A stretch of 64,000 nucleotides of DNA from contig MFKT01000029.1 of assembly GCA_001781125.1 (NCBI GenBank), forward strand, positions 4,040-68,039, in the 5' to 3' direction. Source of the stretch: Candidatus Kaiserbacteria bacterium RIFCSPHIGHO2_01_FULL_53_29 (GTDB lineage Bacteria > Patescibacteriota > Minisyncoccia > Phycocordibacterales > UBA2100). The translations under genes and the position numbers were made by a program. This document shows positions 1-64,000 of this stretch, in pieces; within the stretch, counting starts at the first letter, position 1, and each line of letters begins with the position of its first letter. Under the pieces are notes generated by a model. It ran no database searches. It was not told the origin of the DNA and worked only from the letters and a program-made list of their open reading frames with translations.

Positions 1-289
1 TTGAAGTTGGTTCATTCCGCAATTCTCTACGCGCAGCTTCGATTCCGCTAAGTCGTTCGAAGAACATGTGAAGTTCGAATAAGAACCATCCGTAATCGAG
101 TTCCATAGCTCACTCCTCTTTCTTCATGTCAAAGAGCCGCGTATGAACGCGGCTCTTGGGTTGCGATTGAGTTGCGAGGATACTCGTCTCCCTCAAAAAT
201 TTTCCACAGCCCACGGTATTGAAACCACGTTCCATGGAAAGTTTTTGAAGAGGCTTTACCTATCCTCACTGTTTGCCATCATACACCCG

Positions 290-1141
290 CTAGGTAATAT
301 TGTCAAGTCCAAAAACACGCCTCGAGTTAGCCATAATTCGGGTAGCGACTTTCTCAAAGTCTTCGCCGCGGATGTCGGCGATCTTTTGAACGATGAGGGG
401 GATGTAGGCGGATTCGTTGCGCTTGCCGCGGTGGGGCTCGGGAGTCACATACGGCGCGTCGGTCTCGGAAAGCAACATGTCGAGCGGCGTGTTTCTGATG
501 GCTTCGTCGTAATCGTGGGTAAACGTAATGACGCCGGTGAATGAGAGAGTGAATCCGAAATCCAAGAATTTCTTTGCCGTATCCCAATCCCCCGCAAAAA
601 AGTGCACGTCGCCTTTTACTTTCGCGTGCACTTTGAGAATTTCGAGCGCATCATCGTATGCGCTTGCCTCGCTGGAGCCTTGCGGCAGCGGGTTTCTGAT
701 GTGCAACATCAACGGCTTACCGAGTTTGTTGGCGAGTTCAATCTGTTCAATAAATGCTTTCGATTGCACGTCTTTGGTGCTCTCTTCAACGCGGTAGTAA
801 TCGAGCCCGCATTCCCCGATCGCAATGACACGCGGCGATGCTCCAAGTGTTTCGTACGCGGCGAAGTCGAAGACTTCGCCGCGGGAGGTAAACTCTTTGC
901 CCCCTTCCCCGAGTTCTTTAACGTCGTGGTAAGACTTTGCGGTGTGAACGGGATGCAAGCCGATGGTCGCAAACACATTGTCGTACTTTTCTGCGAGCTC
1001 GACCGCCGCCCTCGATGTATCGAGCTGTGTCCCCACGACATTCATTCCCACTTCTGCCTCTTTGGCACGCACAATACTTGCTTCGCGGTCGTCGTTGTAC
1101 GCGACAAAGTTTACATGCGTATGTGCGTCGAAATATTTCAT
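290..1141 (-). CDS. TatD family metal-dependent hydrolase (DNase)
   Basis: ORF 290..1171; TatD-like motifs (FDAHTHVNF...HxD...SETDAPY); start placed at internal ATG (MKYF). Confidence 0.8.
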   Translation of the reverse strand: MKYFDAHTHVNFVAYNDDREASIVRAKEAEVGMNVVGTQLDTSRAAVELAEKYDNVFATIGLHPVHTAKSYHDVKELGEGGKEFTSRGEVFDFAAYETLGASPRVIAIGECGLDYYRVEESTKDVQSKAFIEQIELANKLGKPLMLHIRNPLPQGSSEASAYDDALEILKVHAKVKGDVHFFAGDWDTAKKFLDFGFTLSFTGVITFTHDYDEAIRNTPLDMLLSETDAPYVTPEPHRGKRNESAYIPLIVQKIADIRGEDFEKVATRIMANSRRVFGLDNIT

Positions 1142-1271
1142 CCCATTAGAAGTCCGTCGCTGGTTGTTCATACATCTGTCTTAAACATTACGTTTCGTTT
1201 GCTTTGCTGACTCAATAAGCTTCGCAGAAAAATTTGGATTAAATCTTTCTGCCCAGGACTTCTAACGGGAT

Positions 1272-2144
1272 TCATATGGCCAAGAGTCCTATCGCAAAGA
1301 ACGATACCACGACCGCAATGAACTTGCGCACATTGATGTGATCGCGGTACCACCACACCGAGAGGACTATCGGTATCAAAATGTAGTGGGCTTGAATGAC
1401 GTAGACGATGCTCACGAGTCCAGTGCTCAAGGCCATGAAAAGCGAGAGCGAGGAAAGGAACGAGAAAACCCCAGAGAGAGCGCTTAAATAGATATCCCGC
1501 TGATCCGCTCGCGAGAAGTTCGAGTATTTGAATCCTCGCTGCTTGACTAAAATGACCCCGGACGTAAAGGAGCCGGTGATTTGCGATATGACAAGGAACA
1601 AAATGACCGCGGATTCGTACGTAACTCCCCGCTTGCTCAAGAGGAGCGACACGGCCGAAAGGACGCCGGAAACGATGAGCAGTTTGAGTCCAAGCGATAA
1701 ATTTTTCTGGCGATGATGTTCAACGGACGTGACAAGGAGTAGCGGAACCGTAAGGCTGAGTGCGATGCCGACATATTGCGTCAGTTTCAGCGCATCGTGG
1801 AACAGCAGCACGCCACCGACGACGACAAGGAGCGGTCCGATGAGCTTATGGAGTGGAAAATAGAGAACACTATCGATGTATTTGAGTGATTCGATGCGGA
1901 CATAGTTGGAGAGGCCGTGGCCGATACCCGCCGCAATGCCGAAGAACGCTATCATTTTCCACGCAGGCGGGGCATCGCGCAGAGAAAACAATATAATAAC
2001 AGCTAATATTGCAGAGACGGCGTAAGAAAGCATCGAGAAGAACGCTGCACTGCGCCCCTCCTCGGCTACTATCTTTTGCATGAAAAGCGCGATACCGGCA
2101 AAGAAAGTCGACGCAAACGTCCACAAAAAGGTCGCCTGATCCAT
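1272..2144 (-). CDS. DMT/EamA-like multi-pass membrane transporter
   Basis: 290 aa, ~10 predicted TM helices, two-lobe EamA-like hydrophobic pattern. Confidence 0.55.
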   Translation of the reverse strand: MDQATFLWTFASTFFAGIALFMQKIVAEEGRSAAFFSMLSYAVSAILAVIILFSLRDAPPAWKMIAFFGIAAGIGHGLSNYVRIESLKYIDSVLYFPLHKLIGPLLVVVGGVLLFHDALKLTQYVGIALSLTVPLLLVTSVEHHRQKNLSLGLKLLIVSGVLSAVSLLLSKRGVTYESAVILFLVISQITGSFTSGVILVKQRGFKYSNFSRADQRDIYLSALSGVFSFLSSLSLFMALSTGLVSIVYVIQAHYILIPIVLSVWWYRDHINVRKFIAVVVSFFAIGLLAI

Positions 2145-2182
2145 GCCTTTCTATTCTAGTGTTCTTAAGAACATAGGAATAG

Positions 2183-3622
2183 TTATCCTTTCCGGGGGAA
2201 AAGATTCTCCGGTTTTTTGTTGTCGCGAATACAGTCCTTGATCTTTTCACTCGTCGTTGGCATAAAGGGTTCGAGAAGTTCGGCAATGACTCCTAGCCGG
2301 CTTACTAATGTACCGATAACTTTTATTGCTTTCTCTCGATCACTTGAAATCAACTTGAATGGCTGCTCCTTTTGAATAACTTCATCGGCGAGGGTTACGA
2401 ATTCCCACACGACACTAATAGCACGATTTATATCAAATTGATCGAGGGCCTTATTGTAAGTAACTGACACGAGTTTTTCTCGGGTCACAGGAGTTGTTAC
2501 GTGGTCAGAGGCCATCTTCATAACTCGAGAAACCAGATTTCCAAGACCGTTCGCAAGATCGGCGTTATAGGCTCCCTTGAATTTTTCTATCGTAAAATCG
2601 GAATCCTCAAAGGGGTGGATATGCCGCGCAAGATAGTAGCGAAGCGCATCGACGCCGTACTCATCGACGATTGCGATAGGATCTATCACGTTCCCGACCG
2701 ATTTGGACATCTTTTCACCACCTATCGTAATAAATCCGTGAATGATTATCTGCTTCGTCGGTGGAAGTCCTGCCGACATGAGCATTGCTTGCCACATCGC
2801 CGTCTGCTGGCGTATTTGGTCCTTGCCTGCCATTTGTATAGCATTTGGGGCATTCTTTGTCCCCCAGAATTTTTCGAAGTTCGCTGTGTTTTCAGGCCAT
2901 CCCAAAGTCGAGATGTAATTAATGAGGGCGTCGAACCATACGAACATGACGTGTTCTTGGTCATCGGGTACTGGAACCCCCCACGGCATCTTTGATTTGA
3001 GCCGAGAAATAGAAAAGTCTTCGAGCCCTTCTTCGACGAACCGTTTTATCTCATTGAACCGGAAATCTGGCACAACGAGCGTGGGATTTTTTTGATAGAG
3101 ATCAAGAAGTTTCTCCCGGTACTTCGAGAACTTGAAGAAATAATTTTCTTCCTCTCTGATTTCAATTTCAAGATTCGGGTGGATGGGGCAGCACCCGTCG
3201 ATAAGCTCTGAATCCGTCTTTTCCAGCTCACATCCAACACAGTATTTGGTCTTGTAGAACTTCTTTTCGATATCGCCGTTAGATTTACAGCGCTTCCAGA
3301 ACTCCTGCGCTGCCGCTTTATGATGCGGATCGGTCGTGCGGATAAAATGCAGGCCGGGAGATAAGCCCAGCTTATCTTTCAGGTCGCGGAATTTCGCAGC
3401 GTATTCGTCCACGTACGCCTGTGTGTCCTTCCCCTCCTCCTGCGCCTTGCGATAGATCTTGAGTCCATGCTCGTCGGTACCGGTATTGAAGAAAACATCG
3501 TCACCAAGAAGTGCATGGTAGCGCGCGACGATATCGGCCTGCACGATCTCAAGCGCGAAGCCAATATGCGGATCGGAGTTCACATATGGGAGAGTTGTCG
3601 TTAAATAAAAAGGCTTCCCCAT
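2183..3622 (-). CDS. metG: methionyl-tRNA synthetase (short form, no C-terminal tRNA-binding domain)
   Basis: class I HIGH-like motif (PYVNSDPHIGF) and KMSKS (KMSKSVGN); zinc knuckle CVGC...CCPIH. Confidence 0.9.
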   Translation of the reverse strand: MGKPFYLTTTLPYVNSDPHIGFALEIVQADIVARYHALLGDDVFFNTGTDEHGLKIYRKAQEEGKDTQAYVDEYAAKFRDLKDKLGLSPGLHFIRTTDPHHKAAAQEFWKRCKSNGDIEKKFYKTKYCVGCELEKTDSELIDGCCPIHPNLEIEIREEENYFFKFSKYREKLLDLYQKNPTLVVPDFRFNEIKRFVEEGLEDFSISRLKSKMPWGVPVPDDQEHVMFVWFDALINYISTLGWPENTANFEKFWGTKNAPNAIQMAGKDQIRQQTAMWQAMLMSAGLPPTKQIIIHGFITIGGEKMSKSVGNVIDPIAIVDEYGVDALRYYLARHIHPFEDSDFTIEKFKGAYNADLANGLGNLVSRVMKMASDHVTTPVTREKLVSVTYNKALDQFDINRAISVVWEFVTLADEVIQKEQPFKLISSDREKAIKVIGTLVSRLGVIAELLEPFMPTTSEKIKDCIRDNKKPENLFPRKG

Positions 3623-3626
3623 GAGA

Positions 3627-4694
3627 CTATTCTGTGGCCTTGCCCAAGCGGCCGGTCTCTATGTCGCGTGCAAGTTCCTGTATCGCCGCCGCCACGGGCA
3701 CAGAGAGAATGACGCCGAGGAAACCGGCGAGTTCGGCACCTATGATGAGCGCGAGGATCACGAGAAGTGGCGGCACGCCGACCACGCGCGTGACGACCAA
3801 CGGGTAAATGAGGTGATTCTCAAATTGCTGGAATATGACATAAAGCGCGACCACCAGAAGGCCGATCGTAACGCCGCCGTCTACAAATCCGATCATGACA
3901 GCGGGCACCGCAGCCAAGGTGGGCCCAAAGACAGGAATAATCTCGAAAACCGCGGCAATAACGGCCAAGACGAGGGCATGCTTCACTCCAAGAATCGTGA
4001 GCCCGAGATAGACCAAAACGCCCATGACGAGCGCCAAGATAAGCTGCCCCTGCATCCACAATCCGATCTTGTGCTGTGCTCTTCGCCACAGATCGAGAAT
4101 ATAGCTTTGGTACTTTTTTGGAGCGATAATGTGCAGGAAATCATCAACTCCCGTCTCCAATACCGCAAAGTAGAAAGAGAAGACGATGATCAAAATGAGA
4201 GAGAAGACTCCTCCGAAGATCGTCGAGATGGTGGTGAAAGCGTCGCCGAAAATGCTGCTGACGTCGAGCGCGCTCCTGATACTCGCCATAATGTCGTTGG
4301 ACGAGACCAGTGATGGCGCAGGAACGCCCAGTATGTTGGCATAGGTATCAAAGGCGCCACTGCGGCTGAAGGCATCAAGATACGTTGGAAGTGTTGCAAC
4401 GAACGTTGCGAAATCTTCGAGGATCGAGGGAAAGAAGAAGTAGAAGAGAACGAAAAAGAGAACGAATAACAAAAGATACACGGTGATAACGGCGAGAGTG
4501 CGCGGCAACCTCCAACGCATAAGCGCCCGTACTCCCGGCTCGATGGCTGAAGCGATCACGACGGCCGCAAGTACGTCCAAGACGATGCCACGAAGTGTGA
4601 AAAGAAGCCACGCAGCTACCAAGATGACGATGGCTTTGACCACCGTCCCCGCCGTGATAGACACATTGATGGAGCGGTCTTCCATTCCCCGCAT
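3627..4694 (-). CDS. AI-2E family (PerM/UPF0118) membrane transporter
   Basis: ORF 3627..4787 trimmed to internal Met to avoid overlap with glyQS; 8 TM helix pattern typical of AI-2E family. Confidence 0.55.
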   Translation of the reverse strand: MRGMEDRSINVSITAGTVVKAIVILVAAWLLFTLRGIVLDVLAAVVIASAIEPGVRALMRWRLPRTLAVITVYLLLFVLFFVLFYFFFPSILEDFATFVATLPTYLDAFSRSGAFDTYANILGVPAPSLVSSNDIMASIRSALDVSSIFGDAFTTISTIFGGVFSLILIIVFSFYFAVLETGVDDFLHIIAPKKYQSYILDLWRRAQHKIGLWMQGQLILALVMGVLVYLGLTILGVKHALVLAVIAAVFEIIPVFGPTLAAVPAVMIGFVDGGVTIGLLVVALYVIFQQFENHLIYPLVVTRVVGVPPLLVILALIIGAELAGFLGVILSVPVAAAIQELARDIETGRLGKATE

Positions 4695-4728
4695 CGTAAC
4701 ATAGCACCTGTAAACGGCTAGCCAGAAG

Positions 4729-6057
4729 TCATTTTTGAGCCCCAACAACGGACAAGAGTTCGGCAACTGCGATGCGTTGCTGCTCACCCGTATCGCGGTC
4801 GCGTATCGTCACCGTGTCTTTCCCGCCAGAGGCGGACCCGCCTCCGGCGGGGAGTTCTCCCAATGTTTCGAAATCAATGGTGATGCAGTAGGGTGTGCCG
4901 ATCTCGTCCTGCCGGCGGTAGCGTTTGCCGATGTTACCGTTATCGTCCCACATTATTTGCGGTACGGATTTTTTGAGCATCTGGTACACCTCGCGTGCCT
5001 TTGCGACGAGCTCGGGTTTATTTTTGAGAAGCGGGAAAACGGCGGCCTTGATAGGCGCGACCGCTTTATTGAATTTTAGATATGTGCGAACATCTTTATC
5101 CGCGCCGTCTTCCCTATAGGCGCTTGCGAGAATGGCAAGAATGGTGCGGTCAACACCGAACGACGGTTCTATCACATGCGGAATGAAACGCTGTCCTCCA
5201 CCTTCCGGCGAATCGTCGAGATATGAAAGCTCCACGCCCGAGGCCGCTGAATGGGCAAAGAGATCGAAATCGGTGCGATATGCGAGCCCGTACAATTCTT
5301 TGCGACCGAATGGGAAATCGAACTCGAAATCTATCGTGCGCTTGGAATAGTGTGCGCGATCACCGTCTGCGACTTCGAGTTCGTGTACCGATTCGCGACT
5401 AATACCCACAGCCTCGTTGAATGAGTGAATGTTTTCCCTCCACATTTCAAATGAACCCTTCCATTGCGTGGGATGAACAAAATATTCGATCTCCATCTGC
5501 TCGAATTCACGTGAACGAAAAAGAAAATCGCGCGGCGCGATCTCGTTCCTAAACGCTTTGCCGATCTGCGCGATGCCGAAAGGCAATTTCGGATGGAATG
5601 AATCGATAATATTCTTGAAATTCACGAAAATCCCGCCGGCTGTCTCGGGCCGCAAATAAGAAATCGATGATTCATCTTCAGTCGCGCCGATCTGAGTCTT
5701 AAACATCATATTGAACTGCCGCACGTCGCCAAACAGTCCGCCGCATTCCGGACACGCCTCGCCTGCCTGATCGGCGCGGAATCTTCGCTTGCATTTTTTG
5801 CATTCGACGAGCGGATCGGAAAATCCGCTCACGTGCCCGCTCGCTTCCCACGCCCTTGGGTTCATGAGGATTGCGGCGTCCAATCCGCACATGTCGTCGC
5901 GATCCTGCACGAACATCCTCCACCAGAGCTGTTTGACATTATTTTTCAACTCGACTCCCAAGGGGCCATAGTCCCACGTACCGGAGAGCCCACCGTAGAT
6001 CTCCGAGCCGGGATAAATAAAGCCGCGACGTTTTGCGAGAGAGACTATTCTTTCCAT
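4729..6057 (-). CDS. glyQS: glycyl-tRNA synthetase (dimeric class II type)
   Basis: ORF 4729..6087; conserved MERIVSLAKRRGFIYPGSEIYGG N-terminus and class II motifs; ATG at 6057 with GAGGT RBS; track start is a TTG. Confidence 0.9.
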   Translation of the reverse strand: MERIVSLAKRRGFIYPGSEIYGGLSGTWDYGPLGVELKNNVKQLWWRMFVQDRDDMCGLDAAILMNPRAWEASGHVSGFSDPLVECKKCKRRFRADQAGEACPECGGLFGDVRQFNMMFKTQIGATEDESSISYLRPETAGGIFVNFKNIIDSFHPKLPFGIAQIGKAFRNEIAPRDFLFRSREFEQMEIEYFVHPTQWKGSFEMWRENIHSFNEAVGISRESVHELEVADGDRAHYSKRTIDFEFDFPFGRKELYGLAYRTDFDLFAHSAASGVELSYLDDSPEGGGQRFIPHVIEPSFGVDRTILAILASAYREDGADKDVRTYLKFNKAVAPIKAAVFPLLKNKPELVAKAREVYQMLKKSVPQIMWDDNGNIGKRYRRQDEIGTPYCITIDFETLGELPAGGGSASGGKDTVTIRDRDTGEQQRIAVAELLSVVGAQK

Positions 6058-6215
6058 GGGTACCTCGCTCATACCCGGCGAGTACAATTTCGAATAATTC
6101 CTGCCGCGGTTTCAACAGCGAAAATATTGCAAAATGTCTGCGTCATGCTTTCTCCCGTACGCTGATTCATACTCATACAAGGCGATTCGAAATTGTCCTG
6201 CCGGGCATAGGACGC

Positions 6216-8180
6216 TCACTTTACCACAGTGGCATTGACCGCACTAAATCCAGGATCGCCGAGAATATTCGTCGTGACGTCCTTCACGTTGCGCGTTATC
6301 GGGGCATTCGTCGACGCATCAGTACCGCTCAAAGAAATATTCTGCAGAAGCGGCGGCTCCTGACCGATCTGGCTCGTGGAGGGGGTGAAGCCGATCGCGA
6401 TCGCGACCTGTCGTGGTTGGGTCCCATTCAATCCCACCCCCGGCGCGATATCGCCCATGTTCCATGTGACGGTGCCATTGCTTTGGTTGAACGTCAGCTT
6501 CCCTGTGTCCGGATCACATTCCGAACGAGGACTGCAGATCCCTACATAGCGCACATAGGGCGGCAGATGCGCGGTGACCTTTGCATCAGAAATTTTATTC
6601 GTGGTGTTCGTGACCGTAAAGACAATGGCGTAGGTGGTTTCCGTCCCCGCCTTCGACGGCATTGGCCCGACACTGCCGAATGGATTCGCATAGTAGAGTC
6701 CCTGTGCCGTGAGCGATAGATCGCTTGCAAGTGAGACTTTTTGGCTCGCTGTGGCCTGTAAGTTTTCCGGCACACCCGATTCTGATACGCGCTTGCCGGC
6801 GGCATTAACAGAAATATTCAGGCGCGGATTGATTATTGTTTTGAGAGTGTCGCTCGTAGGCATTTTGAATGAGAATCCGACCGTTCCGTGGGCATTCGGA
6901 GACAAATTTGTCAGGACACCTCCCGTCGTGGTCTTATCCCAAAGCAGCGTCCCGTCGCTGGATCGATAGAAGCCATCGCTTGTGTGGAGTGTGCTTCCAT
7001 CTATTTCAAATCCAGAGAGCCGCGCCACAATGACCGCATCGAGAATGCTCGTGGGAAGATTATTTTGCCACGCGATCGAGACGGTGACATTGTCCCCGGG
7101 AGAAACGACGACACCAGGCCCCGAAGCGCCATTGATAGAAACGGCGAGACCGAGAAAGGGTCTGGATACCGATATCTTGAATATATTGTCTGCCAAGAAC
7201 CTCTGGATCACCGTGGAAGTCGCGTCGTGGCGCGTGCCAGCGCTAAAGTGAAAGACCCGATCATCGCCTTCTTGTCCGGAGAGCGTACCGTTGATCGTGA
7301 CCGTGCGTTTTTGCCCCGGTGCCAAGTCCCCGATCCACCACAGGTTGCCACTTGAAGGTGGGGGTAGCGCGGAGGAGAATTTGAAGCCGAACGGATACTG
7401 TGCACTTAAGAGCACGTCTTTGACCGGAGCATTCGCGTTGGAAGTGACAGAAACGGTGAGCTCCACCGGCTGGCCGGAAATGGTGTCGTTATTGCCCTCG
7501 ACCACAAGCGAGAGGGGCGAGGAACTGAAAGTAACACTGTAATCCGATGACGCAAGAAAGATCGCACTGGATCCATCGATACGATATTCAAGCTCGACTT
7601 TGATGTCGGCATGTTCGCCCTCGTTCCCGGCAAAGACCGCCGAGACCGTGCCCTGTCTCGTGCCTCCCGACTCGATCGTGCCGAGCGAGATACGCTGACT
7701 CTGAAGTGTCGTCGCAAAATCGGTCGGTGATCGTGTCCCCGAAGGATACGTGATCACAAGATCCGCGAGCTCCAATTCTACTTTGTTCCTGTTCTCAACA
7801 ACGATCTGAAGCTCCGTGGGAAGCCCTCCTTCGATCTGCGGCGGGCCTGAAATGGAAATGCCGATATTATTCGGTGAAGCGACGCTACTCCCTCCACCGA
7901 AAAGAAAAAAGTATCCGAAAAATCCCACTGCACCGATAAAAAAGACGATGGCAATGCCCAAAAACCACCAGAGCGCCGATCGCGCAAGCCCCATCGCGCG
8001 TGGCGCAACAATGATGCCCGCAATTTTCTCTTGCGTCTCGACAAAATCCTCCCCCACAGTTCTCTGCGATGTCCCCAGTGGGCGGCGCGTGCGATCCTGG
8101 ATCTTCGGCGAGAGCGAGCGCGAGTACATTGCACGCCTCAAACGCTCGATCTTTTCCTTCTCATGTTCCGAGAGGTCCAT
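6216..8180 (-). CDS. hypothetical single-pass membrane/surface protein (654 aa)
   Basis: N-terminal cytoplasmic segment, one TM helix, long beta-rich extracellular region; no recognisable catalytic motif. Confidence 0.5.
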   Translation of the reverse strand: MDLSEHEKEKIERLRRAMYSRSLSPKIQDRTRRPLGTSQRTVGEDFVETQEKIAGIIVAPRAMGLARSALWWFLGIAIVFFIGAVGFFGYFFLFGGGSSVASPNNIGISISGPPQIEGGLPTELQIVVENRNKVELELADLVITYPSGTRSPTDFATTLQSQRISLGTIESGGTRQGTVSAVFAGNEGEHADIKVELEYRIDGSSAIFLASSDYSVTFSSSPLSLVVEGNNDTISGQPVELTVSVTSNANAPVKDVLLSAQYPFGFKFSSALPPPSSGNLWWIGDLAPGQKRTVTINGTLSGQEGDDRVFHFSAGTRHDATSTVIQRFLADNIFKISVSRPFLGLAVSINGASGPGVVVSPGDNVTVSIAWQNNLPTSILDAVIVARLSGFEIDGSTLHTSDGFYRSSDGTLLWDKTTTGGVLTNLSPNAHGTVGFSFKMPTSDTLKTIINPRLNISVNAAGKRVSESGVPENLQATASQKVSLASDLSLTAQGLYYANPFGSVGPMPSKAGTETTYAIVFTVTNTTNKISDAKVTAHLPPYVRYVGICSPRSECDPDTGKLTFNQSNGTVTWNMGDIAPGVGLNGTQPRQVAIAIGFTPSTSQIGQEPPLLQNISLSGTDASTNAPITRNVKDVTTNILGDPGFSAVNATVVK

Positions 8181-8221
8181 CGCGAAATTATATCACGGTG
8201 ATGGTGTGCCCTCGCGGAACA

Positions 8222-8656
8222 TTAGAATCTCAATTTATATGGATTTGTTTCGACAATTTCAAATCCGAGCTTTTTATACAATACGTTCGCGGCGGCGCGG
8301 TCGGAGGCACTTGTCAAAAAAAGGCTTCCGACTTTTTTCTTGCGTGCTTCCGCAATTATCGAACGCATAAGTTTTTCACCAAGTCCTTGGCCGCGGTATT
8401 CCTTACCCACAACGACATCTTCGACACACCCGACGCGCTTGCCGACTTTCGGCATCACGTACAGTGTAGCCATGCCGACGATTTTCCCGTCATCCTTGGC
8501 AACCATCAAAATTGCATGTTTATTCTTAACGACTTCGCGCAAATCGGAAAGGGATCCTGAACGTTCTGAAGGTTTCCTGCGCAATTGTGATAACAAATGA
8601 CAAATATCTTTGAGTGCACTCGCGGAGGATACCGTCAGTGGCGCGATCCGAATCAT
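8222..8656 (-). CDS. GNAT family N-acetyltransferase
   Basis: acetyl-CoA binding motif V..GKEYRGQGLGEKLM. Confidence 0.75.
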   Translation of the reverse strand: MIRIAPLTVSSASALKDICHLLSQLRRKPSERSGSLSDLREVVKNKHAILMVAKDDGKIVGMATLYVMPKVGKRVGCVEDVVVGKEYRGQGLGEKLMRSIIAEARKKKVGSLFLTSASDRAAANVLYKKLGFEIVETNPYKLRF

Positions 8657-8671
8657 AGCTAGAGCCTACAC

Positions 8672-9244
8672 TTAGAGGTGCGTTTCCGCAATTGCGCGAT
8701 TGATGGATGAGAGCAGTTTGTCTTTCATCGTCTCCGCTTCGACGAGACTCTCGCCAGTGTATGCGGTGTGGGTGAAAAGCGCGGTCGAAAGCGCTTCGGT
8801 CGAGATGTAGCCGAGCGCAAAGAGGACTCGTGCGACACACACGATCTCGATGGTCGCGAGCGCCTCGCGTTTCGGTCGCATCAGTGCATCGTGCCCTTCG
8901 GCAAGTGCGGCAAAGAGATACGGATTTGCTTCTTCACCCTGGACGAGCCGCGACACGAGAAGTGCGATGCGCGCAAATGCGGCAACGCCTCTCGGATCAC
9001 CGTGCGCCGTTTGGGTTGCAGCTGCGCCAGCAAGGCGCCAGCCACGTTTGCCGCGCACGAGCCCCGTATTTGCGCGCGAATAGTTCTGGAGAGCATAACG
9101 CATCCGCGACGTTTCCTTCCTCACCGCGCTTGCGCGTGCGCGCACGAGCCCGAAATCCTTCGTGTAGAGCGCGAACACCCGATCATTCTCCCCGCTCTCG
9201 CGGCTCCCAAGCACTAACGCGTCTGTTTGATATTTTTGGTACAT
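8672..9244 (-). CDS. recO: DNA repair protein RecO
   Basis: ORF 8672..9307; N-terminal OB-fold signature (DALVLGSRESGENDRVFALYTKDFGLVRARA); start at ATG 9244. Confidence 0.7.
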   Translation of the reverse strand: MYQKYQTDALVLGSRESGENDRVFALYTKDFGLVRARASAVRKETSRMRYALQNYSRANTGLVRGKRGWRLAGAAATQTAHGDPRGVAAFARIALLVSRLVQGEEANPYLFAALAEGHDALMRPKREALATIEIVCVARVLFALGYISTEALSTALFTHTAYTGESLVEAETMKDKLLSSINRAIAETHL

Positions 9245-9248
9245 GTAT

Positions 9249-12080
9249 TTACTCGAATTCAATCGTCGTATGTGTCGATTTCTGGATATGCTCCAAATAC
9301 TTCTCAACGATGACGCGTTCGTTCGGAGAAACTTTCGCCACGTACGTCCCCGTCTCGCCCGGCTTCATTCCTTTCTCCTTCCGGAACGCCTGGACCGCAC
9401 GAATGGTATCGCGCACAAACCCCTCTTCTTTCAATTCCGGTGTAATCGCAGTGTCGAGTGCAAACTGATTGCCTGCGACCACTTGTTTAACGTTCACTTC
9501 ACTGGCAATGACCATGAGGTACTCTTGACCGAGCATCGCACCACCGGGGATGGACAATGACGCAAGCGGCTGGCGCACCTTGATACCCGCCTTGTCGCGC
9601 GCTTCGAGCGCTTGGGTAACGATGAGGCGCGCAGCAAACATGCTCACGAGAGCGTTTTCCATATCAAATCCGAGCTTTGGCATCTCCGGCCACATCGCGA
9701 GATGCACGCTTTCCTCGTCTTCTTCTTCGCGTACGGCTTGGAATAAGTGTTCGGCAAAAAATGGCATCGCGGGAGCCATCACGCGCGAGAGCGTGTGAAG
9801 CACGTACCGCAGCGTGGCAAGTGCAGCCACTTTATCCTCGGTATTTTCCTTAAACCTGTCTCTGGACCTCCGTACGTACCATACGGATAAGTCGTCAACG
9901 AAAAGTGCGAGGGGCCGCACTGCCTTGTCGAGCTGGTATTTTTCATATCCCTCGGTCGTTTCCCCTATGAGTGCTGCGAGGCGCGCGAGTATCCATTGGT
10001 CGAGAATATTCTCACTCTTCCAGTCGCGCTGCGTCCCACCATCGTAAAGTTTCCAAAACGCGAGGACGTTGCCAAGTCGCCCGATATTCTTCTTTTGTAT
10101 TTCGTCAACACCATTCTCCGAGAAACTGAGATTCTCCGCTTGCATCACAGGAGATGAAAGGAGGTAAAGCCGGAGCGCATCGGCGCCATATTTGTCGACG
10201 ACCTCCATCGGATCGGGATAATTCTTCAGCTTTTTAGCCATTTTCTTGCCATCCTCGGCCAAGACGATGCCGTTCACAATGACGTTTTGGAACGCATTTT
10301 TATTGAAAAGCGCAGTGCTAAAAACATGGAGGTAGTAGAACCACGCGCGAGTCTGGTCCAGACCCTCGGCAATGAATTGTGCGGGAAATGCAGCATCAAA
10401 TTCTTGTTTGTGTTCAAAAGGATAATGTTTTTCACCATAGGGCATCGAGCCAGAATCGAACCATGTGTCCAATACGTCGGGGACGCGCCGCATTTCTCCG
10501 CCGCACTCGCAGGCAACAGTAATTTCATCAACGATGTGTTTGTGGAGGTCATTAACCTTTTTGCTACTCGCTGCCTCGAGGTCTGCGACACTACCGAATA
10601 CTTTTTCTTTTTTGCACGTCTCGCAGCGCCATACCGGAATGACGCTCGCCCAAAAACGCTGGCGCGAGATAGACCAGTCGCGCGCGCCCTCGAGCCATTT
10701 TCCGAAACGGCCCTCTTTTATGTGTTCGGGTGACCAGTTGACAGCTTCTGCATTCTTGAGTAAATCTTCTTTTATTTTCGTGACAGACACGAACCACGAT
10801 GTCGTCGCGTAGTTGAGAAGGGGCGTATCGCACCGCCAGCAGTGCGGATATGAGTGGACAATATTCTCTTTCGAGAAAAGTTTTCCGTGTTCCTGCAGGT
10901 ATTTCAATATCGCAATATCAGTTCCGAGCCGGATCTTGTCGTCATCAGAAAGAGGCTTTAGCTCCATTCCCGAAAAACCTTTTACTTCAGGCTTAAATGT
11001 GCCGTTCATGTTGACGTGTTGGATGAACGGAAGATTCTCTTTTTTGCCGAGCTGCATGTCATCTTCACCAAAGGCCGGGGTGATGTGAACGACCCCCGTT
11101 CCCGTATCGGTAGTTACAAAATCCGCCGCGTATACTTTCCATCCATTCTTGTGATTTTTCAGCGTTGCGTCGTCAGTGTAGTAATCAAAAAGCGGTTTGT
11201 ATTTTTTGCCAACAAGTTCGGCCCCTTTTTTCTCTTCAATAATTTCTGCGCCCGGCGCGACCGACGTTAGCCTATCTTTCGCGATCCAAAACATTCCGTC
11301 TGTTGTTCGTGCTTTTACGTACGAGATACTTGGTCCTACCGCAAGCGCGACATTGCCCGGTAGTGTCCACGCAGTTGTCGTCCATGCCAAGAAATATGTT
11401 CCCGGCTCATCAACGAGCTCGAACTTCGCGGTTACCGCAATATCTTTTACATTCTTGTACCCTTCGGCAACTTCCTGCTGACTAAGCGTTGTCTCGCAGC
11501 GCGGGCAGATGTGCATTGAGCGGTAATCCTCGTAGACGAGTCCTTTGTCATAGATCTCTTTGAATACCCACCACACACTCTCCATGAATGGTTTGTCCAT
11601 CGTGCGGTAGGCATGCTTCATATCCGCCCATCGTCCGATGCGTGGGATTATTTTTTCCCAGTCCGCTGCAAATGTGAGCACGCGCGCACGGCAAGTTTCG
11701 TTGAATTTATCAACGCCGTACGCGAGAATATCTTTTTTATGTTTAAAGCCGAGCTCTTTCTCGACGATGTTCTCTATCGGGAGCCCGTGGCAATCCCATC
11801 CCCACACGCGCGGCACACGGTAGCCGCGCATCGTCCAGTAGCGCGGCACAACGTCTTTGATGACCGAGGCGACGATGTGGCCGTAGTGCGGGAGCCCGGT
11901 CGCAAAAGGCGGACCGTCATAGAACACATAATCACCGTTGAGCGCCTCTTTCTCTACGGATTTTTTGAAAATATCCTTCTCGCGCCAAAAATCCAAAATT
12001 GCCTCCTCCCGCAGGGCTGTTTCTGACTTTGCCTCGCCAGAGCCTTGTGCGACGGCAGGTTTTTGCGGTTTTTCAGCCAT
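9249..12080 (-). CDS. ileS: isoleucyl-tRNA synthetase (type 2)
   Basis: PPFATGLPHYGH class I signature, KMAKK (KMSKS-like), editing domain; start at MAEKPQKP. Confidence 0.9.
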   Translation of the reverse strand: MAEKPQKPAVAQGSGEAKSETALREEAILDFWREKDIFKKSVEKEALNGDYVFYDGPPFATGLPHYGHIVASVIKDVVPRYWTMRGYRVPRVWGWDCHGLPIENIVEKELGFKHKKDILAYGVDKFNETCRARVLTFAADWEKIIPRIGRWADMKHAYRTMDKPFMESVWWVFKEIYDKGLVYEDYRSMHICPRCETTLSQQEVAEGYKNVKDIAVTAKFELVDEPGTYFLAWTTTAWTLPGNVALAVGPSISYVKARTTDGMFWIAKDRLTSVAPGAEIIEEKKGAELVGKKYKPLFDYYTDDATLKNHKNGWKVYAADFVTTDTGTGVVHITPAFGEDDMQLGKKENLPFIQHVNMNGTFKPEVKGFSGMELKPLSDDDKIRLGTDIAILKYLQEHGKLFSKENIVHSYPHCWRCDTPLLNYATTSWFVSVTKIKEDLLKNAEAVNWSPEHIKEGRFGKWLEGARDWSISRQRFWASVIPVWRCETCKKEKVFGSVADLEAASSKKVNDLHKHIVDEITVACECGGEMRRVPDVLDTWFDSGSMPYGEKHYPFEHKQEFDAAFPAQFIAEGLDQTRAWFYYLHVFSTALFNKNAFQNVIVNGIVLAEDGKKMAKKLKNYPDPMEVVDKYGADALRLYLLSSPVMQAENLSFSENGVDEIQKKNIGRLGNVLAFWKLYDGGTQRDWKSENILDQWILARLAALIGETTEGYEKYQLDKAVRPLALFVDDLSVWYVRRSRDRFKENTEDKVAALATLRYVLHTLSRVMAPAMPFFAEHLFQAVREEEDEESVHLAMWPEMPKLGFDMENALVSMFAARLIVTQALEARDKAGIKVRQPLASLSIPGGAMLGQEYLMVIASEVNVKQVVAGNQFALDTAITPELKEEGFVRDTIRAVQAFRKEKGMKPGETGTYVAKVSPNERVIVEKYLEHIQKSTHTTIEFE

Positions 12081-12165
12081 ATTCTGTCCATCGTAACAAA
12101 CGAAAAGGTCTACAGCGAGCCCCACACCAAAGTCTTTTGGTGTGGGGCGAGGCCGAGCCCCGTTT

Positions 12166-13770
12166 TTACCTCTTCGGCTTCCAGTAACTCGGAATGAGGC
12201 CGAGATGCCCGAGGCGGGCGCGGATGGCGCCGGGTTTGCGGCCGAAATGTTTTGCTACTTCAGCGTTGGGTTTTTTCTCATTGAACATCACGGTCAAGAG
12301 CGCATCATCCTCTTTGCTCCATGATCTGCCGACATTGGGATACTTTTCGCGCAACCCATCCAACGTAACCTTACTTGTGATGGGGACCTGCCCCGTAGTG
12401 AGCTTCGCTCTACTACTGGGGTCTTTTGCTCCAATGGCGCGCAGAAAATTCTTTTCAAGTTTCTGTTTCTCGCTCTCGGGCAAGACGGCAAATTTTCTTC
12501 GCACCGCATCCGAGTATCCCCGGAAATGCCGGTCGGCTGCAGCGACCTTGGGATGCAGCTCGAGGGCACGCTCGTTGAATCCTTCGAGAAATAATCCCGC
12601 GAGTGTACGCACGCGCGAAATGGCGACGTACCCTTGACCAAACTCGAACGCTTGCGAGAGATCGATAATCGCCGCATCGAGCGACATACCCTGGCTTTTG
12701 TGCACGGTAATTGCCCACGCGAGCCGCAAGGGCACCTGCGTTATCTTCGCAAGAATTCTATTCCCGTCTTGTATCGCCCATTCGGCTGGTTCCGCGGTGA
12801 TCGTCGCACCAGAGCGCGTTTGCACGACGGGTGCACCGAGCACGGAAAACCCGGTCAAAGTCCCCAGCGTGCCGTTAACGTATCCGGCATCGAAGTTATT
12901 GCGGGTGAACATGACCGATGCGCCCTCCTTGAGCTCGAGGGTCTCCGGCGAAAGACATTGCGCTTTGAGCGACTCGACGAGCGCTCGCGCGCCACGCGAG
13001 GACATCTCGAAGACGCGACTCTTTCCTTCGATTTGCCCGAGCGACTCCATATTGATGCGGTCCACATTTTCATTGTGCGTGTAGAGCCGGGTGGCGACTG
13101 TCTGCTTGGAGAGGATGCCGATGCGCGAAGAGAGGCGCGTGCGATGCGCGCTCGTAAACGCTCCGCGGCGCATCGCGGAGAGCAGATCAAGAAAGTCGCC
13201 GTCTTCCTGACGGTGTTGCTCGGAGAGATAACAAATCACCGGATTCGCTTCCTTCCATGCAGGAGATTCGAATGCGAATTTCGCCTGCTCGTTCCGACCG
13301 CCTTCGCCAAGGCTTCGGCGTGTCACAGGCGGGAGCTGGAAGAAATCGCCGACGAAAATAACTTGCAAACCACCAAACGGCTGCTCCGGCATCAGGGGCT
13401 GACGGCGCAGCGTGCGCAATACCCTATCGACACCTGCGAGGGTCGCGGCATCGAGCATTGATATCTCGTCGATGATAAGAACCTTCGTGTAGACGATACG
13501 TTTGGCGGTTTTCTCGCGGCTCTGGATCATTTCGATATCGTAGTCATTGACCTCGCGCTTAATGCCGATACCACTCCACGAATGGATGGTCATGCCGTTG
13601 ATGTGTGTAGCGGCAATACCCGTCGACGCGGTGACGGCGGGCTCGATACCACGCTCGCGGAGCCACTCGACATATCGATTGATGGTGTGTGTCTTCCCGC
13701 TCCCCGGCTCGCCAGTGAGGAAAACATTGAGTCCTGTTTTCAATATCGCGAGCGCTTCATCTTGCGTCAT
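12166..13770 (-). CDS. PIF1/RecD-like ATP-dependent DNA helicase with C-terminal HTH-like extension
   Basis: Walker A GEPGSGKT, DEISM Walker B, SF1 helicase motifs; ORF 12166..13836 trimmed to MTQDEAL. Confidence 0.75.
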   Translation of the reverse strand: MTQDEALAILKTGLNVFLTGEPGSGKTHTINRYVEWLRERGIEPAVTASTGIAATHINGMTIHSWSGIGIKREVNDYDIEMIQSREKTAKRIVYTKVLIIDEISMLDAATLAGVDRVLRTLRRQPLMPEQPFGGLQVIFVGDFFQLPPVTRRSLGEGGRNEQAKFAFESPAWKEANPVICYLSEQHRQEDGDFLDLLSAMRRGAFTSAHRTRLSSRIGILSKQTVATRLYTHNENVDRINMESLGQIEGKSRVFEMSSRGARALVESLKAQCLSPETLELKEGASVMFTRNNFDAGYVNGTLGTLTGFSVLGAPVVQTRSGATITAEPAEWAIQDGNRILAKITQVPLRLAWAITVHKSQGMSLDAAIIDLSQAFEFGQGYVAISRVRTLAGLFLEGFNERALELHPKVAAADRHFRGYSDAVRRKFAVLPESEKQKLEKNFLRAIGAKDPSSRAKLTTGQVPITSKVTLDGLREKYPNVGRSWSKEDDALLTVMFNEKKPNAEVAKHFGRKPGAIRARLGHLGLIPSYWKPKR

Positions 13771-13829
13771 CGCGAAAGTGTACCACTGCCGCGTAGAGCA
13801 TTTTGGAAATGCTCTGCGTGATTCTCCTG

Positions 13830-13920
13830 ATTCCATTGGATGGAATGATAATCTACGTCGAATCCTTTGGAAGGATTCGACGTGATTTCCTAAATCCCAT
13901 TGGATGGGATTTAGGAAATC
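13830..13920. repeat. array of three perfect hairpins sharing a TGG loop (stems 7, 8 and 17 bp)
   Basis: ATTCCAT-tgg-ATGGAAT (13830..13846); GAATCCTT-tgg-AAGGATTC (13860..13878); GATTTCCTAAATCCCAT-tgg-ATGGGATTTAGGAAATC (13884..13920), directly 3' of argS. Confidence 0.6.
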
Positions 13921-15577
13921 ACATTCGCTCTGGAGCCGGAATGCCCAAAATCCAGAGACCGTTTTTCAATGTTTTTCGCACCGCATCCACGAGCGCGACT
14001 CTGTGGGCTGCTTCGGGAGTACCATCGAGAATATGTACCTGCGCGTACCAGCTGTTGAACGCGCTCGCGAATTCAAGAAGGTAGTTCGTTAGCAGATGCG
14101 GTTCGTTGTGTGATGATGCATATTCGACCGCTTCCGGGAAGCGGTGCAAAAACCGAGTAAGATCATCCGAGGCTCTATTGCTACCTACCTTAGAGGCGAC
14201 GCCTCTAAGGTTAGCTTGCTCGACGACCGCGCAGGCACGGGCGTGCGCATACTGCAGGTACGGACCAGAATCACCTTCGAGCGAGAGCGCGCGGTCGCGA
14301 TCAAAAATGATGTCTTTCCCCGATGCTTGCTTTAATATCTGATATTTGATCGCCGCTACCGCAACCTGCTGCGCGAGTACCTCGTGATCCTCCGCCCTGC
14401 TTTCCGCCCCCCGAACCTTCGCCGCTTCGGTAAGATCTACGAGCAATGATTCTCCTGTAATAACATTGCCGGTGCGCGAAGACATCTTGCCTTCAGCAAA
14501 ACGCATCATCCCGTGAGAAACATGCTGGATTTTAGGGGCAATATCCGGCAACACATCTTCCATCGCAGCTTTAACGACAGCAAAATAATCAGCCTGCTCG
14601 TGCGCAGTCACGGTAATTGAAGTATCGAAGCCCCAAGTTTCCGCTTTCAACTCGGCAAGCCCAAGATCTTTTGCCTCGTACGTCGGCAGTCCCTTTGATG
14701 TAACGAACACGCGTGTGTGCAACTCCTTCTTCTCACCCTTGTACACAATCGCCCCGTCGCTTTTTTCAAACACTCCCGGATTCTTCTCAACGAGCTTCAG
14801 GCCGCGCGGAGCCGTCTCGCTCTCAAAAAAGTAATGATCGAATTTTGTACCCAACATTTTGTACAACTCCTCAAAATGATCGAGCGATGCTTTCCGGCCT
14901 GCTGCGTAGACGGCATTTATTTCCGCGTCAGACTTGTCGTAGACTTTTGTGTTTATGGCATCTACCTCTGCTTTGGCAGCAATATCGTTTTCATATGCCT
15001 GTGCTCCCGTCGCATAAGCTTTTCCAAGCTGCGCGGCATCATTCGGGTCAACGCCAAGCTTCATTACGCCCCAAATCGCTTTTGCCACATGCGGCCCGAT
15101 GTCACCCTGATAATTCGCACGCCTCACTTCCGCGCCGGAGAATTGCAAAAGCCGCGAGATGGATTCTCCTATCGCATTGCTCATCAAATGGCCGATGTGG
15201 AATTCCTTGAATGGGTTGGGGTCGGTGTACTCAACCATTATTTTCTTCCTCGCGAGATTTTTGTTAGCCCCCCACATATCCTCCGTACGCGCTTCCTCTA
15301 CCGCCTCGGCGAGCGCAGCGGATGCGAGATAAAAATTGATGAAGCCCGGCCCAGCGATCTCAATTTTCGCAATACCTTTAATGTCTCCAAGTGCGGCAAC
15401 GATTTTCTCCGCAAGCATTTTGGGCGCAACACCCGCTTGCTTCGTATACTGCAGTGCAACGCCGGAAGAATAATCTCCATTTTTCAACTCTGCCGGATGT
15501 TCGAGAGAAACATTTACACCATAAACACTCGCCCTCGCGAGTGCTTCCGAAATAGCCTTTTTTAGAGTCTCTGGCAT
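13919..15577 (-). CDS. argS: arginyl-tRNA synthetase
   Basis: class I HIGH (FKEFHIGH), C-terminal DALR anticodon-binding domain ending ...RM. Confidence 0.9.
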   Translation of the reverse strand: MPETLKKAISEALARASVYGVNVSLEHPAELKNGDYSSGVALQYTKQAGVAPKMLAEKIVAALGDIKGIAKIEIAGPGFINFYLASAALAEAVEEARTEDMWGANKNLARKKIMVEYTDPNPFKEFHIGHLMSNAIGESISRLLQFSGAEVRRANYQGDIGPHVAKAIWGVMKLGVDPNDAAQLGKAYATGAQAYENDIAAKAEVDAINTKVYDKSDAEINAVYAAGRKASLDHFEELYKMLGTKFDHYFFESETAPRGLKLVEKNPGVFEKSDGAIVYKGEKKELHTRVFVTSKGLPTYEAKDLGLAELKAETWGFDTSITVTAHEQADYFAVVKAAMEDVLPDIAPKIQHVSHGMMRFAEGKMSSRTGNVITGESLLVDLTEAAKVRGAESRAEDHEVLAQQVAVAAIKYQILKQASGKDIIFDRDRALSLEGDSGPYLQYAHARACAVVEQANLRGVASKVGSNRASDDLTRFLHRFPEAVEYASSHNEPHLLTNYLLEFASAFNSWYAQVHILDGTPEAAHRVALVDAVRKTLKNGLWILGIPAPERM

Positions 15578-15605
15578 GGACGCATTGTACCAAGCGCCCA
15601 GAAGG

Positions 15606-16028
15606 TTAGAGATCTGAATCAATCCCCATCGAGCGGGCGGTGCCGGCGATTATCTTTCGCGCTTGCTCTATATCATTGGCATTCAGGTCTTCCATCTTTT
15701 CGGTCGCGATGTCGGTGAGCTGCTGCTTGGAAAGCTTGCCGACTTTGTCTTGCGCCTTGTGCGAACCCTTTTCCATATTCATGGATTTGAGGATGAGGCG
15801 CGAAGCTGGCGGCTTCTTGACGATGAATGAGAACGTGCGGTCTTTGTAGACAGTGAGCACGACCGGCACGACGTTGCCTGCCATCGCCTTGGTCTGCGTG
15901 TTGAATTGGTTGACGAATTCGCCGATATTCACGCCGGCCGGGCCCAGCGCGGTACCTACCGGCGGCGCAGGTGTGGCCTTACCGGCCTCTATCTGGAGCT
16001 TTATCATTTTTGTGATTTCTTTTGCCAT
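15606..16028 (-). CDS. rplK: 50S ribosomal protein L11
   Basis: near-identical to L11 consensus ([22 protein letters not shown]). Confidence 0.95.
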
Positions 16029-16068
16029 ACGTGAAATAGGTTTCAGGTTCTGGGTGTCAGGTTACAGG

Positions 16069-16611
16069 TTAAACTCTTTGGACTTGATCGGCTTCGAGCT
16101 CTACCGGAGTCTCGCGGCCGAACATCGGAACTAAGACTTTAACCTTTCCGCGCTCTTCGTCAATCTCCCCGACTTTTCCTTCAAGATCCTTGAAGGGGCC
16201 ATCGATGATGATGACTGCATCGCCCTCGGAGAGATCTATTGCGTGGCGCACGGTGTCGCCGCCCGCACGCTTCAAGATCTTCTCCACCTCGTCGGGCTCG
16301 AGCGGTACTGCTTGATTGGCGGTGCCCACGAATCCGGTGACCTGCGGCGTGTTGCGCACAACGCTCCACGCGTCGTCCGAGGCTATCATGTCCACCAAGA
16401 CGTAGCCGGGGAACGTCTTTTCGCGCATCTCGGTCTTGCGGCCGTTCTTTATTTTTATCTTATTTTCCGTCGGCACCACGACATTGAATATCTTCTCTTT
16501 CATGCCGAACGACTCCACGCGCTGCTTCAGATTGCGCGCCACGGCATCTTCGTAGCCGGAATAGGTGTGTATCGCATACCACTGCCGCTCTTCGCCGTGT
16601 GTTTGTTTCAT
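16069..16611 (-). CDS. nusG: transcription termination/antitermination factor NusG
   Basis: NGN domain (WYAIHTYSGYE) plus KOW motif (GDAVIIIDGPFKDLEGKV). Confidence 0.9.
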   Translation of the reverse strand: MKQTHGEERQWYAIHTYSGYEDAVARNLKQRVESFGMKEKIFNVVVPTENKIKIKNGRKTEMREKTFPGYVLVDMIASDDAWSVVRNTPQVTGFVGTANQAVPLEPDEVEKILKRAGGDTVRHAIDLSEGDAVIIIDGPFKDLEGKVGEIDEERGKVKVLVPMFGRETPVELEADQVQRV

Positions 16612-16612
16612 A

Positions 16613-16909
16613 TTAGATCTTGAACTGTGGGCTGTTGTCTGTCGGAAGTGTCGACGTGGCTTCTATCACCGGCATGGTACCTGTTGCAATCCCCGGTATT
16701 TCAACAAGAGGAGCTTGGAACGCCGGAAAAACTTGTAGAAAGCGTGAGAGACCAGTCGTGAAAAGGTAATCAAAAAGTCCGAGATAAAGTGAAACTGCAA
16801 TAGAAATGAGGGCGACAAGCACCGTGTACACGATGGTCTGCAGGCGCGTGGGCCATGCGACGTGCCGCAGCTCGCCTCGTGTGTCTTTGAGATATAGGAA
16901 GAAGCTCAT
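16613..16909 (-). CDS. secE: preprotein translocase subunit SecE (with C-terminal extension)
   Basis: N-terminal ELRHVAWPTRLQ + TM helix; conserved secE-nusG-rplK order. Confidence 0.7.
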   Translation of the reverse strand: MSFFLYLKDTRGELRHVAWPTRLQTIVYTVLVALISIAVSLYLGLFDYLFTTGLSRFLQVFPAFQAPLVEIPGIATGTMPVIEATSTLPTDNSPQFKI

Positions 16910-16934
16910 AGTTTAGTCCTAATCAAAAACCCCT

Positions 16935-17011
16935 TGCGGGGCTTTATCGCTGTGCATGATAGCTGAATGGAAACGGAAGTCAAGCGCCGCCCCTTCGGGG
17001 CGGCGCTTGTT
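16935..17011 (-). terminator. two GC-rich hairpins between the SIMPL gene and the secE operon
   Basis: CCCCTTGCGGGG and GCGCCGCCCC-ttc-GGGGCGGCGC (10 bp stem) followed by T-rich run on minus strand. Confidence 0.5.
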
Positions 17012-17016
17012 GATTG

Positions 17017-17826
17017 CTACCGTATCTCGTACGTTACCGATACATTCGATGTGATCTTGTTCTGACCGACAGGAATTTCGGGAGATGGTGCGGATGCGGA
17101 ATCTGCCATGCCGGCACTCATCGCTTTGGCATAGTAGATCGGCTCACCGCCTCCGCCCTCGCTGAATCCGACGACACGCACGAGCGAGACGCCAAGCTGA
17201 CCAGCCAGAGCCTCGGCTTTGGCGCGCGCATCATCTATCGCCTTGCCGCGTGCCTGCGCTTCGAGCCCCTTCTGGTCATCGATCGTAAATGAAAGTCCCG
17301 AGACCGATGTCGCGCCCTTTGAGCCGACGCCCGCGAGTAGATCGCCTGCTTTTTTCGTATCGCGCACTTTCACGGTCAATGTTTGCGAGACCTGAAAACC
17401 GCGTAGTGTTTGTTTGCCGGGTGGGCAATAACCCTGTGTGCAGACCGTGTTGGTGTAGTCGTATTGCGGGTAGACATTGTAATCGGTGGTCTGAATATCT
17501 TTCTCATCAATGCCCTGCGATTTGAGATAGGCGATGATGTCATTGCCTTTCTTCGTCGCCACATCCTGCGCAGCTTTCACATCTTTCGCTTCTTCCTGAA
17601 TAGTCACCGAAAAAGTGGCCGTATCAGGGACCGCAAAGACCTCGCCGTCGCCGGAAACGCTGATCGTATTGGTCGCGGTAACACCTGAGCCGATAAAGCG
17701 GTATTCCTTCAGAGCAGAGATAGTAAGGATAAAGAGAAAAACCCCGAGCATACTAAGCGCGAACATCCCCGCGATCTGCATCCTCTGCGGCGGCACGATG
17801 TGGATCTCTTTCTTTTCAATATCCAT
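17017..17826 (-). CDS. SIMPL/DUF541 domain secreted protein
   Basis: N-terminal TM/signal anchor; DUF541-like pattern (GFQVSQTLTVKVRD...LAGQLGVSLVRVV). Confidence 0.65.
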   Translation of the reverse strand: MDIEKKEIHIVPPQRMQIAGMFALSMLGVFLFILTISALKEYRFIGSGVTATNTISVSGDGEVFAVPDTATFSVTIQEEAKDVKAAQDVATKKGNDIIAYLKSQGIDEKDIQTTDYNVYPQYDYTNTVCTQGYCPPGKQTLRGFQVSQTLTVKVRDTKKAGDLLAGVGSKGATSVSGLSFTIDDQKGLEAQARGKAIDDARAKAEALAGQLGVSLVRVVGFSEGGGGEPIYYAKAMSAGMADSASAPSPEIPVGQNKITSNVSVTYEIR

Positions 17827-17891
17827 GGCAAATAGTTAGTAGTTAGTAGTAATTAGTTAGTAGACCAGTAGACGGATTGTACTATGAAAAC

Positions 17892-18107
17892 TTACTGAAG
17901 CAGGTCGCCTACCTCACTGTATGTGGAGAGGAACGACGGAATGGCAAAGAGGAAGCCGACGAGCGGCAGCACGAAGGCGACCACGGAGACGATGACTACC
18001 GCAAGGAAATACTTCCGTGTCTTCTCGGCAGAAGTGTACACTTCGGCGATCTTCGCCTCGAGAGCATCCAGCTTCTGCCGTAATTCCGCATCTTCCATGC
18101 ACTTCAC
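17892..18107 (-). CDS. small membrane protein (71 aa), hypothetical
   Basis: coiled N-terminus followed by one TM helix; no homology recognised. Confidence 0.3.
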   Translation of the reverse strand: MKCMEDAELRQKLDALEAKIAEVYTSAEKTRKYFLAVVIVSVVAFVLPLVGFLFAIPSFLSTYSEVGDLLQ

Positions 18108-18122
18108 AGTACCATGTTCTTG

Positions 18123-18818
18123 CTATTCATCAGCCAGGAACATCGCGCGGTCTTTCGGGAAGAGCCATTCGGCAACGTGAAAGATGCCGTAGGTGATGAA
18201 AAATGCGGACAAGACGTCGATCGAATAGTGCACGTGCCCCAAAAGAACGATGGTCGCAAAAAATGCGGAACCGAGAAGATACAGATTGCGTATGCCCTTT
18301 TCCTTCCAGAACGCGAGCGCGCCCAAAAATGGCATGCCGGTGTGTGCGGAGAAGAAAAGATCTCCCCCGAAGAACATGCTGTTGATGGTCGGTCCGAAAT
18401 CGCTCATGTATGAAGCTTCGAACGGTGCGATATGCGTAAGCGACGCAAAAATAGAGCGAATAATCCAAAATAAGGCGACTGCCTTGAACGCAAAGGGGAT
18501 GCGCTTTGGATGCAAAAGTACTGTCGTAAACGAAAGCAGCGCAAATACGAATGTGCCGTATACAAACAGCGCATCGACTTCGAAAACCGGGATATTGGAG
18601 AGTACGATATCCGTCACCGAATTACTTGCGCGCTCCGTTGCGAATTGGATAGCAAAATAATTCACGGACCAGCCGATGATCAAGAGAGCCGATGCCATTA
18701 CGATCGAAAGACGAAATTCGCGCTGTGCGGCATAGTGCCGATAGCGGCGCCAGAGCTCACGGTGGGGCCGAGGATGACGGTGAAGCGGGGTCGGGGTGGG
18801 CTGGCTCATTACAGCCAT
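18123..18818 (-). CDS. PAP2 superfamily membrane protein (sphingomyelin-synthase-like PAP2_C motifs)
   Basis: GGDLFFSAHTG and HYSIDVLSAFF match PAP2 C2/C3 motifs; ORF 18123..18911 trimmed at internal Met to avoid divergent overlap. Confidence 0.5.
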   Translation of the reverse strand: MAVMSQPTPTPLHRHPRPHRELWRRYRHYAAQREFRLSIVMASALLIIGWSVNYFAIQFATERASNSVTDIVLSNIPVFEVDALFVYGTFVFALLSFTTVLLHPKRIPFAFKAVALFWIIRSIFASLTHIAPFEASYMSDFGPTINSMFFGGDLFFSAHTGMPFLGALAFWKEKGIRNLYLLGSAFFATIVLLGHVHYSIDVLSAFFITYGIFHVAEWLFPKDRAMFLADE

Positions 18819-18853
18819 ACTACTACGTACGGGGCCCGTGATAAACTTCTCCC

Positions 18854-19309
18854 ATGACAGACCCGACGACTCTCCAGACGCTTCTCGTTTTTGTACTTGT
18901 CTGGGGAGCATTCATCGCATCGGGGTTCTGGGAGTCGTACGTCGAGGGAAGGAATGCGTGGGATAAGGCCAAGCTCGGCTGGAAGCTTCGTGTCGGTTCA
19001 TACGTTCTCTCGGGATACCATTTTTATCTTTTTTTCATCATGTACCCTGCTCTCCTTGCACTGCCGTTCGTTTTTACCGGCTGGAACTACAAGCTCTTCG
19101 GCATTATTGTGAGCGCATACGCTTCCGGCGTCATCCTCGAGGACTTCGTCTGGTACCTCGCAAATCCGGTTGTGCGCTTTCGAGAATGGTTCACGCCTTT
19201 CTCTGATTACTACCCCTGGATCAAGATCGGCGGCCGCAAGATGATTCCGCTCGGATACGTCGTCTACCTCGGCATCGCAGTCCTCTCGTGGTATTTCATC
19301 TGGAGGTAA
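18854..19309 (+). CDS. hypothetical membrane protein
   Basis: 4 TM helices, aromatic-rich; no family recognised. Confidence 0.45.
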   Translation: MTDPTTLQTLLVFVLVWGAFIASGFWESYVEGRNAWDKAKLGWKLRVGSYVLSGYHFYLFFIMYPALLALPFVFTGWNYKLFGIIVSAYASGVILEDFVWYLANPVVRFREWFTPFSDYYPWIKIGGRKMIPLGYVVYLGIAVLSWYFIWR

Positions 19310-19316
19310 AGATCAT

Positions 19317-19919
19317 ATGAGTCCCGAACAACTCACGCAACTCATCGTCGATTACCGCTACTGGATACTCGTTCCCCTTTCAATAATCGAGGGTCCGGTC
19401 GTCGCCTTTGTGGCGGGCACACTTGCCTCTCTCGGATATTTCAACATCTATGTGCTCCTGCTCTTTTTCTTCGCGCGCGACATGATCATGGACGCTTTCT
19501 ACTACGCGCTTGGCTACTACGGCGGCCGCACCGCAACAGCGCAGAAATTGCTTCGAAAGATCGGGGTCAGAGAAGACCACCTCGACGACATCCGCAAGCT
19601 CTGGGAGAAAAATGCGGGTAAGACGATGTTCCTCGGCAAGCTCTCCTATGGAATCGCATCGAGCTTCATCGCGCTCGCGGGGACCGTACGAATGCCGCTC
19701 AAGAAATTCTTCGGCTGGGGAGCGGTGGTGGCGATAGTGCAATTTTGGGGTCTCATATTCTTGGGCTACTTTTTCGGTGAATCCTTCGGCAGTATCGAGA
19801 ACGTCATTAACGGCATCCACTATGTGATACTCGGTATTACCATCGTAGGCATTCTCTACTACATCCTCACGCGCTATATGCGCAAGGAGCTCACCCGCGA
19901 AGCGAGCGGCGAGAAATAA
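19317..19919 (+). CDS. DedA/SNARE-associated (VTT domain) membrane protein
   Basis: characteristic DedA re-entrant pattern (GPVVAFVAGTLASLGYFNIYVLL...KFFGWGAV). Confidence 0.7.
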   Translation: MSPEQLTQLIVDYRYWILVPLSIIEGPVVAFVAGTLASLGYFNIYVLLLFFFARDMIMDAFYYALGYYGGRTATAQKLLRKIGVREDHLDDIRKLWEKNAGKTMFLGKLSYGIASSFIALAGTVRMPLKKFFGWGAVVAIVQFWGLIFLGYFFGESFGSIENVINGIHYVILGITIVGILYYILTRYMRKELTREASGEK

Positions 19920-19943
19920 CGTGGGAATCAGGAGAACCGCAAG

Positions 19944-19972
19944 TTGACATGTGTGCAATAAAATGCTATTAT
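19944..19972 (+). promoter_or_regulatory. sigma70-like promoter (TTGACA-17-TATTAT) upstream of 20083 gene
   Basis: perfect -35 hexamer, 17 nt spacer, near-consensus -10; GGAGG RBS before GTG at 20083. Confidence 0.4.
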
Positions 19973-20082
19973 TATAGGCCTTTTCTCTAGTTTTCTGCGC
20001 GTCAAAATGCTGCGGAGGAAACTGGAGGAAAGCTTGTTCCTTCAGTCATCAACCCCAGATCCACAACTGACAGGAGGGCGTC

Positions 20083-20709
20083 GTGCGCCGACACTTTCTT
20101 CTCTATCTCGCCTGCCTGACGGTCTACGTCCTCACGACTTCCGTGGGAGCGTACAAAGAGGGCTACGCCTTCGCCTATCAGGTACTGGAACTCTCGGATC
20201 CGCCGCAAAAGTTCCTCACCTTCTGGGGAAATGCGGCGAACTGGAGTGATCTCTTCATCGTGAATGTCGTACTCGCATACGTGCTGAGTACGCATACACG
20301 GTCGTGGTCGCTCAAGCGGTTCGTGCCGATCTTCACGGTCGTCGCGATCGTCGGCATCTTCGGCTACCTCGAGCCGCTGCTCAAGGATAGCCTCACGACA
20401 CCGTCGGCGTTTTTCCGCGAAGGACGTGCGTCGATTGCTGGAGTGACGCATCAGATATATTGGACCGTTGGGGTTTCGATCTCACTGTCCTATTATCTGC
20501 TCACTCCACGTAAAGGCGTGGCTACGCGGGAGGTCGTCACCATTACGGCGCTGCTCATGGTGCATCACGCGATCAGCGTAATGCACCCGCCGTATGCCGT
20601 GCACGGAAGCGTGCATTGGCCGGCGATATGGGCAACCACCGCCGGGTGGATCGTACTGCCGCTGCTTGCGGCCTATCGTGCTGGTCTTGGATCAGTGGCC
20701 CGCCGGTAG
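20083..20709 (+). CDS. hypothetical membrane protein, paralog A of tandem pair
   Basis: shares TFxGNAxNW, LLxDSxTTPSAxFR, VTxTALLM, VHG blocks with 20939..21538. Confidence 0.55.
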   Translation: MRRHFLLYLACLTVYVLTTSVGAYKEGYAFAYQVLELSDPPQKFLTFWGNAANWSDLFIVNVVLAYVLSTHTRSWSLKRFVPIFTVVAIVGIFGYLEPLLKDSLTTPSAFFREGRASIAGVTHQIYWTVGVSISLSYYLLTPRKGVATREVVTITALLMVHHAISVMHPPYAVHGSVHWPAIWATTAGWIVLPLLAAYRAGLGSVARR

Positions 20710-20744
20710 ACAGGTTTGCGGCCTGAGAACTCGCACAACAAAAA

Positions 20745-20782
20745 AGCCCGTCCGGTTTCTTCAACCGGACGGGCCTTCGTTT
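20745..20782 (+). terminator. rho-independent terminator
   Basis: GCCCGTCCGGTT-tcttc-AACCGGACGGGC 12 bp stem followed by CTTCGTTTTG. Confidence 0.65.
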
Positions 20783-20938
20783 TGAGCCCGAAGATACCGC
20801 GCTTGACATGATGGCTAGAAAATGCCACTATTTTTTCACTTTCGTCCCGGCGCATCCCCGTAGGATGTGGAAAATATCTGGAGGAAGGTAGTTCTTTCAG
20901 ATTCCGGTTCAATGCTACCCAACTGAAGGAGTTCCTCG

Positions 20939-21538
20939 ATGAACATGTGGCTGCTGTTATCCGAAATCAGCATGTTGCTCATCTTTCGGATCGCGTTGAG
21001 CGACAAGTACGCGTTCGATGGTCAGGTACGTGAACAACCGAACCCGCCGAGAACGTATCTGACGTTCCTCGGCAACGCCACCAACTGGTTGGCCTTTTTC
21101 GTCGCGAATCCGCTCGCGGCGGTGCTCATTGAGTGGCATGCGAGCTCGTGGCGAGCGGCGGACTTGGGTATCATCTCGGGCATCGTCTTCGTGGTTGGGC
21201 TCCTGATGATCATCCCGCTTCTCCAAGACAGCAAGACGACGCCTTCCGCGTATTTTCGAAACGGATGGCTGACGCAAGCTGGGGCGATCTACCAACTCGT
21301 GGTGTGGCCCTACCAAGTCTCGGTCTTCGTCGCGTTCTACGTGCTGACACCTGCGGCTCAGGTTACGACGGCAGAGGGCGTAATCGTCACAGCGCTCCTG
21401 CTCATGACCTGGGGCGTGAGCACGTTGCAGCCTCCGAAAAAGGTGCATGGCGAGACCAACGGAATGGCCTGGGCGGGCGCGATCGCAGGTTGGATCGTCA
21501 TCGTGGTGGGCGTCGTCTACCAGCTCAAGTTCGCTTGA
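20939..21538 (+). CDS. hypothetical membrane protein, paralog B of tandem pair
   Basis: AAGGAG RBS; paralogous to 20083..20709. Confidence 0.55.
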   Translation: MNMWLLLSEISMLLIFRIALSDKYAFDGQVREQPNPPRTYLTFLGNATNWLAFFVANPLAAVLIEWHASSWRAADLGIISGIVFVVGLLMIIPLLQDSKTTPSAYFRNGWLTQAGAIYQLVVWPYQVSVFVAFYVLTPAAQVTTAEGVIVTALLLMTWGVSTLQPPKKVHGETNGMAWAGAIAGWIVIVVGVVYQLKFA

Positions 21539-21622
21539 TACGAAGACAAGCCGGCCTAGCCGTCTTGTCGAGGAAGAACTGCCTTACCGCACTTCTCCCT
21601 CGGCGAGGCGGCTCTTTCTTTT

Positions 21623-22345
21623 TTATGACCGCTTGAGGTCGTGATGACCGGGAGTGTAGGGGCGGTGGAAGAGGACCGGCCACCAATAGTTGATCATGTA
21701 TTTGAGGCACATCTGGGCAAGACCCTCTTGATCGAAACGCCGCGCCGATGAGTAGTTGTTGAATCGCATGCGCCATAATGTTTTACCGACCGTGTGGAAA
21801 CGGCGCGCGAGGTCGGTATCGTCGCCGTAAAACGCGAGTGCGCGATCGTGTCCGCCGATTTTTTTGAGCGCGTCGGCGCGCATCGCGCAATTGCCCGCGT
21901 TGCCTATATAGCCGACGATCCAGTACACCGGTGGAGTGAACCACCAGATAGCATCTAGAAGCCATGCGGGATAACGGCCGCTTTCGTGGCGATGATACCG
22001 ATACGCACCGCTTAGAAATACGACCTTCGGATCGCGCTCGAAGGTGCGTTCGATGTACTCTACCCAGCCCTCGGGTATGAGCGCGTCTGCATCGATGTAC
22101 GCGAGGATCTCTCCGCTTGCGTGTTCGGCGCCCGTCTGCCGTGCGTGGCCAGTGCCTTTGCGCATTTCCGTAACAACGCGAACTCCGGGATATCGGCTCG
22201 CAACTTCTACAGTTTTATCGGTTGAGGCATTGTTGACGACGATGATCTCTTTGAATTTTCCGTGCGAATTTTCTATCGCGGTATCAAGGCACAGACCGAT
22301 CGAGGCCTCTTCGTTGTACGCAGGGATGACGAGGGAGATGTCCAT
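21623..22345 (-). CDS. family 2 glycosyltransferase
   Basis: VIPAYNEE...DAD motifs; ORF 21623..22483 trimmed because its first 46 codons are the antisense of tRNA-His. Confidence 0.75.
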   Translation of the reverse strand: MDISLVIPAYNEEASIGLCLDTAIENSHGKFKEIIVVNNASTDKTVEVASRYPGVRVVTEMRKGTGHARQTGAEHASGEILAYIDADALIPEGWVEYIERTFERDPKVVFLSGAYRYHRHESGRYPAWLLDAIWWFTPPVYWIVGYIGNAGNCAMRADALKKIGGHDRALAFYGDDTDLARRFHTVGKTLWRMRFNNYSSARRFDQEGLAQMCLKYMINYWWPVLFHRPYTPGHHDLKRS

Positions 22346-22407
22346 ATCATCCGTAGTATATCCTCTTTGGGCGATCGTCGAGAGTTGAACTCGAATCGAG
22401 ATTTCGG

Positions 22408-22481
22408 GGTGATCGACGGGGATCGAACCCGTAACCGCCAGATCCACAATCTGGAGCTCTACCAATTGAGCTACGACCACC
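22408..22481 (-). tRNA. tRNA-His (GTG)
   Basis: cloverleaf read by eye: extra G-1 pairing with C73, D-stem GCTC/GAGC, anticodon loop TTGTGGA, T-arm ACGGG-TTCGATC-CCCGT. Confidence 0.85.
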
Positions 22482-22482
22482 A

Positions 22483-22989
22483 TCAGGACCGTGGTTTCAA
22501 TAAACCACGTTCACGCCCCACATCATAATGGTGAACGAGAAAATGGCAATTGTGACAGAGCCATGCGAGGTTGTCTGCTGCATTGTTGGTACGGTCGCGG
22601 TCGATATGATGGACGGCGAGAACACGAGTGTCTACGGTGCGACAAACTTCGCATACTTTTTCTTTACCCGAGCGCCTCAACGCACTCCTGCTTGCAGCGC
22701 TTGAACGTCCGTGTTTCCAACTTTTATGATTTGGGCCAGCGTAAACCTGATTCCGCCAAACTGTTTGACACGACTTATCGCAAAAATAATTTTTTGTCTT
22801 TGCTACTCGAAGTGAGCGCAGTTTTCGGTATACCTCCTTCCCACACGTGCCGCAGTGAACGACTTTGCCAGTTTTCATTGACCGGAAGTGGCACGTGTTC
22901 GAGCAAAATCTGCCCTGGCCGCGTCGAATGAAGTACGGTTTTGTTTGAAATTCTTTGCCGCAAAGTACGCACTTTCTCAGCACTGCCAT
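22483..22989 (-). CDS. HNH endonuclease with Cys-rich N-terminal zinc-finger-like region
   Basis: C-terminal HHIDRDRTNNAADNLAWLCHNCHFLVHH HNH motif; 4 CxxC pairs N-terminally; stop abuts tRNA-His. Confidence 0.7.
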   Translation of the reverse strand: MAVLRKCVLCGKEFQTKPYFIRRGQGRFCSNTCHFRSMKTGKVVHCGTCGKEVYRKLRSLRVAKTKNYFCDKSCQTVWRNQVYAGPNHKSWKHGRSSAASRSALRRSGKEKVCEVCRTVDTRVLAVHHIDRDRTNNAADNLAWLCHNCHFLVHHYDVGRERGLLKPRS

Positions 22990-23093
22990 GCCTTAATTAT
23001 AAATAGGCAACCTTCAAAGTAAAGGCAGCCGCTTGTGGATTGTCATCCAGAACCTCCGGTGACAACCAGATCTTCAAGTGCGAGCAGTGTATT

Positions 23094-24197
23094 TTATTTG
23101 GTGGTCTCAACTACTGGAGTCGGGGTCGCGCCGTCAATGACGGTGAATGAGATCCGCCCAATGAGCTGACCGTGTAGCGTGATGACGTTGACGCGCCATC
23201 TTCCGGCTGTCGGATCTGTTTTTATCGAATACCCGCGATATCCCCCGTCGCGCCCACCGAGAATAGAAAAACGAAGCGTGTCGGTCGTTACCCACCGCTT
23301 CGTCGGCACGTCGTAGCGCTGCCACTCATGGAGAACGAGGGTGGAAAGTCCTGAGGGCGCAAAGATAGCGCTGTAAGCGTAGGCGCTTTCCCCCGGCGCA
23401 TGGTGGAAGAGCGTGTTGTAGCGCAGGTATGCCTCATACCACGGCACCGGCTCCGCAAGAAGGTGGTAGCTGCCATCTGCTGCGCGCGCGACATTGTGAT
23501 AGACACCTGCGTCTTTGAGTGCCAGCGGCAAAGGGGGGATGAGGTTTGAGAAATAGAGGATGTTGAACGCAATAAAAATAATCGCGATCGCGCGGGCGAC
23601 GGTCGTTCGGTTGGCACGGACGAGCTCCGGCACAAGCGCGAAAAGAAGATAGAGAAACGCGGAAACGACCGCGAGGCTTATGACGCCGCTCAAGACGAAC
23701 ATGTACGGACCGATCGCGTGAAAGACGACTGGCAGGAAGAAAATAAAGAACGACATGAGCACGATGAAGAATATGCTCATTTGGAATGAGAAGCGCATGT
23801 AGAAGCGCACGAATCGTTCATTGCCCAAAAGTAAGGCGGCCAAGAGCAACACAAAGACAGCGCTTCCGGCGAAGGCGGCGCTCCGGCTGTAGAGCGAGAG
23901 ATAGCCCGAGAAAAGTCCCCCGAACGCGAACTGCGCAACAACGGGGATCAGAGGAGTTATTTTCAGGATCCACGGGTGCCGCAGGCGACCCGTTTCGATA
24001 AGATTCATCGCCACGATACTTCCTGCTGCGATCACAAGATAGGAAAAGAGGAGCAGATTTCCTGTCCATAGATCGACGCGACGCAAAAGAACAAAATAGT
24101 CCAAAAGAAGCGCTGCAATAAGAGCGGGCGGCGATAGGTAGCGCATGTACCAGTGCGCGAGCTCCTCGACACTTTTCGGAAGGTACCGGCGAATCAC
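23094..24197 (-). CDS. hypothetical polytopic membrane protein with C-terminal extracytoplasmic beta domain
   Basis: ~8 TM helices then soluble 130 aa tail; no motif recognised. Confidence 0.45.
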   Translation of the reverse strand: MIRRYLPKSVEELAHWYMRYLSPPALIAALLLDYFVLLRRVDLWTGNLLLFSYLVIAAGSIVAMNLIETGRLRHPWILKITPLIPVVAQFAFGGLFSGYLSLYSRSAAFAGSAVFVLLLAALLLGNERFVRFYMRFSFQMSIFFIVLMSFFIFFLPVVFHAIGPYMFVLSGVISLAVVSAFLYLLFALVPELVRANRTTVARAIAIIFIAFNILYFSNLIPPLPLALKDAGVYHNVARAADGSYHLLAEPVPWYEAYLRYNTLFHHAPGESAYAYSAIFAPSGLSTLVLHEWQRYDVPTKRWVTTDTLRFSILGGRDGGYRGYSIKTDPTAGRWRVNVITLHGQLIGRISFTVIDGATPTPVVETTK

Positions 24198-24225
24198 ACC
24201 TCAATGATACTGCAAAAGATTTTTT

Positions 24226-24306
24226 TGCGCAGGGGGGGACTCGAACCCCCAAGCCGTAAGGCATACGCCCCTCGAACGTACGTGTATACCATTCCACCAC
24301 CTGCGC
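24226..24306 (-). tRNA. tRNA-Leu (class II; anticodon read as GAG)
   Basis: long variable arm, A73, T-arm GGGGG-TTCGAGT-CCCCC; anticodon loop TCGAGGG (C33 unusual), so anticodon assignment tentative. Confidence 0.6.
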
Positions 24307-24376
24307 ATTACAGATGCTCGCCTACTATAGCTAACATCTTCACTACCTTCAAATGCTTGCGTGAAAGATTGACGCA

Positions 24377-24814
24377 TTATTCGCTTTTCACTTCCGCTTC
24401 CGGCTCAATGACCACCGGCACTTCCTCCTTCGCAACGACTTTCGTCACTCCAGACACATTCACCATCATGCGCGTACGGCGAAGTTGTCTGCGCGCTTCG
24501 CGCGCAACTTTATCACGGATGAAATACAGCTTTGCGCGCCGCACGCGGGAACGTTTCACGATCTCGATTTTGTCTATCATGGGAGAATAGAGCGGGAATA
24601 TCTTCTCGACACCCACACCGCTTGCCACACGCCGCACGGTGAATGTGCCGCCCGCTTCGAGCCCATGTTTGCGGGCAAGAACCAATCCTTCAAACGCCTG
24701 AAGGCGCGTCTTCCCTTTTTCCTCGATCTTCTGCCAGACGCGCACGGTATCCCCCGGCCGGAGGTCGAGATTTTTGCGCGCGTCCATGTCTATTGGTGAA
24801 GTCTTGATTGTCAT
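24377..24814 (-). CDS. rplS: 50S ribosomal protein L19
   Basis: LRPGDTVRV...QAFEGLVLARK...GVGVEKIFPLYSP...RRAKLYFIRD conserved L19 blocks. Confidence 0.9.
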   Translation of the reverse strand: MTIKTSPIDMDARKNLDLRPGDTVRVWQKIEEKGKTRLQAFEGLVLARKHGLEAGGTFTVRRVASGVGVEKIFPLYSPMIDKIEIVKRSRVRRAKLYFIRDKVAREARRQLRRTRMMVNVSGVTKVVAKEEVPVVIEPEAEVKSE

Positions 24815-24942
24815 ACAAAATTTGTCGCGCCTGCCTGCCGAAGCCTTGGCGCAGGCAGGGCACTATACCATTCACACCGTCAGAAAACAACTTCCGATAA
24901 AGTGCGGAGTGCTTGAATTAGCGCGGACCAACACCACCGCTT

Positions 24943-25016
24943 TGCGCGCTGAGGGATTCGAACCCCCGACCCTCTCAGTGTAAATGAGATGCTCTAACCA
25001 ACTGAGCTAAGCGCGC
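24943..25016 (-). tRNA. tRNA-Val (TAC)
   Basis: GCGCGCT acceptor, D-arm GCTC-AGTTGGTTA-GAGC, anticodon loop TTTACAC, A73. Confidence 0.85.
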
Positions 25017-25019
25017 ATA

Positions 25020-25091
25020 TGCCCTCGGTTGGAATCGAACCAACATTGACGGCTTAGAAGTCCGCAGTTCTGTCCATTGAACTACGAGGGC
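25020..25091 (-). tRNA. tRNA-Arg (TCT), anticodon stem with mismatches
   Basis: good acceptor/D/T arms, loop CTTCTAA; anticodon stem only 4 pairs incl. G-T. Confidence 0.55.
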
Positions 25092-25129
25092 GATGCGCTT
25101 CCCAATCCTAGCTGCGCAACACGTTATGG

Positions 25130-25471
25130 TCAACGCGACGGGTCCGATATTCCCGCTGATGGATTCTTTCGTAGTGCATCGAACTGCACCTGCCGCGTTT
25201 CAAATCCCTGAATTACCTTGTTGAGGGCCGCGCGATCGAGGGCAGGTGGGGGCGGAGCGGATGTATCCAAGGATGCCGAGAGTGCATTCAGTACATTCAG
25301 CAGATCCCATACGCCGTAGAAAATGACGAGTGTGATGATACAAAACGCGATAGAAAGAAGGCCGCGCCAGTAGAGATCGGCGAGCGAGCGTAGCGACTCG
25401 GGCTCATGCCGATTTGCTAGCATTTCGCGTACACCTTTCATTGTGTCGGGGCCGAATTTCATATTCATCAT
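25130..25471 (-). CDS. hypothetical small membrane protein in pilM-N cluster
   Basis: one TM helix; operonic with pilM/N-like genes. Confidence 0.4.
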   Translation of the reverse strand: MMNMKFGPDTMKGVREMLANRHEPESLRSLADLYWRGLLSIAFCIITLVIFYGVWDLLNVLNALSASLDTSAPPPPALDRAALNKVIQGFETRQVQFDALRKNPSAGISDPSR

Positions 25472-25475
25472 TGAC

Positions 25476-26030
25476 TTAAGAAGAGATGTCCGCAGTGGTT
25501 AAGACTCTGATAGAGGCATTCATATGCCACAAAGTTGCCGGGCCTGAAGGAGTCGGGTTTGGCGCATGCTCGATGTCGAGGCTCTTCAGGGTCGAGGGAA
25601 TGGGAAGTGTCTCGAACATATGCGCGACGCGCATAAGTGCGGCAAACGATCCTTGCGCCTGGACATTGAATCCGATCACCTTGATCGGAGTGCCTCCGGC
25701 TATACCAGCTCCCCCACTTTCGGGCAGGGCACTGCTCAATGTTACCGCAGCACCGCCTGCTTTCCCGACACCTTCGATCATGTCAACGATCGAACTCACG
25801 TCGATATCAAGAAGCTCTCCAAGCTGTGTACGCTCCCGTGCCGTACCAAGAGCAAGCGCGCGTGTGCGGATCGCCGAAGCTTCTTTGGTCGATGATTTTT
25901 GGGCGTTTTCTATCTGTGTGGCAATATCGTGCTCACTTCCCGCAATACTCCATGCGAAAAATCCGACCATGGCCCAAGCGAGAAGGACTGCTCCGAGCGC
26001 AAACCATTGTACGAAGGAGTGGTGTCTCAT
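25476..26030 (-). CDS. hypothetical membrane-anchored protein (PilO-like position)
   Basis: N-terminal TM anchor, operon position after pilN-like gene. Confidence 0.4.
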   Translation of the reverse strand: MRHHSFVQWFALGAVLLAWAMVGFFAWSIAGSEHDIATQIENAQKSSTKEASAIRTRALALGTARERTQLGELLDIDVSSIVDMIEGVGKAGGAAVTLSSALPESGGAGIAGGTPIKVIGFNVQAQGSFAALMRVAHMFETLPIPSTLKSLDIEHAPNPTPSGPATLWHMNASIRVLTTADISS

Positions 26031-26031
26031 G

Positions 26032-26556
26032 TTAGAGATCCTTAGCGAGTACTAGGGTGACAGAAAATTGTCCGCCGACGGCTCCCGCAAGATCGCCCAC
26101 GGGGACCGAAACCGACTTCCAATGCGGATCGCTCTGAAGCGCCTGACGATATGCATTGATAGCTTCGCGCGCCGCAGAACCAACTATCATGATAGTGCTT
26201 GGACTTCCCGAAGTGTAGCTGACATGGTCGACCGTAACATGGGCGGGGCGCAGAGAGAGCGCAAGAGCGATCGTTTCTGTGGGAGTCGTTGTCGCCGCAA
26301 GAAGCGGGGAGAGTGCGGCAAGCAATGACTGCGTGTGAATGATCCCCTCCCGATCCGCCTGATCCACGCTGCCGCGCGAGGAGATCTCGGGAGATGAGTC
26401 CCTCTGCCCAACCTGAAGGGCAAGGTACGTCGGCAAAAGTGCAAGGCCCGAAAGCGCCGCAGCAGCAAGCCCCACGAGTGAGCCCGCGACGACGAATCGC
26501 GCCCGATACATGCCCCATACAACTTTTTGCGCTTCGTGTGGAAGGACGTTGCTCAT
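26032..26556 (-). CDS. PilN-like pilus assembly protein (hypothetical)
   Basis: ORF 26032..26742 trimmed at internal Met to clear pilM; N-terminal TM anchor. Confidence 0.4.
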   Translation of the reverse strand: MSNVLPHEAQKVVWGMYRARFVVAGSLVGLAAAALSGLALLPTYLALQVGQRDSSPEISSRGSVDQADREGIIHTQSLLAALSPLLAATTTPTETIALALSLRPAHVTVDHVSYTSGSPSTIMIVGSAAREAINAYRQALQSDPHWKSVSVPVGDLAGAVGGQFSVTLVLAKDL

Positions 26557-26578
26557 AAGAAGTTGTGATCCACTTCGT

Positions 26579-27703
26579 TCATACAATTTCCAAAGACCGC
26601 AACGCGAGTCCTGCGGCGGTGGCGTATTGAAGCGATGTCCGACGATTGATAGGAGGAATGTACTGATCGAATGTACAAATATGTTGCCAGATATCTCCGA
26701 TTGTGGTTGGCGCTTGTACGCGCCCCGCAATGTAATCCGCAAGACCGTTCAGATTTGAGCTGCCCCCGACCAAGATCACAGCCCCCACGGGCGTCATGCG
26801 ATCGCCCCGTTCATTTCTGCGCGTGTCCCAGTAGTGATAATGGCGCGTGACCTCATCCGCAAGTGCAGAAGCAATTCCCATGATCGCGTCGAGGCCGGGA
26901 GATTTGGTGCCGCCCTCGGGGAGAAGTCCCTGATCGTTGCGAAAGGCCATGGCAGATTCAGCGGACATGGAAAGCTTCTCCATCAGCGCACGAGTGATCC
27001 CGTCGCCTCCCACCTCGACCGTCGATGTGAAAATAGGAATACCGCGCTTGAGGACCGCAAAGCCGGTGCGCGCCCGCCCGAAATCCACGAGCAACGTGAC
27101 GGGCTCATCGGATTTTCCTGATGAGACGGTGCGCGCGATGGAGCGCGCTTCGATCTCAAGCGAAAGAAGTCCGATGCCTGCCGCACCGAATGCGGCAATG
27201 TAATTTTCAGCGAGTTCGCGGGGAAAGACCGCAACGCCGATCTCTTGTCCTTCCCCTTCGTCACGCTCTTCTATGACATCAAAATCAAAGATCGCCGCGG
27301 AAGGCGCGATCGGGACCCGGCCTTCAAATCCGAATTCGATCATCTGCAACACGTCCTCGCGGGTCGTGGCATCCGGTACATGCATCTCGAAAACGTATGC
27401 GGCTTCCTCGGGAAGCGCTGCGTGTGCATACTCGACCCCTCCGAGATTTTTCTTGACTCTGTTGAGAGATTGCGCAAGCGCAGGAATATCTTTGATCGTT
27501 CCATTGACGACGACACCCTCGTGCAGAGGCTCTTCTCCGTATGTTTGCACGCGATACGCGTTGCTGGATGGCGAGAGGACAAGCCATTTGATCGATGCAT
27601 CAGAAATATCGATGCCGGCAGCACGGGGAAAGAGCCGTACGGGTGTCGGGAACCACCGCGCGAGCGCGTTTGAAAAGTTATGCAATCCGCCTGAAAGCTG
27701 CAT
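26579..27703 (-). CDS. pilM: type IV pilus assembly protein PilM (actin-like ATPase fold)
   Basis: GIDISDASIKWLVL start, DFG.A.TGFAV, ILVGGSSNLNGL motifs typical of PilM. Confidence 0.75.
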   Translation of the reverse strand: MQLSGGLHNFSNALARWFPTPVRLFPRAAGIDISDASIKWLVLSPSSNAYRVQTYGEEPLHEGVVVNGTIKDIPALAQSLNRVKKNLGGVEYAHAALPEEAAYVFEMHVPDATTREDVLQMIEFGFEGRVPIAPSAAIFDFDVIEERDEGEGQEIGVAVFPRELAENYIAAFGAAGIGLLSLEIEARSIARTVSSGKSDEPVTLLVDFGRARTGFAVLKRGIPIFTSTVEVGGDGITRALMEKLSMSAESAMAFRNDQGLLPEGGTKSPGLDAIMGIASALADEVTRHYHYWDTRRNERGDRMTPVGAVILVGGSSNLNGLADYIAGRVQAPTTIGDIWQHICTFDQYIPPINRRTSLQYATAAGLALRSLEIV

Positions 27704-27733
27704 TCTCTGAATTATAGCGCATCTGCAGGCTCG

Positions 27734-28108
27734 CTATTTTAATTTTGAACCATTGGGAAGTTGGCGTTCCGGCACAAGAAGAACTACGCCGCTCTCATCG
27801 CTTGCCCCGTTAGAGGCATCGCCTCTAACGGGGCTTGCCGCGAGCAACATCCCCTGGCTTTCTACTCCGCGCAAGCTCCGCGGAGCGAGGTTTACGATGT
27901 AGGGAAGCTGTCTGCCGACTAATTCTTCAGGTTTTTTCCATTGTGCGATGCCGGAAACTATTGTGCGTTGCCCCAACTCTCCAAAATCTACCGTGCATTT
28001 GATGAGTTTGTCGGTCTCGGGCACGAGCTCTGCCGCTACAACAGTCCCCATCCGTATATCGAGCTTCGCAAAATCATCGTATTGAATTTCTGGCATTTGT
28101 TCTCCCAT
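27734..28108 (-). CDS. stand-alone tRNA-binding protein (CsaA/EMAP-II-like OB fold)
   Basis: KLDIRMGTVV...LRGVESQGMLLAA...VVLLVPER...PNGSKL resembles MetRS C-terminal/CsaA domain; contains in-frame palindrome insert. Confidence 0.7.
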   Translation of the reverse strand: MGEQMPEIQYDDFAKLDIRMGTVVAAELVPETDKLIKCTVDFGELGQRTIVSGIAQWKKPEELVGRQLPYIVNLAPRSLRGVESQGMLLAASPVRGDASNGASDESGVVLLVPERQLPNGSKLK

Positions 28109-28112
28109 GTGA

Positions 28113-28508
28113 CTACTCTACCTCACCGCCTTTCATTTCTAAATACCTCTGGAGGATAATCGCTGCAGCGGCACCATCGTCGTGGGCCTTATTCTCCGGC
28201 GCGTAGCGCGAAGCTTCGATCGAGCTCCACATTTCTGACGCGAATTCGATCGGTACGGACGTCGCTTTTGTGAGTTCTTCGACGAACGCCTGCGCCTCGA
28301 ACGTAATCGGGTTTTCTGCGCCACCGGAGGCGCGCGTGTCACCAACAACGATTCTGCCAATTTTTTCATTTTGAATGAGTTTCAGGAGACCCGACAAAAG
28401 TTTATCGTCATTCGTCACGGTCGTACGCGGGAATGCGATCTTCCCTTCGGCATCAGAGACCGCAACCCCTACGCGCTTCCTTCCGTAATCAATACCGAGG
28501 TATTTCAT
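28113..28508 (-). CDS. ruvX: Holliday junction resolvase-like protein RuvX/YqgF
   Basis: [19 protein letters not shown] RNase H-like start, conserved acidic residues. Confidence 0.8.
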
Positions 28509-28912
28509 ATAAGTTTCGATGTTTTATATTTCTCCGGCTCGAATGCTTTGAGCCGTACGATTTTTATCTTAAGCTTTGTTCTTTCTATATCCCGCTCAAG
28601 ACGATCAACATACTCTCCTTTTTGATCGTAGCCAAGCGCGATGATATCCGGTTTCGCCTCAATGATGTGTTCGATGTATCCCTCCTCCTGCCCCAAGACC
28701 ACTTCGTCGACGAGCGTATTGCGCTCGAGCAGCGCTCTGCGCTCGCGCTCATTGCGCCGCGAGTGCTCTCCCTTGATGCGCTTGACCACCGCATCGCGCG
28801 CAATCGAAACGATCAGATGTGGTTTCTTGGCAAGCGATCGCGCTTGTCGGAAAAAATCCACATGCCCGATGTGGACCATGTCGAACGTCCCGAAGACCAT
28901 AATGCGAGTCAT
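28505..28912 (-). CDS. cytidylyltransferase-fold nucleotidyltransferase, RibL-like FMN adenylyltransferase
   Basis: [10 protein letters not shown] HxGH motif, ...KGEHSRRNE...GYDQ pattern close to archaeal RibL. Confidence 0.6.
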
Positions 28913-28949
28913 ACGTCTTACTTTGTACTATAGTACGGGTATTGGAGCT

Positions 28950-29735
28950 ATGAACAACAGACGGGGAAACGCCGTGTTCTTCACCCTCCCTGAGATTTGG
29001 GACCTCTGCCTTGATAAAATTTATAATAAACCCAAATATATCCAGGGCTTTATTGATGCGTTGAAACAATACGGCATCACTTCCGAGTCGAAGATTCTCG
29101 ACGCAGGGTGCGGATCCGGATTCCCCGCGCTCGACCTTATCGAGCGAGGCTATCATGTCGTTGCGGCTGACAAAAGCAGTGAAATGGTCCGCCAGATCGG
29201 ACTCAATGCAAAAAAACGCGGGCTGGAGGTTCAGGCAATCCACGCAACATGGTCAGAACTTCAGAGATTTGTAGGACAAGGAGAATTCGATCTCGTATAT
29301 TGCCGCGGCAACTCCCTTGTGTATGCTGCCTCATGGGAACAGAATTGGATTGTGCCTGCCCGATCGATGGAAGAGATCCAGACTGCGCTTCGCAATTTTC
29401 ATTCTGTCCTTAAACCCGGAGGAGTCTTATACCTCGACGTCACCAACAAAAAAGAGAAGCCTCACGTGGAAAACATCGGCACTATCGCGACACGACACGG
29501 TGACGCGCGGCTTACCTGGCAGATTGAACACAATGTCGTGACCAAGGTTCGCACCTGGACCATGCGGCTGATCTTTCTCGAAACCGGCGACGTCAAAACC
29601 TATCCATCCTATAGCTATCTTCTGAGCCACGAAGAGTTGATAGAATGCCTGACAAAAATCGGGTTTTCAAAAGTAAGATTGGAGGTCAAGGTGAAAGGCG
29701 AAAACAATTACGACGTATTCATCGCGAGGAAATAA
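28950..29735 (+). CDS. class I SAM-dependent methyltransferase
   Basis: ILDAGCGSGFPALDL motif I, VAADKSSEM motif II; ORF 28641..29735 trimmed to MNNRRG. Confidence 0.7.
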   Translation: MNNRRGNAVFFTLPEIWDLCLDKIYNKPKYIQGFIDALKQYGITSESKILDAGCGSGFPALDLIERGYHVVAADKSSEMVRQIGLNAKKRGLEVQAIHATWSELQRFVGQGEFDLVYCRGNSLVYAASWEQNWIVPARSMEEIQTALRNFHSVLKPGGVLYLDVTNKKEKPHVENIGTIATRHGDARLTWQIEHNVVTKVRTWTMRLIFLETGDVKTYPSYSYLLSHEELIECLTKIGFSKVRLEVKVKGENNYDVFIARK

Positions 29736-29914
29736 GTGCCCGGACGCCACCACGCGCTACGCGTCCCAGGTTTTTTATGTCCTGGCGGCGGGGAGCTCGA
29801 TGATTTTTTTCTGGTTCACGCGGCTCACCATCACACCATCAACAGGGCGAAGAGGAGGAGTGCGATGCCGGGCCATGGTACTGCGCCGACCCGTCGCACC
29901 ATGGAGCTAATCTT

Positions 29915-30664
29915 TTACGCAGAGCGTAGCTGACCCTTGAGCGCCTCGTTCTCCTCCTTTACTCCGATTACTTCAGTATTTTTCCCCGCAATTGCCACTT
30001 CAAGATCTCGTTTCACCTTTTCAAGTTCAGCAGTTCTTTCTTCCAGGCCCTTTTGCGCCGTCCTGAGTGAGACGATAGATTTCCGTGCTATCTCACACAA
30101 TACCGTGGCAAACACAGCAGCCACAAGAATTGGCACAGAATGGGCGATGACAGAAAAATCATTTCGCCCATAGAAGTATACCCACCCCGGCTCAATATAA
30201 TTCAGGATACCGTGGTGAAGAACCGTAACACCAGCTACGACCCAACCAAGCCGCCAGTCGGCGAAAACCATAAGAAGTGCGATGATGATAAAAAAGTGAA
30301 AGTGCATCTCAATGGAGCCGCCGCTGATGAAAACAAACAAGTAGGAATAGATCGAGAGCGCCACAGTCACCGTAAGCCTCCACAAATAGTGATTTTGTAT
30401 CGTACCGGCCAGAAATGCGGGAACGAGCGTGACCGCAAGTGCGATCAACACCGTAGCAACTGCTTCGGGGATGCTGACGACCCGCCATGCAAGCGGACTC
30501 GGATAAAAAGAGGCGAGCTTTATTATGGAATTTGTGAACGCGAGAAGCGAAAAGACGGCAAAGTGACCCCAGAGCACTTTCAGTATGAAGCGATCCGTCG
30601 CCTCATAGTTGAACGCCGCCTCATATCCCCTATTAATGTCAGAAATGAAATCTATACGCATCAT
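29915..30664 (-). CDS. hypothetical membrane protein with C-terminal coiled coil
   Basis: 6 TM helices then ELEKVKRDLE...ALKGQL coiled coil; ORF 29915..30976 trimmed to Met pair before first TM. Confidence 0.4.
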   Translation of the reverse strand: MMRIDFISDINRGYEAAFNYEATDRFILKVLWGHFAVFSLLAFTNSIIKLASFYPSPLAWRVVSIPEAVATVLIALAVTLVPAFLAGTIQNHYLWRLTVTVALSIYSYLFVFISGGSIEMHFHFFIIIALLMVFADWRLGWVVAGVTVLHHGILNYIEPGWVYFYGRNDFSVIAHSVPILVAAVFATVLCEIARKSIVSLRTAQKGLEERTAELEKVKRDLEVAIAGKNTEVIGVKEENEALKGQLRSA

Positions 30665-30721
30665 TACCAGTGTAACACCACGCTTCGGTACGCAACATTT
30701 CGTACGGTATAGTGAAAGCGT

Positions 30722-31168
30722 ATGACGATCGATATGAAAAATTCCCTTCTCCTTACTGCTGTCCTGTTTCTCGTCATTACGATCGGCCTCTATGTTCCTT
30801 ACCAAAGAAACCAGAGTGTAGACATCGGAATTGAGGCGACTTCCACTATTGACCATCTGACCATCCTCTACACAAACGGCGGATTCGAGCCGCAAAGCCC
30901 AAGGATCCCTGTCGGCACAACGGTTGAATGGATCAATGTATCGGAAAAGCCGCTGTGGGTCGCTTCGGATCCGCACCCATCACACACGAATCTCCCTGGA
31001 TTTGATCAAAAAGGGATCGAGAGCTCTCCAGACATCTCTCTCTATCTCGTGCCCGCACATGCGCATACACGAGCATCGACCTATCTCTACACATTTAAGG
31101 CTTCTGGTCAATGGAAATATCACAACCACCTCGTACCGACCGATCGCGCGCTCATCATTGTGGATTGA
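30722..31168 (+). CDS. secreted cupredoxin-like fold protein (no Cys ligand)
   Basis: signal anchor; VGTTVEWINVSEKPLWVASDPHPSH...YHNHL resembles Cupredoxin_1 domain; His-rich. Confidence 0.45.
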   Translation: MTIDMKNSLLLTAVLFLVITIGLYVPYQRNQSVDIGIEATSTIDHLTILYTNGGFEPQSPRIPVGTTVEWINVSEKPLWVASDPHPSHTNLPGFDQKGIESSPDISLYLVPAHAHTRASTYLYTFKASGQWKYHNHLVPTDRALIIVD

Positions 31169-31231
31169 GTGCCAGAGTGATGTGTGAACTGCAGGTATTG
31201 CGTAGTAAAAGTAGTCTATACTGTGGAGAAT

Positions 31232-31879
31232 ATGAACATTGATACGCGTCTCGTCGCCTTAGTGGTCCTCGTCCTCGGTATTGTTGGGTTTGGCACCTAC
31301 CTGTGGATATCGCCATCCCCATCCGCAACGACCAGTGCTCTACCCACGACACAGCCCCGAATAGAACTCTCTCCCGAAGTTGAAGCCGTTCTCGCACAAA
31401 AAATGGCAATACTTGAGGGGCTCTCGCGTGAAAATGTCGTTCTCGCTGACGTCATGATCTCAAACAACAATAACCGTGCTCTCGCACAAACAGATATCAA
31501 ACGCCTCGACGACGAGTGGCAAACATCCGAGGGGGTCACTCCATTTATCCAGCAATTCCTGTCCAATGATTCCGCCAGACGCCTTCTCGCTTTCCAGAAG
31601 GAGTACCCTGGATTCAAAGAGATCTTCGTCACCGATATGTATGGCTTAAATGTAAGCCAGACCGACAAGACGAGTGATTACTATCAGGCAGACGAAGCGT
31701 GGTGGCAAAACAGCTTCAATGGCGGGGCGGGGGAAAAACTCCACGGTCAAATCGAGTTCGACGAAAGTTCACAGACAGAGGCCATATCGCTGTATGTTCC
31801 TATCATCGACACCTCCTCAAAAGCAATCGGCGTATTAAAAGGCGTTCTCGACCTGGCTGTTATTAAACGCGAGCTCTAG
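31232..31879 (+). CDS. membrane-anchored periplasmic sensor (Cache/PDC-like) domain protein
   Basis: TM anchor then ~190 aa domain with Cache-like pattern (FVTDMYGLNVSQTDKTSDYYQADEAWW). Confidence 0.5.
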   Translation: MNIDTRLVALVVLVLGIVGFGTYLWISPSPSATTSALPTTQPRIELSPEVEAVLAQKMAILEGLSRENVVLADVMISNNNNRALAQTDIKRLDDEWQTSEGVTPFIQQFLSNDSARRLLAFQKEYPGFKEIFVTDMYGLNVSQTDKTSDYYQADEAWWQNSFNGGAGEKLHGQIEFDESSQTEAISLYVPIIDTSSKAIGVLKGVLDLAVIKREL

Positions 31880-31892
31880 CGCGTATATTTTT

Positions 31893-33686
31893 GTGGAGAA
31901 TTTTACTCGAACCACACTTGGATTCTCGAGTATACAGCAAAAGCTACTTCTCGTGTTGGTCGTAATCGCTGCGTTTCCCCTTATTCTTGCCGGTACCTCG
32001 ATCCTCGGTATCGAACGCATCGCACAAAATTCCGATGTCATCGTCGAGAGGGAAATGCCACTCTTGCGTAGCATTCAGGAAGCGCTGAGTGCGATGGTAA
32101 GTGGTCAGTCCAGTGCGGAAAGAATCCTCGACGTCGAAGAGTTTGAAATGCTCGCCGATGCTGCGCAAGAAAAAACGACGTTTCAAGAGTCGATTGTACG
32201 TTTCCAGATGTTTTTGGCGGCAATCACATGGGGCAGTGAGAGCGAGGCATTCAGGCATTCGGCGGAAGGAAAAAACTATGCTGCATGGACGGCAGCTGGC
32301 CTCAAGGACGCACTGGTCGTGCAGGGCTCGTCACCTGAAGAAATTGAGCTCGCGGGACGAACGAGCATCTACTATGAAGGATTCGTCAACAACACACTTC
32401 GCGCGATCGACACGCGCGAAGAATACCTCACTCTAAAAAAAGCCGGTCAGGTCAAAGAAGCCGAGCTCGCGAAGGCGGCCTCAAAAGAATACGTCGAAAA
32501 AGCGCGCCATTTTGCGGACTTGAGTTCGGCACACTTGGCCGAGATGACGCAGCGGTCGAATGAAACAGCACAGGAGAGCGGCAAAATTCTTAAAACGACT
32601 GAGGGTGATGTTTGGTCTGCGACCATCTTCGTACTGATGACCGGTCTCTTCATATCAGCGATCGTCAGCGTACTCTTCATTCAGCGCATTATCATTCGTC
32701 CTATCAGCGCACTGGCGGCGACCGCAGAGAGTTTTGGTGCAGGTAAGCTTGATACCCGCGCGACATACTTCGCAAAAGACGAGATAGGGCTTCTTGGTGT
32801 CGCATTCAACGAGATGGCCGCACACCTTGCCGAATATACCGGGCGTCTTGAGAAAGAAGTCGCCGCACGCACAAAGGACCTCCAAGACAAACTTCAGGAA
32901 CTCGACCGTGGCAACGAACTCTTAAAGAAGCGCGAGGGAGAGCTCACGCTCGCAAACGAGCGCCTCACGGGACTCGACAAGGCGAAGTCCGAATTCATTT
33001 CGGTCGCCGCGCACCAGCTGCGCACACCGCTCTCGGCAATCAAATGGACCCTCTCGCTTCTCATCGATGAGAACACCGAGAACCTCTCTGCCGAGCAGAA
33101 GAGCCTTCTCATGAAAGGATACGAAAGCAACGAACGCATCATCAACCTCATCAATGAAATGCTCGTGGTGACACGCATCGAATCCGGAAAAATACAATTT
33201 AAGCTCTCTCCTCTGCACCTTGAAGATATGGTCGAGAGCGTGCTTCTGGATTTCTCCGGCCAAGCGCATGTGCGGCGCATGGCGCTTACATTCAAGCGGC
33301 CGAGCCCGCAATCGCCCTATGTGAACGCCGATCCGGATATGATGCGCTCCGTGATACAAAATCTCGTGGAAAATGCGATGCGCTACACGCCGGATGGCGG
33401 CACGATCGCGCTTTCCGTCACCTCTTCCCCGACCGAGGTGCAGGTAGCTATCACCGACAGCGGTATCGGCATTCCCCTGCAGCAGCAATCGGGCATTTTC
33501 AACAAATTTTTCCGAGCTGATAACGCCACCAAATTCCGCACCGACGGCTCGGGTCTCGGCCTCTATATCGTTAAAAGCTTTGTGGAAAAACACGGGGGAA
33601 GGATCTGGTTTGAGAGCGTCGAGAACAAAGGAACCAGCTTTTTCTTCACGGTCCCCCCTTCACCGGTTGTCCCTCAATCTGCATAG
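31893..33686 (+). CDS. sensor histidine kinase (TM-sensor-HAMP-HisKA-HATPase)
   Basis: two TM, HAMP, H-box VAAHQLRTPLSAI, N/G1/G2 boxes (NAMRYTP, DSGIGIP, GSGLGL). Confidence 0.85.
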   Translation: MENFTRTTLGFSSIQQKLLLVLVVIAAFPLILAGTSILGIERIAQNSDVIVEREMPLLRSIQEALSAMVSGQSSAERILDVEEFEMLADAAQEKTTFQESIVRFQMFLAAITWGSESEAFRHSAEGKNYAAWTAAGLKDALVVQGSSPEEIELAGRTSIYYEGFVNNTLRAIDTREEYLTLKKAGQVKEAELAKAASKEYVEKARHFADLSSAHLAEMTQRSNETAQESGKILKTTEGDVWSATIFVLMTGLFISAIVSVLFIQRIIIRPISALAATAESFGAGKLDTRATYFAKDEIGLLGVAFNEMAAHLAEYTGRLEKEVAARTKDLQDKLQELDRGNELLKKREGELTLANERLTGLDKAKSEFISVAAHQLRTPLSAIKWTLSLLIDENTENLSAEQKSLLMKGYESNERIINLINEMLVVTRIESGKIQFKLSPLHLEDMVESVLLDFSGQAHVRRMALTFKRPSPQSPYVNADPDMMRSVIQNLVENAMRYTPDGGTIALSVTSSPTEVQVAITDSGIGIPLQQQSGIFNKFFRADNATKFRTDGSGLGLYIVKSFVEKHGGRIWFESVENKGTSFFFTVPPSPVVPQSA

Positions 33687-33721
33687 ACGGCTCCTTTTTC
33701 CGGCGTAGAATACCCATACTA

Positions 33722-34534
33722 GTGTCTATGGCGCAAAAACAAAAGATCCTGCTTCTGGAAGATGAACAAGTGCTGGGCGAGATCCTCCTCAACAAGCTCA
33801 TGAGCAGCGGATACGATGCGTCATGGGAAATGGACGGAGAGAGCGGCATCCAGAAAATGCGCGCCATGAAGCCCGACCTCGTGCTTCTCGATATCGTCAT
33901 GCCCAAGAAAGACGGCTATGAGGTATTGGAGGAAATGCACAAAGATGCGGAGCTAAAGAAGATCCCTGTTGTCGTTATCTCAAATTCAGGACAACCCGTC
34001 GAGATCAGCCGCATTCTCGAGCTGGGCGCAAAAGATTACATCATCAAGGCGCAATTCAGCCCTGACGAGGTGTTGGAAAAAATACAGAAATTCATCGGCA
34101 AAGCGGCGGAATCGGACGACGCGAGTGTGGTGGATCCGCAGACAAAACAGGAAGGGAAGGTCTGGATAGTAGAAGACGACCAATTTCTCTCCACTCTTTC
34201 TTCCACACGCCTCGCAAAAGAAGGCTACGCGATAAAGACTGCGACCGACGGTGCACAGGCGCTCAAACTATTGGATACGGAAATCCCTGACCTGGTCCTC
34301 CTCGACGTGATGATGCCGGGTATGAACGGGTTCGATGTATTGAAAGCAATGCGAGCAGATCCCCGGTGTAAGGACGTCATTATCGTAATGTTCTCGAATC
34401 TTGGTCAGGAACATGAGATCGAAGAAGCGCGAAAGAACGGCGCGGATGATTTTCTGGTAAAAGCAAAATTCACGTTGCCCGAAGTTGTCGAAAGAGTGAA
34501 CGCCATGATCGCCAAAAAGAGACGTAAGTCCTGA
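33722..34534 (+). CDS. response regulator with two tandem receiver domains and no output domain
   Basis: two REC units each with DD..D phospho-acceptor (LLDIVMP; LLDVMMP) and K pocket. Confidence 0.8.
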   Translation: MSMAQKQKILLLEDEQVLGEILLNKLMSSGYDASWEMDGESGIQKMRAMKPDLVLLDIVMPKKDGYEVLEEMHKDAELKKIPVVVISNSGQPVEISRILELGAKDYIIKAQFSPDEVLEKIQKFIGKAAESDDASVVDPQTKQEGKVWIVEDDQFLSTLSSTRLAKEGYAIKTATDGAQALKLLDTEIPDLVLLDVMMPGMNGFDVLKAMRADPRCKDVIIVMFSNLGQEHEIEEARKNGADDFLVKAKFTLPEVVERVNAMIAKKRRKS

Positions 34535-35497
34535 CTACCGGGCTTGTGTACTTTCTCCCTCCTCACGGTTCACACGAGAGAGCATGAGCATGGCAAAAAG
34601 AAGAAGCGCGGTGCCGAGCCACTGGCCGGCGACAAGTCCTAAGAACGCTCCGGGAACGGGGGTACCTTGAATGAAATATGCATTCACGAATACGGCGGCG
34701 AGCGGAAAACCGAGCTCGGCGATGGTTGCGATAGATGCTTTCGTGTACTGCAGACCGTAATAGTAGATAAAAAGAGAAACGACACCGGAAGTAATGGCGA
34801 TAATGCCAATGAAAAGCCAGTCGGTCGATGTGAGCGTGCCTGTCACCGGGAACGAATGTTGTGCGGTCGTAAGAATTGCCAAGAATACGAAAGCGCCGAC
34901 GAATCGGAGACTCGTCATCATTTGGAAAGAAACTTTACGCAATACGAATTTGCCGAACACAGTGGAGGCTCCCCAGAGAACCGCGGCCGTGAGCGCGAGG
35001 AGCGCTCCAACAGTATTGGGATTGAACGCCTCGCCTTCGTAGAGCTGCGGCACGAGATTGGGGAAGCTCACAAGGTAGGCACCGAAAAGCGCCGTGGCCG
35101 TCCACACCCAAAAATTCTTGCTCAAGCGCTCGCCGAGAAAAAACCACGCGAGCGCGATAGCGATAAGGGGCTGCACTTTTTGCAAAAGAATTGAGACCGA
35201 CGGATTCACGTAGTGGAACGATTGGGTGAACGCGACAGAAGCAAGTGCCGAGCCGCCGACCGCGATGAAGACGACGGCGAGCCATTCACGCCTTGTGAGA
35301 TTCCGAAGCTCACGCCAACCCCACACGAGTATCGGTAAGGCTATCAGGAGGTCCACCGCGTGCTCGGCAAGCACAATGAAATTCGACGAGAGCGTTTGCG
35401 TGAGATGTACGCGGAACGGTGCATCGGTCGCCCAGAGAGCCGCAGCGATAAAGACGAGAGAGGGGCCGAAGATAGTAATGGAGCGCTGGGGGCTCAT
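34535..35497 (-). CDS. DMT/EamA family transporter
   Basis: 10 TM, duplicated EamA-like halves. Confidence 0.65.
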   Translation of the reverse strand: MSPQRSITIFGPSLVFIAAALWATDAPFRVHLTQTLSSNFIVLAEHAVDLLIALPILVWGWRELRNLTRREWLAVVFIAVGGSALASVAFTQSFHYVNPSVSILLQKVQPLIAIALAWFFLGERLSKNFWVWTATALFGAYLVSFPNLVPQLYEGEAFNPNTVGALLALTAAVLWGASTVFGKFVLRKVSFQMMTSLRFVGAFVFLAILTTAQHSFPVTGTLTSTDWLFIGIIAITSGVVSLFIYYYGLQYTKASIATIAELGFPLAAVFVNAYFIQGTPVPGAFLGLVAGQWLGTALLLFAMLMLSRVNREEGESTQAR

Positions 35498-35841
35498 AAC
35501 AGATGTGCGAAGTATTCTCGCACAGAAGTAACATCATGCGCAATCGCCTCGCGTAATACCTTGTCGTTCCCAAACTTTTTGGCCTCCCGTATCTTTTTCA
35601 ATAACTCTATGGTCACGTTCCACCCATACAAATCTCTCGAAAAATCCAGCAGGTGTGCTTCGAGAACTTTTCTTTTTTGATCGGCATACGCTGCAGCTTC
35701 GTATTCTTCCTCGCCCACTTTTACACGCGCGGCATAAATCCCTGACACATTCGCGTCGTCGAGCGGAATATTTATTGTGGGAAATCCGAGCGCCGTCCCG
35801 CGCTTCGAGCCCTTTTGAACAATTCCTTTGTACGTTTGCAT
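35494..35841 (-). CDS. riboflavin kinase (monofunctional, RibF C-terminal-type)
   Basis: GFPTINI flavokinase motif; ORF 35494..35985 trimmed (upstream codons are antisense of tRNA-Ser). Confidence 0.65.
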   Translation of the reverse strand: MQTYKGIVQKGSKRGTALGFPTINIPLDDANVSGIYAARVKVGEEEYEAAAYADQKRKVLEAHLLDFSRDLYGWNVTIELLKKIREAKKFGNDKVLREAIAHDVTSVREYFAHLL

Positions 35842-35914
35842 ATTGTATATTTCCCGCTTTCGCTCGTCTTGTCGGACCTCGTCACGACGAAGCCGAGCTA
35901 CAGCGAGGCGAAGT

Positions 35915-35999
35915 CGGAGGGGGTGAGATTCGAACTCACGAGACCTTGCGGTCTGGCGCATTTCAAGTGCGCTGGAATGAACCACTATCCGACCCCTCC
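35915..35999 (-). tRNA. tRNA-Ser (TGA)
   Basis: class II tRNA, acceptor GGAGGGG/CCCCTCC, anticodon loop CTTGAAA, long variable arm, G73. Confidence 0.8.
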
Positions 36000-36490
36000 C
36001 TCTGATTGTTCAGACTACCACTAAGCCAACTATTTTCTAAATAGTGTTCCTCGTAATGACAGTTCGGACAAATCAGTTCCAGATTTTCTAACGCATTATT
36101 GTTCCGGTTTCTATCCCTATGATGCACATGCAATATTTCGACTTTCTTATACCCGCATCGTTCGCACTTTGTCCCCCGCTGATCGATTAAACGAATTTTC
36201 AAGGCTCGCTGACTTTTAACTTTATCTTTTGATGGCCTGCCCAGCTTATATTTGATACCCACCCTATATTTGTTCGCGCAGCTTCTACTGCACGTCCCTG
36301 CGTTTTTATTGGCAAGAATTGGGATACCACACACAGCACACGGGGTTTCCTTTCTCGATGAAATCCCGTAACAAAGCATGCTACAAAATGCCCGTCCCTT
36401 GCTGGCCTGAAGTTGAATAGGTCTTCTGTAAACAGACTTATTACAGACAGCGCAGTTCACATTCGGCTTTCTTGTGTAGGACTCAGACAC
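35963..36490 (-). CDS. HNH endonuclease with Cys-rich N-terminal region (paralog of 22483..22989)
   Basis: HHRDRNRNNNALENLELICPNCH HNH motif, CxxC pairs; 3' end overlaps tRNA-Ser 5' half by ~37 nt. Confidence 0.65.
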   Translation of the reverse strand: MSESYTRKPNVNCAVCNKSVYRRPIQLQASKGRAFCSMLCYGISSRKETPCAVCGIPILANKNAGTCSRSCANKYRVGIKYKLGRPSKDKVKSQRALKIRLIDQRGTKCERCGYKKVEILHVHHRDRNRNNNALENLELICPNCHYEEHYLENSWLSGSLNNQREGSDSGSFQRT

Positions 36491-36528
36491 TCATCCAGTA
36501 TACCACTTGAGATGTGCACACCCACCCC

Positions 36529-36556
36529 TTGAGCGCTTCATGATGCAAGTTACAAT
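36529..36556 (+). promoter_or_regulatory. candidate promoter TTGAGC-16-TACAAT immediately upstream of pilin ATG
   Basis: -10 ends 8 nt before ATG 36565, implying near-leaderless transcript. Confidence 0.3.
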
Positions 36557-36564
36557 GCCAGCAT

Positions 36565-36981
36565 ATGAAAAAACTCACCAAGAGGGGTTTTACCCTTATC
36601 GAATTACTCGTTGTTATCGCTATTATTGGGATTCTTGCGTCGATCGTGCTCGCCTCGCTCAACACAGCTCGTGTAAAAGCCCGCGACGCGCGGCGCCTTG
36701 CTGACGTAGATGCGATCAAGAAAGCTCTCGCCCTCTACAACAACGACAATAATGTCTATCCGGTGTTTGCGGCGAGCACAACCATCACGGGAGCAGATGC
36801 CGTCTCAACGGCACTCGTCGAAGCTGGTTCTATCTCCACGGTACCGTCAGATCCGCAGGGGGGAACGAATACATACCACTACAAGAGCGATGCCACAGGA
36901 GGCACTTACTGGATCGGATTCTGTATGGAGAATGCCAATAATAACCACGTACAGGGCTGCAACAACTTCACTACTCCGTAA
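36565..36981 (+). CDS. type IV pilin / pseudopilin with prepilin N-methylation site
   Basis: KRGFTLIELLVVIAIIGILASIVL class III signal, Cys pair near C-terminus. Confidence 0.8.
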   Translation: MKKLTKRGFTLIELLVVIAIIGILASIVLASLNTARVKARDARRLADVDAIKKALALYNNDNNVYPVFAASTTITGADAVSTALVEAGSISTVPSDPQGGTNTYHYKSDATGGTYWIGFCMENANNNHVQGCNNFTTP

Positions 36982-37064
36982 CGGCAAGCGTGAAAGCCCC
37001 TCTACCGCGTTTAGCCGCGGTGGAGGAGCTTTCGTTTCCGAGCTGATGTTACAATGGGAGCGTT

Positions 37065-37535
37065 ATGCCCCCACAGAGAGTGGTCTTGCGCTGGAGCGCG
37101 TATGAACACGAGCATATCGAGCGCGGGAGCGATTGGTTTTGGGCTCTTGGCATCGTGGCCATCTCAGCCGCTCTCACGAGCATACTTTTCCACGACGTGC
37201 TCTTCGCGGTACTGATACTCATTGCCGCAACAGTGCTGGGCATGCTCGCCAATGCGCCACCGGATCTTATGCGGTTCGAGATCTCCGACCGCGGCATACG
37301 CGTCGGCGATACCATGCATCGTTTTGAGGAGGTCATTTCGTTTTGGGTGGAAGAGGAAGGGCACGAGCGACCGCTCCTTCTGGTAGACACCACCAAATTC
37401 ATGGCACCGAATCTGATCATTCCTCTTGAGAACATCGACCCGCATGTGGTGCGAACCTATCTGCGCGCTCACACCGACGAAGTCCCGATGAAAGAACCGG
37501 TCGCACATAAGATTTTAGAGTTCTTCGGACTCTAA
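37065..37535 (+). CDS. hypothetical membrane protein
   Basis: two TM helices then soluble domain; no motif. Confidence 0.45.
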   Translation: MPPQRVVLRWSAYEHEHIERGSDWFWALGIVAISAALTSILFHDVLFAVLILIAATVLGMLANAPPDLMRFEISDRGIRVGDTMHRFEEVISFWVEEEGHERPLLLVDTTKFMAPNLIIPLENIDPHVVRTYLRAHTDEVPMKEPVAHKILEFFGL

Positions 37536-37537
37536 AA

Positions 37538-37572
37538 TAGCTACTAGCCACTAGGGTTTAGCCACTAGTGAA
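37538..37572. repeat. left arm of imperfect inverted repeat (TAGCCACTAG x2)
   Basis: tagctactagccactagggtttagccactagtgaa; same arm recurs at 50719..50750. Confidence 0.7.
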
Positions 37573-37910
37573 GAGAGTAATTTGTTCAGCATTCGCATCG
37601 TCTCATTCAATAGACCAGCCGTTTTCGAGACTTCAACGCGGCTTACAAATTGTAACTTCTCGGCAAGTATTAGATGGGTCTCCAATTCCGCACCGGAACC
37701 GAACGCTACCCTTAGAAATTGCACATACTCTGCACGATGCTTGCGTGCAAAACCTTCGGCAATGTTTGCGGGAATCGAGACCGCAGCTCGCCGCATCTGA
37801 CTTATAAGTCCGAACATTTCTTCTTTTGGGAATTTTCGCGTGAGTCGATACACTTCAGCAACAAGTTCTACGCCACGTTGCCATACAATTAAATCTTGGT
37901 ATGACTGCAT
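37551..37910 (-). CDS. four-helix-bundle protein of the 23S rRNA intervening-sequence protein family (PF05635/TIGR02436-like)
   Basis: MQSYQDLIVWQRGVELVAEVYRLTRKFPKEE...IAEGFARK...AFGSGAELETHLILA signature; C-terminus LVAKP-stop encoded by the left repeat arm. Confidence 0.8.
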   Translation of the reverse strand: MQSYQDLIVWQRGVELVAEVYRLTRKFPKEEMFGLISQMRRAAVSIPANIAEGFARKHRAEYVQFLRVAFGSGAELETHLILAEKLQFVSRVEVSKTAGLLNETMRMLNKLLSSLVAKP

Positions 37911-37916
37911 TTTCCA

Positions 37917-37948
37917 GTCGCTAGTGGCTATTGGCTAGTTACTACCAC
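37917..37948. repeat. right arm of imperfect inverted repeat (CGCTAGTGGCTATTGGCTAG)
   Basis: approximate reverse complement of left arm; recurs at 50765..50791; overlaps stop of giant gene A. Confidence 0.7.
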
Positions 37949-40585
37949 GGTTGCATCTTTCGTCCCGCCTGCGAGCGTCTGGCAGTGCAGGAGGAATGTC
38001 GCCTGCGAGAAAACCGGCGACGTGACAGCCGTGCCGCTCACGCTTGTGTTGTAGGAGTTGGCCGCGGTGAAATCCGCCTGATCGGGGCTCGAGATGACAC
38101 ATGATTGCATGCCGGTCGTGACCCAGCCCAAAAGCGCGGTCTTGCCCGAGGCAACGGTCTTGGGGTTGGCGACAAGGATAGTAGAAGGTTTGTTGACTTG
38201 GACGGAGCACTGCGCGCCTGCGGTACGTCCCTGGTCGGTGCAGGTGAGAGCGTAGGTGGCGGTGTTGGCTCCTGCGGGAGGACTACCTATCGTTGTGCTT
38301 GCCACACCTGATTGCGCGCCTGCGGTATCGAAGCCCGAACCCTTGCTCGTGCCTACAGAGCAGGAATACGCGAAGGCTACCATCATGCCGACATCGGCGA
38401 GCTGGGGCTGGCAGGATAATTCGGCCCTGAGCGGAACGAGTGGCGGGGTAGGTGGGGTGGAAGTCGCCGTGCCGGAAGTTACGGTGATGGTTATACTACT
38501 GATAACGTTGCCGTTGGAGGTGAGTTGCACTTGGTACGGGCCGGCAGCTGCGTAGGTATGCGTCTTCGTAAGATTGGCGGGAGGGCAGGTAGCAGCGCCG
38601 CATCCCGAGCCCACGAAATTGGTGCCGTCACCAAAATCAATCGTTGATGGGACCGGTACCATGCCGGTAAAGGTGACCGTAAGGGGTGCGGGACCGGAGG
38701 TTGGATTAGCAGTGAAGTTCGTGTTGGTCGGATTCGGAACGCACTGCCAATTGGTGACGCACTGACCATTCATGACCGGCTGCCACTGTCCGACAGAGCA
38801 GTTTGCAGCAGGTGGAGTCTGCTGCAACTGGAGTTGGCATTGATTGCCGGTGGAGGGCGTGCATTGCTGTGGCTGTTGGGGCGGTGCCGTGATTTGCTGC
38901 TGTTGAACTGGAGCCTGCGGCGCGTACCCCTGCTGCGCGTAGTACTGATTGAGCTGTTGTTGATATTGCTGCTGCTGTTGTTGTTGCTGCTGCTGGTATT
39001 GATACTGCTGCAGTTGGAAATTATATTGTTGCAGCTGCTGCTGGTATTGCTGCTGCCATTGCGCATACGCCTGTGGATCGCTCGGACATTGTTGCGGGGG
39101 CGGAAGAGGCTGCGGGGGCGGTGGTTGATTCAACCCGAGCGCTTTGCCGATCGAGTTCATCATCGAACTCATCGGATTGCCGCCACCGCTACTCGCCGGA
39201 GGACGCGGTGGTTGCTGCTGTTGCTGCGGTTGTTGGAAGGTGCTGTTTATCCTGCAGTCCGGAGGATTGCCACCGTTTGAACATACGGACTGTATCTTAC
39301 AGCCGTTGGCGGGATCGCCGCCGTTCGCGCATTGTTTGGGTGGCTCATTACCCGGCTTGCAGGGAGGCGCGGTACGATCCCTACATATTGTTCCGGGTGG
39401 CGCTTCAGATGACCCCTTTGTGCAGAGGCCAGATGCATCGCATTTGAATCCCAGACTTTCAATATATTTGCGTTCTGCTTCGTTGGCAGGTCTTGCCTCC
39501 CATTTATTATCTTCTATTCGAGAAATGTCTGTCTTGGTTGTCTCCGATGTTATACCACCCGACACCACTGGGCGTTCCGGAGGAGTAAGTGGTGTCGGGC
39601 TCGTGCACCACTCTGGAGGTGAATCCCTCTTACATGCATCAGCAATCGCAGTGTCGACATCTTTAGAATCCTTGTCCGCGTCCGGATCGGGACTGTACGC
39701 GGCGATTTCTTTGATTTTTACCCCATCGGGGGCCTTAAGCGTGCCGTCTGAATCCACAAGCATTTCATTCGTTGAATTCGTAGGGTCCTTACCGAATGCA
39801 CTATTAATGATATCTTGCTGAGTTTGATCGATGCCACAACCCACGAGGCATGAGGGTTCCCACTTGCCCGTCAAGAAATTTTTTCGCACAGTAAAACCAT
39901 CGCTCGACAATTTATCTACGACCAGTGCCTTGTTTATTCCTTTCGAAATGATAGGGACACATCTCATAACCGAACTTATGGGTGAATATGAAGTTGTTGT
40001 GTCAACGCACGCAGTCGTTTTACACGTACCTGGCGATACCTTCGGATTCGGTTCAGCTTTGATCTTAAGGGTGCCGTCTGGCTTAACAGTGACAGTGGCG
40101 GATTTCCCAACGCATTTGAAATTGCCCGGTTTTGCCGGATCGGGGGCAGCAGCAACACAGTCATCGGAGTTGGGGTCCGTTGGTTTAGCAGCTACCTTCG
40201 TCGTAGCTGCAGTTTTTGCTGTAGCAATCGCAATCCCACATTTATTCAAGATTTCCTCATCGACTTTCGCTTTGGCATCCGCTTCAGCTTTCGCTGTAGC
40301 TTCCGCATCAGCCTTTGCTTTGGCATCTGGCGGAGGAGCTGTGGCGGTAGCTGCTGGTGTCGCTGCGGGAGCTGGAAGCAGGTAGGGGACACCACCAGTC
40401 GACGGCATCGCTTGCGTTCTTGGGGGGGGGATGTCTGCGGCAAGAATGGCTCCGGCAGCCTGCTGCGGTTGATTGCCCGTTGGCATAGGAGTAAAAGATT
40501 GGAGCGCTATCGCCGTGACCGCGAGGGCGGCGAGCAGACCTATCACGGGCAAAACAGCAAAACCCCGGGACGCGGATCGGAACAT
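37928..40585 (-). CDS. giant secreted surface protein A (885 aa): A/K-rich, Cys-containing modules, Q/P-rich low complexity, PKD domain
   Basis: signal peptide; PKD signature FTANPTSGPAPLTVTFTG...DFGDGT...HTY; C-terminal 250 aa near-identical to giant B. Confidence 0.7.
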   Translation of the reverse strand: MFRSASRGFAVLPVIGLLAALAVTAIALQSFTPMPTGNQPQQAAGAILAADIPPPRTQAMPSTGGVPYLLPAPAATPAATATAPPPDAKAKADAEATAKAEADAKAKVDEEILNKCGIAIATAKTAATTKVAAKPTDPNSDDCVAAAPDPAKPGNFKCVGKSATVTVKPDGTLKIKAEPNPKVSPGTCKTTACVDTTTSYSPISSVMRCVPIISKGINKALVVDKLSSDGFTVRKNFLTGKWEPSCLVGCGIDQTQQDIINSAFGKDPTNSTNEMLVDSDGTLKAPDGVKIKEIAAYSPDPDADKDSKDVDTAIADACKRDSPPEWCTSPTPLTPPERPVVSGGITSETTKTDISRIEDNKWEARPANEAERKYIESLGFKCDASGLCTKGSSEAPPGTICRDRTAPPCKPGNEPPKQCANGGDPANGCKIQSVCSNGGNPPDCRINSTFQQPQQQQQPPRPPASSGGGNPMSSMMNSIGKALGLNQPPPPQPLPPPQQCPSDPQAYAQWQQQYQQQLQQYNFQLQQYQYQQQQQQQQQQYQQQLNQYYAQQGYAPQAPVQQQQITAPPQQPQQCTPSTGNQCQLQLQQTPPAANCSVGQWQPVMNGQCVTNWQCVPNPTNTNFTANPTSGPAPLTVTFTGMVPVPSTIDFGDGTNFVGSGCGAATCPPANLTKTHTYAAAGPYQVQLTSNGNVISSITITVTSGTATSTPPTPPLVPLRAELSCQPQLADVGMMVAFAYSCSVGTSKGSGFDTAGAQSGVASTTIGSPPAGANTATYALTCTDQGRTAGAQCSVQVNKPSTILVANPKTVASGKTALLGWVTTGMQSCVISSPDQADFTAANSYNTSVSGTAVTSPVFSQATFLLHCQTLAGGTKDATVVVTSQ

Positions 40586-40662
40586 GCCTCAATCATGCGC
40601 CCCAGCGAGCGCGAGCGCAATGTGAAAATGTGGAAAAGACTGGGTTATGTTATGATGGGGTC

Positions 40663-40854
40663 ATGACAGATGAGGCTCTTACGGACATTGAGCATGCGAT
40701 TGAGAAAGCCACGCCGGATCAGCAGCGACGTTTTCTCGCGCGCCTGCCGCACGTGCTACATCTCGCGCCTGACCAGTATGCTCGAATGAAAGCTGCTGAG
40801 CCGTCATTCGCGTTCTGGAATAATGCCGCTGATGCGGTCTATGACAACCTATAA
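40663..40854 (+). CDS. putative antitoxin of MazEF-like pair
   Basis: small acidic ORF overlapping the toxin start by 14 nt; no direct family match. Confidence 0.4.
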   Translation: MTDEALTDIEHAIEKATPDQQRRFLARLPHVLHLAPDQYARMKAAEPSFAFWNNAADAVYDNL

Positions 40855-41203
40855 GCGCGGACAGATCGTGCTCGTTCCGTTCCCCTTCACTGATTTCTCG
40901 ACGCTCAAACAGCGCTCCGCGCTCGTACTTTCTCCGACCGCATACAATCGCAAACAAAACGACGTCATAATTGTCGCAATCACCTCGCAACTTGAGTCGT
41001 ACAAGAACCGGAAAGACGTTTACCGCATCGACGGACAAGAACAACGTGACTCCGGACTCCCACGACCCGGGATCGTGCGTCCGGACAAAATCACTGTCGT
41101 CGACCAGCGGCTTATCCGTCGCATTCTCGGAACACTTCCGCAGCCGACCGTTGATCGTATCGCGGAGTTGACCGCGCGTGCCATCGGCTACATGCGGGCC
41201 TGA
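40841..41203 (+). CDS. MazF/PemK family endoribonuclease toxin
   Basis: GQIVLVPFPFTD...RSALVLSP...VIIVAITS PemK fold signature. Confidence 0.7.
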   Translation: MTTYKRGQIVLVPFPFTDFSTLKQRSALVLSPTAYNRKQNDVIIVAITSQLESYKNRKDVYRIDGQEQRDSGLPRPGIVRPDKITVVDQRLIRRILGTLPQPTVDRIAELTARAIGYMRA

Positions 41204-41209
41204 TATTCA

Positions 41210-41281
41210 TGCCCTCGCCGGGAATCGAACCCAGATTACGAGCTCCGCAAGCTCGCGTTCTATCCGTTGAACTACGAGAGC
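41210..41281 (-). tRNA. tRNA-Arg (anticodon read as GCG)
   Basis: acceptor GCTCTCG/CGAGGGC, D-arm GTTC-AACGGATA-GAAC, stem CGAGC/GCTCG with loop TTGCGGA; sequence-similar to tRNA-Arg at 25020. Confidence 0.6.
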
Positions 41282-41483
41282 CCTACTACGCTCCGGAAAA
41301 TCCCGGAGCTTCGAAGGACAAGTAATGGTACAAAAAACCACTGCTCGCCCGCCGAAGCTCAAAGACACTTTGAGCGAAGGAGGGAACGACGAGAGCCAAC
41401 GAGAGAAATGTAGCACGTTTGGCCCGCTTGCGCAGGCGCAGGCTTTTTTATTGTTTCTGTAACCACAGACTTCAGCTCCAAAC

Positions 41484-44400
41484 TTACGGCATCACGGTAA
41501 TCACTCCCGACATACCGACTCCTCCCGGAGCGCCATGGAAGCGACAGTAATACGGGTAGGTGCCCGCAGTCGTGAAGGTCCGCGAGAAATTTGCCCCCGG
41601 AGAAAGGCCGGTATCGAAACTTCCGCCATCGGCCGTCACGGTATGTTGCATCGCGCCCGTATTGGTCCATGTCACCGTACTCCCTTTTGCGATAGTTATT
41701 GTGCGGGGTGAAAAGGAGTCGTCCGCCGCGGAGATATTGATGAGGGCCGGACTTGAGCTCGTGTTGGATGTGCTCGATGTGGTTGGCGTGGATGATGTGC
41801 TCCCCGCCCCTGCCGTACCCGTGCTTGCACCAAGCGTGACCGTCACACTCGCGCGCTTGCTCGCTCCCCCCTGCGTCGTGCAATCCAATTGGAACGTCGC
41901 GTTGGATGTGATGGGAGAGGTCGCCGCGGCACCGGTCGTACTTGTGTTGTACGCATTGTCCGCCGTGAAGTCGGCCTGATCGGGGCTCGAGATGACGCAG
42001 GATCGCATGCCGGTCGTGATCCAGCCGAGAAGTGTGGTCTTGCCCGAGGCAACGGTCTTGGGGTTGGCGACGAGGACGATCGAGGATCTGTTGACTTGAA
42101 CGGAGCATTGAGCGCCTGCGGTGCGTCCCTGGTCGGTGCACGTGAGAGCGTAGGTGGCGGTGTTGGCGCCTGCCGGAGGCGCCCCAAGGGTGGCCGTTGC
42201 GGAGCCCGACTGGTCTCCACCCGTATCGAAGCCGGAACCCTTGCTCGTCCCTGTCGAGCAGGAGTACGCAAGAGCGAGAGTCATGCCAACATCAGCGAGC
42301 TGGGGCTGGCATGCGAGATGGGCAGTGAGGGGAATGACCGCGGGAGCGGTGGTGGAAGTTGGGGTGGGATCCGACGTATCCGGAACACATCGCCAATTCG
42401 TGAGACAACTCAAACCTGCGACGGTCGAGCTCGCCGGCTTCCACGAGCCATTCCGGCATTCCGATGCATCGGGTTGGTCGGGTCGTGCGGGACACTGCGC
42501 ATTATTGCGCACGCACTGCCAACTCGTGAGACAACTCGATCCTGCGACGGTCGAGGTCGCCGGTTTCCACGAGCCATTTAGGCATGTCGCGGGATTAGGC
42601 TCCGCCGGCTGCGCGGGGCATTGCGGGGTGGGGTTGGGCACACACTGCCAGGCAGTGATGCACGCGCCATTCATCGTCGGCTTCCATGAACCGACGTTGC
42701 AGCTGGACGCCGGAGGTTGCTGTTGCAATTGCTGCTGACACTGACCGCCCGTCGCGGGCTTACACGGCAAGGGCTGCACGGGCGCCGTTGTTTGTGATGG
42801 TGGCGGAGGCGTCAAGCCCTGTTGTGCGTAATACCGACTCAACTGTTGCTGGTACTGTTGCTGTTGCTGATACTGCTGCAGCTGATAATTGTATTGCTGC
42901 AACTGCTGCTGATATTGCTGCTGTTGTTGGGCGTAAATTTGTGGATCGGTGGAACAAACGGGAGCTTCCGGCTGGGGCGTGAGGCCCTTGGCCAAACCCT
43001 CAAGGAACGATGCCAGTGGATTGCCCGGCGGCTTCTTCTGCGACTGCGGAATCTCCGGCATCTTCGGCGCTCCGCCTCCTCCGCCAGCTCCTTTTCCATC
43101 ACCTCCCGCTCCACCTCCCCCTTTACCAGTTCCGCCTTTTTCGGCTCCGGCTTTTGCGGCTTTTGCGTCCGCTGCATCTTTCGCGGTTTTTGCCTCCTTC
43201 GCAGCTTTTGCGTCTGCCGCGTCTTTTTCTGTTTTTGTTTTGGTGGTATCTGGGGGCTCTTTACCCTCATCTTTGACACAACTCCCGTCCGAAGCACATG
43301 TGTATTCGTTATCCTCAAGATACTTTTTCTGCTCCTCCGAGTCCGCCTTGGCTTTCCATTTACCTTCTTCGTCTCTCGTTGCGATTATGTCGTCAACTGA
43401 TCCTTTTGAACAACTTCCATCGGAGCCGCAAGTGTACCCGCTGGCCTCAAGGTATTGCTTCTGCTCGGCAGATTCAGCGCGGGCCGTCCATTTTCCATTC
43501 CCATCGGAGCGAGCGACAATGTCATCAACCGAACCTTTGGAGCAGGCGCCGCTAGAGCTGCATGTATATCCATTGTCTTCGAGGTACCTCTGTTGCTCTG
43601 TTGTTTCTGCTTGTGCGGTCCAGTTACCATTCCCTTCAGAGTGGGCGACGATATCATCGACGCTTACAGGTTCTGACGGCGCGACCGAGGGTTCGATGGC
43701 AGCTGGCATATCTGTCGCACGAAGCCCGGGATCCCGCACTCCTGCGACGTCCCGTCCCCAAAAACTATCCCGCCAGTTAGAGTCAGACGCTCCAGTACAC
43801 GAGCCTCCCGACAAGCATGGATACTGGTTCTCCATTGCATACAGATCATTTTTAATCTGCCCAAGTACAGCATCTCTTTCGGGGTTTGGCGCTCCCCCAC
43901 CATTCATGAAGCCACGCTGATCTGAGAGCATTTTTTCTCGAAAAACAAGTTCGTTATATTTGCCGACATCGCTCACGGTGGGATTTTGCGCAAGCGCTGC
44001 AGAATACGCGGCGTTGATATCCTCTCCGTAGTTGGCATGCAGCGTTTGCTTTTCCGAATCTGAAAGTCCGGTATACCAATTTAAACCTCTGTCGGGCGAC
44101 CCTGCGGAGTATCCTTGGAGCTCTGAACCGCTCTGCGCGTCCCATGTGGCAGCGGGAAGCTGTTGCCCAGGCAGAGGATTTTCCTGTATCGTGGCGGATC
44201 GATCAGGAAAGGAACCTTCGGCCGGCGGAGGGGAATTAAAATCAAACGCTGGAGCTTGTGTCATGGCTCCCGGCAAATTCTGTGCCCATGTATCGAAGGT
44301 CGTTGCCGCGGCGACACCTGGCTCGAGAGCGGCAGGCGGTGGGTCGGCCGCAGACGAGAGCGGGAATCCGTCGTCGCTACGAGTTGGTGAGATGGGGAGA

Positions 44401-46676
44401 TTGATAGATTGATCACGTGTAATCAACGCCCCAATCTTTTCATCACCGAACTGATCGACGGTACCGTTGTAGCGGCCGGTTAGAGGATCTCGGATACTAA
44501 AGTTATCTCCGTCTCTTGTGATCTCAAGATTCGGTGCCGGCCGATATGTACCGTCTGTTATATCGTTCAGCTTCGAATCGTAGTTCCATCCGTCCTTTGC
44601 CTGTTGGACTGCCTGTTCGACGGTCTGGCCAGACTCGACTGGGATACGCGCGTACTCATCATTGGGTCCGTAGACTGACACCACCGTAGTACCGTCGCGG
44701 AAAGTAGTGCTGCGCACCCCCACGCCGTCGGCGTCGTACCTCGTAAAAGGGTCCATGTGAGATATAGGTATTGAGGTGTCTATTGGATAAGGTGGTCTTG
44801 CTTCACCACCATCCTCGAGCCCGAGGCTAGCAAGCTGTGGAGTAGTGGCGAGAAGCGCATTCATGCGCGCGAGGTCGTCTCGCTGGTTGGAAAGCGAATA
44901 ATCAGAGTCGCCTAATTCTTGCAGTTGTTTCTCCTCAGCAGGAGTCGGGTCTCGATTTTCTGACCTTATCGTGGCGTCAAGCTGGTCGCTTCTGATTTCA
45001 TTCGCATTGATAGTATCATCCAACGCATCAAGCCGAGCAGCATTCTCGCGGTAGCTTGCCGCGGGATCTTGAAGAGCTGTTGCGAGCTCTCCAATGGTAC
45101 CGGAATAGTTGTTTACATTGATCCGATCTCCCGCGGGCGTGATCAGGTAATCGCTATTCTCACCATCACTACCAGTGCGATCAAGGGTGTATCCGTCGGC
45201 AAAGGGGTATGCTTGTCCGTCATCAAAATCGCGAATGTTCAGGTTTCTGTACGCTGCGCTGTCTGGCCCTGCATCAAAATCGGTCGGGCTTGGGTTCACC
45301 CAGCCACCGTTCGCATTTGCTGCAGCGCTGGCTACACTCGGATCAAGTGCGGAGGATGGTTCTGGGGGCAAAATGCTGTCTGTGCCTGGTGCCGGTAAAC
45401 TGCCGGATGACGTCTGTTCGCCCGGCTGTACCAACATAACAGGTCCATCAAAACTATACGGCGCAGTTCCAGGTCCGTTCACTGCTTCGACTGCAGCATT
45501 ATACGCTTGCTGTGATGCGCGATAGCCGAGCTTGGCTTGATTCCATGCCGCTCGAGCTGCCGGATCGGTGGGGTTTTCTTCGAATGCTCGTTGTGCAGCA
45601 TCATATGTTGCGGCCGCTTCAACCGCGCTGCGCTGCGTGTCGGCGATGGTCGGAGCATTTGTGTCCGCAGTCTGTGGCGAAGGCGTTGTAGGCCAACTGC
45701 CATTGAACACCGGAGGTTCTGCGCTGTTTATGTAATCCTGCGTGCTTTGCGCCACCGTCTGCCCAAAACCGCCCTGTGGTTGAGTAGCCGGATTTTCACC
45801 CAAAGACCCGGTGTTTCCGGTCGGATTCTCGAAAGCCGATTGATCGAACGTCGCGTCAGTCCGCTGGTACTCTGTTGTTTGAAATAACGCTGGGTCCGGT
45901 ACCGGAGTTCCCTGGACCGTGGGACTTTGCGGCTGCAGCGTGGCGGTGTCGGTGCGCAACGCATCATTGAGCAGCGCGCTTTCACCCCGCAGCCGTGTAA
46001 GCTGACTTTCTTGTTCCGCAGTAAAGTCCCCGCTTCCCGATTTCGATTGCTCCAGTATTTGTTCGAGCTCGGATATTTCGTTGTTGACTCGGGTGAGCTC
46101 TCTTTGCTTTTCGTCGAGCGCGTTATCAATTTGAGTGTTCGCAGGACCACTCGGAGTCTTCGGCACTGCTGGATCTTCTTCATCAGGAATTTTTGGCATA
46201 CTCGGAATGCCTCCTCCGCCTGACCCGCTCTCTGAGCCTGCACCGGACTTCGGAGTCTGTGTTGCTTTCCATTCTCCATCCGCATCCCTATACTCATCGC
46301 CATGAGCAACGTCTTGGCTAACGCAATGCCCTTTTACATTGCTCGTTCCTACCTCCAACCCCTCGCCGCATAATTTACCGGATTCGCTGTAATTCGGATA
46401 TTTGCATGAGTAGTCGTATGACGATGAGCATAGAGCATCTAGTGATTTATCTCCCCCTGCTTGCGCCAGCTGCGAGCGCGCATCGTATGCATATGAAGCG
46501 GCAGCCGCGTCGCGAAATGCCTCCGGAGTTTGCGCGAGCGGCGAGGGGAAGGCATCGCTCATGCTTGCGGAGACGCCGAGAATCGCCGCAAGAATGAGTA
46601 TAAACAGAGAAGAAGCTCCGCGATTTTGAGGACGCCGAGAGTCGGCCGAAGTTTTCTTATGGGGCATGTAGCCCAA
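41484..46676 (-). CDS. giant secreted surface protein B (1730 aa) with repeated Cys modules and C-terminal type-1 copper cupredoxin domain
   Basis: signal peptide; 4x ~35 aa repeat (SVDDIVARSDGNGKWTARAE..EQKQYLE..GYTC..G.CSKG); C-terminus TVTWTNTGAMQHTV...YYCRFHGAPGGVGMSGVITV (His, Cys, His, Met ligands). Confidence 0.7.
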   Translation of the reverse strand: MGYMPHKKTSADSRRPQNRGASSLFILILAAILGVSASMSDAFPSPLAQTPEAFRDAAAASYAYDARSQLAQAGGDKSLDALCSSSYDYSCKYPNYSESGKLCGEGLEVGTSNVKGHCVSQDVAHGDEYRDADGEWKATQTPKSGAGSESGSGGGGIPSMPKIPDEEDPAVPKTPSGPANTQIDNALDEKQRELTRVNNEISELEQILEQSKSGSGDFTAEQESQLTRLRGESALLNDALRTDTATLQPQSPTVQGTPVPDPALFQTTEYQRTDATFDQSAFENPTGNTGSLGENPATQPQGGFGQTVAQSTQDYINSAEPPVFNGSWPTTPSPQTADTNAPTIADTQRSAVEAAATYDAAQRAFEENPTDPAARAAWNQAKLGYRASQQAYNAAVEAVNGPGTAPYSFDGPVMLVQPGEQTSSGSLPAPGTDSILPPEPSSALDPSVASAAANANGGWVNPSPTDFDAGPDSAAYRNLNIRDFDDGQAYPFADGYTLDRTGSDGENSDYLITPAGDRINVNNYSGTIGELATALQDPAASYRENAARLDALDDTINANEIRSDQLDATIRSENRDPTPAEEKQLQELGDSDYSLSNQRDDLARMNALLATTPQLASLGLEDGGEARPPYPIDTSIPISHMDPFTRYDADGVGVRSTTFRDGTTVVSVYGPNDEYARIPVESGQTVEQAVQQAKDGWNYDSKLNDITDGTYRPAPNLEITRDGDNFSIRDPLTGRYNGTVDQFGDEKIGALITRDQSINLPISPTRSDDGFPLSSAADPPPAALEPGVAAATTFDTWAQNLPGAMTQAPAFDFNSPPPAEGSFPDRSATIQENPLPGQQLPAATWDAQSGSELQGYSAGSPDRGLNWYTGLSDSEKQTLHANYGEDINAAYSAALAQNPTVSDVGKYNELVFREKMLSDQRGFMNGGGAPNPERDAVLGQIKNDLYAMENQYPCLSGGSCTGASDSNWRDSFWGRDVAGVRDPGLRATDMPAAIEPSVAPSEPVSVDDIVAHSEGNGNWTAQAETTEQQRYLEDNGYTCSSSGACSKGSVDDIVARSDGNGKWTARAESAEQKQYLEASGYTCGSDGSCSKGSVDDIIATRDEEGKWKAKADSEEQKKYLEDNEYTCASDGSCVKDEGKEPPDTTKTKTEKDAADAKAAKEAKTAKDAADAKAAKAGAEKGGTGKGGGGAGGDGKGAGGGGGAPKMPEIPQSQKKPPGNPLASFLEGLAKGLTPQPEAPVCSTDPQIYAQQQQQYQQQLQQYNYQLQQYQQQQQYQQQLSRYYAQQGLTPPPPSQTTAPVQPLPCKPATGGQCQQQLQQQPPASSCNVGSWKPTMNGACITAWQCVPNPTPQCPAQPAEPNPATCLNGSWKPATSTVAGSSCLTSWQCVRNNAQCPARPDQPDASECRNGSWKPASSTVAGLSCLTNWRCVPDTSDPTPTSTTAPAVIPLTAHLACQPQLADVGMTLALAYSCSTGTSKGSGFDTGGDQSGSATATLGAPPAGANTATYALTCTDQGRTAGAQCSVQVNRSSIVLVANPKTVASGKTTLLGWITTGMRSCVISSPDQADFTADNAYNTSTTGAAATSPITSNATFQLDCTTQGGASKRASVTVTLGASTGTAGAGSTSSTPTTSSTSNTSSSPALINISAADDSFSPRTITIAKGSTVTWTNTGAMQHTVTADGGSFDTGLSPGANFSRTFTTAGTYPYYCRFHGAPGGVGMSGVITVMP

Positions 46677-46723
46677 TCATGCGGCAATTGTGCCGCATCT
46701 GCAAAGGCCAAAAGTGGAGAGTG

Positions 46724-46990
46724 CTAGGCTGCGAGCGCGCGGAGCTGCCTGGCAGCGCGGGATTTCATACGAGCGGCCGTGTTGCGGTGGATGGTGCCGT
46801 TCTTGGTAGCCTTGTCGACGGCCTGATAGAGCACTTTGAGCTGCCCCTCCGCGTCCCCCGAGTTTTTTCCGCCCACAAATCTGTCCATCTGCTTCACTGC
46901 CATTTTCATCGCCCCTTTGCGCCGCACGTTGTGCACGCGACGGCGAAGCGCGACGCGCTGTGCTTTCTTTGCCGACCTCGTGTTTGCCAT
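46724..46990 (-). CDS. rpsT: 30S ribosomal protein S20
   Basis: MANTRSAKKAQR...basic helical S20 pattern. Confidence 0.9.
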   Translation of the reverse strand: MANTRSAKKAQRVALRRRVHNVRRKGAMKMAVKQMDRFVGGKNSGDAEGQLKVLYQAVDKATKNGTIHRNTAARMKSRAARQLRALAA

Positions 46991-47138
46991 TGGACCGGAT
47001 GCTACCGCATCTTCCCCTTCGGCGCAACAATGCGAACTGTTTGCTCTGCGTGCACCAATCGCCCCAAAAGTGATATTCCGTAACGTGCGCTACCGCGCAA
47101 TCTGGGAATATGAGATATGTACACCCTGGAAAACAACT

Positions 47139-47729
47139 TCATCTTTCCTTACGCAAACGAAAGCGCTCTCGTACCCACCCATCGTTTTCTATGGATTCAA
47201 CAACTACATAGAGCACGTCTTTCCCGATCTGCAACTCCGCTTTCGCGAGTATAATAAACTCCTCACAATCGTATGGATACACCCAGACACTGTCCTGCAA
47301 GCGCAAAAAGCCGCACTCTTGCATGAGGCGTCGAATACGATCGCGTGTCGCTCTTCTTTGCTGCGGGATATCAAACATCACGATGCGGTATCGCCCATCC
47401 CATCGCTTCGGTTGATGCGCCGTGAGCTTTGCTTTCTCCTGCTCCAGCAGAAGCGCCTGCCGACCTGCACTAGTAAGCTCAATATATTTCTTACCGTTGC
47501 GCTGTACGAACCGGACATGCCCCTTGACGATAAGACGCGAAACCGCAGTCCGAGCTTGGAATGCAAGTTTGTAACGTTTCTTGCCAATGATATGCGGAAG
47601 GATTTGAAAGACGTTTGGTGCGAGCGCCGCCACGGCAATAATGCCCGCGGCTCCTATCACAGAGAGTACCGCATCTTTCACGTACCGCTTTCTTCGCACC
47701 CCACGAGCGTGAGATTCCGTCTTCCCCAT
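47139..47729 (-). CDS. PaaX-like protein (winged-helix + Cas2/VapD-fold C-domain) with N-terminal hydrophobic segment
   Basis: WDGRYRIVMFDIPQQRRATRDRIRRLMQECGFLRLQDSVWVYP resembles PaaX C-domain/Cas2 fold; no cas genes or array nearby. Confidence 0.4.
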   Translation of the reverse strand: MGKTESHARGVRRKRYVKDAVLSVIGAAGIIAVAALAPNVFQILPHIIGKKRYKLAFQARTAVSRLIVKGHVRFVQRNGKKYIELTSAGRQALLLEQEKAKLTAHQPKRWDGRYRIVMFDIPQQRRATRDRIRRLMQECGFLRLQDSVWVYPYDCEEFIILAKAELQIGKDVLYVVVESIENDGWVRERFRLRKER

Positions 47730-47765
47730 ATTCCCTATTGTACGCTATGGCGCAATGTAGGGAAT
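47729..47765. promoter_or_regulatory. inverted repeat TATTCCCTA-N19-TAGGGAATA at start of PaaX-like gene (candidate operator)
   Basis: 9 bp perfect arms in divergent region between 47139..47729 and ruvA. Confidence 0.3.
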
Positions 47766-47844
47766 ATCGAATACGGAAATTGTGTCGTGGACAATGCGCG
47801 GGAGAGCGTTTCGCGCGAGTCGTTGATGCACTATACTTGGGTTT

Positions 47845-48417
47845 ATGATAGGACAACTTACCGGCATGGTCTTTGCAGTGCGCATTGGACATGCAATCAT
47901 CTCTGCAGGTGGTGTGGGGTACAAAGTATTTGCAACACGCGAATTGCTCGCGACACTCCGGCCCCAGAAAGAGGTGGCGCTCTGGACTCACTTGGCGGTG
48001 CGCGAGACCATCCTCGATCTGTACGGTTTTTCCACCGAAGAAGAGTTGCGGCTGTTCGAACTTCTCCTCACGGTCTCCGGCATCGGGCCCCGTTCCGGTC
48101 TCGCTATCCTCGATATTGCATCGGTCGAGACGCTGCGCTCTGCGATCGCGGGAGGGAACGCATCGTATCTCACCAAAGTCTCCGGTATCGGCAGGAAAAC
48201 AGCTGAAAAAATCGTGCTCGAGTTGAAGGACAAAGTCGGCATCGGAGGGGAAGGAGGTGCCTCAGCGCTCCGTCATGACGAAGAGGCCCTCGAAGCAATG
48301 AAAGCACTGGGCTATTCGCAAGGAGAGGCACGCGATGCGCTTAGAAAAGTACCACAAGACGTAGAGCGATCAAGTGATCGATTACGTGAGGCACTTCGAA
48401 TTTTGGGCAGACAGTAA
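47845..48417 (+). CDS. ruvA: Holliday junction helicase subunit RuvA
   Basis: MIGQLTG...SGIGPRSGLAIL HhH motifs, C-terminal domain III. Confidence 0.9.
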   Translation: MIGQLTGMVFAVRIGHAIISAGGVGYKVFATRELLATLRPQKEVALWTHLAVRETILDLYGFSTEEELRLFELLLTVSGIGPRSGLAILDIASVETLRSAIAGGNASYLTKVSGIGRKTAEKIVLELKDKVGIGGEGGASALRHDEEALEAMKALGYSQGEARDALRKVPQDVERSSDRLREALRILGRQ

Positions 48418-48447
48418 ATGCGATAATGATCAAGCGCCAATTAATTC

Positions 48448-49722
48448 TTGATGCTTGAAAATTCCATGAATCGTCTTAAGAAAATGCTGCTGCAAGTAAC
48501 ACCCGGAGTGCTCCTGTCCCTCTATCATTTCGCGCTGGCGCACCTCGGGGCTCTTTGGTACGGCCATCCCTCGCGCGAATTCCTCGTCATCGGCGTCACC
48601 GGCACGAAAGGAAAATCTTCGACGACCGAATACATCAACGCGATATTCGAAGAAGCGGGATACGCCACGGCGCTCCTGAATTCTATCCGCATCAAAGTGG
48701 GCGACGTATCCACTCCGAACAACATGGGCAGGTCGATGCCGGGAAGATCTTTCATCCAGCGATTCCTGCGCAGAGCGGTAACTGCAAAGTGCTCTCTCGC
48801 GATCCTCGAAATGACGTCCGAGGGCGCTCGGCAACACCGGCATCGCGCCATCGAACTCGACGCATTGGTATTTACGAATCTCGAGCCGGAGCATATCGAA
48901 TCGCACGGTTCATATGAGAATTATGCTGATGCGAAGTTTGAAATAGGCCTCCAACTCCTTCGCTCGAAAAAGCGTCCCCGGTATATGATCGCCAACGCCG
49001 GAGACGCCGAGAGTGCGCGCTATTTTCTGCTTCCGGTGGAGCATGTACTTCCCTTTTCACTTTCTGCGAACAAGCCCTGGTCGGCAGACTCAAAAGGCGG
49101 GTACTTCACACAGGATGACGGAAAAATATCCGTTCAGCTTCCCGGAGAATTCTCGCTCAAAAACGCTCTTGCTGCTGCGACCGTAGCGCGCGCGTTCGGC
49201 ATCGAGACCGCGACGATCGCGCGGGCTCTTGAAAAAGTGACCCATATTCCCGGACGTACCGAGGAGATCCGGGAGGGACAAGATTTTGCCGTCGTCGTTG
49301 ATTACGCGCACACGCCGAATTCTCTGCAAGCGCTCTTCGATGCGTATCGTGCGCACAAAAAGATCTGCATACTGGGTTCGGCTGGTGGAGGGCGCGACAC
49401 GTGGAAGCGCCCCGTCGTAGGAAAAATTGCCGAAGAATCGTGCGCATATGTCATCTTGACGAATGACGACCCCTACGATGAAGACCCGCAAAAAATAATC
49501 GAAGAGATAGCCGCAGGCATGGAAGAGAGGCCCGAGATCATTCTGGGCCGTCGTGATGCCATACGAAAAGGACTCCAGATAGCAAAGTCGGGAGATGTTG
49601 TTTTGATAACGGGCAAAGGAGTGGATGCGATGGCGGGCAAGGATGGCATCAAAACGAAGTGGAGTGACGCCGAGGTCGCGCGCGAGGAGCTCTTGAAGCT
49701 GCTCGCAACGCACGCGTTATAA
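48448..49722 (+). CDS. Mur ligase family protein (MurE/MurF-like, short N-terminus)
   Basis: GVTGTKGKSST P-loop, DYAHTP, Mur ligase C-domain. Confidence 0.7.
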   Translation: MMLENSMNRLKKMLLQVTPGVLLSLYHFALAHLGALWYGHPSREFLVIGVTGTKGKSSTTEYINAIFEEAGYATALLNSIRIKVGDVSTPNNMGRSMPGRSFIQRFLRRAVTAKCSLAILEMTSEGARQHRHRAIELDALVFTNLEPEHIESHGSYENYADAKFEIGLQLLRSKKRPRYMIANAGDAESARYFLLPVEHVLPFSLSANKPWSADSKGGYFTQDDGKISVQLPGEFSLKNALAAATVARAFGIETATIARALEKVTHIPGRTEEIREGQDFAVVVDYAHTPNSLQALFDAYRAHKKICILGSAGGGRDTWKRPVVGKIAEESCAYVILTNDDPYDEDPQKIIEEIAAGMEERPEIILGRRDAIRKGLQIAKSGDVVLITGKGVDAMAGKDGIKTKWSDAEVAREELLKLLATHAL

Positions 49723-49734
49723 TATAATGAACGC

Positions 49735-50718
49735 ATGATAAAGAGAGTCCTCATCATCTCCCTTGTGTTCTTCATCATCGGGCTCATCCTCTTTTGGTTG
49801 ATAAGCGGAGGTCTAAGTGCTTCTGCGCGCACCGCGCGCACGCTCGGCAATCCGATCGATTATATTTTCGGCAGTGGCACCTCGCCCGGCATATCATTCC
49901 GGCTGCCGTGGCAGCCAGCATCTCTCCCTCAAGGACCGGATATTTCAGGTGATGCGGAAGTCGACGCGCAAAACGATGCTCCCGGAAATGAAGAACGAGG
50001 ATCAAATGCGAGCCCGCAGCCTTCCGAGCTCCGCACATTCGGCAATCCCTCACCCTCTGCGGGTAAGATCACGCTCACGGACAATTCGGCGACCGAGAGC
50101 GATGCTACAGCGGAATATATCAAGATCGAGGCATCCGGAAGTAACACCGCGCCGATCGCTATCACGAATTGGTCCCTGCAAAGTGCGATTTCCGGACTTC
50201 GGACATACATTCCGCAAGGCGCGCCACTGTTCGTGATGGGCGTCATCAACAACGTGGAGAAGGTATATCTTGAGCCGGGAGCCTCTGCGATCGTCACCAC
50301 GAGCGCCTCCCCCGTCGGAGTCTCATTCCGCGAAAATATCTGCAGCGGCTACCTCGGCGAACTGCAAACATTCACTCCGGAGATAGGAAATGCGTGCCCC
50401 CACGCCTCAGAGACCCTCGCGAAGAATCCGCAGAACCTGCAGACCTATAGTGGCGCCTGCTTCGACTATCTGGATACTCTTCCTTCGTGCCACTTCCCTA
50501 CCGATCTTCCTTCAGAACTCTCGTCGACGTGCCGATCATTCATTGCAAACACGATGTCGTACAACGGCTGTGTAAATACCTCTCGCAACGATCCAACATT
50601 CGCACTCCACTCGTGGCGACTCTTTCTCAACATGCGCACCGAACTCTGGTACAACACGCACGATGTGATCCGGCTCTTGGACGACCAGGGGCGGACCGTG
50701 GACGTACTCACATATTAG
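49735..50718 (+). CDS. hypothetical secreted protein with lamin-tail-like (LTD) region
   Basis: signal anchor; EYIKIEASGSNTAPIAITNWSL LTD-like strand pattern. Confidence 0.45.
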   Translation: MIKRVLIISLVFFIIGLILFWLISGGLSASARTARTLGNPIDYIFGSGTSPGISFRLPWQPASLPQGPDISGDAEVDAQNDAPGNEERGSNASPQPSELRTFGNPSPSAGKITLTDNSATESDATAEYIKIEASGSNTAPIAITNWSLQSAISGLRTYIPQGAPLFVMGVINNVEKVYLEPGASAIVTTSASPVGVSFRENICSGYLGELQTFTPEIGNACPHASETLAKNPQNLQTYSGACFDYLDTLPSCHFPTDLPSELSSTCRSFIANTMSYNGCVNTSRNDPTFALHSWRLFLNMRTELWYNTHDVIRLLDDQGRTVDVLTY

Positions 50719-50791
50719 TGATTAGCCACTAGGGTTTAGCCACTAGTGAATCCTGAATTCATCTAATCGCTAGTGGCTATTGGCTAACATC
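50719..50791. repeat. second, cargo-free copy of the 37538/37917 inverted-repeat hairpin
   Basis: tgattagccactagggtttagccactagtgaa - 14 nt - aatcgctagtggctattggctaacatc; sits at convergent gene ends. Confidence 0.7.
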
Positions 50792-51273
50792 TGAAACAAT
50801 ACAATTCCGGCTGCGACGGAAACATTCAGTGATTCTTTTTTGCCGTGCATCGGTATTTCGATAAGGACATCGCATTTCGCACGCAACTCATGGGAGAGTC
50901 CGCGCACTTCATTACCGAAAATAAAAAGTGTCGGGGCTTTGACCCTGTATTTCCGATAGTCGCGAGATCGGCGATCCTGCTCAACGCCAACGATTCCCCA
51001 CTTCTGTTTCTTTCCTCCGGAGGAGGATCCGCCTCCGGCGGATAATTTTGAAATGAGCGGCACGGGCGACTTGAAATATTCCCATGGCAGAGATCTCTCC
51101 GCGCCGAGCGCTGTCTTTGCGATTTCTTTTTGTGGCCGACCGAACCTGTCGATCGGCACCGGCGTATATCCGCAGAGGTAGATCTTCGCAACACCCGCCG
51201 CATCGGCGGTGCGGAATATCGAGCCCACATTATGTGCGCTCCGGATATTGTGCAATAAAATAGCGATAGGCAT
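50770..51273 (-). CDS. SpoU/TrmH family RNA 2'-O-methyltransferase
   Basis: LLHNIRSAHNVGSIFRTADAAGV and IFGNEVRGLS...IPMHG SPOUT motifs; Gly/Ser-rich insert; C-terminus encoded in repeat arm. Confidence 0.8.
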   Translation of the reverse strand: MPIAILLHNIRSAHNVGSIFRTADAAGVAKIYLCGYTPVPIDRFGRPQKEIAKTALGAERSLPWEYFKSPVPLISKLSAGGGSSSGGKKQKWGIVGVEQDRRSRDYRKYRVKAPTLFIFGNEVRGLSHELRAKCDVLIEIPMHGKKESLNVSVAAGIVLFQMLANSH

Positions 51274-51338
51274 ATGAACACCATATGCTCTTGTTGTATT
51301 TGCTACAAGCTGTAAGCTACAAGCTACAAGCTTTATTT

Positions 51339-51737
51339 ATGCTTTCCCTTTTCCCCCAGCTGCTCTTTCTTGCGCCCTTCTCGGCAACACTCCTGCGCAT
51401 CGCGGCAGCTGTGGTCTTCTTCTCGATCGCGTGGACGCACTGGCAGAAGCGCGAGCAACTTGGGGACATAGAATTCATCGTCGTCGGTAAAGGAACGTGG
51501 ATCCCGACTTTCGCCGCAGCCCTGGAATTTCTCATCGCGGTTGGTTTATTCCTCGGCATGTATGTCCAGCTCGTCGCGATCCTCGGCGCACTTGCGGCGC
51601 TCAAAGCGCTGATCTGGAAACGTCGCTACAGCGTCATGATCCCTATCTCGCGCACCGCGAGCGCATTAGTTTTTGTCATCTGCCTCTCGCTCGTCTTCAC
51701 CGGCGCGGGCGCATTCGCCTTCGACCTGCCGCTTTAA
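51339..51737 (+). CDS. DoxX-like small membrane protein
   Basis: 4 TM helices; ORF 51285..51737, start uncertain. Confidence 0.4.
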   Translation: MLSLFPQLLFLAPFSATLLRIAAAVVFFSIAWTHWQKREQLGDIEFIVVGKGTWIPTFAAALEFLIAVGLFLGMYVQLVAILGALAALKALIWKRRYSVMIPISRTASALVFVICLSLVFTGAGAFAFDLPL

Positions 51738-51867
51738 ATAGCTTCCGGCTTTGAGCTTTAGCCGCAAGGGCGGTATAGTTTCGTTTACCCCTCGTAGCCC
51801 GACGTTTCGGTCGGGGTCCCGACAGCAAGGCTCGTCGGGACTCAATGGTTACCGGGTGGTGCAGTAG

Positions 51868-51938
51868 CCCCTCGTAGCTCAATGGTAGAGCATGTGCCTT
51901 TTAAGCACGTGACGGAGGTCCGATTCCTCCCGGGGGGA
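51868..51938 (+). tRNA. tRNA-Lys (TTT) with C1:G72
   Basis: D-arm GCTC-AATGGTA-GAGC, anticodon loop CTTTTAA, T-arm GGAGG-TCCGATT-CCTCC, A73; aligns position-by-position with E. coli tRNA-Lys. Confidence 0.65.
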
Positions 51939-51949
51939 CACGTGAGTAA

Positions 51950-52999
51950 TTAATCGCTGATGACCATGTAGTTATAATGGATGAGCGCACGCGCTCCTTT
52001 TTTGCCCACGAGAATTCCCGCCTCATCCGCGCCATATTGGGCGACACCGTATCCGAGCTTCTTACCCGCTTCGTTGCGTATCTCTATGGTGTCCCCTTTT
52101 TTGAATTCTCCCTCAATTTTTCTGACTCCCACGGGCAGCAAGCTGTTCGATTTCCCGGAACGAAGGACTTTCTCGGCTCCTGCGTCAACGTACACCACGC
52201 CGACCGAAAGTCCTTCGGAGTACGCGAGGCGACGCTTCACCGCCGATATCTTCTTCGTCGGTACGAATTTCGTACCCAAAGGTTTACCCTCAACAATATC
52301 AATAAGAACATGTCCACGTTTTCCGCTCACGACGTGGACCGTGATACCGTGCGCCATGAGCCTGCGTGCGATCGCGAATTTCGTGAGCATTCCCCCGCGC
52401 CCGCCGGTGGATTTCGTATCGGTCACATATCGTTCAAATGAAGCAATATCTTCCTCCCGTATCTCTGGAATGGTCACTTCTTCCTTTAATACCCCATTGA
52501 CGCTTGAGAGAAATATGACAGCATCGACATCAAGTTGGGAAGCGATGAGACCCGCGAGTTCGTCGTTGTCGGTAAAAACAAGTTTGCTGATAGAAATGGC
52601 ATCATTCTCATTGACGACCGGGATGATGTTCTCGCGAAGCAGATTCTCAAAACAACTTTTCATATTGGCATAGTGCTGCTTGTCTCTGAAATCTCCTTTG
52701 GTGACCAAAACTTGGCCGCACCGATGTCCTTTAGCGTCAAAGAACTTTGAGTAGAGGGACATGAGCCCGATTTGCCCTACGGCGGCAAAAACCTGCCTTT
52801 CGGCTGTCGCAGAAGCACCGTGAAGCGCGACAAGCCCCTTCCCTGTAGCTATCGCACCGGAAGTGATGAGCAACACTTCGATGCCCTGCGCACGGAGTCC
52901 GACGACCTGATTGACGATGTCCTGTACAACATCCTCAGCAAGTCGGTCGTTGCGAGAGATAACATTCGTACCTATTTTTACAACGAGGCGTTTGTACAT
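51950..52999 (-). CDS. proB: glutamate 5-kinase with PUA domain
   Basis: VVKIGTNVI...AA kinase motifs, C-terminal PUA. Confidence 0.9.
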   Translation of the reverse strand: MYKRLVVKIGTNVISRNDRLAEDVVQDIVNQVVGLRAQGIEVLLITSGAIATGKGLVALHGASATAERQVFAAVGQIGLMSLYSKFFDAKGHRCGQVLVTKGDFRDKQHYANMKSCFENLLRENIIPVVNENDAISISKLVFTDNDELAGLIASQLDVDAVIFLSSVNGVLKEEVTIPEIREEDIASFERYVTDTKSTGGRGGMLTKFAIARRLMAHGITVHVVSGKRGHVLIDIVEGKPLGTKFVPTKKISAVKRRLAYSEGLSVGVVYVDAGAEKVLRSGKSNSLLPVGVRKIEGEFKKGDTIEIRNEAGKKLGYGVAQYGADEAGILVGKKGARALIHYNYMVISD

Positions 53000-53003
53000 A
53001 CAT

Positions 53004-53774
53004 TTAGCTGTGAATGCCTTTTATTTTCTTATAGCCGCTTTGCATCGCACGCGCGAATATTTTTTCGAAACCACCGCGTCGAAGTTCTTTGAGTATTGCC
53101 TCAGTCACACCACCCTTGGTGGCCACCGAATCGATAAGCTTTTCAGGAGCTGTGCCCGACCGCTCAAGATACGCGAGCGCTCCCTTGAAGGTCTGGAGCG
53201 CGATTGCTTCGGCATTGCGCGAGAGACCGAGCGTCCGGGCACGCTTGCCATAGGCGGAAACAAAGGAAGAGACAATGGCCGGCCCGCATCCCGCTATGAG
53301 GGTGATGGTATCGAGATTGCTCTCTTTTTTCACTTCGACGAGAAGTCCGAGGTTTCCGAGTACGCTCTTTAGCTCACGCTTGTTCTTAGCAGCGATATCT
53401 CCCGAATAAAATCCGATCACTCCTTCGCCGTAGGCAACGGGAATGTTGGGCATGATGCGAGCGATAGAGCAGTTCACGCCATGAAGGCGCTTTTTCATCG
53501 CCTTGACACTAACACCTGCGGCAAGAGATATGATAGTTTTTCCTTCAAGAGTGCCCGTAATATCTGCAAGAACGCTGACGACCACAGAAGGTTTGACTGC
53601 GAGAAAGATCCAGTCGGCACTCTTTGCCGCGGCAAGATTCCCGCGGGAGTTATCGGAGACCGTGATGCGCGAACGAGGTACGCCCGCATTCACGAGTCCC
53701 TGTGCCAAGGCAGAGCCCATGTGGCCCCCGCCGATGACGGTTATTCTCTTACGCGCGAATGTGTCCTTTGCCAT
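53004..53774 (-). CDS. proC: pyrroline-5-carboxylate reductase
   Basis: ITVIGGGHMGSALAQGL Rossmann start, P5CR C-terminal dimerisation domain. Confidence 0.85.
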   Translation of the reverse strand: MAKDTFARKRITVIGGGHMGSALAQGLVNAGVPRSRITVSDNSRGNLAAAKSADWIFLAVKPSVVVSVLADITGTLEGKTIISLAAGVSVKAMKKRLHGVNCSIARIMPNIPVAYGEGVIGFYSGDIAAKNKRELKSVLGNLGLLVEVKKESNLDTITLIAGCGPAIVSSFVSAYGKRARTLGLSRNAEAIALQTFKGALAYLERSGTAPEKLIDSVATKGGVTEAILKELRRGGFEKIFARAMQSGYKKIKGIHS

Positions 53775-54978
53775 ATATTTGCCACTTATAGGTTGTTAAT
53801 TCTTTTAATCCGACCGGCCCGCGTGCATGCAACTTCCCTGCGGCAATGCCCATTTCCGAACCGAGTCCGAACACGTATCCATCGTGCAGGCGTGTGGAAG
53901 CATTAACGAAGATCGCCGCCGCATCGACTGAATCCGTGAACTGGCGAATGATCTTTTTATTTGAAGCGACGATTCCCTCGGAATGCCGTTTGCTGTGATG
54001 ATTGATGAACGTAATTGCTTCCGCGACATCGCTGACGACCTTGATCCCGACCGTCGGGCCCAAAAATTCCGTATCCCAGTCTTTTTCGGTCATCGTTCCC
54101 ACTGCCGAAAATTTTCGCGAGAGCGCATCGCCCAATACACGAACGCCGCGCGCGCGAAGCATGTCGGTGATGCGCGGGATGAAACGAGAAGCAATTTTCT
54201 TGTGTACGACAATGGTGTCGAGCGAATTGCACGCGGCGGGTTTGCTGATCTTCGCATTCACGAGTATTTTTTCGGCCATCTTGAGGTCGGCGCTTTGATC
54301 AATGTAGATCCGCGCACCCCCCGCGGCGTGCGCTAATACCGGAATGGTGGAGTCACTCAGGACGGCTTTCACGAGACTGTATCCCCCACGTGCGATGACT
54401 AGATCAATGTGCGTGTGTTGTTTCAGCAGTTTTGAAACGGCGCTCCGATCTTGGACGTAACTGACCGTGTCTTTTGCAAATCCGGACTTCTTGAGCGCAT
54501 TTTGTATACAATGATAAAGAGCTTGATTGGAATGCTTTGCCTCGCTGCCGCCTTTAAGTATTGCGACATTGCCGGATTTGATACACAACGCGGCGACGTC
54601 GATCGTCACCTCCGGACGTGATTCGTAGATAATCAGTATGACGCCAAGAGGGGTGCGCACTTTGTCTAGCACAAGACCGGTGCGATCTTTTTTGTGCTCG
54701 ATAATTTCTCCGAGTCCGCTTTTTAATTTTTGCACGTCGCGAAGTTTTTTGTTCAGTGTTTCCAAACCATGGGCATCCACGACAAGTCGTTGTACGAATG
54801 CTTCGGGAAGTTCATTTCTTTGCGCGTCTGCGACGTCTTTTTGATTCGCAGCAAGCAAATCCTTTTTTCGTGTCCGAAGTTCTTTCGCGAGCGCGCCTAA
54901 AAAGGCGTTCCTTTTTTTCTCGGAAGTCTTCGCGAGGTCGATCGCGGCCTGTCGTATGTTGTCTAGGTGGACTTTCAT
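53749..54978 (-). CDS. proA: gamma-glutamyl phosphate reductase
   Basis: ALDH-fold ProA with catalytic Cys (AACNSLDT); start moved to ATG (MKVHL). Confidence 0.9.
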   Translation of the reverse strand: MKVHLDNIRQAAIDLAKTSEKKRNAFLGALAKELRTRKKDLLAANQKDVADAQRNELPEAFVQRLVVDAHGLETLNKKLRDVQKLKSGLGEIIEHKKDRTGLVLDKVRTPLGVILIIYESRPEVTIDVAALCIKSGNVAILKGGSEAKHSNQALYHCIQNALKKSGFAKDTVSYVQDRSAVSKLLKQHTHIDLVIARGGYSLVKAVLSDSTIPVLAHAAGGARIYIDQSADLKMAEKILVNAKISKPAACNSLDTIVVHKKIASRFIPRITDMLRARGVRVLGDALSRKFSAVGTMTEKDWDTEFLGPTVGIKVVSDVAEAITFINHHSKRHSEGIVASNKKIIRQFTDSVDAAAIFVNASTRLHDGYVFGLGSEMGIAAGKLHARGPVGLKELTTYKWQIYGKGHIRA

Positions 54979-54985
54979 GCCGTGC

Positions 54986-55226
54986 AAAATGAAAACTCGC
55001 CTCTGCTATCCTACCAGTAAACTACCGGAGGATAACAAGGGCGAGATTTCCCGCGTACCACCTTGTATTCATATGCGCATCGCTGCGCAGATCTCTGTAG
55101 CTGGCTGACACCAGCGTCCCTGTTTTACGGTTGGGCTTCCGTCGCTCCTTATCGGGCGCAGCTCCGAGGCCGGTTCCCTATCTTGCGACAGGTACTATTC
55201 CTCTTCATTGCTTTTCGTGGCTAATA
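54986..55226 (-). promoter_or_regulatory. T-box-like leader: antiterminator (AAGG-UGGUAC-GCGGG...CUCGC-CCUU) competing with intrinsic terminator; candidate Pro specifier
   Basis: mRNA-sense AAGGUGGUACGCGGG (plus-strand 55050..55064) vs T-box consensus AGGGUGGNACCGCGG; terminator CUCGCC...GGCGAG + UUUUCAUUUU (54986..55045); loop GAAGCCCAAC (55131..55138). Confidence 0.45.
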
Positions 55227-56444
55227 CTATCGTTTCTTTGGCGTTTTGTCAAGGGTAGCATCCAATCGCTCCAGTGCCACCGAAAAGGCAGCGCGGCGCA
55301 AGTCGGTCTTCAGCTTTGTACTACGTTTCCAGACATTCTTCGCTTCCCGCTCAAGAAGTTTCCGTAGTTTGCCGAGGACTTTCTTTTCGGTCCAATGTTC
55401 GTTCTTGAGATTCTGTTCCCATTCGTAGGTGGACACAACGACTCCGCCGGCGTTGGCGAGAACATCCGGTACGACGTGGATCTCTTTCTTGAACAAAATG
55501 TCATCTGCTTCAGTTGTCGTCGGGCCGTTCGCCATTTCGAGTACAATGTGTGCTTTGATCTTCGCGGCATTACTCTTGGTGATCGCATTCTCAAGAGCAG
55601 CAGGGACAACAATGTCACATGTGAGCTCGAGTAGTTTCTCGTTGCTGATATTTTTAGTTCCCGGAAATCCTTCGAGGCTACCGTTTTTCTTTTTGTAGGT
55701 TTCCGCAGCATCCGGATCTAAGCCTTTTTCAGTGTAAATACCACCTTTAGAATCCGAGAGACCGATGATCTTGAACCCTTCGGCGACCAAGTTCCTCGCG
55801 AGAAAACTTCCAACATTGCCGAAGCCTTGTATGGCAACGGTCAGTTGGCTCGGCTTTTTCCTGGTGAGATGCGGAAGGAGCGCCATTAATACGTACATGC
55901 CCCCGATGCCTGTCGATTCGCTTCGTCCTTCCGAGCCGCCCTGATCAAGCGGTTTTCCCGTCGCAACCGCTGGAGTTGCTTTGCCGACGATCTTGGAATA
56001 CTCGTCAGCAATCAATCCCATGATGGTCGCGTTGGTTCCGACGTCCGGTCCGGGAACATCTCTTTGGGGCCCCAGAACGGGAGCGAGCTTGCGGACAAAC
56101 CCGCGCGTGAGGCGTTCCAATTCTTTTATAGAAAGTTCCTTGGGGTCTACTGTAACGCCGCCCTTACCACCTCCCATCGGTATCCCCGCGACTGCGCATT
56201 TCATCGTCATCCAGAATGCGAGCGCGCGTACTTCATTGATGTCAGCATCGGGGTGATAACGTACTCCGCCTTTGTAGGGACCGCGCAGGGACGAGTATTG
56301 GACACGATAGCCTTCGAATACCTTGAGCGAGCCGTCGTCCATCCTGACCGGTATCGAGACCTTCACTTCCCGCTCGGGTGCCGAGAGGCGCACTCGCAAA
56401 TCGTCAGATATTTTTTGCACCGCGGTCGCTCGCGTAAGTTGCAT
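55227..56444 (-). CDS. gdhA: NAD(P)-dependent glutamate dehydrogenase
   Basis: K-box GGGKGG, Rossmann GFGNVG; ELFV dehydrogenase family. Confidence 0.9.
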   Translation of the reverse strand: MQLTRATAVQKISDDLRVRLSAPEREVKVSIPVRMDDGSLKVFEGYRVQYSSLRGPYKGGVRYHPDADINEVRALAFWMTMKCAVAGIPMGGGKGGVTVDPKELSIKELERLTRGFVRKLAPVLGPQRDVPGPDVGTNATIMGLIADEYSKIVGKATPAVATGKPLDQGGSEGRSESTGIGGMYVLMALLPHLTRKKPSQLTVAIQGFGNVGSFLARNLVAEGFKIIGLSDSKGGIYTEKGLDPDAAETYKKKNGSLEGFPGTKNISNEKLLELTCDIVVPAALENAITKSNAAKIKAHIVLEMANGPTTTEADDILFKKEIHVVPDVLANAGGVVVSTYEWEQNLKNEHWTEKKVLGKLRKLLEREAKNVWKRSTKLKTDLRRAAFSVALERLDATLDKTPKKR

Positions 56445-56493
56445 CTGTGCCTGCTCGTATGGATTCACGCGCACGAGTATACAGGACAATTGC

Positions 56494-58161
56494 CTAAATC
56501 GACAAATTCACCGTCACGTAGTTTGTCACGTGCGAACCGTCGGGCGCCAGACACGAAATCGTAAAGACGGTTGTGCTCGTGAGAGCCACTGTGGCAGCGC
56601 CGCCTGAAAGCGACGATTGGTTGAAGCTGCCGTCAGGAGAGGTTTCGGTGCAGTTGGTAACGCCTTTTGTACTCCAAAAGATCGAGGTGCGTGCGCCAAG
56701 CGGGACAGAAGCAGGCACTGCCCAGATGTCTACTTTCGGCGTGACCGCAGGAGTTGTCGTTGCCGCCGGCGCAGGTACTGTGGGAGTAGGCTGCTTTCGT
56801 ACTGGAGTCTGTTGGAGAACAGGTTTTTGCGGCACAGGGGCGGGAGGTGGAGGCGGGGTGCCGACAGGATAGCCGCGCCATGAGCAAAGTCCGTCGAAGA
56901 AAGACGGGGTGACGATCTTTGAGAGGAAATTAGTTGCCCATGGACGCGCCCGGCACCACTGCCCGACGATTCCCTGAGGCTGCGCGCCACCGAACGCATC
57001 AGTACCGTAGAAACCCGCGACTTCGATGTTGTTTTGTATATCACGCGTACCGGCTATCACGGTCGCACCTCTGTCCGTCGCCAAAATATCGCCTCGAGCC
57101 CCACCCTGCGGGGGCGCACTACTGTACACGTACGTCGACGTTGCAAAAACGATACGGGGATTTTTCGTGGTATCGAGCACCGGAGTTGTGTCGGCAACTT
57201 CCGCGTTCGTGGGAGCTGGCACGACGCTGCCTGATGAGACGGAAACACTAGGAGCGATCGTACCGGTGAAAGAACTGCCGGTCAAAGAGAGGCCAGTGTC
57301 GCCCGACGAAACACCATTACTGACTGAAGTCTCGGCATTGGTCGACGCCCCGACGCCGACAGCGCTGGGCGCGCCGGAAAGAATGGGTGAGCCGCCTGTG
57401 AGGCTTGAGCCTCCCGTAAGAGAGTTCGTATTCGCGAACGGATTCAGATCGGCGCTCGTATTTGTATTCGCTGCTGTGTTCAGAGCTGGATTCGTGTTCG
57501 CGGCCGGATTTATTGCTCCGCTCAGATCGGGAGATTGCGTGCCCCCTAAGAGCGAACCGAGGATGCTGTTCGAGCCACCCAAACCGGTGAGCCCCCCAAG
57601 GGGATTTGTTGTCGGCGCCACATACTGGGCACAGGGATTTCCGTTGATCTGCGAGATATCGGATGTTTGGAACGTTTGCGTGCAGCCTTGGGCGCCTGTC
57701 GGTGGTTGCGGTGGTTGTTTCTGGTCGTCTTTCTTGCTTTGCTGCATGAGCTTGCCCACAAGATCGCCCAAGGCTTTCATGAGCTGATCCATGCCGGCTG
57801 CATTTCCTCCCTTACCTTTCTCGTCGGTGAACGAAACTCCCTTGCACGTATTAGTATGCGAGCAAAAGCCTGTTACGCCCCGCGGATCCTTACAAGGACA
57901 CAGCCACGCACTTTTTGTCGGCGCATCGCATTTCTTCGTTTTGGGGTTGAAGTCAGGTCCGCAAGGACATGGCGCTTCAGCTTTGGGCACACACGCCAAG
58001 TCAGCCGTTTTTGGATTTGCCCAATTAAGTCCCTTTGCGGCCGCTTCAGGCAGTCCAGCCTGAATTGCGCCCTGCATCGCAGTTTGCGCATTCGTGTGAG
58101 TTGGAAATATAAACAAAACCGCAACAAGAACCACAGCAAAGGAGATTCGCCGACTCACCAT
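56494..58161 (-). CDS. hypothetical secreted protein, Cys-rich N-domain, Ser/Thr/Gly/Asn low-complexity middle, Pro-rich linker
   Basis: cleavable signal peptide (...THTNA-QT); no catalytic motif. Confidence 0.5.
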   Translation of the reverse strand: MVSRRISFAVVLVAVLFIFPTHTNAQTAMQGAIQAGLPEAAAKGLNWANPKTADLACVPKAEAPCPCGPDFNPKTKKCDAPTKSAWLCPCKDPRGVTGFCSHTNTCKGVSFTDEKGKGGNAAGMDQLMKALGDLVGKLMQQSKKDDQKQPPQPPTGAQGCTQTFQTSDISQINGNPCAQYVAPTTNPLGGLTGLGGSNSILGSLLGGTQSPDLSGAINPAANTNPALNTAANTNTSADLNPFANTNSLTGGSSLTGGSPILSGAPSAVGVGASTNAETSVSNGVSSGDTGLSLTGSSFTGTIAPSVSVSSGSVVPAPTNAEVADTTPVLDTTKNPRIVFATSTYVYSSAPPQGGARGDILATDRGATVIAGTRDIQNNIEVAGFYGTDAFGGAQPQGIVGQWCRARPWATNFLSKIVTPSFFDGLCSWRGYPVGTPPPPPAPVPQKPVLQQTPVRKQPTPTVPAPAATTTPAVTPKVDIWAVPASVPLGARTSIFWSTKGVTNCTETSPDGSFNQSSLSGGAATVALTSTTVFTISCLAPDGSHVTNYVTVNLSI

Positions 58162-58176
58162 ATCAGCTCTATGATA

Positions 58177-58821
58177 TCACACTGCTGTCAACACAAACCG
58201 CTCAAGCGTATACTCTAATTCTTCTCCGCGGCGGCGGGCTTCATGAGGAAGTTCGGCGAGGCGGGCGATGAGTTCAGCCCCTCGACGTTGCTCGGGGCTC
58301 CTCGCTTTCGCTCGGAGCAGCATGTCCTTGGCACCCCAAAAAAGCACACCGTGGATAGCTTCGGGAGCAGAATCCCCCGCAAGTTGGCGCTGATATCCGA
58401 CCCAGAGCGCTTTCTTGTCGCCGCGCTTCAGAGCATTGGCGAGTGCGAAAATGCCTCCTTCTTTTTTCTTGGCTGATGCATCGAAACGCTCGGATTTTTC
58501 CGCATATTTTTCTATCTGCTTGCGCGCCGCCGCATCAGGCTTTTCTTCGAGAATAAAAAACGCGTCGGGAGATCCTTTCATCGCAGAAAGGGACCTGAGA
58601 GCGAGCGTTTTCATTTCTTCATTCGCACACACACCATCGAGCACAACCGTGTGCGATGTATCGAACATGCCGCCGCCTTGAAGCGCCGAGGTAAGATCGG
58701 CAAGCGCATTTGCATCGCTGATCCGAACAACTTGTGTCCCCTTTCCCGAAAGTTTCTTTATTGCCGCATCCATCGCCCCGCGCGCTTTTTTTCTGTCGGT
58801 TCCGACGTAGAAGTAGAGCAT
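58177..58821 (-). CDS. holA: DNA polymerase III delta subunit-like protein (short)
   Basis: N-terminal MLYFYVGTDRKKARGAMDAAIKKL resembles HolA start; immediately downstream of polA. Confidence 0.45.
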   Translation of the reverse strand: MLYFYVGTDRKKARGAMDAAIKKLSGKGTQVVRISDANALADLTSALQGGGMFDTSHTVVLDGVCANEEMKTLALRSLSAMKGSPDAFFILEEKPDAAARKQIEKYAEKSERFDASAKKKEGGIFALANALKRGDKKALWVGYQRQLAGDSAPEAIHGVLFWGAKDMLLRAKARSPEQRRGAELIARLAELPHEARRRGEELEYTLERFVLTAV

Positions 58822-58823
58822 GG

Positions 58824-61223
58824 TTATCGAGGTATTTTCTTCACTTCTCCCCAATTCTGCCCTATCGAGACTTCTACGACAATAGGAACTCCCGAGAGCT
58901 CGTCTGCCGAGACGACCGATTCCATAACATGTCGGATTTTTTGTGCTGCTTCTTCTGCGATCTTTTCATCAAGTTCGTATACGAGTTCGTCGTGGACTTG
59001 CAACACAAGCTCCGCCCTCCCCCGCCAGCCTTCTTTTTCTATGAGCGAATCCGCCTCAACCATCGCGAGCTTGATGATGTCGGACTGTGTCCCTTGTATC
59101 GGTGCGTTTATCGCCATGCGCTCGGCTTGTGCGCGCAATCCTGGGATCGAGGATTGGAAACCCGAAAAATAGCGGCGGCGGCCAAAGAGTGTCTCTGTGT
59201 AGCCTTTGAGGGCCGCTTCGGCTTTCGTGTGCTCGATGTAGCGCGCAAGACCGGAGAAATTCTTGAAATACTCGGAGAGGAATTGTGCCGCTTCGTCACG
59301 CGGGACAGTCTCGCCTAAGTTCGCGCGCAGCGCGTTTACGCCCATCCCGTAGAGAATGCCGAAATTAATAACCTTCGCACGCCGGCGCATTTCATGATCC
59401 ACTAACTCCCCCGGCACATTGAATACTTCTGCAGCCACGGCAGCGTGTACATCTCCCCCGCTTTGGAATACATGTATCAACTTCTCATCAGCCGAAAGCC
59501 CCGCCGCGATGCGAAGCTCTATCTGTGAATAGTCGAGTGCTGCGAGCACGCGCCCCTTCGGAGCCGAAAAAGCGGAGCGTATCCGCCGACCCAGCTCGGT
59601 CTTGATAGGAATATTCTGTAAGTTCGGATTCTGGCACCCCATGCGACCCGTCACCGTGCCGGTCTGCAAGAATTCTGCGCGCAAGCGGCTGTCGGCGCCG
59701 AGCAGTGCCGGCATTTTGTCGATGTAGGTGGAGAGAAGTTTTTGAAGTTCCCGATACGCGAGGATGTCTGCAATGATCGGGTGCAGCCGAGAAAGCTTTT
59801 CGAGTTCACTTTCTTTTGTCGTACGCGCGCCGCCCGCTGTTTTCTTCTGACGCACCGGATTTATTTTCAATTCGTCATACAGAACAACACCGAGCTGTTT
59901 TGGCGAGTTGATATTGAATTCGTGGCCCGCGTGTGTGTATATCTTGCCCGCAAGACGCCCGAGTTCTGTGCGATATTCTTTTGCAAGCTCCTTCAAATGC
60001 GATGCATCGATGTAGACCCCTGCTGCATTCATACGCTGCACGATGGGGATGAGCGGCTTTTCTATCTTTTCATATACATCATTGAGACGACCAGTTGTTC
60101 GGATTTCCTGAAAGATATTTTCTCGCGCTTTCTCGAAATCTTCCGTCTTCGCTTCCCGCAAAATATCTTCAAGCGTGGGGTTCGTTGTGTCGGAGTGCAA
60201 AAGCCAGAGCGCCACCGATGTTTCGCGAAGCGCCTCCGCGTCGACATGCTGCTTTTCTTGTTCGGGAGCGATTGTTTCATCCATCTTTGAGCCGACGAGC
60301 CTGCCGACGCGTTCTTTCAATGACTTGAATTCCAATTCGTCGCACAGCGCTTGAATGGTCTCTGTGTGGTCGGTAAGATGCCAGTGTTGCCGTGGCAATT
60401 CAAAGGAAATCGGAACGTTCGGATGTATCGTCGCAAGTGTTTTCGAGAACGCCGCATCCGCCTTGCCCTCTTTTAGTAGTTCGACGATACGCGGTCTCAC
60501 TTTTTTTGCGAACGATTCCGAGTCGCTTTCAAGGGCCGCATAGATATCATCAAGCGAGCCGAATTCTTTGATAAGTTCTGTTGCCGTCTTCTCACCGATG
60601 CCTCTGATGCCGGGAATATTATCCGACGGATCACCGCGCAGCGCTTTGTAATCAACAACGCGCTCGGGCCCGAAGCCATATCGCTCGTGCACCGCATCAG
60701 TGTCGTAGATAACAGTGTCGTTCATTCCCTTGCGCATGGTGAAAACGCGCACACGATCAGAGACCAACTGCAGGGTATCCATATCCCCCGATGCAATGAT
60801 GGTCTCGATATCACGGCGTGCCGAAACTTCGCGCACGATCGTCCCTACCACGTCATCGGCCTCAAATCCTGCATGGCTGTACATCGGAATGCCGAACGCT
60901 TCGAAGATCTTTGGTGCGCGCTCAAGTTGTGCCACAAGTTCGTCCTCGGTTTTCACGCGCGTCGCTTTGTATGTCTCAAAGAGCTCGTGCCGATATGTGG
61001 CTCCCGGCAAATCGCGCGCCGCGACGAGATAATCTGGCTTGAGCGTCTCGACGATCTTGAGAAGCATGGTGATAAGCCCGTACAAGGCGCCCGTCGGCTC
61101 TCCGCTGCTCGATGAAAAATCCGGCAGCGCGTGGTATGCGCGATGGATTATCGCGTGCGAATCCAAGAGCACGAGTTGCAGAGGTTTCTCTCCCTCTTTT
61201 TCTTCAGATTTTTTCTTCGCCAT
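58824..61223 (-). CDS. polA: DNA polymerase I (5'-3' exonuclease + polymerase; reduced 3'-5' exo region)
   Basis: 5'-nuclease motifs, motif A DYSQIELR, motif B RRRAKVINFGILYG, motif C VHDEL. Confidence 0.9.
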   Translation of the reverse strand: MAKKKSEEKEGEKPLQLVLLDSHAIIHRAYHALPDFSSSSGEPTGALYGLITMLLKIVETLKPDYLVAARDLPGATYRHELFETYKATRVKTEDELVAQLERAPKIFEAFGIPMYSHAGFEADDVVGTIVREVSARRDIETIIASGDMDTLQLVSDRVRVFTMRKGMNDTVIYDTDAVHERYGFGPERVVDYKALRGDPSDNIPGIRGIGEKTATELIKEFGSLDDIYAALESDSESFAKKVRPRIVELLKEGKADAAFSKTLATIHPNVPISFELPRQHWHLTDHTETIQALCDELEFKSLKERVGRLVGSKMDETIAPEQEKQHVDAEALRETSVALWLLHSDTTNPTLEDILREAKTEDFEKARENIFQEIRTTGRLNDVYEKIEKPLIPIVQRMNAAGVYIDASHLKELAKEYRTELGRLAGKIYTHAGHEFNINSPKQLGVVLYDELKINPVRQKKTAGGARTTKESELEKLSRLHPIIADILAYRELQKLLSTYIDKMPALLGADSRLRAEFLQTGTVTGRMGCQNPNLQNIPIKTELGRRIRSAFSAPKGRVLAALDYSQIELRIAAGLSADEKLIHVFQSGGDVHAAVAAEVFNVPGELVDHEMRRRAKVINFGILYGMGVNALRANLGETVPRDEAAQFLSEYFKNFSGLARYIEHTKAEAALKGYTETLFGRRRYFSGFQSSIPGLRAQAERMAINAPIQGTQSDIIKLAMVEADSLIEKEGWRGRAELVLQVHDELVYELDEKIAEEAAQKIRHVMESVVSADELSGVPIVVEVSIGQNWGEVKKIPR

Positions 61224-61656
61224 ATTCGTTAATCAGAGTGATGATACGCCCGTCATCCACAATGTCGAATCTGATATTAGTGGCGTGTGGCGGGATCGCA
61301 CCCACTACCCGCTCGGGCCACTCCAGAACAATGAGATTCCCCGAATCCTGAAGCAGCTTTTCCCAACCTAACACCTCAAGCTCGTGTGCGCTTTTCAAGC
61401 GATATGCATCAATATGAATTAAACGCTGAAATTTCTGTCCTTCGAGCTTATATATCTTTTCGAGCACAAAAGTCGGGCTCGTCACCACTTCCTCAACTCC
61501 GAGAGCCTTCGCGATTCCCTGCGCAAAAGTGGTCTTCCCCGCACCGAGCTCACCGGAAAGCGTTGCGACCACGGCTTGTTGCCGAGGCTGCAGATGAGAA
61601 ACAAATTCTGCCGCATGAGCCTGCAATTCTTCAGCTGAATTGGAACGAAGTTCCAT
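61204..61656 (-). CDS. tsaE: tRNA threonylcarbamoyladenosine biosynthesis ATPase TsaE
   Basis: Walker A LSGELGAGKTTFAQG, TSPTF motif. Confidence 0.8.
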   Translation of the reverse strand: MELRSNSAEELQAHAAEFVSHLQPRQQAVVATLSGELGAGKTTFAQGIAKALGVEEVVTSPTFVLEKIYKLEGQKFQRLIHIDAYRLKSAHELEVLGWEKLLQDSGNLIVLEWPERVVGAIPPHATNIRFDIVDDGRIITLINEYGEEKI

Positions 61657-61694
61657 ATGCAGAGTGTACCAAAGGCGCGCTGAGATACGTTACA

Positions 61695-63401
61695 ATGGTG
61701 GGAATGGCTACTCAGTTCAATGAGAAGAAGCAGGATGAGCGACTGCATGACCTGCGCGGGCGCGAGGAAGAGCAGCTCGCTGAAATGCTGTCGGGCAAAT
61801 ACGGCGTCGAGTACGCCGATCTCACATCCAAGGCGATCGACACCGATGCGCTGCGGCTCGTCGAAGAAAAGATCGCGCGTGCAGCGGAAGTGGCAGCCTT
61901 TCACAAGGTCAACAAAAATCTTTTTCTCGCGATGCGCTCCCCCGAGCGCCCCGATGCCGTGCAGGTGATACAGAATCTGGAGCACTTGGGCTACGAGGTG
62001 CGCCGCTTCATCGTATCGCGTGCATCGCTCGATCACGCATGGGATCGCTACCACGACATTTCCTACGCGACCGAGACAGAGGCCGGTATCTTGACGCTCT
62101 CCAACAAAACCATTCAGGAGATGCTGCAAAAATTGAAGAAGCTCGAAGATGTGCGGCTCGAGATCCAATCGCACGCAGGTTCTAAAGACACGCACCGCAT
62201 CTCGCGCGTGCTGGAGATCATCATGGGGGGTGCCTTATCCTTGGGCGCATCCGACATTCACCTGGAGCCCGAGGAAGAGGCCGTGCGCATGCGCTATCGC
62301 CTGGACGGCGTCTTGATAGAGGCCACGATGTTCGATGCTCCGACCTATGCGCTCATCTCGTCGCGCATCAAATTACTCTCCGGTCTCAAACTCAACATAA
62401 AAAGCGCAGCACAAGACGGCCGCTTCTCAATTGTCGTCAACGAAAAAGAGATCGAGATACGCACAAGCGTCCTCCCCGGTGCCTACGCCGAGACGATCGT
62501 CATGCGTGTCTTGGATCCGACGACGATCGCGCTTCCCATGGAAGCGCTCGGCTTCGACAAATACCTCATGGAAATATTCAATAAGGAAATTGCGAAACCC
62601 AACGGCATGATATTGAACACCGGTCCGACGGGCTCCGGGAAGACGACGACTCTCTATGCTTTCTTGCGGCAGGTGCACAATCCGGGAATAAAGATAGTGA
62701 CTATCGAAGACCCGATAGAGTATCACTTGCCGGGTATCGTGCAGACGCAAGTGTCCAAGGACTATTCTTTCGCGCTTGGGCTCCGCTCGACACTGCGCCA
62801 AGACCCGGATGTCATCATGGTCGGCGAGATCCGTGATGCTGAAGTGGCATCAACCGCCGTGCACGCATCGCTCACCGGTCACCTCGTATTCTCGACACTC
62901 CACACCAACGATGCCGCCGGTACTTTCCCCCGCCTTATCGACATGGGCGTGAATGCCGACATCCTGGGCGCGGCGGTCACGGTGGCAATGGCACAACGCC
63001 TCGTGCGCCGCTTATGTCCGCACTGCCGCGTCTCGCAGCCCTTGAGCGCAGAAGATAAAAAACTGATGGAGCCGCTTCTGCGCAACATTCCCCACGCCGA
63101 TGAATTGCCCGCCAATCGCGACACGATGTGGCTACCCAAGGGCTGCGAGAAATGCGGCGGGCTCGGATACAAAGGCCGCATCGCGGTCGTCGAGGTCGTG
63201 CTCATGGATCACGAGATCGAAGATTGTGTACGACACACCTCAAGCGAGCGCGACATTTGGAAAGCGGCGACGCACCAAAAGATCCGGCGCATGGGACAAG
63301 ATGGTATCGTGAAAGTATTGCAGGGCGTGACCTCGCTCGAAGAACTCGGTCGCGTTGTTGACCTACATGACGAAGTCATGTTGGAAACTATCGGTAACTA
63401 A
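61695..63401 (+). CDS. pilB: type IV pilus assembly ATPase PilB (GspE family)
   Basis: Walker A GPTGSGKTT, Asp box, His box, tetracysteine CPHC...CEKC; ORF 61386.. trimmed to Met after tsaE. Confidence 0.85.
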   Translation: MVGMATQFNEKKQDERLHDLRGREEEQLAEMLSGKYGVEYADLTSKAIDTDALRLVEEKIARAAEVAAFHKVNKNLFLAMRSPERPDAVQVIQNLEHLGYEVRRFIVSRASLDHAWDRYHDISYATETEAGILTLSNKTIQEMLQKLKKLEDVRLEIQSHAGSKDTHRISRVLEIIMGGALSLGASDIHLEPEEEAVRMRYRLDGVLIEATMFDAPTYALISSRIKLLSGLKLNIKSAAQDGRFSIVVNEKEIEIRTSVLPGAYAETIVMRVLDPTTIALPMEALGFDKYLMEIFNKEIAKPNGMILNTGPTGSGKTTTLYAFLRQVHNPGIKIVTIEDPIEYHLPGIVQTQVSKDYSFALGLRSTLRQDPDVIMVGEIRDAEVASTAVHASLTGHLVFSTLHTNDAAGTFPRLIDMGVNADILGAAVTVAMAQRLVRRLCPHCRVSQPLSAEDKKLMEPLLRNIPHADELPANRDTMWLPKGCEKCGGLGYKGRIAVVEVVLMDHEIEDCVRHTSSERDIWKAATHQKIRRMGQDGIVKVLQGVTSLEELGRVVDLHDEVMLETIGN

Positions 63402-63902
63402 GACGCTTTCACAGCATAAAACCCGATTATGTGATTGCAAACGAGCCTGCCCCGTTAGAAATATACTCTCACAATTTACGACACATCAATTGCCAAGAAG
63501 AAACATTCTCTGCGCAGTGGAAAAACGCTTCCTAATTTCTTTTGGGGTGCTATCGTTCAAACAGGAAGGGCTTGCCCTTCGAAGTTTTAGCGAAGAAGGG
63601 AGGTGCACACTATCGGGCGATGCTTTTGTAAAAAAGTTGCAACCAGGCCCTGAGGATGGCGGCAGCCGTCCCGCCAAGGCGGGAAACCGCCGCGTCCTTG
63701 GAAAAGTTACCATCGCCCGATACTGTGCATCTCTATGAAAGGCTTGCCGATGCCACGGGTGTGGCGGGCAGAGAAAAAGCGCAAACAGCGCTTTCTGACA
63801 GAGAGTATAGCATATTAGAATGAATTGTCAACCCCATTAGAGAGCTCCGAAGTTTGCCTCTAACGGGGCATGGCCACCTCAATTCGATCCATATTGGATC
63901 CA

Positions 63903-64000
63903 GATGAGCAAAAATATGACAGACAAAGATAAAGAAGCAATAGAAAAGTCCCCCCGCTCCCTCGATCAGGCGCTCCGTCCTGCTGATTGGAAAGAGTATG
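63903..64000 (+). CDS. 5' end of an unidentified gene (MSKNMTDKDKEAIEKSPRSLDQ...), partial at window edge
   Basis: open frame to window end; too short to classify. Confidence 0.25.

Follow-up and report, generated by a model that had tools for sequence, protein, structure and literature searches.

A gene of Candidatus Kaiserbacteria appears to encode a giant surface protein that ends in a blue-copper domain. This raises the question of whether the fusion is genuine and, if so, what a single copper site would do at the end of such a protein. We analysed the gene within a stretch of 64,000 nucleotides (the window). The open reading frame lies on the minus strand (41484..46676), the strand having been missing from the initial annotation, and counts 1,730 codons from an in-frame TTG at 46676. 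The C-terminal peptide quoted in that annotation was found in its translation. The likely start is the ATG at 46667, which gives a gene at 41484..46667 (stop codon 41484-41486) and a 1,727-aa product predicted to be exported. Residue numbers throughout follow the 1,730-codon (TTG 46676) numbering.

All parts of the protein described here are encoded on the minus strand. According to the hydropathy scan and the family alignment, the N-terminus consists of a basic stretch, a conserved Arg-Gly and a hydrophobic segment (46551..46667). This segment (aa 19-44) was the sole hydrophobic one in the hydropathy scan, with no other TM-like segment, and is predicted to be a signal peptide or a signal anchor. 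Direct reading of the sequence revealed three repeats of ~44 aa with a C-x5-C pair in each (43278..43664; pattern SVDDIVAxSxGNGxWTAxAExxEQxxYLExxGYTCxSxGxCSKG). A Lys/Ala/Gly-rich low-complexity spacer lies at 43062..43256 (composition scan: entropy 2.5, hydrophobic residues absent), and a family-conserved Gln/Tyr-rich segment at 42816..42956, with the consensus CxTDPxxYxQQQQQYQQxLQQYNYQLQQY in an alignment of 60 family sequences. The next part (42378..42764) holds three copies of a Cys-rich repeat, CxNGSWKP...C.T.WQCVP, seen in the sequence and the family alignment and, in the DNA, as a 126-nt tandem repeat. Two Ig-like beta-sandwich domains (41829..42329) were modelled by AlphaFold with pLDDT >90 and matched tandem-Ig surface proteins in Foldseek. 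A 28-aa Ser/Thr/Gly-rich linker (41745..41828), predicted to be disordered from its sequence and a pLDDT <50 at model residues 187-215, leads to the cupredoxin domain (aa 1645-1730; 41487..41744). The protein holds 33 Cys, which are paired throughout, many of them closely spaced inside the repeats. Together with the basic stretch, the lone hydrophobic segment and the two confidently modelled Ig-like domains, this agrees with the surface location first proposed. In a Pfam/NCBIfam scan of the 1,730 aa we found no domain besides the cupredoxin, and no catalytic copper-oxidase or NirK domain. The class of enzyme-tethered cupredoxins (three-domain NirK; MCO4 such as Nmar_1354) was rejected for this protein, the catalytic domains being absent from the polypeptide.

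The C-terminal region scored above the gathering threshold of both Cupredoxin_1 (PF13473, 37 bits vs 27, aa 1634-1718) and Copper-bind (PF00127, 34.8 bits vs 21.2, aa 1651-1728). A profile built from 44 homologues scored it at E=1e-37 among the 699 six-frame ORFs of the window, so the match is far beyond chance. The AlphaFold model of the domain (pLDDT 93.8) is all-beta with seven strands and has the Greek-key beta-sandwich of the cupredoxin fold. Its best Foldseek matches were the copper-bound Cupredoxin_1 structure 4HCF, the N. maritimus cupredoxin 5FC9, plastocyanin 1BXU and amicyanin (probability 1.00, TM 0.73-0.78). The folded part spans about 86 residues (1645-1730; nt 41487-41744) with the 28-aa linker before it, and is shorter than the ~110 residues originally assigned to the domain.

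The His, Cys, His and Met of a blue-copper site had been recognised at the outset, and all four are present in columns that are invariant across the 44 homologues. Their codons are those of His1678 (41643-41645), Cys1711 (41544-41546), His1714 (41535-41537) and Met1722 (41511-41513), all on the minus strand. The spacing was given as C-x2-H-x8-M, of which C-x2-H is right and x8 has to be corrected, the loop being C1711-x2-H1714-x7-M1722. In sequence alignments to PDB entries, His1678, Cys1711 and His1714 fall on ligand residues of 1BXU and of the pendant domain of 9CCK, and the His/Cys/His/Met consensus columns of the family profile align likewise with the ligands of amicyanin and 9CCK. By homology, the four ligands are predicted to converge on one site. 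Judged from sequence and model, the C-terminal 86 residues form a genuine type-1 (blue) copper cupredoxin that belongs to the amicyanin/plastocyanin lineage.

The long ligand loop, C-x2-H-x7-M, with the motif HG[AG]PGGxGM, marks an extended-loop subfamily. The x7 loop is common to 28 of the 120 small and 105 of the 303 tandem-copy relatives and is longer than in classical members. The domain missed the NCBIfam cut-offs for plastocyanin (37.9 vs 87.85), amicyanin (27.8 vs 110.2) and halocyanin (33 vs 93.8), for which models with equivalog/subfamily cut-offs were used as the strict sense of these names (TIGR02656, TIGR02657 and TIGR03102). It is therefore plastocyanin-like and not a plastocyanin. 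With amicyanin and plastocyanin (PF00127; 1AAC, 1BXU) it shares the fold and the order His...Cys-x2-His...Met, and the alignments are significant (E=7e-12 to 1BXU; to amicyanin, E=4e-7 with the single sequence and 1e-20 with the profile). However, its loop is 3-5 residues longer and the domain is not a free soluble carrier.

Among solved structures, the best match by sequence profile (E=4e-29) was Nmar_1354, a two-domain multicopper oxidase of Nitrosopumilus maritimus (PDB 9CCK). Its pendant type-1 cupredoxin, held on a linker, has been metalated experimentally (PMC11761707). Both proteins carry one C-terminal type-1 cupredoxin on a larger extracytoplasmic protein, behind an unstructured linker (15 aa in 9CCK, 28 aa here), and both have His2Cys and an axial Met, assigned here from sequence. 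The Nmar_1354 carrier is a copper enzyme that is presumably fed by the domain, whereas the giant protein, four times longer, has no recognisable catalytic or redox domain. Its loop is also 5 residues longer than the C-x2-H-x2-M of 9CCK.

We then considered whether the fusion is an artefact of assembly or annotation, the true gene being a small stand-alone cupredoxin as in the 85-aa GenBank entry A2851_05045. The NCBI protein (P0001, 85 aa, 'MNISAADD...') is 99% identical to the domain, and its start matches an ATC in the window (Ile, codon 1646). The junction lies within low-complexity Ser/Thr-coding DNA, which is error-prone for short-read assembly, and the exact 1,727-aa product, recorded on 10 metagenome contigs, is known from ENA sources only. 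However, the window contains no N and the frame is open all along the giant gene. The junction between the second Ig-like domain (Ig2) and the cupredoxin is kept in assemblies from four samples, one of them re-assembled from a Rifle (Anantharaman) sample. It shows 0 nt differences in contigs of ERZ4903055, ERZ4903070 and the Rifle-derived ERZ28563591, and 2 synonymous differences in a contig of ERZ4903185. The ERZ4903055 contig k141_1246567 is identical to the window (100%) across 22.6 kb. No signal peptide was found between Ig2 and the cupredoxin domain, either in the sequence or by the hydropathy scan, and an 85-aa cupredoxin with an ATC start and no signal peptide is not credible as an extracytoplasmic copper protein. 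A signal peptide or an anchor was present in all full-length homologues inspected, with a lipobox-like motif in 65 of 120. An artefactual fusion is thus extremely unlikely, and the ATC-start 85-aa fragment is probably itself an evidence-driven annotation artefact. On the sequence evidence, the cupredoxin is the true C-terminal end of a giant, predicted exported protein.

This combination is rare. The Ig module of the carrier and a cupredoxin did not occur together in any of the best 150 representatives (of 1.84 billion) or at any of 45 related loci from genomes or metagenomes. The GTDB representative genomes held neither a genome of the same species nor a locus with both parts, with the same outcome in a second metagenome scan, and an exact 60-nt cupredoxin pattern had no match in JGI metagenomes. 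In a word-indexed search with the whole 1,727-aa protein, none of 8,000 candidates scored, the low-complexity segments (Q-, KAG- and S/T-rich) having probably saturated the list. A cupredoxin tethered to a giant protein had been called unusual, which holds for this particular fusion; surface tethering itself is ordinary. The small cupredoxins annotated as 'plastocyanin' (P0002-P0120, from Chloroflexota, Actinomycetota and Saccharibacteria MAGs) are 45-63% identical to the domain, and many have HG[AG]PGGxGM. All are extracytoplasmic and held by a lipobox, LPXTG or TM segment; among the 120 small homologues, LPXTG was found in 3 besides the lipobox-like motifs, and one from a Saccharibacteria MAG combines a signal peptide with a C-terminal TM segment. 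They measure 73-154 aa and have their own signal peptide, whereas the tether here is a multidomain protein of 1,640 residues. The same long-loop domain also terminates other extracytoplasmic proteins. Tethering is thus predicted to be the norm for the long-loop subfamily, and what is new here is the fusion of a cupredoxin to the Kaiserbacteria Ig-type carrier, the domain and surface tethering being already known.

What could the domain do in this position? We propose that it is a lineage-specific C-terminal add-on, gained through domain accretion or swapping. Lacking its own signal peptide, it would depend on the giant protein for export. As CPR cells are believed to lack an outer membrane, they would not retain a soluble carrier, and anchoring through the giant protein would do the same job as the lipid, LPXTG or TM anchors of the closest relatives. 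Loaded with copper and tethered to the surface by a long flexible stalk, the cupredoxin may then serve as a one-electron carrier that shuttles between a partner near the membrane and a second extracytoplasmic one. Judging from the sequence features, we regard a tethered electron carrier as the best explanation of the fused cupredoxin and as a fairly probable one. A lone copper site that ends a stalk of ~1,600 residues would be oddly placed for electron transfer, in which the distance to either partner has to be under about 14 Angstrom, and this speaks against a carrier. Conservation is no argument for function here, since the fusion is seen in one organism only.

In the literature, a single candidate partner has been put forward for this clade, the copper nitrite reductase NirK, which is absent from the window. 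Each of the nirK-bearing Kaiserbacteria and Harrisonbacteria bins has a cupredoxin, proposed to be the electron donor of NirK (PMC5581439, PMC12931201). The Kaiserbacteria cupredoxin of Danczak et al. 2017 (PMC5581439) comes from the same candidate phylum and superfamily, and an extracytoplasmic electron carrier was proposed there too. However, the cupredoxins of that study are separate putative proteins in nirK-bearing bins, while here we have a giant-protein fusion with no nirK visible in the window. The NirK alignment and tree provided as files with PMC5581439 do not name this genome, which is weak evidence since MAGs are incomplete. No redox partner (NirK, multicopper oxidase, cytochrome or oxidase) is encoded in the 64-kb window, and the gene neighbourhoods of two close small homologues contained no conserved redox partner.

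The absence of partner genes nearby also suits a second explanation, in which the cupredoxin would be a head for copper binding or recognition and take no part in electron transfer. Such a head could serve as a tip for adhesion or ligand binding, scavenge or buffer copper, or form a structural cap. Further evidence on this explanation comes from the carrier family, which has so far been named only in Kaiserbacteria. Its members are built from an Arg-Gly hydrophobic N-terminus, a variable low-complexity middle, a Q-rich segment, Cys-rich repeats and two Ig-like domains, with Cys, Trp and Gly columns that are invariant in the alignment. The two-Ig module is the conserved C-terminus of the family, common to 66 of the best 150 representatives at 53-63% identity over the module. 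The giant protein has both this C-terminal module and the N-terminal RGxSxLAAL motif, which in the family alignment reads RG[ASF]S[VIL]LAALVLVAILG.

Most aligned relatives (44/59) end 0-7 residues after Ig2, and in the other 15 a tail of 83-164 aa replaces the cupredoxin. One of these tails (P0152) showed a weak Kre9/KNH match in a Pfam scan (E=4e-4, below gathering). P0255 aligns collinearly with the window protein over the N-terminus, the middle and the module but ends in an alternative tail without a cupredoxin, and a Pfam scan of it gave no match. The C-terminus of the family thus appears to be an exchangeable display site for different domains. For a head, this would mean that the cupredoxin is interchangeable with a Kre9/KNH-like Ig domain at the same position in relatives, and the occurrence of non-redox tails there and the adhesin-like build of the carrier (tandem Ig, Cys-rich repeats, long low-complexity stalk) are in line with it. 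However, all four type-1 ligands are intact, the identity to the small stand-alone cupredoxins is to proteins of carrier-like architecture, and redox-dead cupredoxin folds usually lack the Cys, as in the ORF at 30722..31168. A head without electron transfer is therefore unlikely.

That ORF, on the plus strand, is a real gene for a separate cupredoxin-like protein, as had been noted initially (hhalign probability 90%; Pfam makes no call, E=0.16). Its product is a membrane-anchored protein of 148 aa with four invariant His and no type-1 ligands, the ligand columns reading Leu/Asn/Val/Asp. The suggested link to the giant protein did not hold up: the type-1 ligands are absent, and the two genes are 10 kb apart on opposite strands, with a two-component system and other unrelated genes between them.

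The N-terminus of the family allows for a further reading, in which the giant is a prepilin-like minor pilin (GspK-type, Glu5-less) on a type IV pilus. The prepilin peptidase would cut after the conserved Arg-Gly, and the copper centre, at or along the pilus, would be an electron probe toward a host or mineral. The family N-terminus aligns in register with the type IV pilin of the window (KRGFTLIELLVVIAIIG; hhalign probability 45.6%, pairwise E=2e-4). The window encodes pilus proteins (pilin 36565..36981, PilM 26579..27703 and a PilB-type ATPase 61386..63401), and one paralogue of the family lies ~950 nt from the pilin gene. However, short hydrophobic segments align easily, and the pilus genes are scattered and not clustered with the giant gene. 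The giant protein matched no N_methyl (PF07963/TIGR02532-type) or pilin HMM, and its N-terminus lacks Glu5 and Phe1. Among 30 family N-termini none matched N_methyl, and isolated matches at E=0.05-0.2 (GspH, GspK and prepilin-dependent models) involved one member each. A minor pilin is therefore quite improbable.

The general view of CPR/Patescibacteria is that they are fermentative epibionts with no electron-transport chain, and the few redox proteins that they carry (NirK, small cupredoxins) are unexplained. A distal copper centre on the ~1,600-residue stalk, possibly pilus-borne, might trade electrons with redox proteins on the host surface or with extracellular acceptors. From the sequence features this appears very doubtful. 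If true, it would mean copper-based, tethered interspecies or extracellular electron transfer by a CPR episymbiont otherwise without a respiratory chain. A cupredoxin that is redox-active with a partner in the host or environment would bear on the energy gain or host interaction of CPR cells, while one that merely has another anchor for an ordinary carrier would be a modest architectural curiosity of a single organism.

The window also holds a comparison copy outside the fusion, an 885-aa paralogue on the minus strand (37928..40585; GenBank OGG52384.1, Candidatus Kaiserbacteria). Its Q-rich, Cys-rich and two-Ig module corresponds to that of the giant protein (57% identity), and it stops right after Ig2, with no cupredoxin. 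The repeat copy in the paralogue, at 38043-38413, is 82% identical to the DNA of the Ig module, and 36 of the 60 mismatches are at third codon positions. An Avd-like gene flanks this paralogue. The target of a diversity-generating retroelement was considered and rejected, as the 374-nt inter-paralogue repeat has all mismatch types and no adenine bias; there was no reverse transcriptase among the window ORFs scanned.

The search for relatives also brought up poly-cupredoxin giants, for which the literature on poly- or multi-cupredoxin proteins, when searched, gave no relevant description. These made up 84 of the best 150 representatives and have 310-3,670 aa with 3-12 tandem cupredoxins. These giants, among them P0121 (3,670 aa, 12 copies and PKD) and P0122 (2,938 aa), resemble the window protein in being very large and extracytoplasmic and in retaining the ligands, and their domains are ~40-45% identical to its cupredoxin. 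Their tandem copies could form a relay, whereas the protein studied here has a single copy and is otherwise unrelated to them. With as many as 12 tandem blue-copper domains, these proteins form a large class that appears not to have been described.

The initial annotation had proposed a type-1 copper domain at the C-terminus of a large surface protein, and our searches support this assignment. Residues 1634-1728 scored 37 bits against Cupredoxin_1 and 34.8 bits against Copper-bind, above the respective gathering thresholds of 27 and 21.2, and a Pfam scan of the whole giant protein gave no other domain. A search with the cupredoxin domain alone retrieved 201 homologues; 44 were aligned, and there the type-1 ligands His1678, Cys1711, His1714 and Met1722 occupy invariant columns. 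The AlphaFold2 model from this 44-homologue alignment is an all-beta cupredoxin with a pLDDT of 93.8. Its Foldseek matches in the PDB, each at a probability of 1.00 and a TM of about 0.75, were 4HCF (copper-bound Cupredoxin_1, B. anthracis) and 5FC9 (cupredoxin, N. maritimus) together with plastocyanins and amicyanins. Among solved structures the sequence profile ranked the pendant C-terminal cupredoxin of Nmar_1354, an N. maritimus multicopper oxidase, first (9CCK, E=4e-29) and amicyanin next, and the crystallographic ligands of both match the ligand columns of the cupredoxin family profile. Judged from this homology, the four ligands would converge on one copper site.

The ligand loop reads C-x2-H-x7-M, so the C-x2-H-x8-M spacing reported initially was off by one. 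In plastocyanin this loop is 3 residues shorter, and in amicyanin 5 residues shorter. The long 'HG[AG]PGGxGM' loop is a subfamily trait, shared by 28 of the 120 small relatives and 105 of the 303 tandem-copy domains. Since the domain scored below the strict NCBIfam equivalog cut-off for each of plastocyanin, amicyanin and halocyanin, it is plastocyanin-like and not a plastocyanin.

The ORF lies on the minus strand and spans 1,730 codons, from TTG 46676 to the stop codon at 41484-41486. ATG 46667 (codon 4) gives a 1,727-aa product that exactly matches a protein on 10 public metagenome contigs. We found this protein only in ENA-derived gene calls. GenBank annotates just the 85-aa A2851_05045, whose start ('MNISAADD') is an ATC codon at 41739..41741 within the giant ORF, which raises the possibility that the fusion is an artefact and the true product a stand-alone cupredoxin of 85 aa. 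However, the junction DNA was identical among contigs of ERZ4903055, ERZ4903070 and ERZ28563591, the last being a re-assembled Anantharaman Rifle sample, and the ERZ4903185 contig differed there by two synonymous changes and no others. Moreover, the second Ig-like domain is joined to the cupredoxin by a Ser/Thr linker with nothing resembling a signal peptide, and all the full-length cupredoxin homologues inspected bring a signal peptide or anchor of their own. On these three observations we consider the fusion real, with the domain forming the C-terminal end of the giant surface protein as first annotated. An ATC-started cupredoxin without an export signal would not be a credible product, and A2851_05045 is regarded as an annotation fragment.

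The sole hydrophobic segment of the giant protein is N-terminal (aa 19-44), and Ala, Ser, Gly, Thr, Pro, Asp and Gln make up about 60% of its residues. From the N-terminus, a long low-complexity region is followed by three 44-aa repeats with a C-x5-C pair in each, then by a spacer of Lys/Ala/Gly and a segment rich in Gln/Tyr. Three Cys-rich repeats come next, and after them two Ig-like domains that AlphaFold models at pLDDT >90; a disordered linker, at pLDDT <50, leads to the cupredoxin. The Ig pair gave only generic Foldseek matches to tandem-Ig surface proteins, among them SGBP-B, the 'grappling hook' GhpA and alpha-2-macroglobulin. Alignment of the family N-termini gave a conserved RG[ASF]S[VIL]LAALVLVAILG (46551..46667, minus strand) that resembles a Glu5-less (GspK-like) prepilin signal. 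Its in-register alignment to the pilin encoded in the window reached only 45.6% probability, and pilin HMMs had no significant match to the giant protein or the family N-termini. Since the alignment is weak and the HMMs are not significant, a pilus association is speculative.

An exhaustive HMMER search with aa 1296-1730 against 1.84 billion representatives gave 25,711 matches at E<=1e-3, and the best 150 were classified with local HMMs. Among these, 66 proteins (265-1,107 aa) carried the module of Q-rich segment, Cys-rich repeats and two Ig-like domains, 84 (310-3,670 aa) carried 3-12 tandem cupredoxins, and none carried module and cupredoxin together. Both were likewise combined in 0 of 45 related loci from the GTDB genomes and JGI metagenomes scanned, so this particular fusion is rare. 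The names in the module-family records are all Kaiserbacteria, and the family includes the 885-aa paralogue at 37928..40585 (minus strand), which is 57% identical to the giant protein across the module; most of the nucleotides that differ between these copies occupy third codon positions. Of the relatives in an alignment of 60 sequences, 44 stop 0-7 residues past the second Ig domain, 15 have a tail of 83-164 aa where the cupredoxin stands, and the giant protein alone has the cupredoxin. One tail (P0152) had a weak Kre9/KNH match in Pfam (E=4e-4, below gathering). The 1,107-aa relative P0255 is collinear with the giant protein at the N-terminus, middle and module, carries a tail in the cupredoxin's place and had no match in a Pfam scan. 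Since the relatives lack the cupredoxin and some hold other tails, we infer that it is a lineage-specific C-terminal add-on where the family places variable domains. One member of the family, encoded on a JGI contig (L038, Ga0155144_106, 295..6264), measures at least 1,990 aa and ends directly after the two-Ig module, so giant size is not confined to the protein described here.

The closest cupredoxin relatives are proteins of 73-154 aa at 45-63% identity. A lipobox-like motif is present in about half of them, and some carry LPXTG or a C-terminal TM segment, the latter also present in a 165-aa relative from a Saccharibacteria MAG; surface tethering is therefore the rule. The long-loop cupredoxin also terminates other extracytoplasmic proteins, such as a 722-aa lipoprotein that by eye has the look of a sugar-dehydrogenase beta-propeller, and is likewise present in multi-copy giants that bear PKD domains. 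Structure and spectroscopy have documented a pendant type-1 cupredoxin whose linker is 15 aa long (PMC11761707). In general, a tethered cupredoxin is thus less unusual than initially proposed, and this carrier combination, for which we found no second case, is more so. The new element is the carrier, a non-enzymatic CPR surface protein of about 1,640 residues, making this an architectural variant of a well-known domain class in one organism so far. The tandem cupredoxins among the best 150 matches (P0121-P0270) keep their ligand motifs (12/12 in P0121), some with PKD domains. Our search of the literature on poly-, multi- or tandem-cupredoxin proteins found no description of these 84, which could be copper-based electron relays.

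At the level of sequence and models, the giant protein is an exported multidomain carrier whose cupredoxin fold, with a type-1 ligand set, follows a disordered linker; its putative role is that of a surface-anchored one-electron carrier. Since relatives hold a non-redox domain at the same position, a cupredoxin serving as a non-redox 'display head' is a serious rival. Kaiserbacteria and Harrisonbacteria cupredoxins have been proposed as electron donors to NirK (PMC5581439; PMC12931201). The 64-kb window encodes neither NirK nor another redox partner, the source genome is absent from the NirK files of PMC5581439, and neighbourhoods of close small cupredoxin homologues had no conserved partner. 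The electron-carrier reading would be of high interest only if the copper centre mediates electron exchange with the host or environment.

The second ORF, at 30722..31168 (plus strand), is a real gene for a membrane-anchored protein of 148 aa, and 32 homologues of similar length (about 150 aa) were retrieved. Its fold is cupredoxin-like (hhalign 90%; local HMM E=1.6e-7), with no Pfam family at threshold. The type-1 ligand columns hold Leu, Asn, Val and Asp, with no Cys or Met ligands. Four His are invariant in the family, in 'DPHPxH' ('WVASDPHPxHTxLPGFD') and 'YHNH' ('WxYHNH'), and may bind metal as an all-His site, at the pole that type-1 copper normally occupies. The suggested link to the giant protein was not borne out, as the ORF lacks type-1 ligands and is on the opposite strand at a distance of 10 kb, with a Cache/histidine-kinase/response-regulator set and unrelated genes between. 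On the identical ENA contig an overlapping 353-aa ORF is called (29915..30976, minus strand) and the 148-aa gene is omitted; an internal Met near 30664 is the probable start of this membrane protein, and with it both genes remain intact.

The window has no N and an average G+C of about 53%, and is 100% identical to ENA contig ERZ4903055:k141_1246567 across 22.6 kb. Its source is a CPR/Patescibacteria bacterium of aquifer-type metagenomes, in keeping with the gene content (many tRNA synthetases, PolA, scattered type IV pilus genes, a 23S-IVS protein and an LTD-domain protein). Contigs L020 and L021, which are independent and come from different samples, both end at position 45954, in the N-terminal third of the giant gene, which suggests strain-level variation or an assembly-breaking repeat. 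A 456-aa ORF at 46836..48206 (plus strand) is probably spurious, as the genes called there on the identical contig are rpsT (S20), a PaaX_M-domain protein and RuvA. The end of rpsT is 56 nt upstream of the giant gene, and both are read from one strand. Directly downstream of the paralogue is a 23S-rRNA-IVS/bAvd-like four-helix-bundle gene (37551..37910, minus strand). A DGR at the paralogues was rejected, as the mismatches of the shared repeat are not adenine-biased and the ORFs scanned included no RT. The interval 40823..41281, between the paralogous genes for surface proteins, holds tRNA-Arg(GCG) and a MazF/PemK toxin gene, the latter with a 63-aa partner called upstream on the ENA contig.

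Follow-up and report, generated by a model that had tools for sequence, protein, structure and literature searches.

What is a hairpin of seven-nucleotide repeats at the meeting point of two convergent genes, and how is it related to a similar hairpin that encloses a gene elsewhere on the same contig? The question is raised by positions 50715-50794 of the window, by which we mean the whole 64,000-nt stretch of Candidatus Kaiserbacteria bacterium RIFCSPHIGHO2_01_FULL_53_29 analysed here. The initial annotation, made from the sequence alone, described a cargo-free copy of the hairpin at 37538 and took it for the empty-site reference of an element that recombines or inserts at the hairpin loop. 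The cargo-free copy is real; the empty-site interpretation is not supported. The isolated hairpin (hereafter the solo) is probably an ORF-less member of a family of heptad palindromes, the ORF-bearing members of which are PF05635 cassettes resembling rRNA intervening sequences (IVSs). The best reading of the family's character is IVS-like or MITE-like.

Sequence and fold of the solo hairpin

The left arm of the solo (50716..50750, plus strand) consists of five TAG-phased heptads, TAGTGAT TAGCCAC TAGGGTT TAGCCAC TAGTGAA, and its minus strand is the counterpart of the 3' arm of the gene-bearing element (..TTCACTAGTGGCTAAACCCTAG..). Eight nucleotides (50751..50758) lie between this array and the right arm (50759..50786), in which four NNNNCTA heptads on the plus strand (TCATCTA ATCGCTA GTGGCTA TTGGCTA) read TAGCCAA TAGCCAC TAGCGAT TAGATGA on the minus strand. 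As first drawn, with arms at 50719-50750 and 50765-50791, the structure had an unpaired loop of 14 nt (50751-50764, tcctgaattcatct), inside which the mini-palindrome TGAATTCA is found. The left arm was then thought to begin just after the stop codon of the upstream gene; that stop is a TAG in phase with the array, which therefore starts at 50716 and not at 50719. The full predicted stem-loop (50715..50794) comprises a 13-bp inner stem, an asymmetric internal loop and an outer stem of 7 + 6 bp. The minimum free energy (MFE) of the RNA is -29.7 kcal/mol for the plus strand (z -4.57, with 0/200 shuffles equally good) and -29.0 kcal/mol for the minus strand, and folding as DNA gives -14.9 (z -4.2).

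The solo is small and ORF-less with terminal inverted repeats, as in MITEs, and these repeats close it with a long stem, as in IVSs. Both arms are tandem 7-nt arrays of at least two units (five and four, in phase), and the arrays converge on opposite strands, lie close together, are intergenic and sit near an ORF 3' end, as do the heptamer pairs of Xanthomonas. In the output of TRF, period 7 appears at one arm of the sister copy described below (37916-37939), and no array is listed at 50716-50786. The TAGNNNN units place TAG codons of both arms in all three frames and on both strands. Successive TAGs change frame because the unit length of 7 is not a multiple of 3, and stops appear on the opposite strand because units often end in C, making the palindromic CTAG. 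Whichever flank a ribosome enters from, it therefore terminates after no more than about 20 nt.

An assembly artefact is excluded: the hairpin has the same sequence in each of the seven loci read (L001-L006 and the 99%-identical strain variant L240), and the exact TrmH protein encoded beside it is found on 20 contigs. A canonical intrinsic terminator was rejected, as neither strand of the solo has a T-run and the intrinsic-terminator scan makes no call. An integron attC-like site was also set aside, with no integrase context seen and the ORF of the gene-bearing copy bracketed on both sides. There is no Rfam match at E <= 1 in 50600-50900; the Rfam matches in the whole window are tRNAs only, and the solo, flanked by protein-coding genes, is not within an rRNA gene. 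Its loop of 8-14 nt holds no PF05635 ORF, and its arm sequence has no REP-type GT(A/G)G head. Inverted repeats that are not built from heptads also occur in the window: 23-nt arms, 91% complementary, around 88 nt (63600-63733), a perfect 19-nt palindrome with a 3-nt spacer (13882-13922) and a terminator-like 25-nt hairpin (20733-20787).

The flanking genes

The convergent junction, correctly recognised from the start, is formed by a plus-strand gene for a 327-aa protein with a weak match to the Lamin Tail Domain (the LTD-domain gene, 49735..50718) and a minus-strand gene for a 167-aa SpoU/TrmH-family RNA 2'-O-methyltransferase (50770..51273, PF00588). The stop codon of the LTD-domain gene (TAG, 50716-50718) belongs to heptad 1 of the left arm. 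From the other side, TrmH passes two right-arm units and stops on the third in-phase TAG, ending in ..LFQM-LANSH*. Its last codons (about five, L-A-N-S-H) and its stop, which lies inside the right arm, are encoded by the element, in agreement with the initial annotation, where the QMLANSH-stop end had been assigned to this arm. The arms had also been credited with the C-terminal codons of both genes, which is right for TrmH and wrong for its neighbour: the ..LTY* end of the LTD-domain protein is kept in all four species compared, including relatives without the present hairpin. The arm coding sequence therefore goes to TrmH, and the LTD-domain gene gets a stop only.

The 120 TrmH homologues compared (one 99% copy, the others no more than 74% identical) are conserved as far as ..AAGI(I/V)LF and continue with 0-10 unrelated residues. 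None of them ends in LANSH, which is consistent with the proposal that these last residues come from the element.

The TrmH / LTD / Mur-ligase / RuvA synteny is retained in relatives, and the TrmH/LTD junction is variable among them. It is an 88-nt spacer with a T-run stem in L216, and a roughly 20-bp perfect non-heptad hairpin, which also encodes the TrmH tail, in L220. In L217 (TrmH 70% identical) positions 2100-2215 form a heptad hairpin of the same architecture built from different units, of the TAGTACG type (TAGTTCG TAGAACG TAGTACG TAGTGAG ... CTACGTA CTACGAA CTACGTT CTACGTA), and TrmH and the LTD-domain gene both stop on in-phase array TAGs. The hairpin in L217 results either from a separate colonisation of this junction or from turnover at the site.

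Lone arrays also occur in the window. One lies in the divergent spacer between TrmH and a membrane-protein gene (51302-51332, GCTACAA x4.4 on the plus strand). Its sequence on the TrmH sense strand is TTGTAGC TTGTAGC TTACAGC TTGTAGC, with three TAGs in phase, and about 29 nt separate the end of the array from the TrmH ATG. For the 150-aa ORF listed from 51285 a later start is probable; the gene is called at 132 aa in other assemblies. Another array, with no inverted partner, is found at 17833-17867 (TAGTTAG TAGTTAG TAGTAAT TAGTTAG TAGACCA); 6 nt lie between its end and the start codon (ATG, 17826) of a minus-strand gene, 17017-17826. Its unit gives TAG on the plus strand and TAA on the minus strand in all frames, like the 'forward' TAACTGA arrays of Beggiatoaceae.

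A second copy that encloses a gene

The sister copy at 37538-37944 has one arm homologous to the left arm of the solo (37538..37572, plus strand; TAGCTAC TAGCCAC TAGGGTT TAGCCAC TAGTGAA) and one homologous to the right arm (37917..37944, plus strand; GTCGCTA GTGGCTA TTGGCTA GTTACTA). Its cargo is a minus-strand gene (37551..37910) for a 119-aa protein of PF05635 / TIGR02436 (E 1e-37), the protein family of 23S rRNA intervening sequences, a four-helix bundle (4HB) of the Avd-like kind; the protein is without known catalytic function. The 37538..37572 arm encodes, on the minus strand, the last seven codons and the stop of the 4HB ORF (SSLVAKP*), and the 37917..37944 arm gives a ..SQ-stop end to a co-directional 885-aa gene, in a register different from that in TrmH. 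In both the MFE and the centroid structures, the predicted RNA of the whole sister element pairs the arms around the ORF, across 345 nt.

A 300-nt direct repeat (37975-38274 and 41873-42172, 81% identity), with more shared repeats at 38954-39088 and 42843-42956, suggests two large paralogous genes for Q/P-rich surface proteins, separated by about 3.9 kb. The 885-aa gene whose end lies in the 4HB element's arm is the first of the pair.

Pairwise alignment of the two loci, the check proposed in the initial annotation, supports their homology. Positions 50716-50750 match 37538-37572 at 91% over 35 nt, the last (inner) 28 nt being identical (28/28), and 50762-50786 match 37913-37937 at 92% over 25 nt (23/25), the last (outer) 20 being identical. 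The core decamer TAGCCACTAG, allowing at most one mismatch, has 10 occurrences in the window where 1.15 are expected; 9/10 lie at the solo and the 37538 locus, and 0/100 shuffles reach 10. The 20-mer TAGCCAATAGCCACTAGCGA is common only to the window's two copies and is absent from the orthologous elements in relatives. Homology of the solo loop to the 345 nt inside the 37538 copy could not be demonstrated. Neither window copy shows direct repeats at its ends, and the boundaries of both are blurred by variable outer heptads.

In the sister copy, the end of the gene and the arm are one sequence. Among 120 homologues of the 4HB protein (64-83% identical), S(S/T)LVAKP* is the commonest tail. In comparisons of the window with its orthologues, codons 1-112 are saturated (about 60-70 synonymous differences per 77 sites, dN 0.12-0.30), whereas the arm-encoded last seven codons have 0-1 synonymous differences per 6.7 sites. 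The 4HB ORF is thus under purifying selection, and the arm, with near-zero synonymous change against saturation elsewhere, is subject to an additional constraint at the nucleotide level.

4HB homologues with identities of 82%, 76% and 68% occupy the same junction in at least three related species, in the conserved order of large surface protein, 4HB and convergent 156-aa gene, and the number and order of the heptad units vary. The ORF-bearing 37538 copy is therefore old and vertically inherited, and not a recent insertion. The window's own 4HB protein was found in one genomic context only. In another Kaiserbacterium (L222), a 71%-identical 4HB gene with TAGCCAC/TAGGGTT arms is located inside the otherwise conserved rpsP-khpA-trmD operon, giving rpsP-khpA-[4HB]-trmD. 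The 3' arm of the L222 element (2972-3372) ends 12 nt before the trmD start codon, and the expression of trmD must therefore pass through the element. Canonical terminators are found after khpA in L107, L103 and L139, where L222 has the 4HB element.

ORF-less hairpins in metagenomes

Metagenome contigs were scanned for exact matches to TAGCCACTAG-N(5-35)-CTAGTGGCTA, a pattern designed for solos only and with no matched ORF-bearing count. At least 119 loci carry ORF-less hairpins built on the TAGCCACTAG..CTAGTGGCTA core, and most of those listed are clear TAG-heptad hairpins. Among the matches listed, 66 contexts are co-directional, 16 convergent and 8 divergent. The gene 3' ends that face an arm, again among the matches listed, stop inside the array in 58 of 117 cases, 57 of the 58 on an in-phase TAG or TAA and nearly always on TAG. 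The window solo is typical in this use of array stops by host genes.

The spacing between paired arrays is bimodal, either 0-50 nt or, where a 4HB ORF is enclosed, 300-450 nt. Most metagenomic solo loops are unique, and a few loop families recur in different flanks. In L190 (1644-2006), rpmI, encoding ribosomal protein L35, lies between two near-identical TAGCCAC solos with the same loop (TGGAAGACAAAATTATAC). In a gammaproteobacterial MAG (L016, 17459-17602), a CTGAATT/TCAGAAT heptad palindrome is nested in the loop of a TAGGATG/TAGGTGG heptad hairpin.

PF05635 genes and heptad arrays across phyla

PF05635 genes have previously been reported from cas loci and, in CPR bacteria, from rRNA insertions. 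A one-genome-per-species scan with the 4HB protein returned 80 loci from many phyla, and most of the PF05635 ORFs in it lie between inverted arrays of 7-nt (some 8-nt) units, period 7 being commonest and period 8 second. The units are lineage-specific (TAGCCAC, TAGGGTA, TAGACAG, TAGTCAG, GTGAATG, TAGGGCAG, GGGAATA/GGGATTA, GGAGTCA and others), and the two arms of one element remain complementary despite these differences between lineages. The median local score of arm complementarity is 36 for same-element pairs vs 14 for cross-element pairs, and 65% of elements lie above the 95th percentile of the cross-element scores. At least three in-phase TAGs on both sides are present for 16/77 PF05635 ORFs (21%) vs 0/1349 control ORFs. 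If arrays are counted with any stop codon in phase, the figures are 30/77 and 21/1349. Stop codons are absent from many of the heptad arrays that surround PF05635 genes in other phyla, and a stop function is therefore not the universal reason for heptad repeats.

The gene upstream of the 4HB gene points the same way in 50 of 69 cases. A median of about 40 nt separates the upstream stop from the 4HB ATG, and an SD-like motif was seen in only 23 of 75 elements. These figures fit a promoter-less cassette expressed from the host transcript. Mismatches in the arms of ORF-bearing elements show no bias of G.U over A.C (45 vs 53), and among the solos only 7 were usable for this count. Since the bias is absent, nothing yet favours selection for RNA pairing over a DNA-level palindrome.

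PF05635 genes between inverted heptad arrays amount to a quantifiable rule. We found no paper linking the two in the literature searched, in which subscription journals were thinly covered, so that an earlier description is possible.

Origin and possible function of the solo

The reading that we consider probable, an ORF-less member of a family with IVS-like PF05635 cassettes, draws on the homology of the arms, their architecture and all-frame stops, the use of array stops by host genes, the constraint on the arm and the dispersal of both forms. The presence of stops in all frames and on both strands explains why the element is tolerated at the extreme 3' ends of genes, and offers a simple account of its occurrence inside the last codons of essential genes. 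Transcription from either convergent gene would place a stem of roughly 26 bp at the 3' end of the transcript. Such double-stranded RNA could be cut by RNase III, or could block 3' exonucleases and read-through, a role with parallels in ORF-less rRNA intervening sequences and in RNase III-processed miniature inverted-repeat elements.

The solo may have arisen as a miniature copy or through loss of the ORF from a full element, and would then not be a pre-insertion target site. Two candidate traces of such an origin were rejected. The minus-strand solo loop (ATG AAT TCA) compared with the full copy (ATG CAG TCA) had suggested a residual start codon, left by an internal deletion that joined the start to the tail; orientable metagenomic solos show no enrichment of ATG in the sense orientation (4 vs 7), and the local similarity is at chance level. 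A decay series was also sought among array pairs 60-260 nt apart, and a 4HB profile search gave no remnants. Neither result supports a derivation of solos from full copies. Mobility is suggested by the dispersed copies. No transposase was found in a non-exhaustive scan of the window ORFs for Y1 transposases, and no presence/absence polymorphism was seen, the sole near-identical strain variant (L240) having the identical hairpin.

One alternative, which seems rather unlikely to us, is that the PF05635 protein binds heptad hairpins in trans, the solo being an orphan site through which the 37551-37910 protein controls or mobilises loci. The solo and the 4HB copy of the same genome have specific arm units in common, the arm is constrained at the nucleotide level across species while synonymous sites are saturated, and the dN of 0.12-0.30 indicates purifying selection on the ORF. 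The family is also homologous to Avd, an accessory protein that binds nucleic acids and RT in diversity-generating retroelements (DGRs; PMC10053308). However, the units within one arm are heterogeneous (TAGCCAC, TAGGGTT, TAGCGAC, TAGTGAA), the 4HB genes on contigs with TAGCCAC solos can have arms of quite another kind, and the biochemistry of PF05635 proteins is known from DGRs only.

The empty-site interpretation would make heptad hairpins host structures at gene ends, serving as landing pads for 4HB cassettes that insert into their loops. The homology of the two window copies does end at the arms, the TrmH/LTD junction in relatives always has some hairpin, and ORF-less hairpins appear commoner than ORF-bearing ones (at least 119 with one core, in a solo-only scan). 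Insertion at the loop may occur as a general process, given the one nested heptad hairpin (L016), and no direct evidence of it was found at the solo. We nevertheless regard this explanation as unlikely. The last seven codons and stop of the 4HB gene belong to the constrained arm and are conserved with it, arms and ORF occur together at the unrelated L222 locus, and the orthology of the 37538 copy in at least three related species makes a recent insertion unnecessary. The complementary arm units that PF05635 genes of other phyla have of their own are also easier to understand if arms and ORF form one unit.

It is similarly improbable that the solo is a bidirectional terminator or insulator evolved by the host between TrmH and the LTD-domain gene, with heptads produced by replication slippage of the native stops and a likeness to 37538 due to convergence or gene conversion and not to a dispersed element. 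This explanation would account for a stable structure at the junction in 4/4 species (the T-run stem of L216, the perfect stem of L220 and the heptad hairpins of L217 and the window) and for elements at positions occupied in relatives by canonical terminators, such as the one downstream of khpA. Heptamers are also the commonest long simple-sequence repeats in bacteria (cited in PMC4679880). It is opposed by the 28 identical nucleotides, which include a non-repetitive order of units, by the same core at more than 100 unrelated loci, by the missing T-run and by near-identical solos at two sites of one contig (L190). A chance palindrome with a chance likeness to 37538 has the short length of the feature in its favour and nothing more, and is refuted by the 28-nt exact repeat, unexpected in 64 kb, and by shuffles of which none in 200 folds equally and none in 100 gives 10 motif hits.

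Wider significance

The generalisation to genes bracketed by heptad arrays is of more interest than the single hairpin, which is itself a small gene-junction repeat. Avd-like four-helix-bundle relatives are pentameric in solved structures. Tentatively, and with considerable doubt, PF05635 proteins and heptad palindromes might form one two-part system across bacteria, in which the protein acts in trans on hairpins of its cognate heptad and solos are non-autonomous partners. If so, rRNA IVSs, the heptamers of Xanthomonas, Nostoc and Beggiatoa (STRR, GGGAATC, TAACTGA) and the large paralogue families annotated as 'four helix bundle protein', so far described separately, would be one kind of element. 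The bracketing of PF05635 genes itself connects rRNA IVSs, a puzzle since the 1990s as to where they come from and what their ORF does, with heptamer repeats that lack an explanation in several phyla. For annotation, the element is a warning that C-terminal residues and stops of many CPR genes are repeat-derived.

Comparison with known elements

Neisseria Correia elements, ERIC and REP/BIME sequences are small, ORF-less and dispersed, with terminal inverted repeats that fold in mRNA. Elements of the Correia, ERIC and REP type occur at gene 3' ends and can supply stops, some are RNase III substrates, and only their ends are common with a larger partner. REP/BIME sequences are associated with RAYT (TnpA-REP) and have a conserved 5' GT(A/G)G head. 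The solo is similarly small and dispersed and shares its ends with a larger partner, the 37538 copy, whose protein is a 119-aa four-helix bundle. No transposase partner, RAYT or target-site duplication was found for it (the Y1 scan of window ORFs being non-exhaustive). Its arms differ from classical MITE or REP ends in being internally periodic.

TAACTGA direct repeats with stops in all three frames have been described in Beggiatoaceae, cyanobacteria and Bacteroidetes (MacGregor, 2015; PMC4679880). They overlap the ends of upstream ORFs and finish a few nucleotides short of the following start codon, which usually lacks a Shine-Dalgarno sequence (PMC4679880). The window has all-frame-stop heptamers too, and its lone arrays at 17833-17867 and 51302-51332 are similar to these repeats. 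TAACTGA arrays are nearly all direct, with one inverted case, and no associated gene family was reported (PMC4679880), whereas the window hairpin is an inverted pair and its family has an associated gene.

Inverted heptamer pairs are known from Xanthomonas ((GGGAATC)n) and Nostoc (GGGGA(C/T)T) (Rehm et al., 2015; PMC4692102). Xanthomonas genomes have 70-75 convergent pairs each, capable of forming stem-loops and intergenic near the 3' end of the upstream ORF; their contexts are mostly co-directional, about 16% convergent and about 8% divergent (PMC4692102). Rehm et al. took these heptamers to form G-quadruplexes, and PF05635, S23p and IVS go unmentioned in their paper (PMC4692102). The window units differ in being TAG-phased and not G-rich. 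The inverted 7-nt pairs are alike, as is the context split (66/16/8 among the matches listed here), and G-rich units of such type flank PF05635 ORFs in L017, L019, L027, L032 and L048.

In the 23S rRNA IVSs of Coxiella burnetii and Leptospira, an S23p/PF05635 ORF lies within a stem of terminal inverted repeats that is cut by RNase III; the Coxiella stem is 28 bp long, the ORF is preceded by a poor Shine-Dalgarno sequence, and the origin of the IVS is unexplained (PMC4990558). Unlike these IVSs, the window element lies between protein-coding genes and not in an rRNA gene, and its arms are phased TAG heptads that double as stops of neighbouring genes. Excision by RNase III has been shown for IVSs and would, by analogy, be expected of the window element. 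The sister copy has the same cargo family, likewise enclosed by inverted repeats and with a poor Shine-Dalgarno sequence before the ORF.

Follow-up and report, generated by a model that had tools for sequence, protein, structure and literature searches.

Within the window (the whole 64,000-nt stretch of DNA analyzed here), 249 nt on the minus strand separate the stop codon of a glutamate dehydrogenase gene (gdh; 55227) from the ATG of proA (54978..54976), the first gene of a proA-proC-proB operon (54978..51950, minus strand) that is also present in relatives. ProA (54978..53749) and ProB (52999..51950) score above the NCBIfam cut-offs of NF001221 (491.8 bits) and TIGR01027 (265.7 bits), respectively, and ProC (53774..53004) reaches 176 bits against TIGR00112, just below the cut-off of 196.75. 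A sigma-70-type promoter on the same strand (55252..55224) consists of a -35 box TTGACA (55252..55247), a 17-nt spacer and a -10 box TAGTAT (55229..55224) that overlaps the gdh stop codon (55229..55227); it matches the consensus at 10 of 12 positions, with one such promoter found as compared to 0.2 expected in shuffles. By eye, TTGACA-17-TAnnnT also lies directly upstream of the homologous leaders described below. At the other end of the gap, a U-run stands 7 nt (GCACGGC) before the proA ATG, and no obvious Shine-Dalgarno sequence precedes proA; a preliminary description of this DNA had given that distance as 6 nt and assumed a ribosome-binding site.

T-boxes are the textbook example of RNAs that sense which tRNA is present and whether it is charged. 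Scanning the window at Rfam gathering thresholds returned tRNAs only and no T-box. By contrast, a permissive search of the whole window, both strands, revealed a single T-box: RF00230 matches 55217..55034 on the minus strand at 64.3 bits, as compared to a gathering score of 93, and spans all 219 model positions (E = 7.6e-14 on a local 401-nt stretch; E = 1.2e-11 on the whole 64-kb window, both strands). The match begins at about the predicted transcription start (~55217). The T-box identity proposed in the preliminary description is thus borne out by a full-length and highly significant alignment, although the RF00230 hit that it named as a check appears only below the gathering score. The score falls short because only 3 nt stand in for 48 model positions of distal Stem I and because Stem II is shortened too; the leader is a genuine T-box carrying a large, specific deletion, and a marginal match is ruled out. 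Its fold is more stable than those of 200 out of 200 shuffles (z = -3.7). R1, a covariance model for the 5' decoding domain that was derived from relatives only, with the window left out, matches 55215..55106 at 30.4 bits (E = 7e-8, calibrated E-values being rough). We took a second R1 match in the window (6890..6983, E = 0.06) as chance because many of its pairs are broken and it lies within a coding region.

The Rfam alignment delimits a truncated Stem I (55212..55160, minus strand), and folding gives exactly the same structure (-16.5 kcal/mol). Reading from its base, Stem I contains a number of recognizable elements: a base helix AGC/GCU, which covaries across relatives (AU, UA, GC); a K-turn region AAUGAA ... 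GGA, recognizable at the sequence level in that AGC-AAUGAA-GAGG ... CCUC-GGA-GCU aligns with the model's gCgaUGAaagGG ... CCcugGAGcu; a helix GAGG (55203..55200)/CCUC (55169..55166); a 7x7 specifier loop AAUAGUA (55199..55193)/GAACCGG (55176..55170) bearing the S-turn signature AGUA/GAA; and, directly above this loop, a 6-bp hairpin CCUGUC-GCAA-GAUAGG (55192..55177) that forms the apex. Neither the AG bulge nor the distal loop of Stem I is present in the Rfam alignment or in the fold; therefore, the leader lacks the interdigitated T-loops that serve as a docking platform for the tRNA elbow, and Stem I is of the short/ultrashort kind that characterizes class II T-boxes. This loss of the whole distal half of Stem I is the most unusual feature of the leader, and the preliminary description had missed it.

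Both the Rfam register and the fold place a proline codon, CCG (55173..55171, minus strand), in the specifier loop, followed by the purine G55170. In a MAFFT alignment this CCG-G shares its columns with the CCC-G of relatives, and CCN-G occupies the position in 28 of 28 parsed leaders (CCC in 21, CCA in 6 and CCG in the window alone). Invariance at the first two bases with free variation at the third is the pattern expected of a proline specifier. The specifier loop thereby combines an S-turn, a codon that fits the downstream proA-proC-proB genes and a 3' purine.

Downstream of Stem I, alignment and fold agree on a miniature Stem II (55158..55143, minus strand; CGCCC/GG(A)GCG with a GAUAA pentaloop). 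No S-turn is recognizable in it, and the GAA...AGUA region of the model is largely deleted in the Rfam alignment. Relatives have a homologous 5-bp Stem II with a GANGA loop (GAUGA, GAAGA or GACGA), in which 5 of 5 pairs are compensatory. Stem II is followed by a Stem IIA/B pseudoknot (55142..55118, minus strand), in which ACGG (55142..55139) and CCGU (55130..55127) form helix IIA, and CCC (55135..55133) in the IIA loop AAGCCCAA pairs with GGG (55120..55118) to form helix IIB. The pseudoknot is backed by both covariation and a permutation test: IIB pairs covary in the family as CCC/GGG, AGG/CCU, GGAU/AUCC, GAAGA/UCUUC, GAGC/GCUC, GUCU/AGAC and GGC/GCC, and leaders form a mean of 3.52 contiguous IIB base pairs with their own downstream strand as compared to 2.69 across leaders, a mean that 0 of 5000 permutations reach.

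Two hairpins on the minus strand lie between the pseudoknot and the T-box sequence. The fold gives GCUGGU-GUCA-GCCAGC (55115..55100), whose GUGUC motif is conserved in the family at the same position and which is probably the family's equivalent of Stem III; by eye, the relatives have a longer version with a UGUC/GGAG internal loop. The fold also gives UGCGCA-GCGA-UGCGCA (55089..55074), which immediately precedes the T-box sequence and which Rfam aligns to Stem III. Many relatives have a hairpin with a U-run before the T-box, which may be a pause site or a terminator or may simply be Stem III.

The T-box sequence and antiterminator (55064..55037, minus strand) comprise helix A1 (AAGG, 55064..55061; CCUU, 55040..55037), the bulge UGGUAC (55060..55055), helix A2 (GCGGG, 55054..55050; CUCGC, 55045..55041) and the loop AAAU (55049..55046), as the preliminary description had recognized. 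The bulge is of the UGGN type, its UGGU being complementary to an A73-C-C-A tRNA 3' end, and measures 6 nt as compared to the usual 7; UGGU is invariant in every family member inspected. The second half of the earlier proposal, a terminator built from the 3' strand of the antiterminator, is likewise borne out by the complementary strands present: CUCGCC (55045..55040) pairs with GGCGAG (55001..54996) and runs into UUUUCAUUUU (54995..54986), forming an intrinsic terminator (55045..54986, minus strand) that is mutually exclusive with the antiterminator. The antiterminator folds as predicted at -11 kcal/mol and the terminator at -36.2 kcal/mol (z = -6.6). In the family, 28 of 29 leaders pass an automatic terminator test, with a median hairpin energy of -27 kcal/mol, a median of 8 of the 9 nt of the antiterminator 3' strand taken up by the hairpin, and a 10-nt tail containing a median of 8 U; the 29th, L029, has AUUUAUUUU.

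The family was assembled from the DNA around ProA homologs of the Candidate Phyla Radiation (CPR), drawn from assemblies and metagenomes. With 100% identity, the window's ProA matches a protein of Candidatus Kaiserbacteria bacterium RIFCSPLOWO2_12_FULL (Patescibacteria group, Parcubacteria group, Candidatus Kaiseribacteriota), and all close ProA homologs with a named source are from CPR bacteria (Kaiserbacteria, Parcubacteria, Gottesmanbacteria, Roizmanbacteria or 'Patescibacteria group'). A regular expression for the T-box core, AGGUGGUA(C/U), finds it upstream of pro genes in 42 loci with 32 distinct leaders, many of the metagenomic ones closely related to one another. R1 matches 37 loci, always on the proA strand, three of which escaped the regular expression by having a UGGUAAC bulge, with UGGU kept. 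Homologous leaders thus stand ahead of pro operons in at least 37 CPR loci. Gene order varies, being T-box-proA-proC-proB in the window, L025 and L029, and T-box-proB(short)-proA-proC in L047 and L063. When RF00230 was aligned to 12 relatives, all 12 gave full-length alignments at 27.7-70.1 bits, below 93, indicating that threshold-based Rfam annotation systematically misses this widespread CPR family.

The relatives have two kinds of Stem I. The window, L025, L034, L036 and L039 have a 'short' Stem I, with the S-turn internal loop under a small hairpin; most others have an 'ultrashort' Stem I, a 4-6-bp hairpin closed by a 7-nt terminal loop U-N-Y-C-C-N-G that replaces up to 76 RF00230 positions. 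A MAFFT alignment of 17 ultrashort-type 5' domains, pseudoknot included, has 93.8% of cells paired, as compared to 22-38% in slid controls, and compensatory changes at 13 of 22 pairs, a result that 0 of 500 shuffles reach, the shuffles ignoring kinship. The model-derived alignment A4 of 31 distinct sequences, which favors the structure by construction, has 98.1% of cells paired and 14 of 18 pairs compensatory. L001, which has the closest ProA among species representatives, has no Rfam match and no recognizable antiterminator; its 5' domain scores 59.3 bits with R1.

Several other readings of the leader were weighed. The preliminary description had proposed as specifier the CCC, followed by A, in GGAAGCCCAACC (55140..55129, minus strand), to be read by tRNA-Pro(GGG), and had placed GAAGCCCAAC in an internal loop of an upstream stem. 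CCC is indeed a proline codon with a 3' purine in what would be an unpaired hairpin loop, but the loop is that of Stem IIA, Rfam assigns the hairpin to Stem IIA/B rather than Stem I, and its CCC is engaged with GGG in helix IIB and hence not free to pair with a tRNA. Relatives have AGG, GGAU, GAAGA, GAGC, GUCU or GGC at the same loop positions, covarying with the downstream strand, while the canonical Stem I position holds CCN-G throughout the parsed members. Because the position is base-paired and not conserved as a proline codon, we rejected the CCC as specifier, a proposal we regard as having next to no chance of being correct, in favor of the CCG in Stem I. A scarcely more credible reading is that the leader is a chance likeness or a decayed, non-functional remnant, in which deletion of distal Stem I abolished sensing and left a constitutive terminator or leader. 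The sub-threshold Rfam score would fit this reading, as would the loss of an element held to be essential in transcriptional T-boxes (PMC7583486). However, the E-value of 1.2e-11 argues against chance, and the truncated architecture is kept with compensatory changes in 31 or more distinct leaders, from loci where ProA shares only 54-66% identity with the window's, together with the invariant first two specifier bases, variable third base and invariant UGGU. A decayed element would not keep all these features.

The T-boxes described to date with a short or ultrashort, platform-less Stem I act at translation (PMC7583486, section 6.2; PMC7778990), which raises the alternative that, as in actinobacterial ileS leaders, tRNA frees a sequestered Shine-Dalgarno sequence. 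This is very unlikely here: the alternative hairpin runs straight into UUUUCAUUUU, the standard layout of an intrinsic terminator, its 3' arm holds no Shine-Dalgarno-like sequence at a workable spacing from the ATG, and GGCGAG ends 17 nt upstream of the ATG. In relatives, 6-9 U follow the hairpin, and the Shine-Dalgarno-like GGA or GGAG lies downstream of the U-run, outside the hairpin; the family is therefore of the terminator type rather than Shine-Dalgarno-sequestering, and translational control was rejected on these grounds of terminator and Shine-Dalgarno geometry. A further possibility, improbable in our judgment, would refine rather than exclude a tRNA-responsive attenuator, namely that the missing elbow contact is supplied by a helper: the conserved GUGUC hairpin, the extra hairpin before the T-box, or a Trbp111/CsaA-like tRNA-binding protein. 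In favor, relatives keep a GUGUC-containing hairpin in the interval from pseudoknot to T-box sequence, and a gene for a 111-aa tRNA-binding protein follows the pro operon in L029/L030, L034, L039, L047, L060 and L063. Against this, the gene is missing from the operon of the window and of most relatives, L062 has no hairpin whatever between pseudoknot and T-box, and structural evidence ties neither element to the tRNA elbow. We did not adopt the Trbp111-like gene as the compensating mechanism, as its occurrence is sporadic and accompanies both Stem I types.

We therefore favor, with a probability of roughly 85%, the reading of the leader as a tRNA(Pro)-responsive T-box transcription attenuator of proA-proC-proB, which is supported directly by the sequence and structure elements, covariation, gene context and conservation across the family. 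The proline specificity and attenuation put forward in the preliminary description are accordingly what the specifier, the downstream pro genes and the terminator fold predict. Because the antiterminator, terminator, specifier loop, K-turn and pseudoknot are all in place, the leader belongs to the T-box superfamily; because two peripheral features that are supposed to matter, the elbow platform and an S-turn in Stem II, were sought and found lacking, it does so as a new variant.

From the sequence we infer tRNA binding, charge sensing and antitermination in vivo as follows. Transcription would start ~7 nt after the TAGTAT -10 box at the end of gdh, and the nascent leader would fold the short Stem I, displaying CCG and the stacking purine G in the S-turn specifier loop, before the miniature Stem II and then the Stem IIA/B pseudoknot form. 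The anticodon of tRNA(Pro) would pair with CCG. If the tRNA is uncharged, its free A73-C-C-A end would pair with UGGU and steady the weak antiterminator, allowing read-through into the pro genes; if the tRNA is charged or absent, the far more stable terminator would form and transcription would stop at UUUUCAUUUU. The tRNA is presumably captured through the codon-anticodon helix, with Stem II/IIA-B as a buttress as in the actinobacterial ileS T-boxes, and through contact with its 3' end. Efficient co-transcriptional capture is not guaranteed, given the loss of a distal platform that is called essential for T-boxes of the transcriptional type. A73 is the usual discriminator of bacterial tRNA-Pro and would be compatible with UGGU. 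No tRNA-Pro gene was found in the window, in 60 related loci or in the contig extensions L111 and L112; the prediction of A73 draws on what is generally known of bacterial tRNA-Pro identity and on UGGU being the same in every family member inspected.

In Bacillus, proBA and proI are both known to be governed by T-boxes with a proline specifier (PMC3858371, citing Brill et al. 2011), in agreement with the preliminary description's mention of proBA. Like these class I T-boxes of B. subtilis and B. licheniformis, which follow the same logic and serve the same pathway, the window's leader has a proline codon with a 3' purine in an S-turn specifier loop, a K-turn at the base of Stem I, a IIA/B pseudoknot, a UGGN antiterminator and an intrinsic terminator that compete with each other, and genes for proline anabolism downstream. 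Unlike them, with their canonical long Stem I, it has no AG bulge or distal loop, its Stem II is 5 bp with no recognizable S-turn, its bulge is 6 nt, its specifier is CCG rather than CCU, and its host is a member of the CPR/Patescibacteria rather than a Firmicute; its 64.3 bits also set it apart from canonical RF00230 leaders, as they fall below the gathering score.

Class II translational ileS T-boxes with a short or ultrashort Stem I were reportedly described in Actinobacteria by Sherwood et al. in 2015. The window, L025 and L034 resemble these in that Stem I is cut short directly above the specifier loop and has no elbow platform; most CPR relatives also match the ileS class in having the codon, with a purine after it, on the 3' side of a hairpin's 7-nt terminal loop. 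Both groups presumably depend on the Stem II/IIA-B domain. The two differ in several ways: the window's expression platform is a terminator with a U-run and no Shine-Dalgarno sequestrator; its specifier is for Pro rather than Ile; its target is a biosynthetic operon with proA first rather than ileS; its Stem II is much smaller, with no evident S-turn or 5-purine string; and it belongs to another phylum. The Mycobacterium and Nocardia ileS T-box structures are reviewed in PMC7583486, which (section 6.2) sets the elbow platform's 'essentiality in their transcriptional counterparts' against its being expendable in translational T-boxes and invokes the kinetic window of transcription. According to TBDB, transcriptional T-boxes have a longer Stem I, and its truncated-Stem-I model was searched only in Actinobacteria (PMC7778990). 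The reviews hold that a terminator-type T-box needs a long Stem I platform for fast capture and that truncation is tolerated only in translational regulation; the window and its relatives, which are conserved, covarying, terminator-type and platform-less, contradict that pairing of architecture and mechanism.

To our knowledge, every experimentally studied terminator-type T-box has a Stem I elbow platform, and gene regulation in the CPR is almost uncharacterized. A 2008 census placed T-boxes in Firmicutes, Actinobacteria, Chloroflexi, Deinococcus-Thermus and two delta-proteobacteria (PMC2494555), and we found no report of T-boxes in the Candidate Phyla Radiation/Patescibacteria in the open-access full-text literature, within which a terminator-type, platform-less CPR T-box appears to be undescribed so far. 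It is an even bet whether the CPR has its own undescribed class of T-box, terminator-type, with no elbow platform and no S-turn Stem II, and with a Stem I that is short (Kaiserbacteria) or a bare hairpin.

If these leaders truly antiterminate with tRNA(Pro), the elbow platform would not be generally required for co-transcriptional tRNA sensing, and the smallest workable decoding module would fall below the size of any yet studied; compensation may then come from the GUGUC hairpin, from the pause- or terminator-like hairpin and U-run before the T-box, or from slow transcription. At ~150-180 nt, the leaders would also make appealing minimal scaffolds on which to study structure and build tRNA sensors. 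With gdh adjoining upstream, the locus is predicted to tie both glutamate supply and proline production to the charging state of tRNA(Pro). Together, these findings extend T-box regulation to the Candidate Phyla Radiation and indicate that reduced CPR genomes link proline synthesis to the charging of tRNA(Pro).

The proline operons that these leaders control vary in gene content among the loci collected around CPR ProA homologues (L-numbers). In operons that begin with proB, the encoded protein is only about 205–211 aa long (L047, 860–1495; L063, 875–1492) and falls below the cut-off of the glutamate 5-kinase model; because the match covers just positions 3–169 of the 363 in this model, we conclude that these short ProB proteins comprise part of the kinase fold and have no PUA domain. 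The window encodes a full-length ProB of 349 aa. A minority of CPR loci carry a gene for a 111-aa Trbp111/CsaA-like tRNA-binding protein (PF01588; NF007495, 153 bits) 3' of the T-box-controlled pro operon (L029, 6142–6477; L047, 3486–3821; L063, 3466–3801; L034, 3535–3867; L039, 3520–3843; L060, 3572–3901), followed immediately in L029 by a class-II aminoacyl-tRNA synthetase gene. The tRNA-binding protein gene is absent from the pro operon of the window, and its presence across the CPR loci compared did not correlate cleanly with the type of Stem I.

The window is also dense in tRNA genes, with seven in 64 kb, none of them a tRNA-Pro; one, a tRNA-Lys(UUU) gene (51868–51939, plus strand), lies on the strand opposite to proB and 11 nt beyond its stop codon. 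Downstream of the pro operon on the CPR metagenome contig L034, ARAGORN called two adjoining, divergently oriented tRNA-Ser genes, one with the unusual anticodon ACT (A34; 4053–4140, plus strand) and one with GCT (3879–3970, minus strand), both supported by the Rfam tRNA model.

Upstream of gdh, the minus strand of the window carries a 555-aa ORF (56494–58161) that appears to have a hydrophobic, signal-like segment at its N terminus and contains long low-complexity stretches rich in Pro, Thr, Ser and Gly; it had no NCBIfam match. The covariance model of the leader 5' domain, built from relatives only, gave a weak second match in the window (6890–6983, minus strand; 13.3 bits, E = 0.06). We judged this match to be due to chance, since it contains many non-canonical pairs and falls within a 454-aa coding region in the gene table of the contig extension (L111).

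Downstream of the IIA/B pseudoknot and upstream of the T-box, the leaders have a hairpin with a conserved GUGUC motif (window 55100–55115 and homologous positions in relatives). Most relatives have a UGUC/GGAG internal loop in this hairpin, and its outer helix, as read by eye only, covaries among them (AGUG/CACU, GCUAG/CUAGC, GCUGA/UCAGC, AGCG/CGCU); that of the window is a simple hairpin whose loop contains GUCA. The leader of L001 (117–345), a locus labelled 'Saccharibacteria', has a promoter, an ultrashort Stem I whose loop reads UACCCCG, a Stem II and the pseudoknot, together with the GUGUC hairpin and a hairpin plus a U6 run. Rfam reported no match in this leader, and no antiterminator was recognisable there, only GUGGUGGUAUC, 36 nt before the proA ATG; it may have a different expression platform or be a degenerate member of the family.

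Absent from the window's own leader, a GC-rich hairpin followed by 6–9 U (for example, ACAUACACCAcuuggUUUGGUGUAUUUUUUUU) lies inside the leader, just 5' of the T-box sequence, in many relatives with an ultrashort Stem I (L047, L056, L058, L063, L065, L071, L074–L077, L092, L040, L041 and L045). It is located about 60–30 nt upstream of the AGGUGGUA motif (at about 735–770 in L065), and is often preceded by an A-run able to pair with the U-run. This element looks like an intrinsic terminator or a pause site placed upstream of the antiterminator, and might give these leaders, which lack the platform for the tRNA elbow, extra time to capture tRNA.

Follow-up and report, generated by a model that had tools for sequence, protein, structure and literature searches.

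The DNA analysed here, referred to below as the window, is a stretch of 64,000 nucleotides from a Kaiserbacteria genome, and the locus of interest lies close to its right-hand end, between two protein-coding genes that are read in the same direction. The upstream gene, which serves as context only, encodes a PilB/GspE family ATPase (type IV pilus or type II secretion) that matches Pfam T2SSE at 6e-113, carries an MshEN N-terminal domain, and is 73-91% identical to its homologs in Kaiserbacteria MAGs. The downstream gene is ruvB, which runs past the window edge; its full-length orthologue at L012 matches the Pfam families RuvB_N, RuvB_C and AAA and is annotated as RuvB in its source. The interval between these genes holds a structured core, promoter motifs on both strands and several hairpins (Table 1), and GC skew gives no origin or terminus signal at the locus. 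The last of the hairpins, immediately ahead of the ruvB start codon, resembles hairpins present in L120, L050 and L008 and may sequester the ruvB ribosome-binding site.

Table 1. Features of the interval between pilB and ruvB, with the flanking genes, in window coordinates
Feature	Position	Strand	Remarks
PilB/GspE family ATPase gene	61704..63401	+	upstream gene
Left half-site TGCCCCGTTAGA	63448..63459	.	in a stretch of ~116 nt (about 63428-63543) missing from the closest relative
P(+), extended -10 TGCTATCGT	63548..63556	+	predicted start near 63563
Small leader hairpin GAAGGGC-UU-GCCCUUC	63567..63583	+	lineage-specific, not conserved across loci
Structured core	63598..63735	.	138 nt, from covariance model and covariation
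Core P1	63600-22 with 63711-33		22-bp closing helix
Core P2	63623-27 with 63632-36		loop GUAA
Core P3	63639-43 with 63706-10		includes invariant C·A
Core P4	63649-50 + 63653-56 with 63695-98 + 63700-01		UG/U bulges
Core P5	63659-63 with 63689-93
Core P6, apical	63670-75 with 63678-83		loop CAAG on +, CUUG on -
GC hairpin, GCCAC-GGGU-GUGGC core	63746..63769	.	window-specific, between core and T2
T2 hairpin AAAGCGC-UGUUU-GCGCUUU, then UUUUUCU	63772..63797	-	intrinsic-terminator-like, right after the antisense start
P(-)	63804..63831	-	TTGACA (63831..63826), spacer about 16-17 nt, TGcTATACT (63812..63804)
H3, imperfect palindrome ACCCCATTAGAG-N15-CTCTAACGGGGC	63831..63869	.	abuts the P(-) -35; holds the right half-site
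Hairpin GAUCCA-UAU-UGGAUC	63886..63900	+	ends 4 nt before the ruvB start codon
ruvB 5′ end (MSKNMTDKDKEAIEKSPRSLDQALRP...)	63904..64000	+	gene runs past the window edge

Related loci were drawn from genomes of the Kaiserbacteria lineage (CPR) and from metagenome contigs, and the element is conserved in about 100 such genomes and contigs. All among the matches listed in the RuvB protein search for relatives were at least 83% identical, and the pattern search of metagenomes gave 77 matches, 12 of which are chance occurrences without covariance-model signal. The core always lies upstream of ruvB, by about 85-280 nt and on the same strand, and the N-terminal motif of RuvB follows it on that strand in 56 of 58 metagenome loci and, among the genome loci, in all 42 that were aligned, the window included. 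Gene insertions are common between pilB and the core, yet none was found between the core and ruvB in the related loci compared; L052, L041, L050, L028, L033 and L120 have extra genes after pilB and still keep the core directly upstream of ruvB.

The preliminary description of this DNA had placed a candidate structured RNA within an insert of about 400 bp. Comparison of homologous regions, one of the checks suggested there, bears out the RNA, through covariation, and narrows the conserved element to the 138 nt of the core. The core is a conserved, covarying, structured RNA element in single copy: the covariance model, which scores the window at 136.5 bits (model R1, E = 2.6e-30), detects it once per locus in 97 loci of the Kaiserbacteria lineage. 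Among these 97 homologs 92.4% of the pair cells are paired, against 37-45% in slid controls, compensatory changes on both sides are seen in 42 of the 47 core pairs, and none of 500 shuffles attained the observed values. Compared with shuffles, the region folds much better, with z = -7.7 on the plus strand and -5.7 on the minus strand.

In the fold supported by covariation, P1, P2 and P3 form a three-way junction and the internal loops measure at most 5 nt per side. The arms of P1 correspond to a 23-nt inverted repeat (63600-22/63711-33, 91% complementary), and the 11-bp long-range helix recognized earlier is the inner part of this repeat. The inverted repeats CCCGCC-aa-GGCGGG, GAAGGGC-tt-GCCCTTC and AAGCGC-aaaca-GCGCTT, also recognized at that stage, are all present. 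Covariation pairs GGCGGG with CCCGCC (P6) and CCGCC with an upstream GCGGC (P5); the letters of a further proposed stem, GGCGG-GAAA-CCGCC, are there as well, but this is not a conserved pairing, and covariation supports P5 and P6 instead. Core length ranges from 122 to 149 nt across loci, except in L021 (192 nt) and L045 (181 nt), which have inserts at the apex; the apex is variable among loci, being deleted in some and enlarged by 50 nt in others. The internal loops CCUAAGGAUAG and CGUCCUCGGAAAAGUC are invariant among the relatives, which suggests a specific protein or ligand partner, a feature left unexplained by the sense/antisense model set out below.

The core matches no catalogued RNA family. 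An Infernal scan of positions 62900-64000 against Rfam 15 (4227 models, among them 6S, SRP, RNase P, tmRNA, Y RNA, riboswitches and ribozymes) gave no match at E <= 1, the whole window gave tRNAs only at gathering score, and at E <= 10 the segment 63540-63800 (261 nt) and the L052 core returned only noise of 13.6-14.7 bits; the minus strand also has a weak Rfam match to isrK, limited to the terminator end of that RNA, which aligns to T2. ARAGORN found no tmRNA. 6S RNA was rejected, as the core has a three-way junction and small internal loops, no large central bubble and no match to RF00013 or related models, and so was the bacterial SRP (4.5S) RNA, whose helix 8 has a GNAR tetraloop, as the apical loop is CAAG or CGAA on the plus strand and CUUG or UUCG on the minus strand, the apex is variable and there is no RF00169 match. 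The interval had been taken to be non-coding, and this holds: the ORFs at 63355-63738 (+) and 63486-63713 (-) exist, none of the three ORFs in the interval has a Pfam match, and no conserved protein-coding frame was found, as indels among the homologs break any frame. A type I toxin-antitoxin system was discarded on the same Pfam result and on core lengths that differ by non-multiples of 3, which leaves no conserved frame. A repeat or MITE was discarded as well, since the interior is single-copy in the window and at each locus, with no target-site duplication or empty site.

The core does have the same-strand 5′ position and the conserved linkage to ruvB of a cis-regulatory leader, its status as part of a 5′ UTR being predicted from promoter motifs. 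Among the related loci no conserved alternative pairing to the 22-bp P1, as part of an expression platform, was seen, and, of the spacer that leads from the core to ruvB, only P(-) and T2 are conserved. A plus-strand U-tract follows P1 only in the clade of L039, L121 and L122, and P1 with a U-tract was rejected as a general terminator, being consistent on neither strand.

Two promoter motifs face each other across the core. The motif TGnTAnnnT of P(+) occurs 3-69 nt upstream of the core in 61 of 62 metagenome loci (about 8% expected by chance) and is also present in the genome loci inspected. The -35 of P(+) is weak in the window (TTCCTA, 63529-34); it has TTG in 72 of 86 loci, mostly as TTGCGC. 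P(-), with a predicted start near 63796, is aimed at the core and agrees with 11 of 12 consensus positions in addition to the TG; the 64 kb contain just one other site of this kind. It recurs in 88 of 90 unique related loci (about 3% expected by chance), with a -35 of TTGACA in 59 loci and TTGACT in 26, and a -10 of TGnTAyACT. The median distance between the two -10 boxes is 199 bp. P(-) is closer to the consensus (TTGACA/T and TGnTAyACT) than P(+) (TTGCGC, 3/6, and TGnTAnnnT) and, judged by consensus match alone, the antisense promoter is predicted to be the stronger of the two.

Measured from the -35 of P(-), the ruvB ATG follows after a median of ~45 nt, and in about 8 loci after only 1-5 nt. 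The idea that ruvB has a separate promoter downstream of P(-) was considered and rejected, there being no conserved -10 box and usually no room. Since ruvB has no space for a promoter of its own, the core would lie in the ruvB leader. No terminator separates P(-) from the core in at least 14 loci, where the gap between them is 22-27 nt, and both strands of the core are probably transcribed.

T2 combines a GC-rich hairpin with an adjoining U-tract on the minus strand, as an intrinsic terminator does, and its plus-strand tail is UUUCUG only. A terminator-like AAGCGC hairpin had been reported at this place; the hairpin is indeed present, but its U-tract lies on the minus strand, opposite to the neighbouring genes. 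The automated terminator scan of the window did not list T2, probably because the U-run partly pairs with the A-tract. Equivalent hairpins with a minus-strand U-tract are found in many loci and are missing in at least 14. The upstream hairpin T1 was rejected as a universal bidirectional terminator, its perfect stem being found in only 31 of 86 loci; its apparent U-tract is the conserved motif ACCACAAAA, which persists in loci without the hairpin and is thus probably part of P(+). The GC hairpin between the core and T2 has no counterpart in the relatives compared. Some relatives carry a CCCUUCGA module at the place of the small leader hairpin.

The element probably controls ruvB, a recombination gene. 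The reading that we prefer, tentatively and at somewhat less than an even chance, is that the core region is a sense/antisense RNA module regulating ruvB. In this model the interval would be a long ruvB 5′ leader carrying the structured element of ~138 nt and transcribed in both directions. The moderately strong P(+) would read through the core into ruvB, and the near-consensus P(-), just upstream of the ruvB ribosome-binding site, would fire back at the core. With T2 in place, as in the window, the product of P(-) would be a very short hairpin RNA, and without T2 it would be a full mirror-image antisense copy of the core. The level of ruvB would be set by transcriptional interference between the strong antisense and the weaker sense promoter, and also by base pairing between the antisense RNA and the structured leader, which would bring about attenuation or cleavage by RNase III. 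We infer the firing of both promoters, the co-transcription with ruvB and the regulatory outcome from the sequence. Some observations speak against the sense/antisense model. Many loci, the window included, have T2 between P(-) and the core, so that perhaps little antisense core RNA is made at T2-bearing loci, and most hairpin loops have 4 nt, a small size for kissing-loop initiation of the classical kind. In the sense leader, no antisense-dependent terminator was identified.

Selection on the core appears to be symmetric between the strands, in support of the sense/antisense model. The tetraloops speak for both strands as well, with GNRA in P2 on the plus strand and CUUG or UUCG at the apex on the minus strand. 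Over the core homologs the helices contain 145 G·U, 134 A·C and 166 transversion mismatches, whereas the tRNA control from the same loci gave 289 Watson-Crick pairs, 17 G·U and 0 A·C. Smaller counts gave 76 G·U against 80 A·C and, for 90%-identity representatives, 101 against 106, and the attempt to choose a strand by these counts favoured neither. When the loci are split by T2 presence the core is kept and its mismatches are symmetric in both groups, as sorted by an imperfect T2 classifier that mis-scored the window itself. The symmetric spectrum could alternatively stem from a need for a perfect duplex (for example, RNase III recognition), from selection at the DNA level or from shared ancestry.

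It is possible, if rather doubtful, that the plus strand alone is functional, the core being a cis-regulatory ruvB leader or a small RNA processed from the ruvB transcript. The leader would be a protein- or ligand-binding element or, through the 22-bp P1, an RNase III processing site, and P(-) would be an accessory antisense promoter, or an unrelated one, with T2 shielding the core from it. Co-orientation of the core with ruvB, directly upstream of it in all informative loci, fits this reading, as do the short distance from P(+) to the core, the invariant internal loops, and T2, which in many loci would stop antisense transcription before the core. The plus-strand U-tract of the L039/L121/L122 clade is like that of a discrete small RNA or attenuator, several U·G pairs occur in P1, and the P2 tetraloop is GNRA in 13 of 22 cases on the plus strand but in 1 of 22 on the minus strand. 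Set against these are A·C mismatches as common as G·U, unlike in the tRNA control, the lack of any visible expression platform or alternative to the very stable P1, and P(-) itself, which recurs as universally as the core and in at least 14 loci lies right next to it. The apical loops CAAG and CGAA also have no special stability on the plus strand, where GNRA was found in 1 of 37, unlike their minus-strand counterparts CUUG and UUCG, and in P3 the invariant C·A and the frequent A·C read as U·G and G·U on the minus strand.

These last features lend themselves to the converse reading, in which the minus strand alone is functional and P(-) drives a trans-acting small RNA gene, independent and highly expressed, that only happens to be nested antisense within the ruvB leader; we consider this unlikely. 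The RNA would end at the hairpin overlapping P(+), or at P1 with a U-rich tail. The apical tetraloop is CUUG or UNCG (UUCG) on the minus strand in 33 of 39 cases, the P3 mismatches turn into wobble pairs there, the minus strand is slightly more stable in 35 of 44 sequences, and the tail after P1 is richer in U (a mean of 3.7 of 10 against 2.3 on the plus strand). Moreover no promoter type in the window looks stronger than P(-), which is universal, and in 28 of 31 cases the minus strand of the upstream hairpin shows UUUUGUGG. However, T2, a canonical terminator, stands between P(-) and the core in many loci, the window included, and G·U pairs on the plus strand, which are A·C on the minus strand, are equally frequent. 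The source of the U-tract, ACCACAAAA, probably belongs to P(+), and the freedom of the core-to-ruvB segment from gene insertions, unlike the pilB-to-core segment, is not predicted for an unlinked small RNA.

That selection acts on the DNA itself, with the inverted repeats extruding as a branched cruciform (four-way, Holliday-like) or folding in single-stranded DNA, is very improbable. We also give very little weight to its extension, in which the structure would be sensed by RuvA, RuvB or RuvC or by supercoiling and would gate both facing promoters, as feedback on ruvB. A need for Watson-Crick pairing on two strands would fit the equal G·T-type and A·C-type mismatches, which in P1 are no more tolerated than transversions (104, 74 and 79), and the site is immediately upstream of the gene for the Holliday-junction motor, ruvB. 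Yet the P1 arms are ~88 nt apart, a poor arrangement for extrusion, and in the twin-domain model positive supercoiling arises between convergent promoters, so that convergent transcription is expected to disfavour extrusion here. The preferences for GNRA, CUUG and UUCG are RNA-specific stabilities, and conserved bulges with a three-way junction are typical of RNA.

The original proposal of the preliminary description, that a ~400-bp mobile or cargo (MITE-like) segment coding for RNA had inserted into, and split, one palindrome of a family, is largely refuted, and we regard it as barely credible. Both half-sites, GCCCCGTTAGA (63449-63459) and GCCTCTAACGGGGC (63856-63869), are present where they had been placed, the exact inverted repeat extends to 12 nt (TGCCCCGTTAGA, 63448-59; TCTAACGGGGCA, 63859-70), a second inverted repeat of 9 nt follows in the same order (63462-70/63801-09), a perfect copy of the palindrome stands at 27804-34, and ~116 nt of extra lineage-specific sequence surrounds the left half-site. 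The right half-site, however, is not orphaned: its local partner is ACCCCATTAGAG (63831-42), with which it makes up the complete imperfect hairpin H3, which is of the same family as the perfect palindrome 27804-27834 and covaries in the subset of relatives that keep it (compensations AGAG/CTCT, AGAA/TTCT and AGAT/ATCT). Such 9-mer and 12-mer matches are at or near chance; the left flank has five unrelated 12-mer self-matches in the window (E = 0.58), 4 matches at <=1 mismatch were reached in 2 of 100 shuffles, and a third exact 11-12-mer copy exceeds chance only modestly. All 97 relatives have the core at the same place, together with both promoters and the synteny with ruvB, which means that no segment was inserted between the half-sites. 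The window contains a single copy of the interior, and no empty palindrome was seen among the relatives. The left half-site is unique to this genome among the 138 related loci compared, and the left flank (63402-63597) has no homolog among them. The left half-site may represent a displaced 5′ arm of the hairpin that overlaps the sense promoter in relatives (CCCCGTTGC...GCAACGGGG), for which TCTTTTGGGG at 63538-47 may be the degenerate 3′ arm.

The CPR, or Patescibacteria, account for a large share of bacterial diversity and have tiny genomes, and to our knowledge their gene regulation is almost unstudied; a literature search on Kaiserbacteria found no paper on structured or regulatory RNAs. 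At this locus ~350-500 bp of a streamlined genome is given to RNA structure and facing promoters before a single DNA-repair gene, which implies tight control of ruvB dosage in the lineage. The strand-symmetric selection signature, with its clean tRNA control, is unusual and provides a computational handle for finding other loci of two-strand functional RNA. With a covariance model and about 90 distinct sequences in hand, the element is suitable as a new RNA family. If the sense/antisense model is true, mirror-image RNAs from both strands, each selected to fold, would be new; if instead the structure acts as DNA, a built-in junction mimic would give direct structural feedback on ruvB.

Several known systems share parts of this arrangement. 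Like REP and MITE elements, the locus has flanking inverted repeats and short GC-rich palindromes (27804-34, 63831-69) that recur at intergenic or gene-end sites; unlike them, the interval is single-copy, syntenic and structurally selected across the whole lineage. The 6S RNA gene of E. coli (ssrS) is co-transcribed with ygfA, and the core is likewise directly upstream of, and co-oriented with, a protein gene and has a long closing stem from end to end; 6S RNA is rod-like and about 150-200 nt long, whereas the core has only about 138 nt and a three-way junction. With structured 5′ leaders (riboswitches, ribosomal-protein leaders and the RNase III-cleaved leaders of pnp and rnc) the core has in common a covarying structure on the same strand as one particular gene, and its perfect 22-bp helix would suit RNase III. 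It differs from them in that it has no Rfam match and no expression platform or switching helix was seen, in a P1 far longer than that typical of riboswitches, and in mismatch and tetraloop signals that are symmetric between the strands.

The sense/antisense model has its counterpart in RnaG-icsA, to which prgQ/prgX of pCF10 and the antisense attenuation systems of pT181 and pIP501 are broader kin. In RnaG-icsA of Shigella flexneri, a strong antisense promoter interferes with a weak convergent sense promoter, and the antisense RNA induces attenuation (PMC2879508). The ruvB module differs in being chromosomal, in a CPR bacterium and directed at ruvB, in a minus-strand terminator that often comes right after the antisense start, with no antisense-dependent terminator identified, and in an overlapped segment that is a conserved three-way-junction element with invariant internal loops. 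What the two systems would share is a stronger antisense promoter facing a weaker sense promoter across a structured 5′ leader, here by motif match only, and overlapping, complementary transcripts, here predicted from the promoter motifs.

Conservation between pilB and ruvB, traced with BLAST and nhmmer, is confined to a core at positions 63598-63735 that lies 3′ of pilB in fixed orientation. The 503-nt spacer between the two genes folds far better than shuffled sequence (z = -7.7 and -5.7 for the two strands), and this, with the covariation described below, bears out the structured non-coding RNA proposed in the preliminary description, whose listed motifs are all found in the window. The extent it gave, about 400 bp, does not hold, as conservation stops at the limits of the core.

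The structure of the core was worked out by hand from a 20-sequence alignment, which shows pairing in 89% of pair cells and two-sided changes in 34 of 47 pairs; sliding the partners by 1-3 columns leaves pairing at only 36-49%. The covariance model (R1) finds a single copy at each of 46 genome loci (49-143 bits) and matches 65 of 77 metagenome contigs picked by sequence pattern; the other 12, with no R1 match, are chance pattern matches. Pooling 97 hits (90 distinct rows) in one alignment gives 92.4% paired cells, a value somewhat inflated by the fitting of the alignment to R1, and compensatory changes in 42 of 47 pairs; MAFFT-based counts agree in direction, and none of 500 shuffles is as good. 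Covariation in relatives, suggested earlier as a check, is thus present, while the Infernal/Rfam scan suggested with it gave no match for the core in Rfam 15, even at E <= 10 with short inputs, and a literature search found no description of it. By sequence comparison the core is a real, well-supported structured RNA element, uncatalogued, whose strand-symmetric signature is unusual and whose frame of convergent promoters is conserved.

Features of the pilB-ruvB interval and related sites in the window
Feature	Position	Strand	Details
PilB/GspE-type ATPase gene	61704-63401	+	Pfam T2SSE 6e-113
P(+) -10 box	63548-56	+	TGCTATCGT
P1			22 bp
P2			hairpin CUUUC-loop-GAAAG
P3			GCRAC with GUCAC; invariant C·A inside
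P4 and P5			helix with conserved UA/UG bulges
P6			apical hairpin, variable
T2	63772-97	-	tail GCGCUUUUUCU
P(-)	63831..63804	-	consensus matches 11/12 plus TG
ruvB start	63904	+	ATG; RuvB domains and source names on full-length orthologue
Second near-consensus promoter	19944-19972	+	TTGACA-N-TGnTAnnnT type, TTGACATGTGTGCAATAAAATGCTATTAT
Perfect palindrome	27804-27834		14-bp arms, GCCCCGTTAGAGGC-atc-GCCTCTAACGGGGC; H3 family

The loops CCUAAGGAUAG and CGUCCUCGGAAAAGUC are invariant, and other parts of the core vary in length. At L003:6323-6461 and L107:6079-6217, two related loci, the outer half of the P1 3′ arm is gone, with ...GAGAG of P1 joined straight to the antisense -10 box complement (TGTAGCATAT), so that at least one lineage can do without outer P1. 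In P6, inserts of about 50 nt give a 192-nt element at L021:6259-6450 and a 181-nt element at L045:5561-5741, and at other loci all that is left of P6 is a short hairpin looped by CCGAAAC. Expansion and deletion are both tolerated at the apex.

Related PilB loci, at 73-91% identity, place the window in the Kaiserbacteria lineage (CPR/Patescibacteria). Additional genes separate pilB from the core at five related loci (L052, L041, L050, L028 and L033), and at L120 the gene 5′ of the core differs from that of other loci; between the core and ruvB no inserted gene is found among the related loci. The core is therefore linked to ruvB, not to pilB. A same-strand ruvB N-terminal motif follows it in all 42 aligned genome loci, window included, and, among metagenome loci that extend far enough, in 56 of 58. 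The hairpin GAUCCA-UAU-UGGAUC (63886-63900), with counterparts at L120, L050 and L008, ends 4 nt before the ruvB ATG and overlies the sole GGA-type Shine-Dalgarno candidate.

Two predicted promoters face each other across the core, their -10 boxes a median of 199 bp apart. The sense promoter, P(+), has an extended -10 box (TGnTAnnnT) 3-69 nt 5′ of the core in 61 of 62 loci, against about 8% by chance, and a -35 TTG, mostly TTGCGC, in 72 of 86. Farther 5′ the motif ACCACAAAA is frequent; as TTTTA-N-ACCACAAAA it is conserved about 45-60 nt from the -10 box at most related loci (e.g. L011, L014, L028), even without an adjacent GC hairpin and with a gene other than pilB upstream, and may serve as UP element or regulator-binding site. 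The antisense promoter, P(-), is near consensus (TTGACA/T-17-TGnTAyACT) in 88 of 90 unique loci. Only two such sites occur in the whole 64 kb, the other lying about 110 nt 5′ of a 208-aa membrane-protein-like ORF (20083-20709). From the P(-) -35 onward to the ruvB start codon the median distance is about 45 nt, with just 1-5 nt in about eight loci, and no plus-strand -10 box between the two is conserved across loci; on this geometry, ruvB must be transcribed from the predicted P(+) through the core.

The usual strand test fails for the core, and does so informatively. A·C (134) occurs as often as G·U (145) in its helices, and transversion mismatches (166) are no rarer than either, whereas the pairs counted in 14 tRNAs from these loci comprise 289 Watson-Crick, 17 G·U and no A·C. 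Of 22 P2 tetraloops, 13 are GNRA when read on the plus strand and 1 when read on the minus strand, as would suit a ruvB leader or small RNA made from the plus strand only, a possible but rather doubtful reading. On the minus strand 33 of 39 apical tetraloops, with covarying stems, are CUUG or UNCG (on the plus strand 1 of 37 is GNRA), P3 has U·G and G·U in place of its invariant C·A and its many A·C, and 35 of 44 sequences are the more stable; a small RNA from the minus strand only is nonetheless unlikely. A DNA cruciform, which would fit the even mismatch counts but not loops of RNA-specific stability, is very improbable. Strand-symmetric signals and facing promoters are most simply explained if both strands are transcribed and both folds selected.

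Many loci have a hairpin between P(-) and the core with a U-tract on the minus strand (T2). In the window it starts a few nucleotides from the predicted antisense start, and the main antisense product there would thus be a hairpin RNA of about 30 nt. T2 is missing in at least 14 loci of four clades, where P(-) ends 22-27 nt from the core and antisense transcription must, if the promoter is as predicted, run into it. U-tracts flank the core on both strands in the clade of L039, L121 and L122.

The preliminary description also read 63449-63459 and 63856-63869 as half-sites of one palindrome split by cargo, probably an RNA. The right half-site (63858-69) has a local pairing partner in ACCCCATTAGAG (63831-42) and so is already a complete hairpin, H3, which some of the relatives share, with compensatory substitutions (AGAG/CTCT, AGAA/TTCT, AGAT/ATCT); the left flank (63402-63597), with the left half-site, has no match among 138 related loci. 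Set against L120, its nearest relative in the right flank, the window is longer by about 116 nt (63428-63543) between AAAACCCGATT (63417-27), a conserved upstream promoter motif, and GGGGTGCTATCGTT (63544-57), which spans the -10 box. This stretch holds TGCCCCGTTAGA then TATACTCTC, blocks of the H3 minus strand and the P(-) -10 region in kept order (gap 2 versus 49 nt), and may have arisen by partial inverted duplication. Taken singly, the inverted matches of 12 and 9 nt are near chance level. In relatives a hairpin, CCCCGTTGC...GCAACGGGG, overlaps the sense promoter, and the left half-site may be its 5′ arm, displaced. With nothing resembling an intact, later split palindrome in any relative, and inverted matches so close to chance, origin by insertion is scarcely credible.

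The H3-family palindrome at 27804-27834 lies within the 3′ part of a 124-aa minus-strand ORF (27734-28108), and has no U-tract on either side; instead of a terminator it may be an operator or something REP-like. Elsewhere in the window, 37975-39240 and 41873-43240 are paralogous stretches (81% identity over 300 nt), rich in short CTG/TTG repeats on the plus strand, that look like duplicated repeat-containing genes.

If both strands are transcribed, the core and its promoters could form a module for sense/antisense control like RnaG-icsA; H3 and the promoter-overlapping hairpin could be operators. In RnaG-icsA two promoters converge, a strong antisense one interfering with a weaker sense one, and the antisense RNA base-pairs with the structured leader (PMC2879508). 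Such a scheme does not explain T2, which here would often end antisense transcripts short of the core; the resemblance lies in the architecture of the module.
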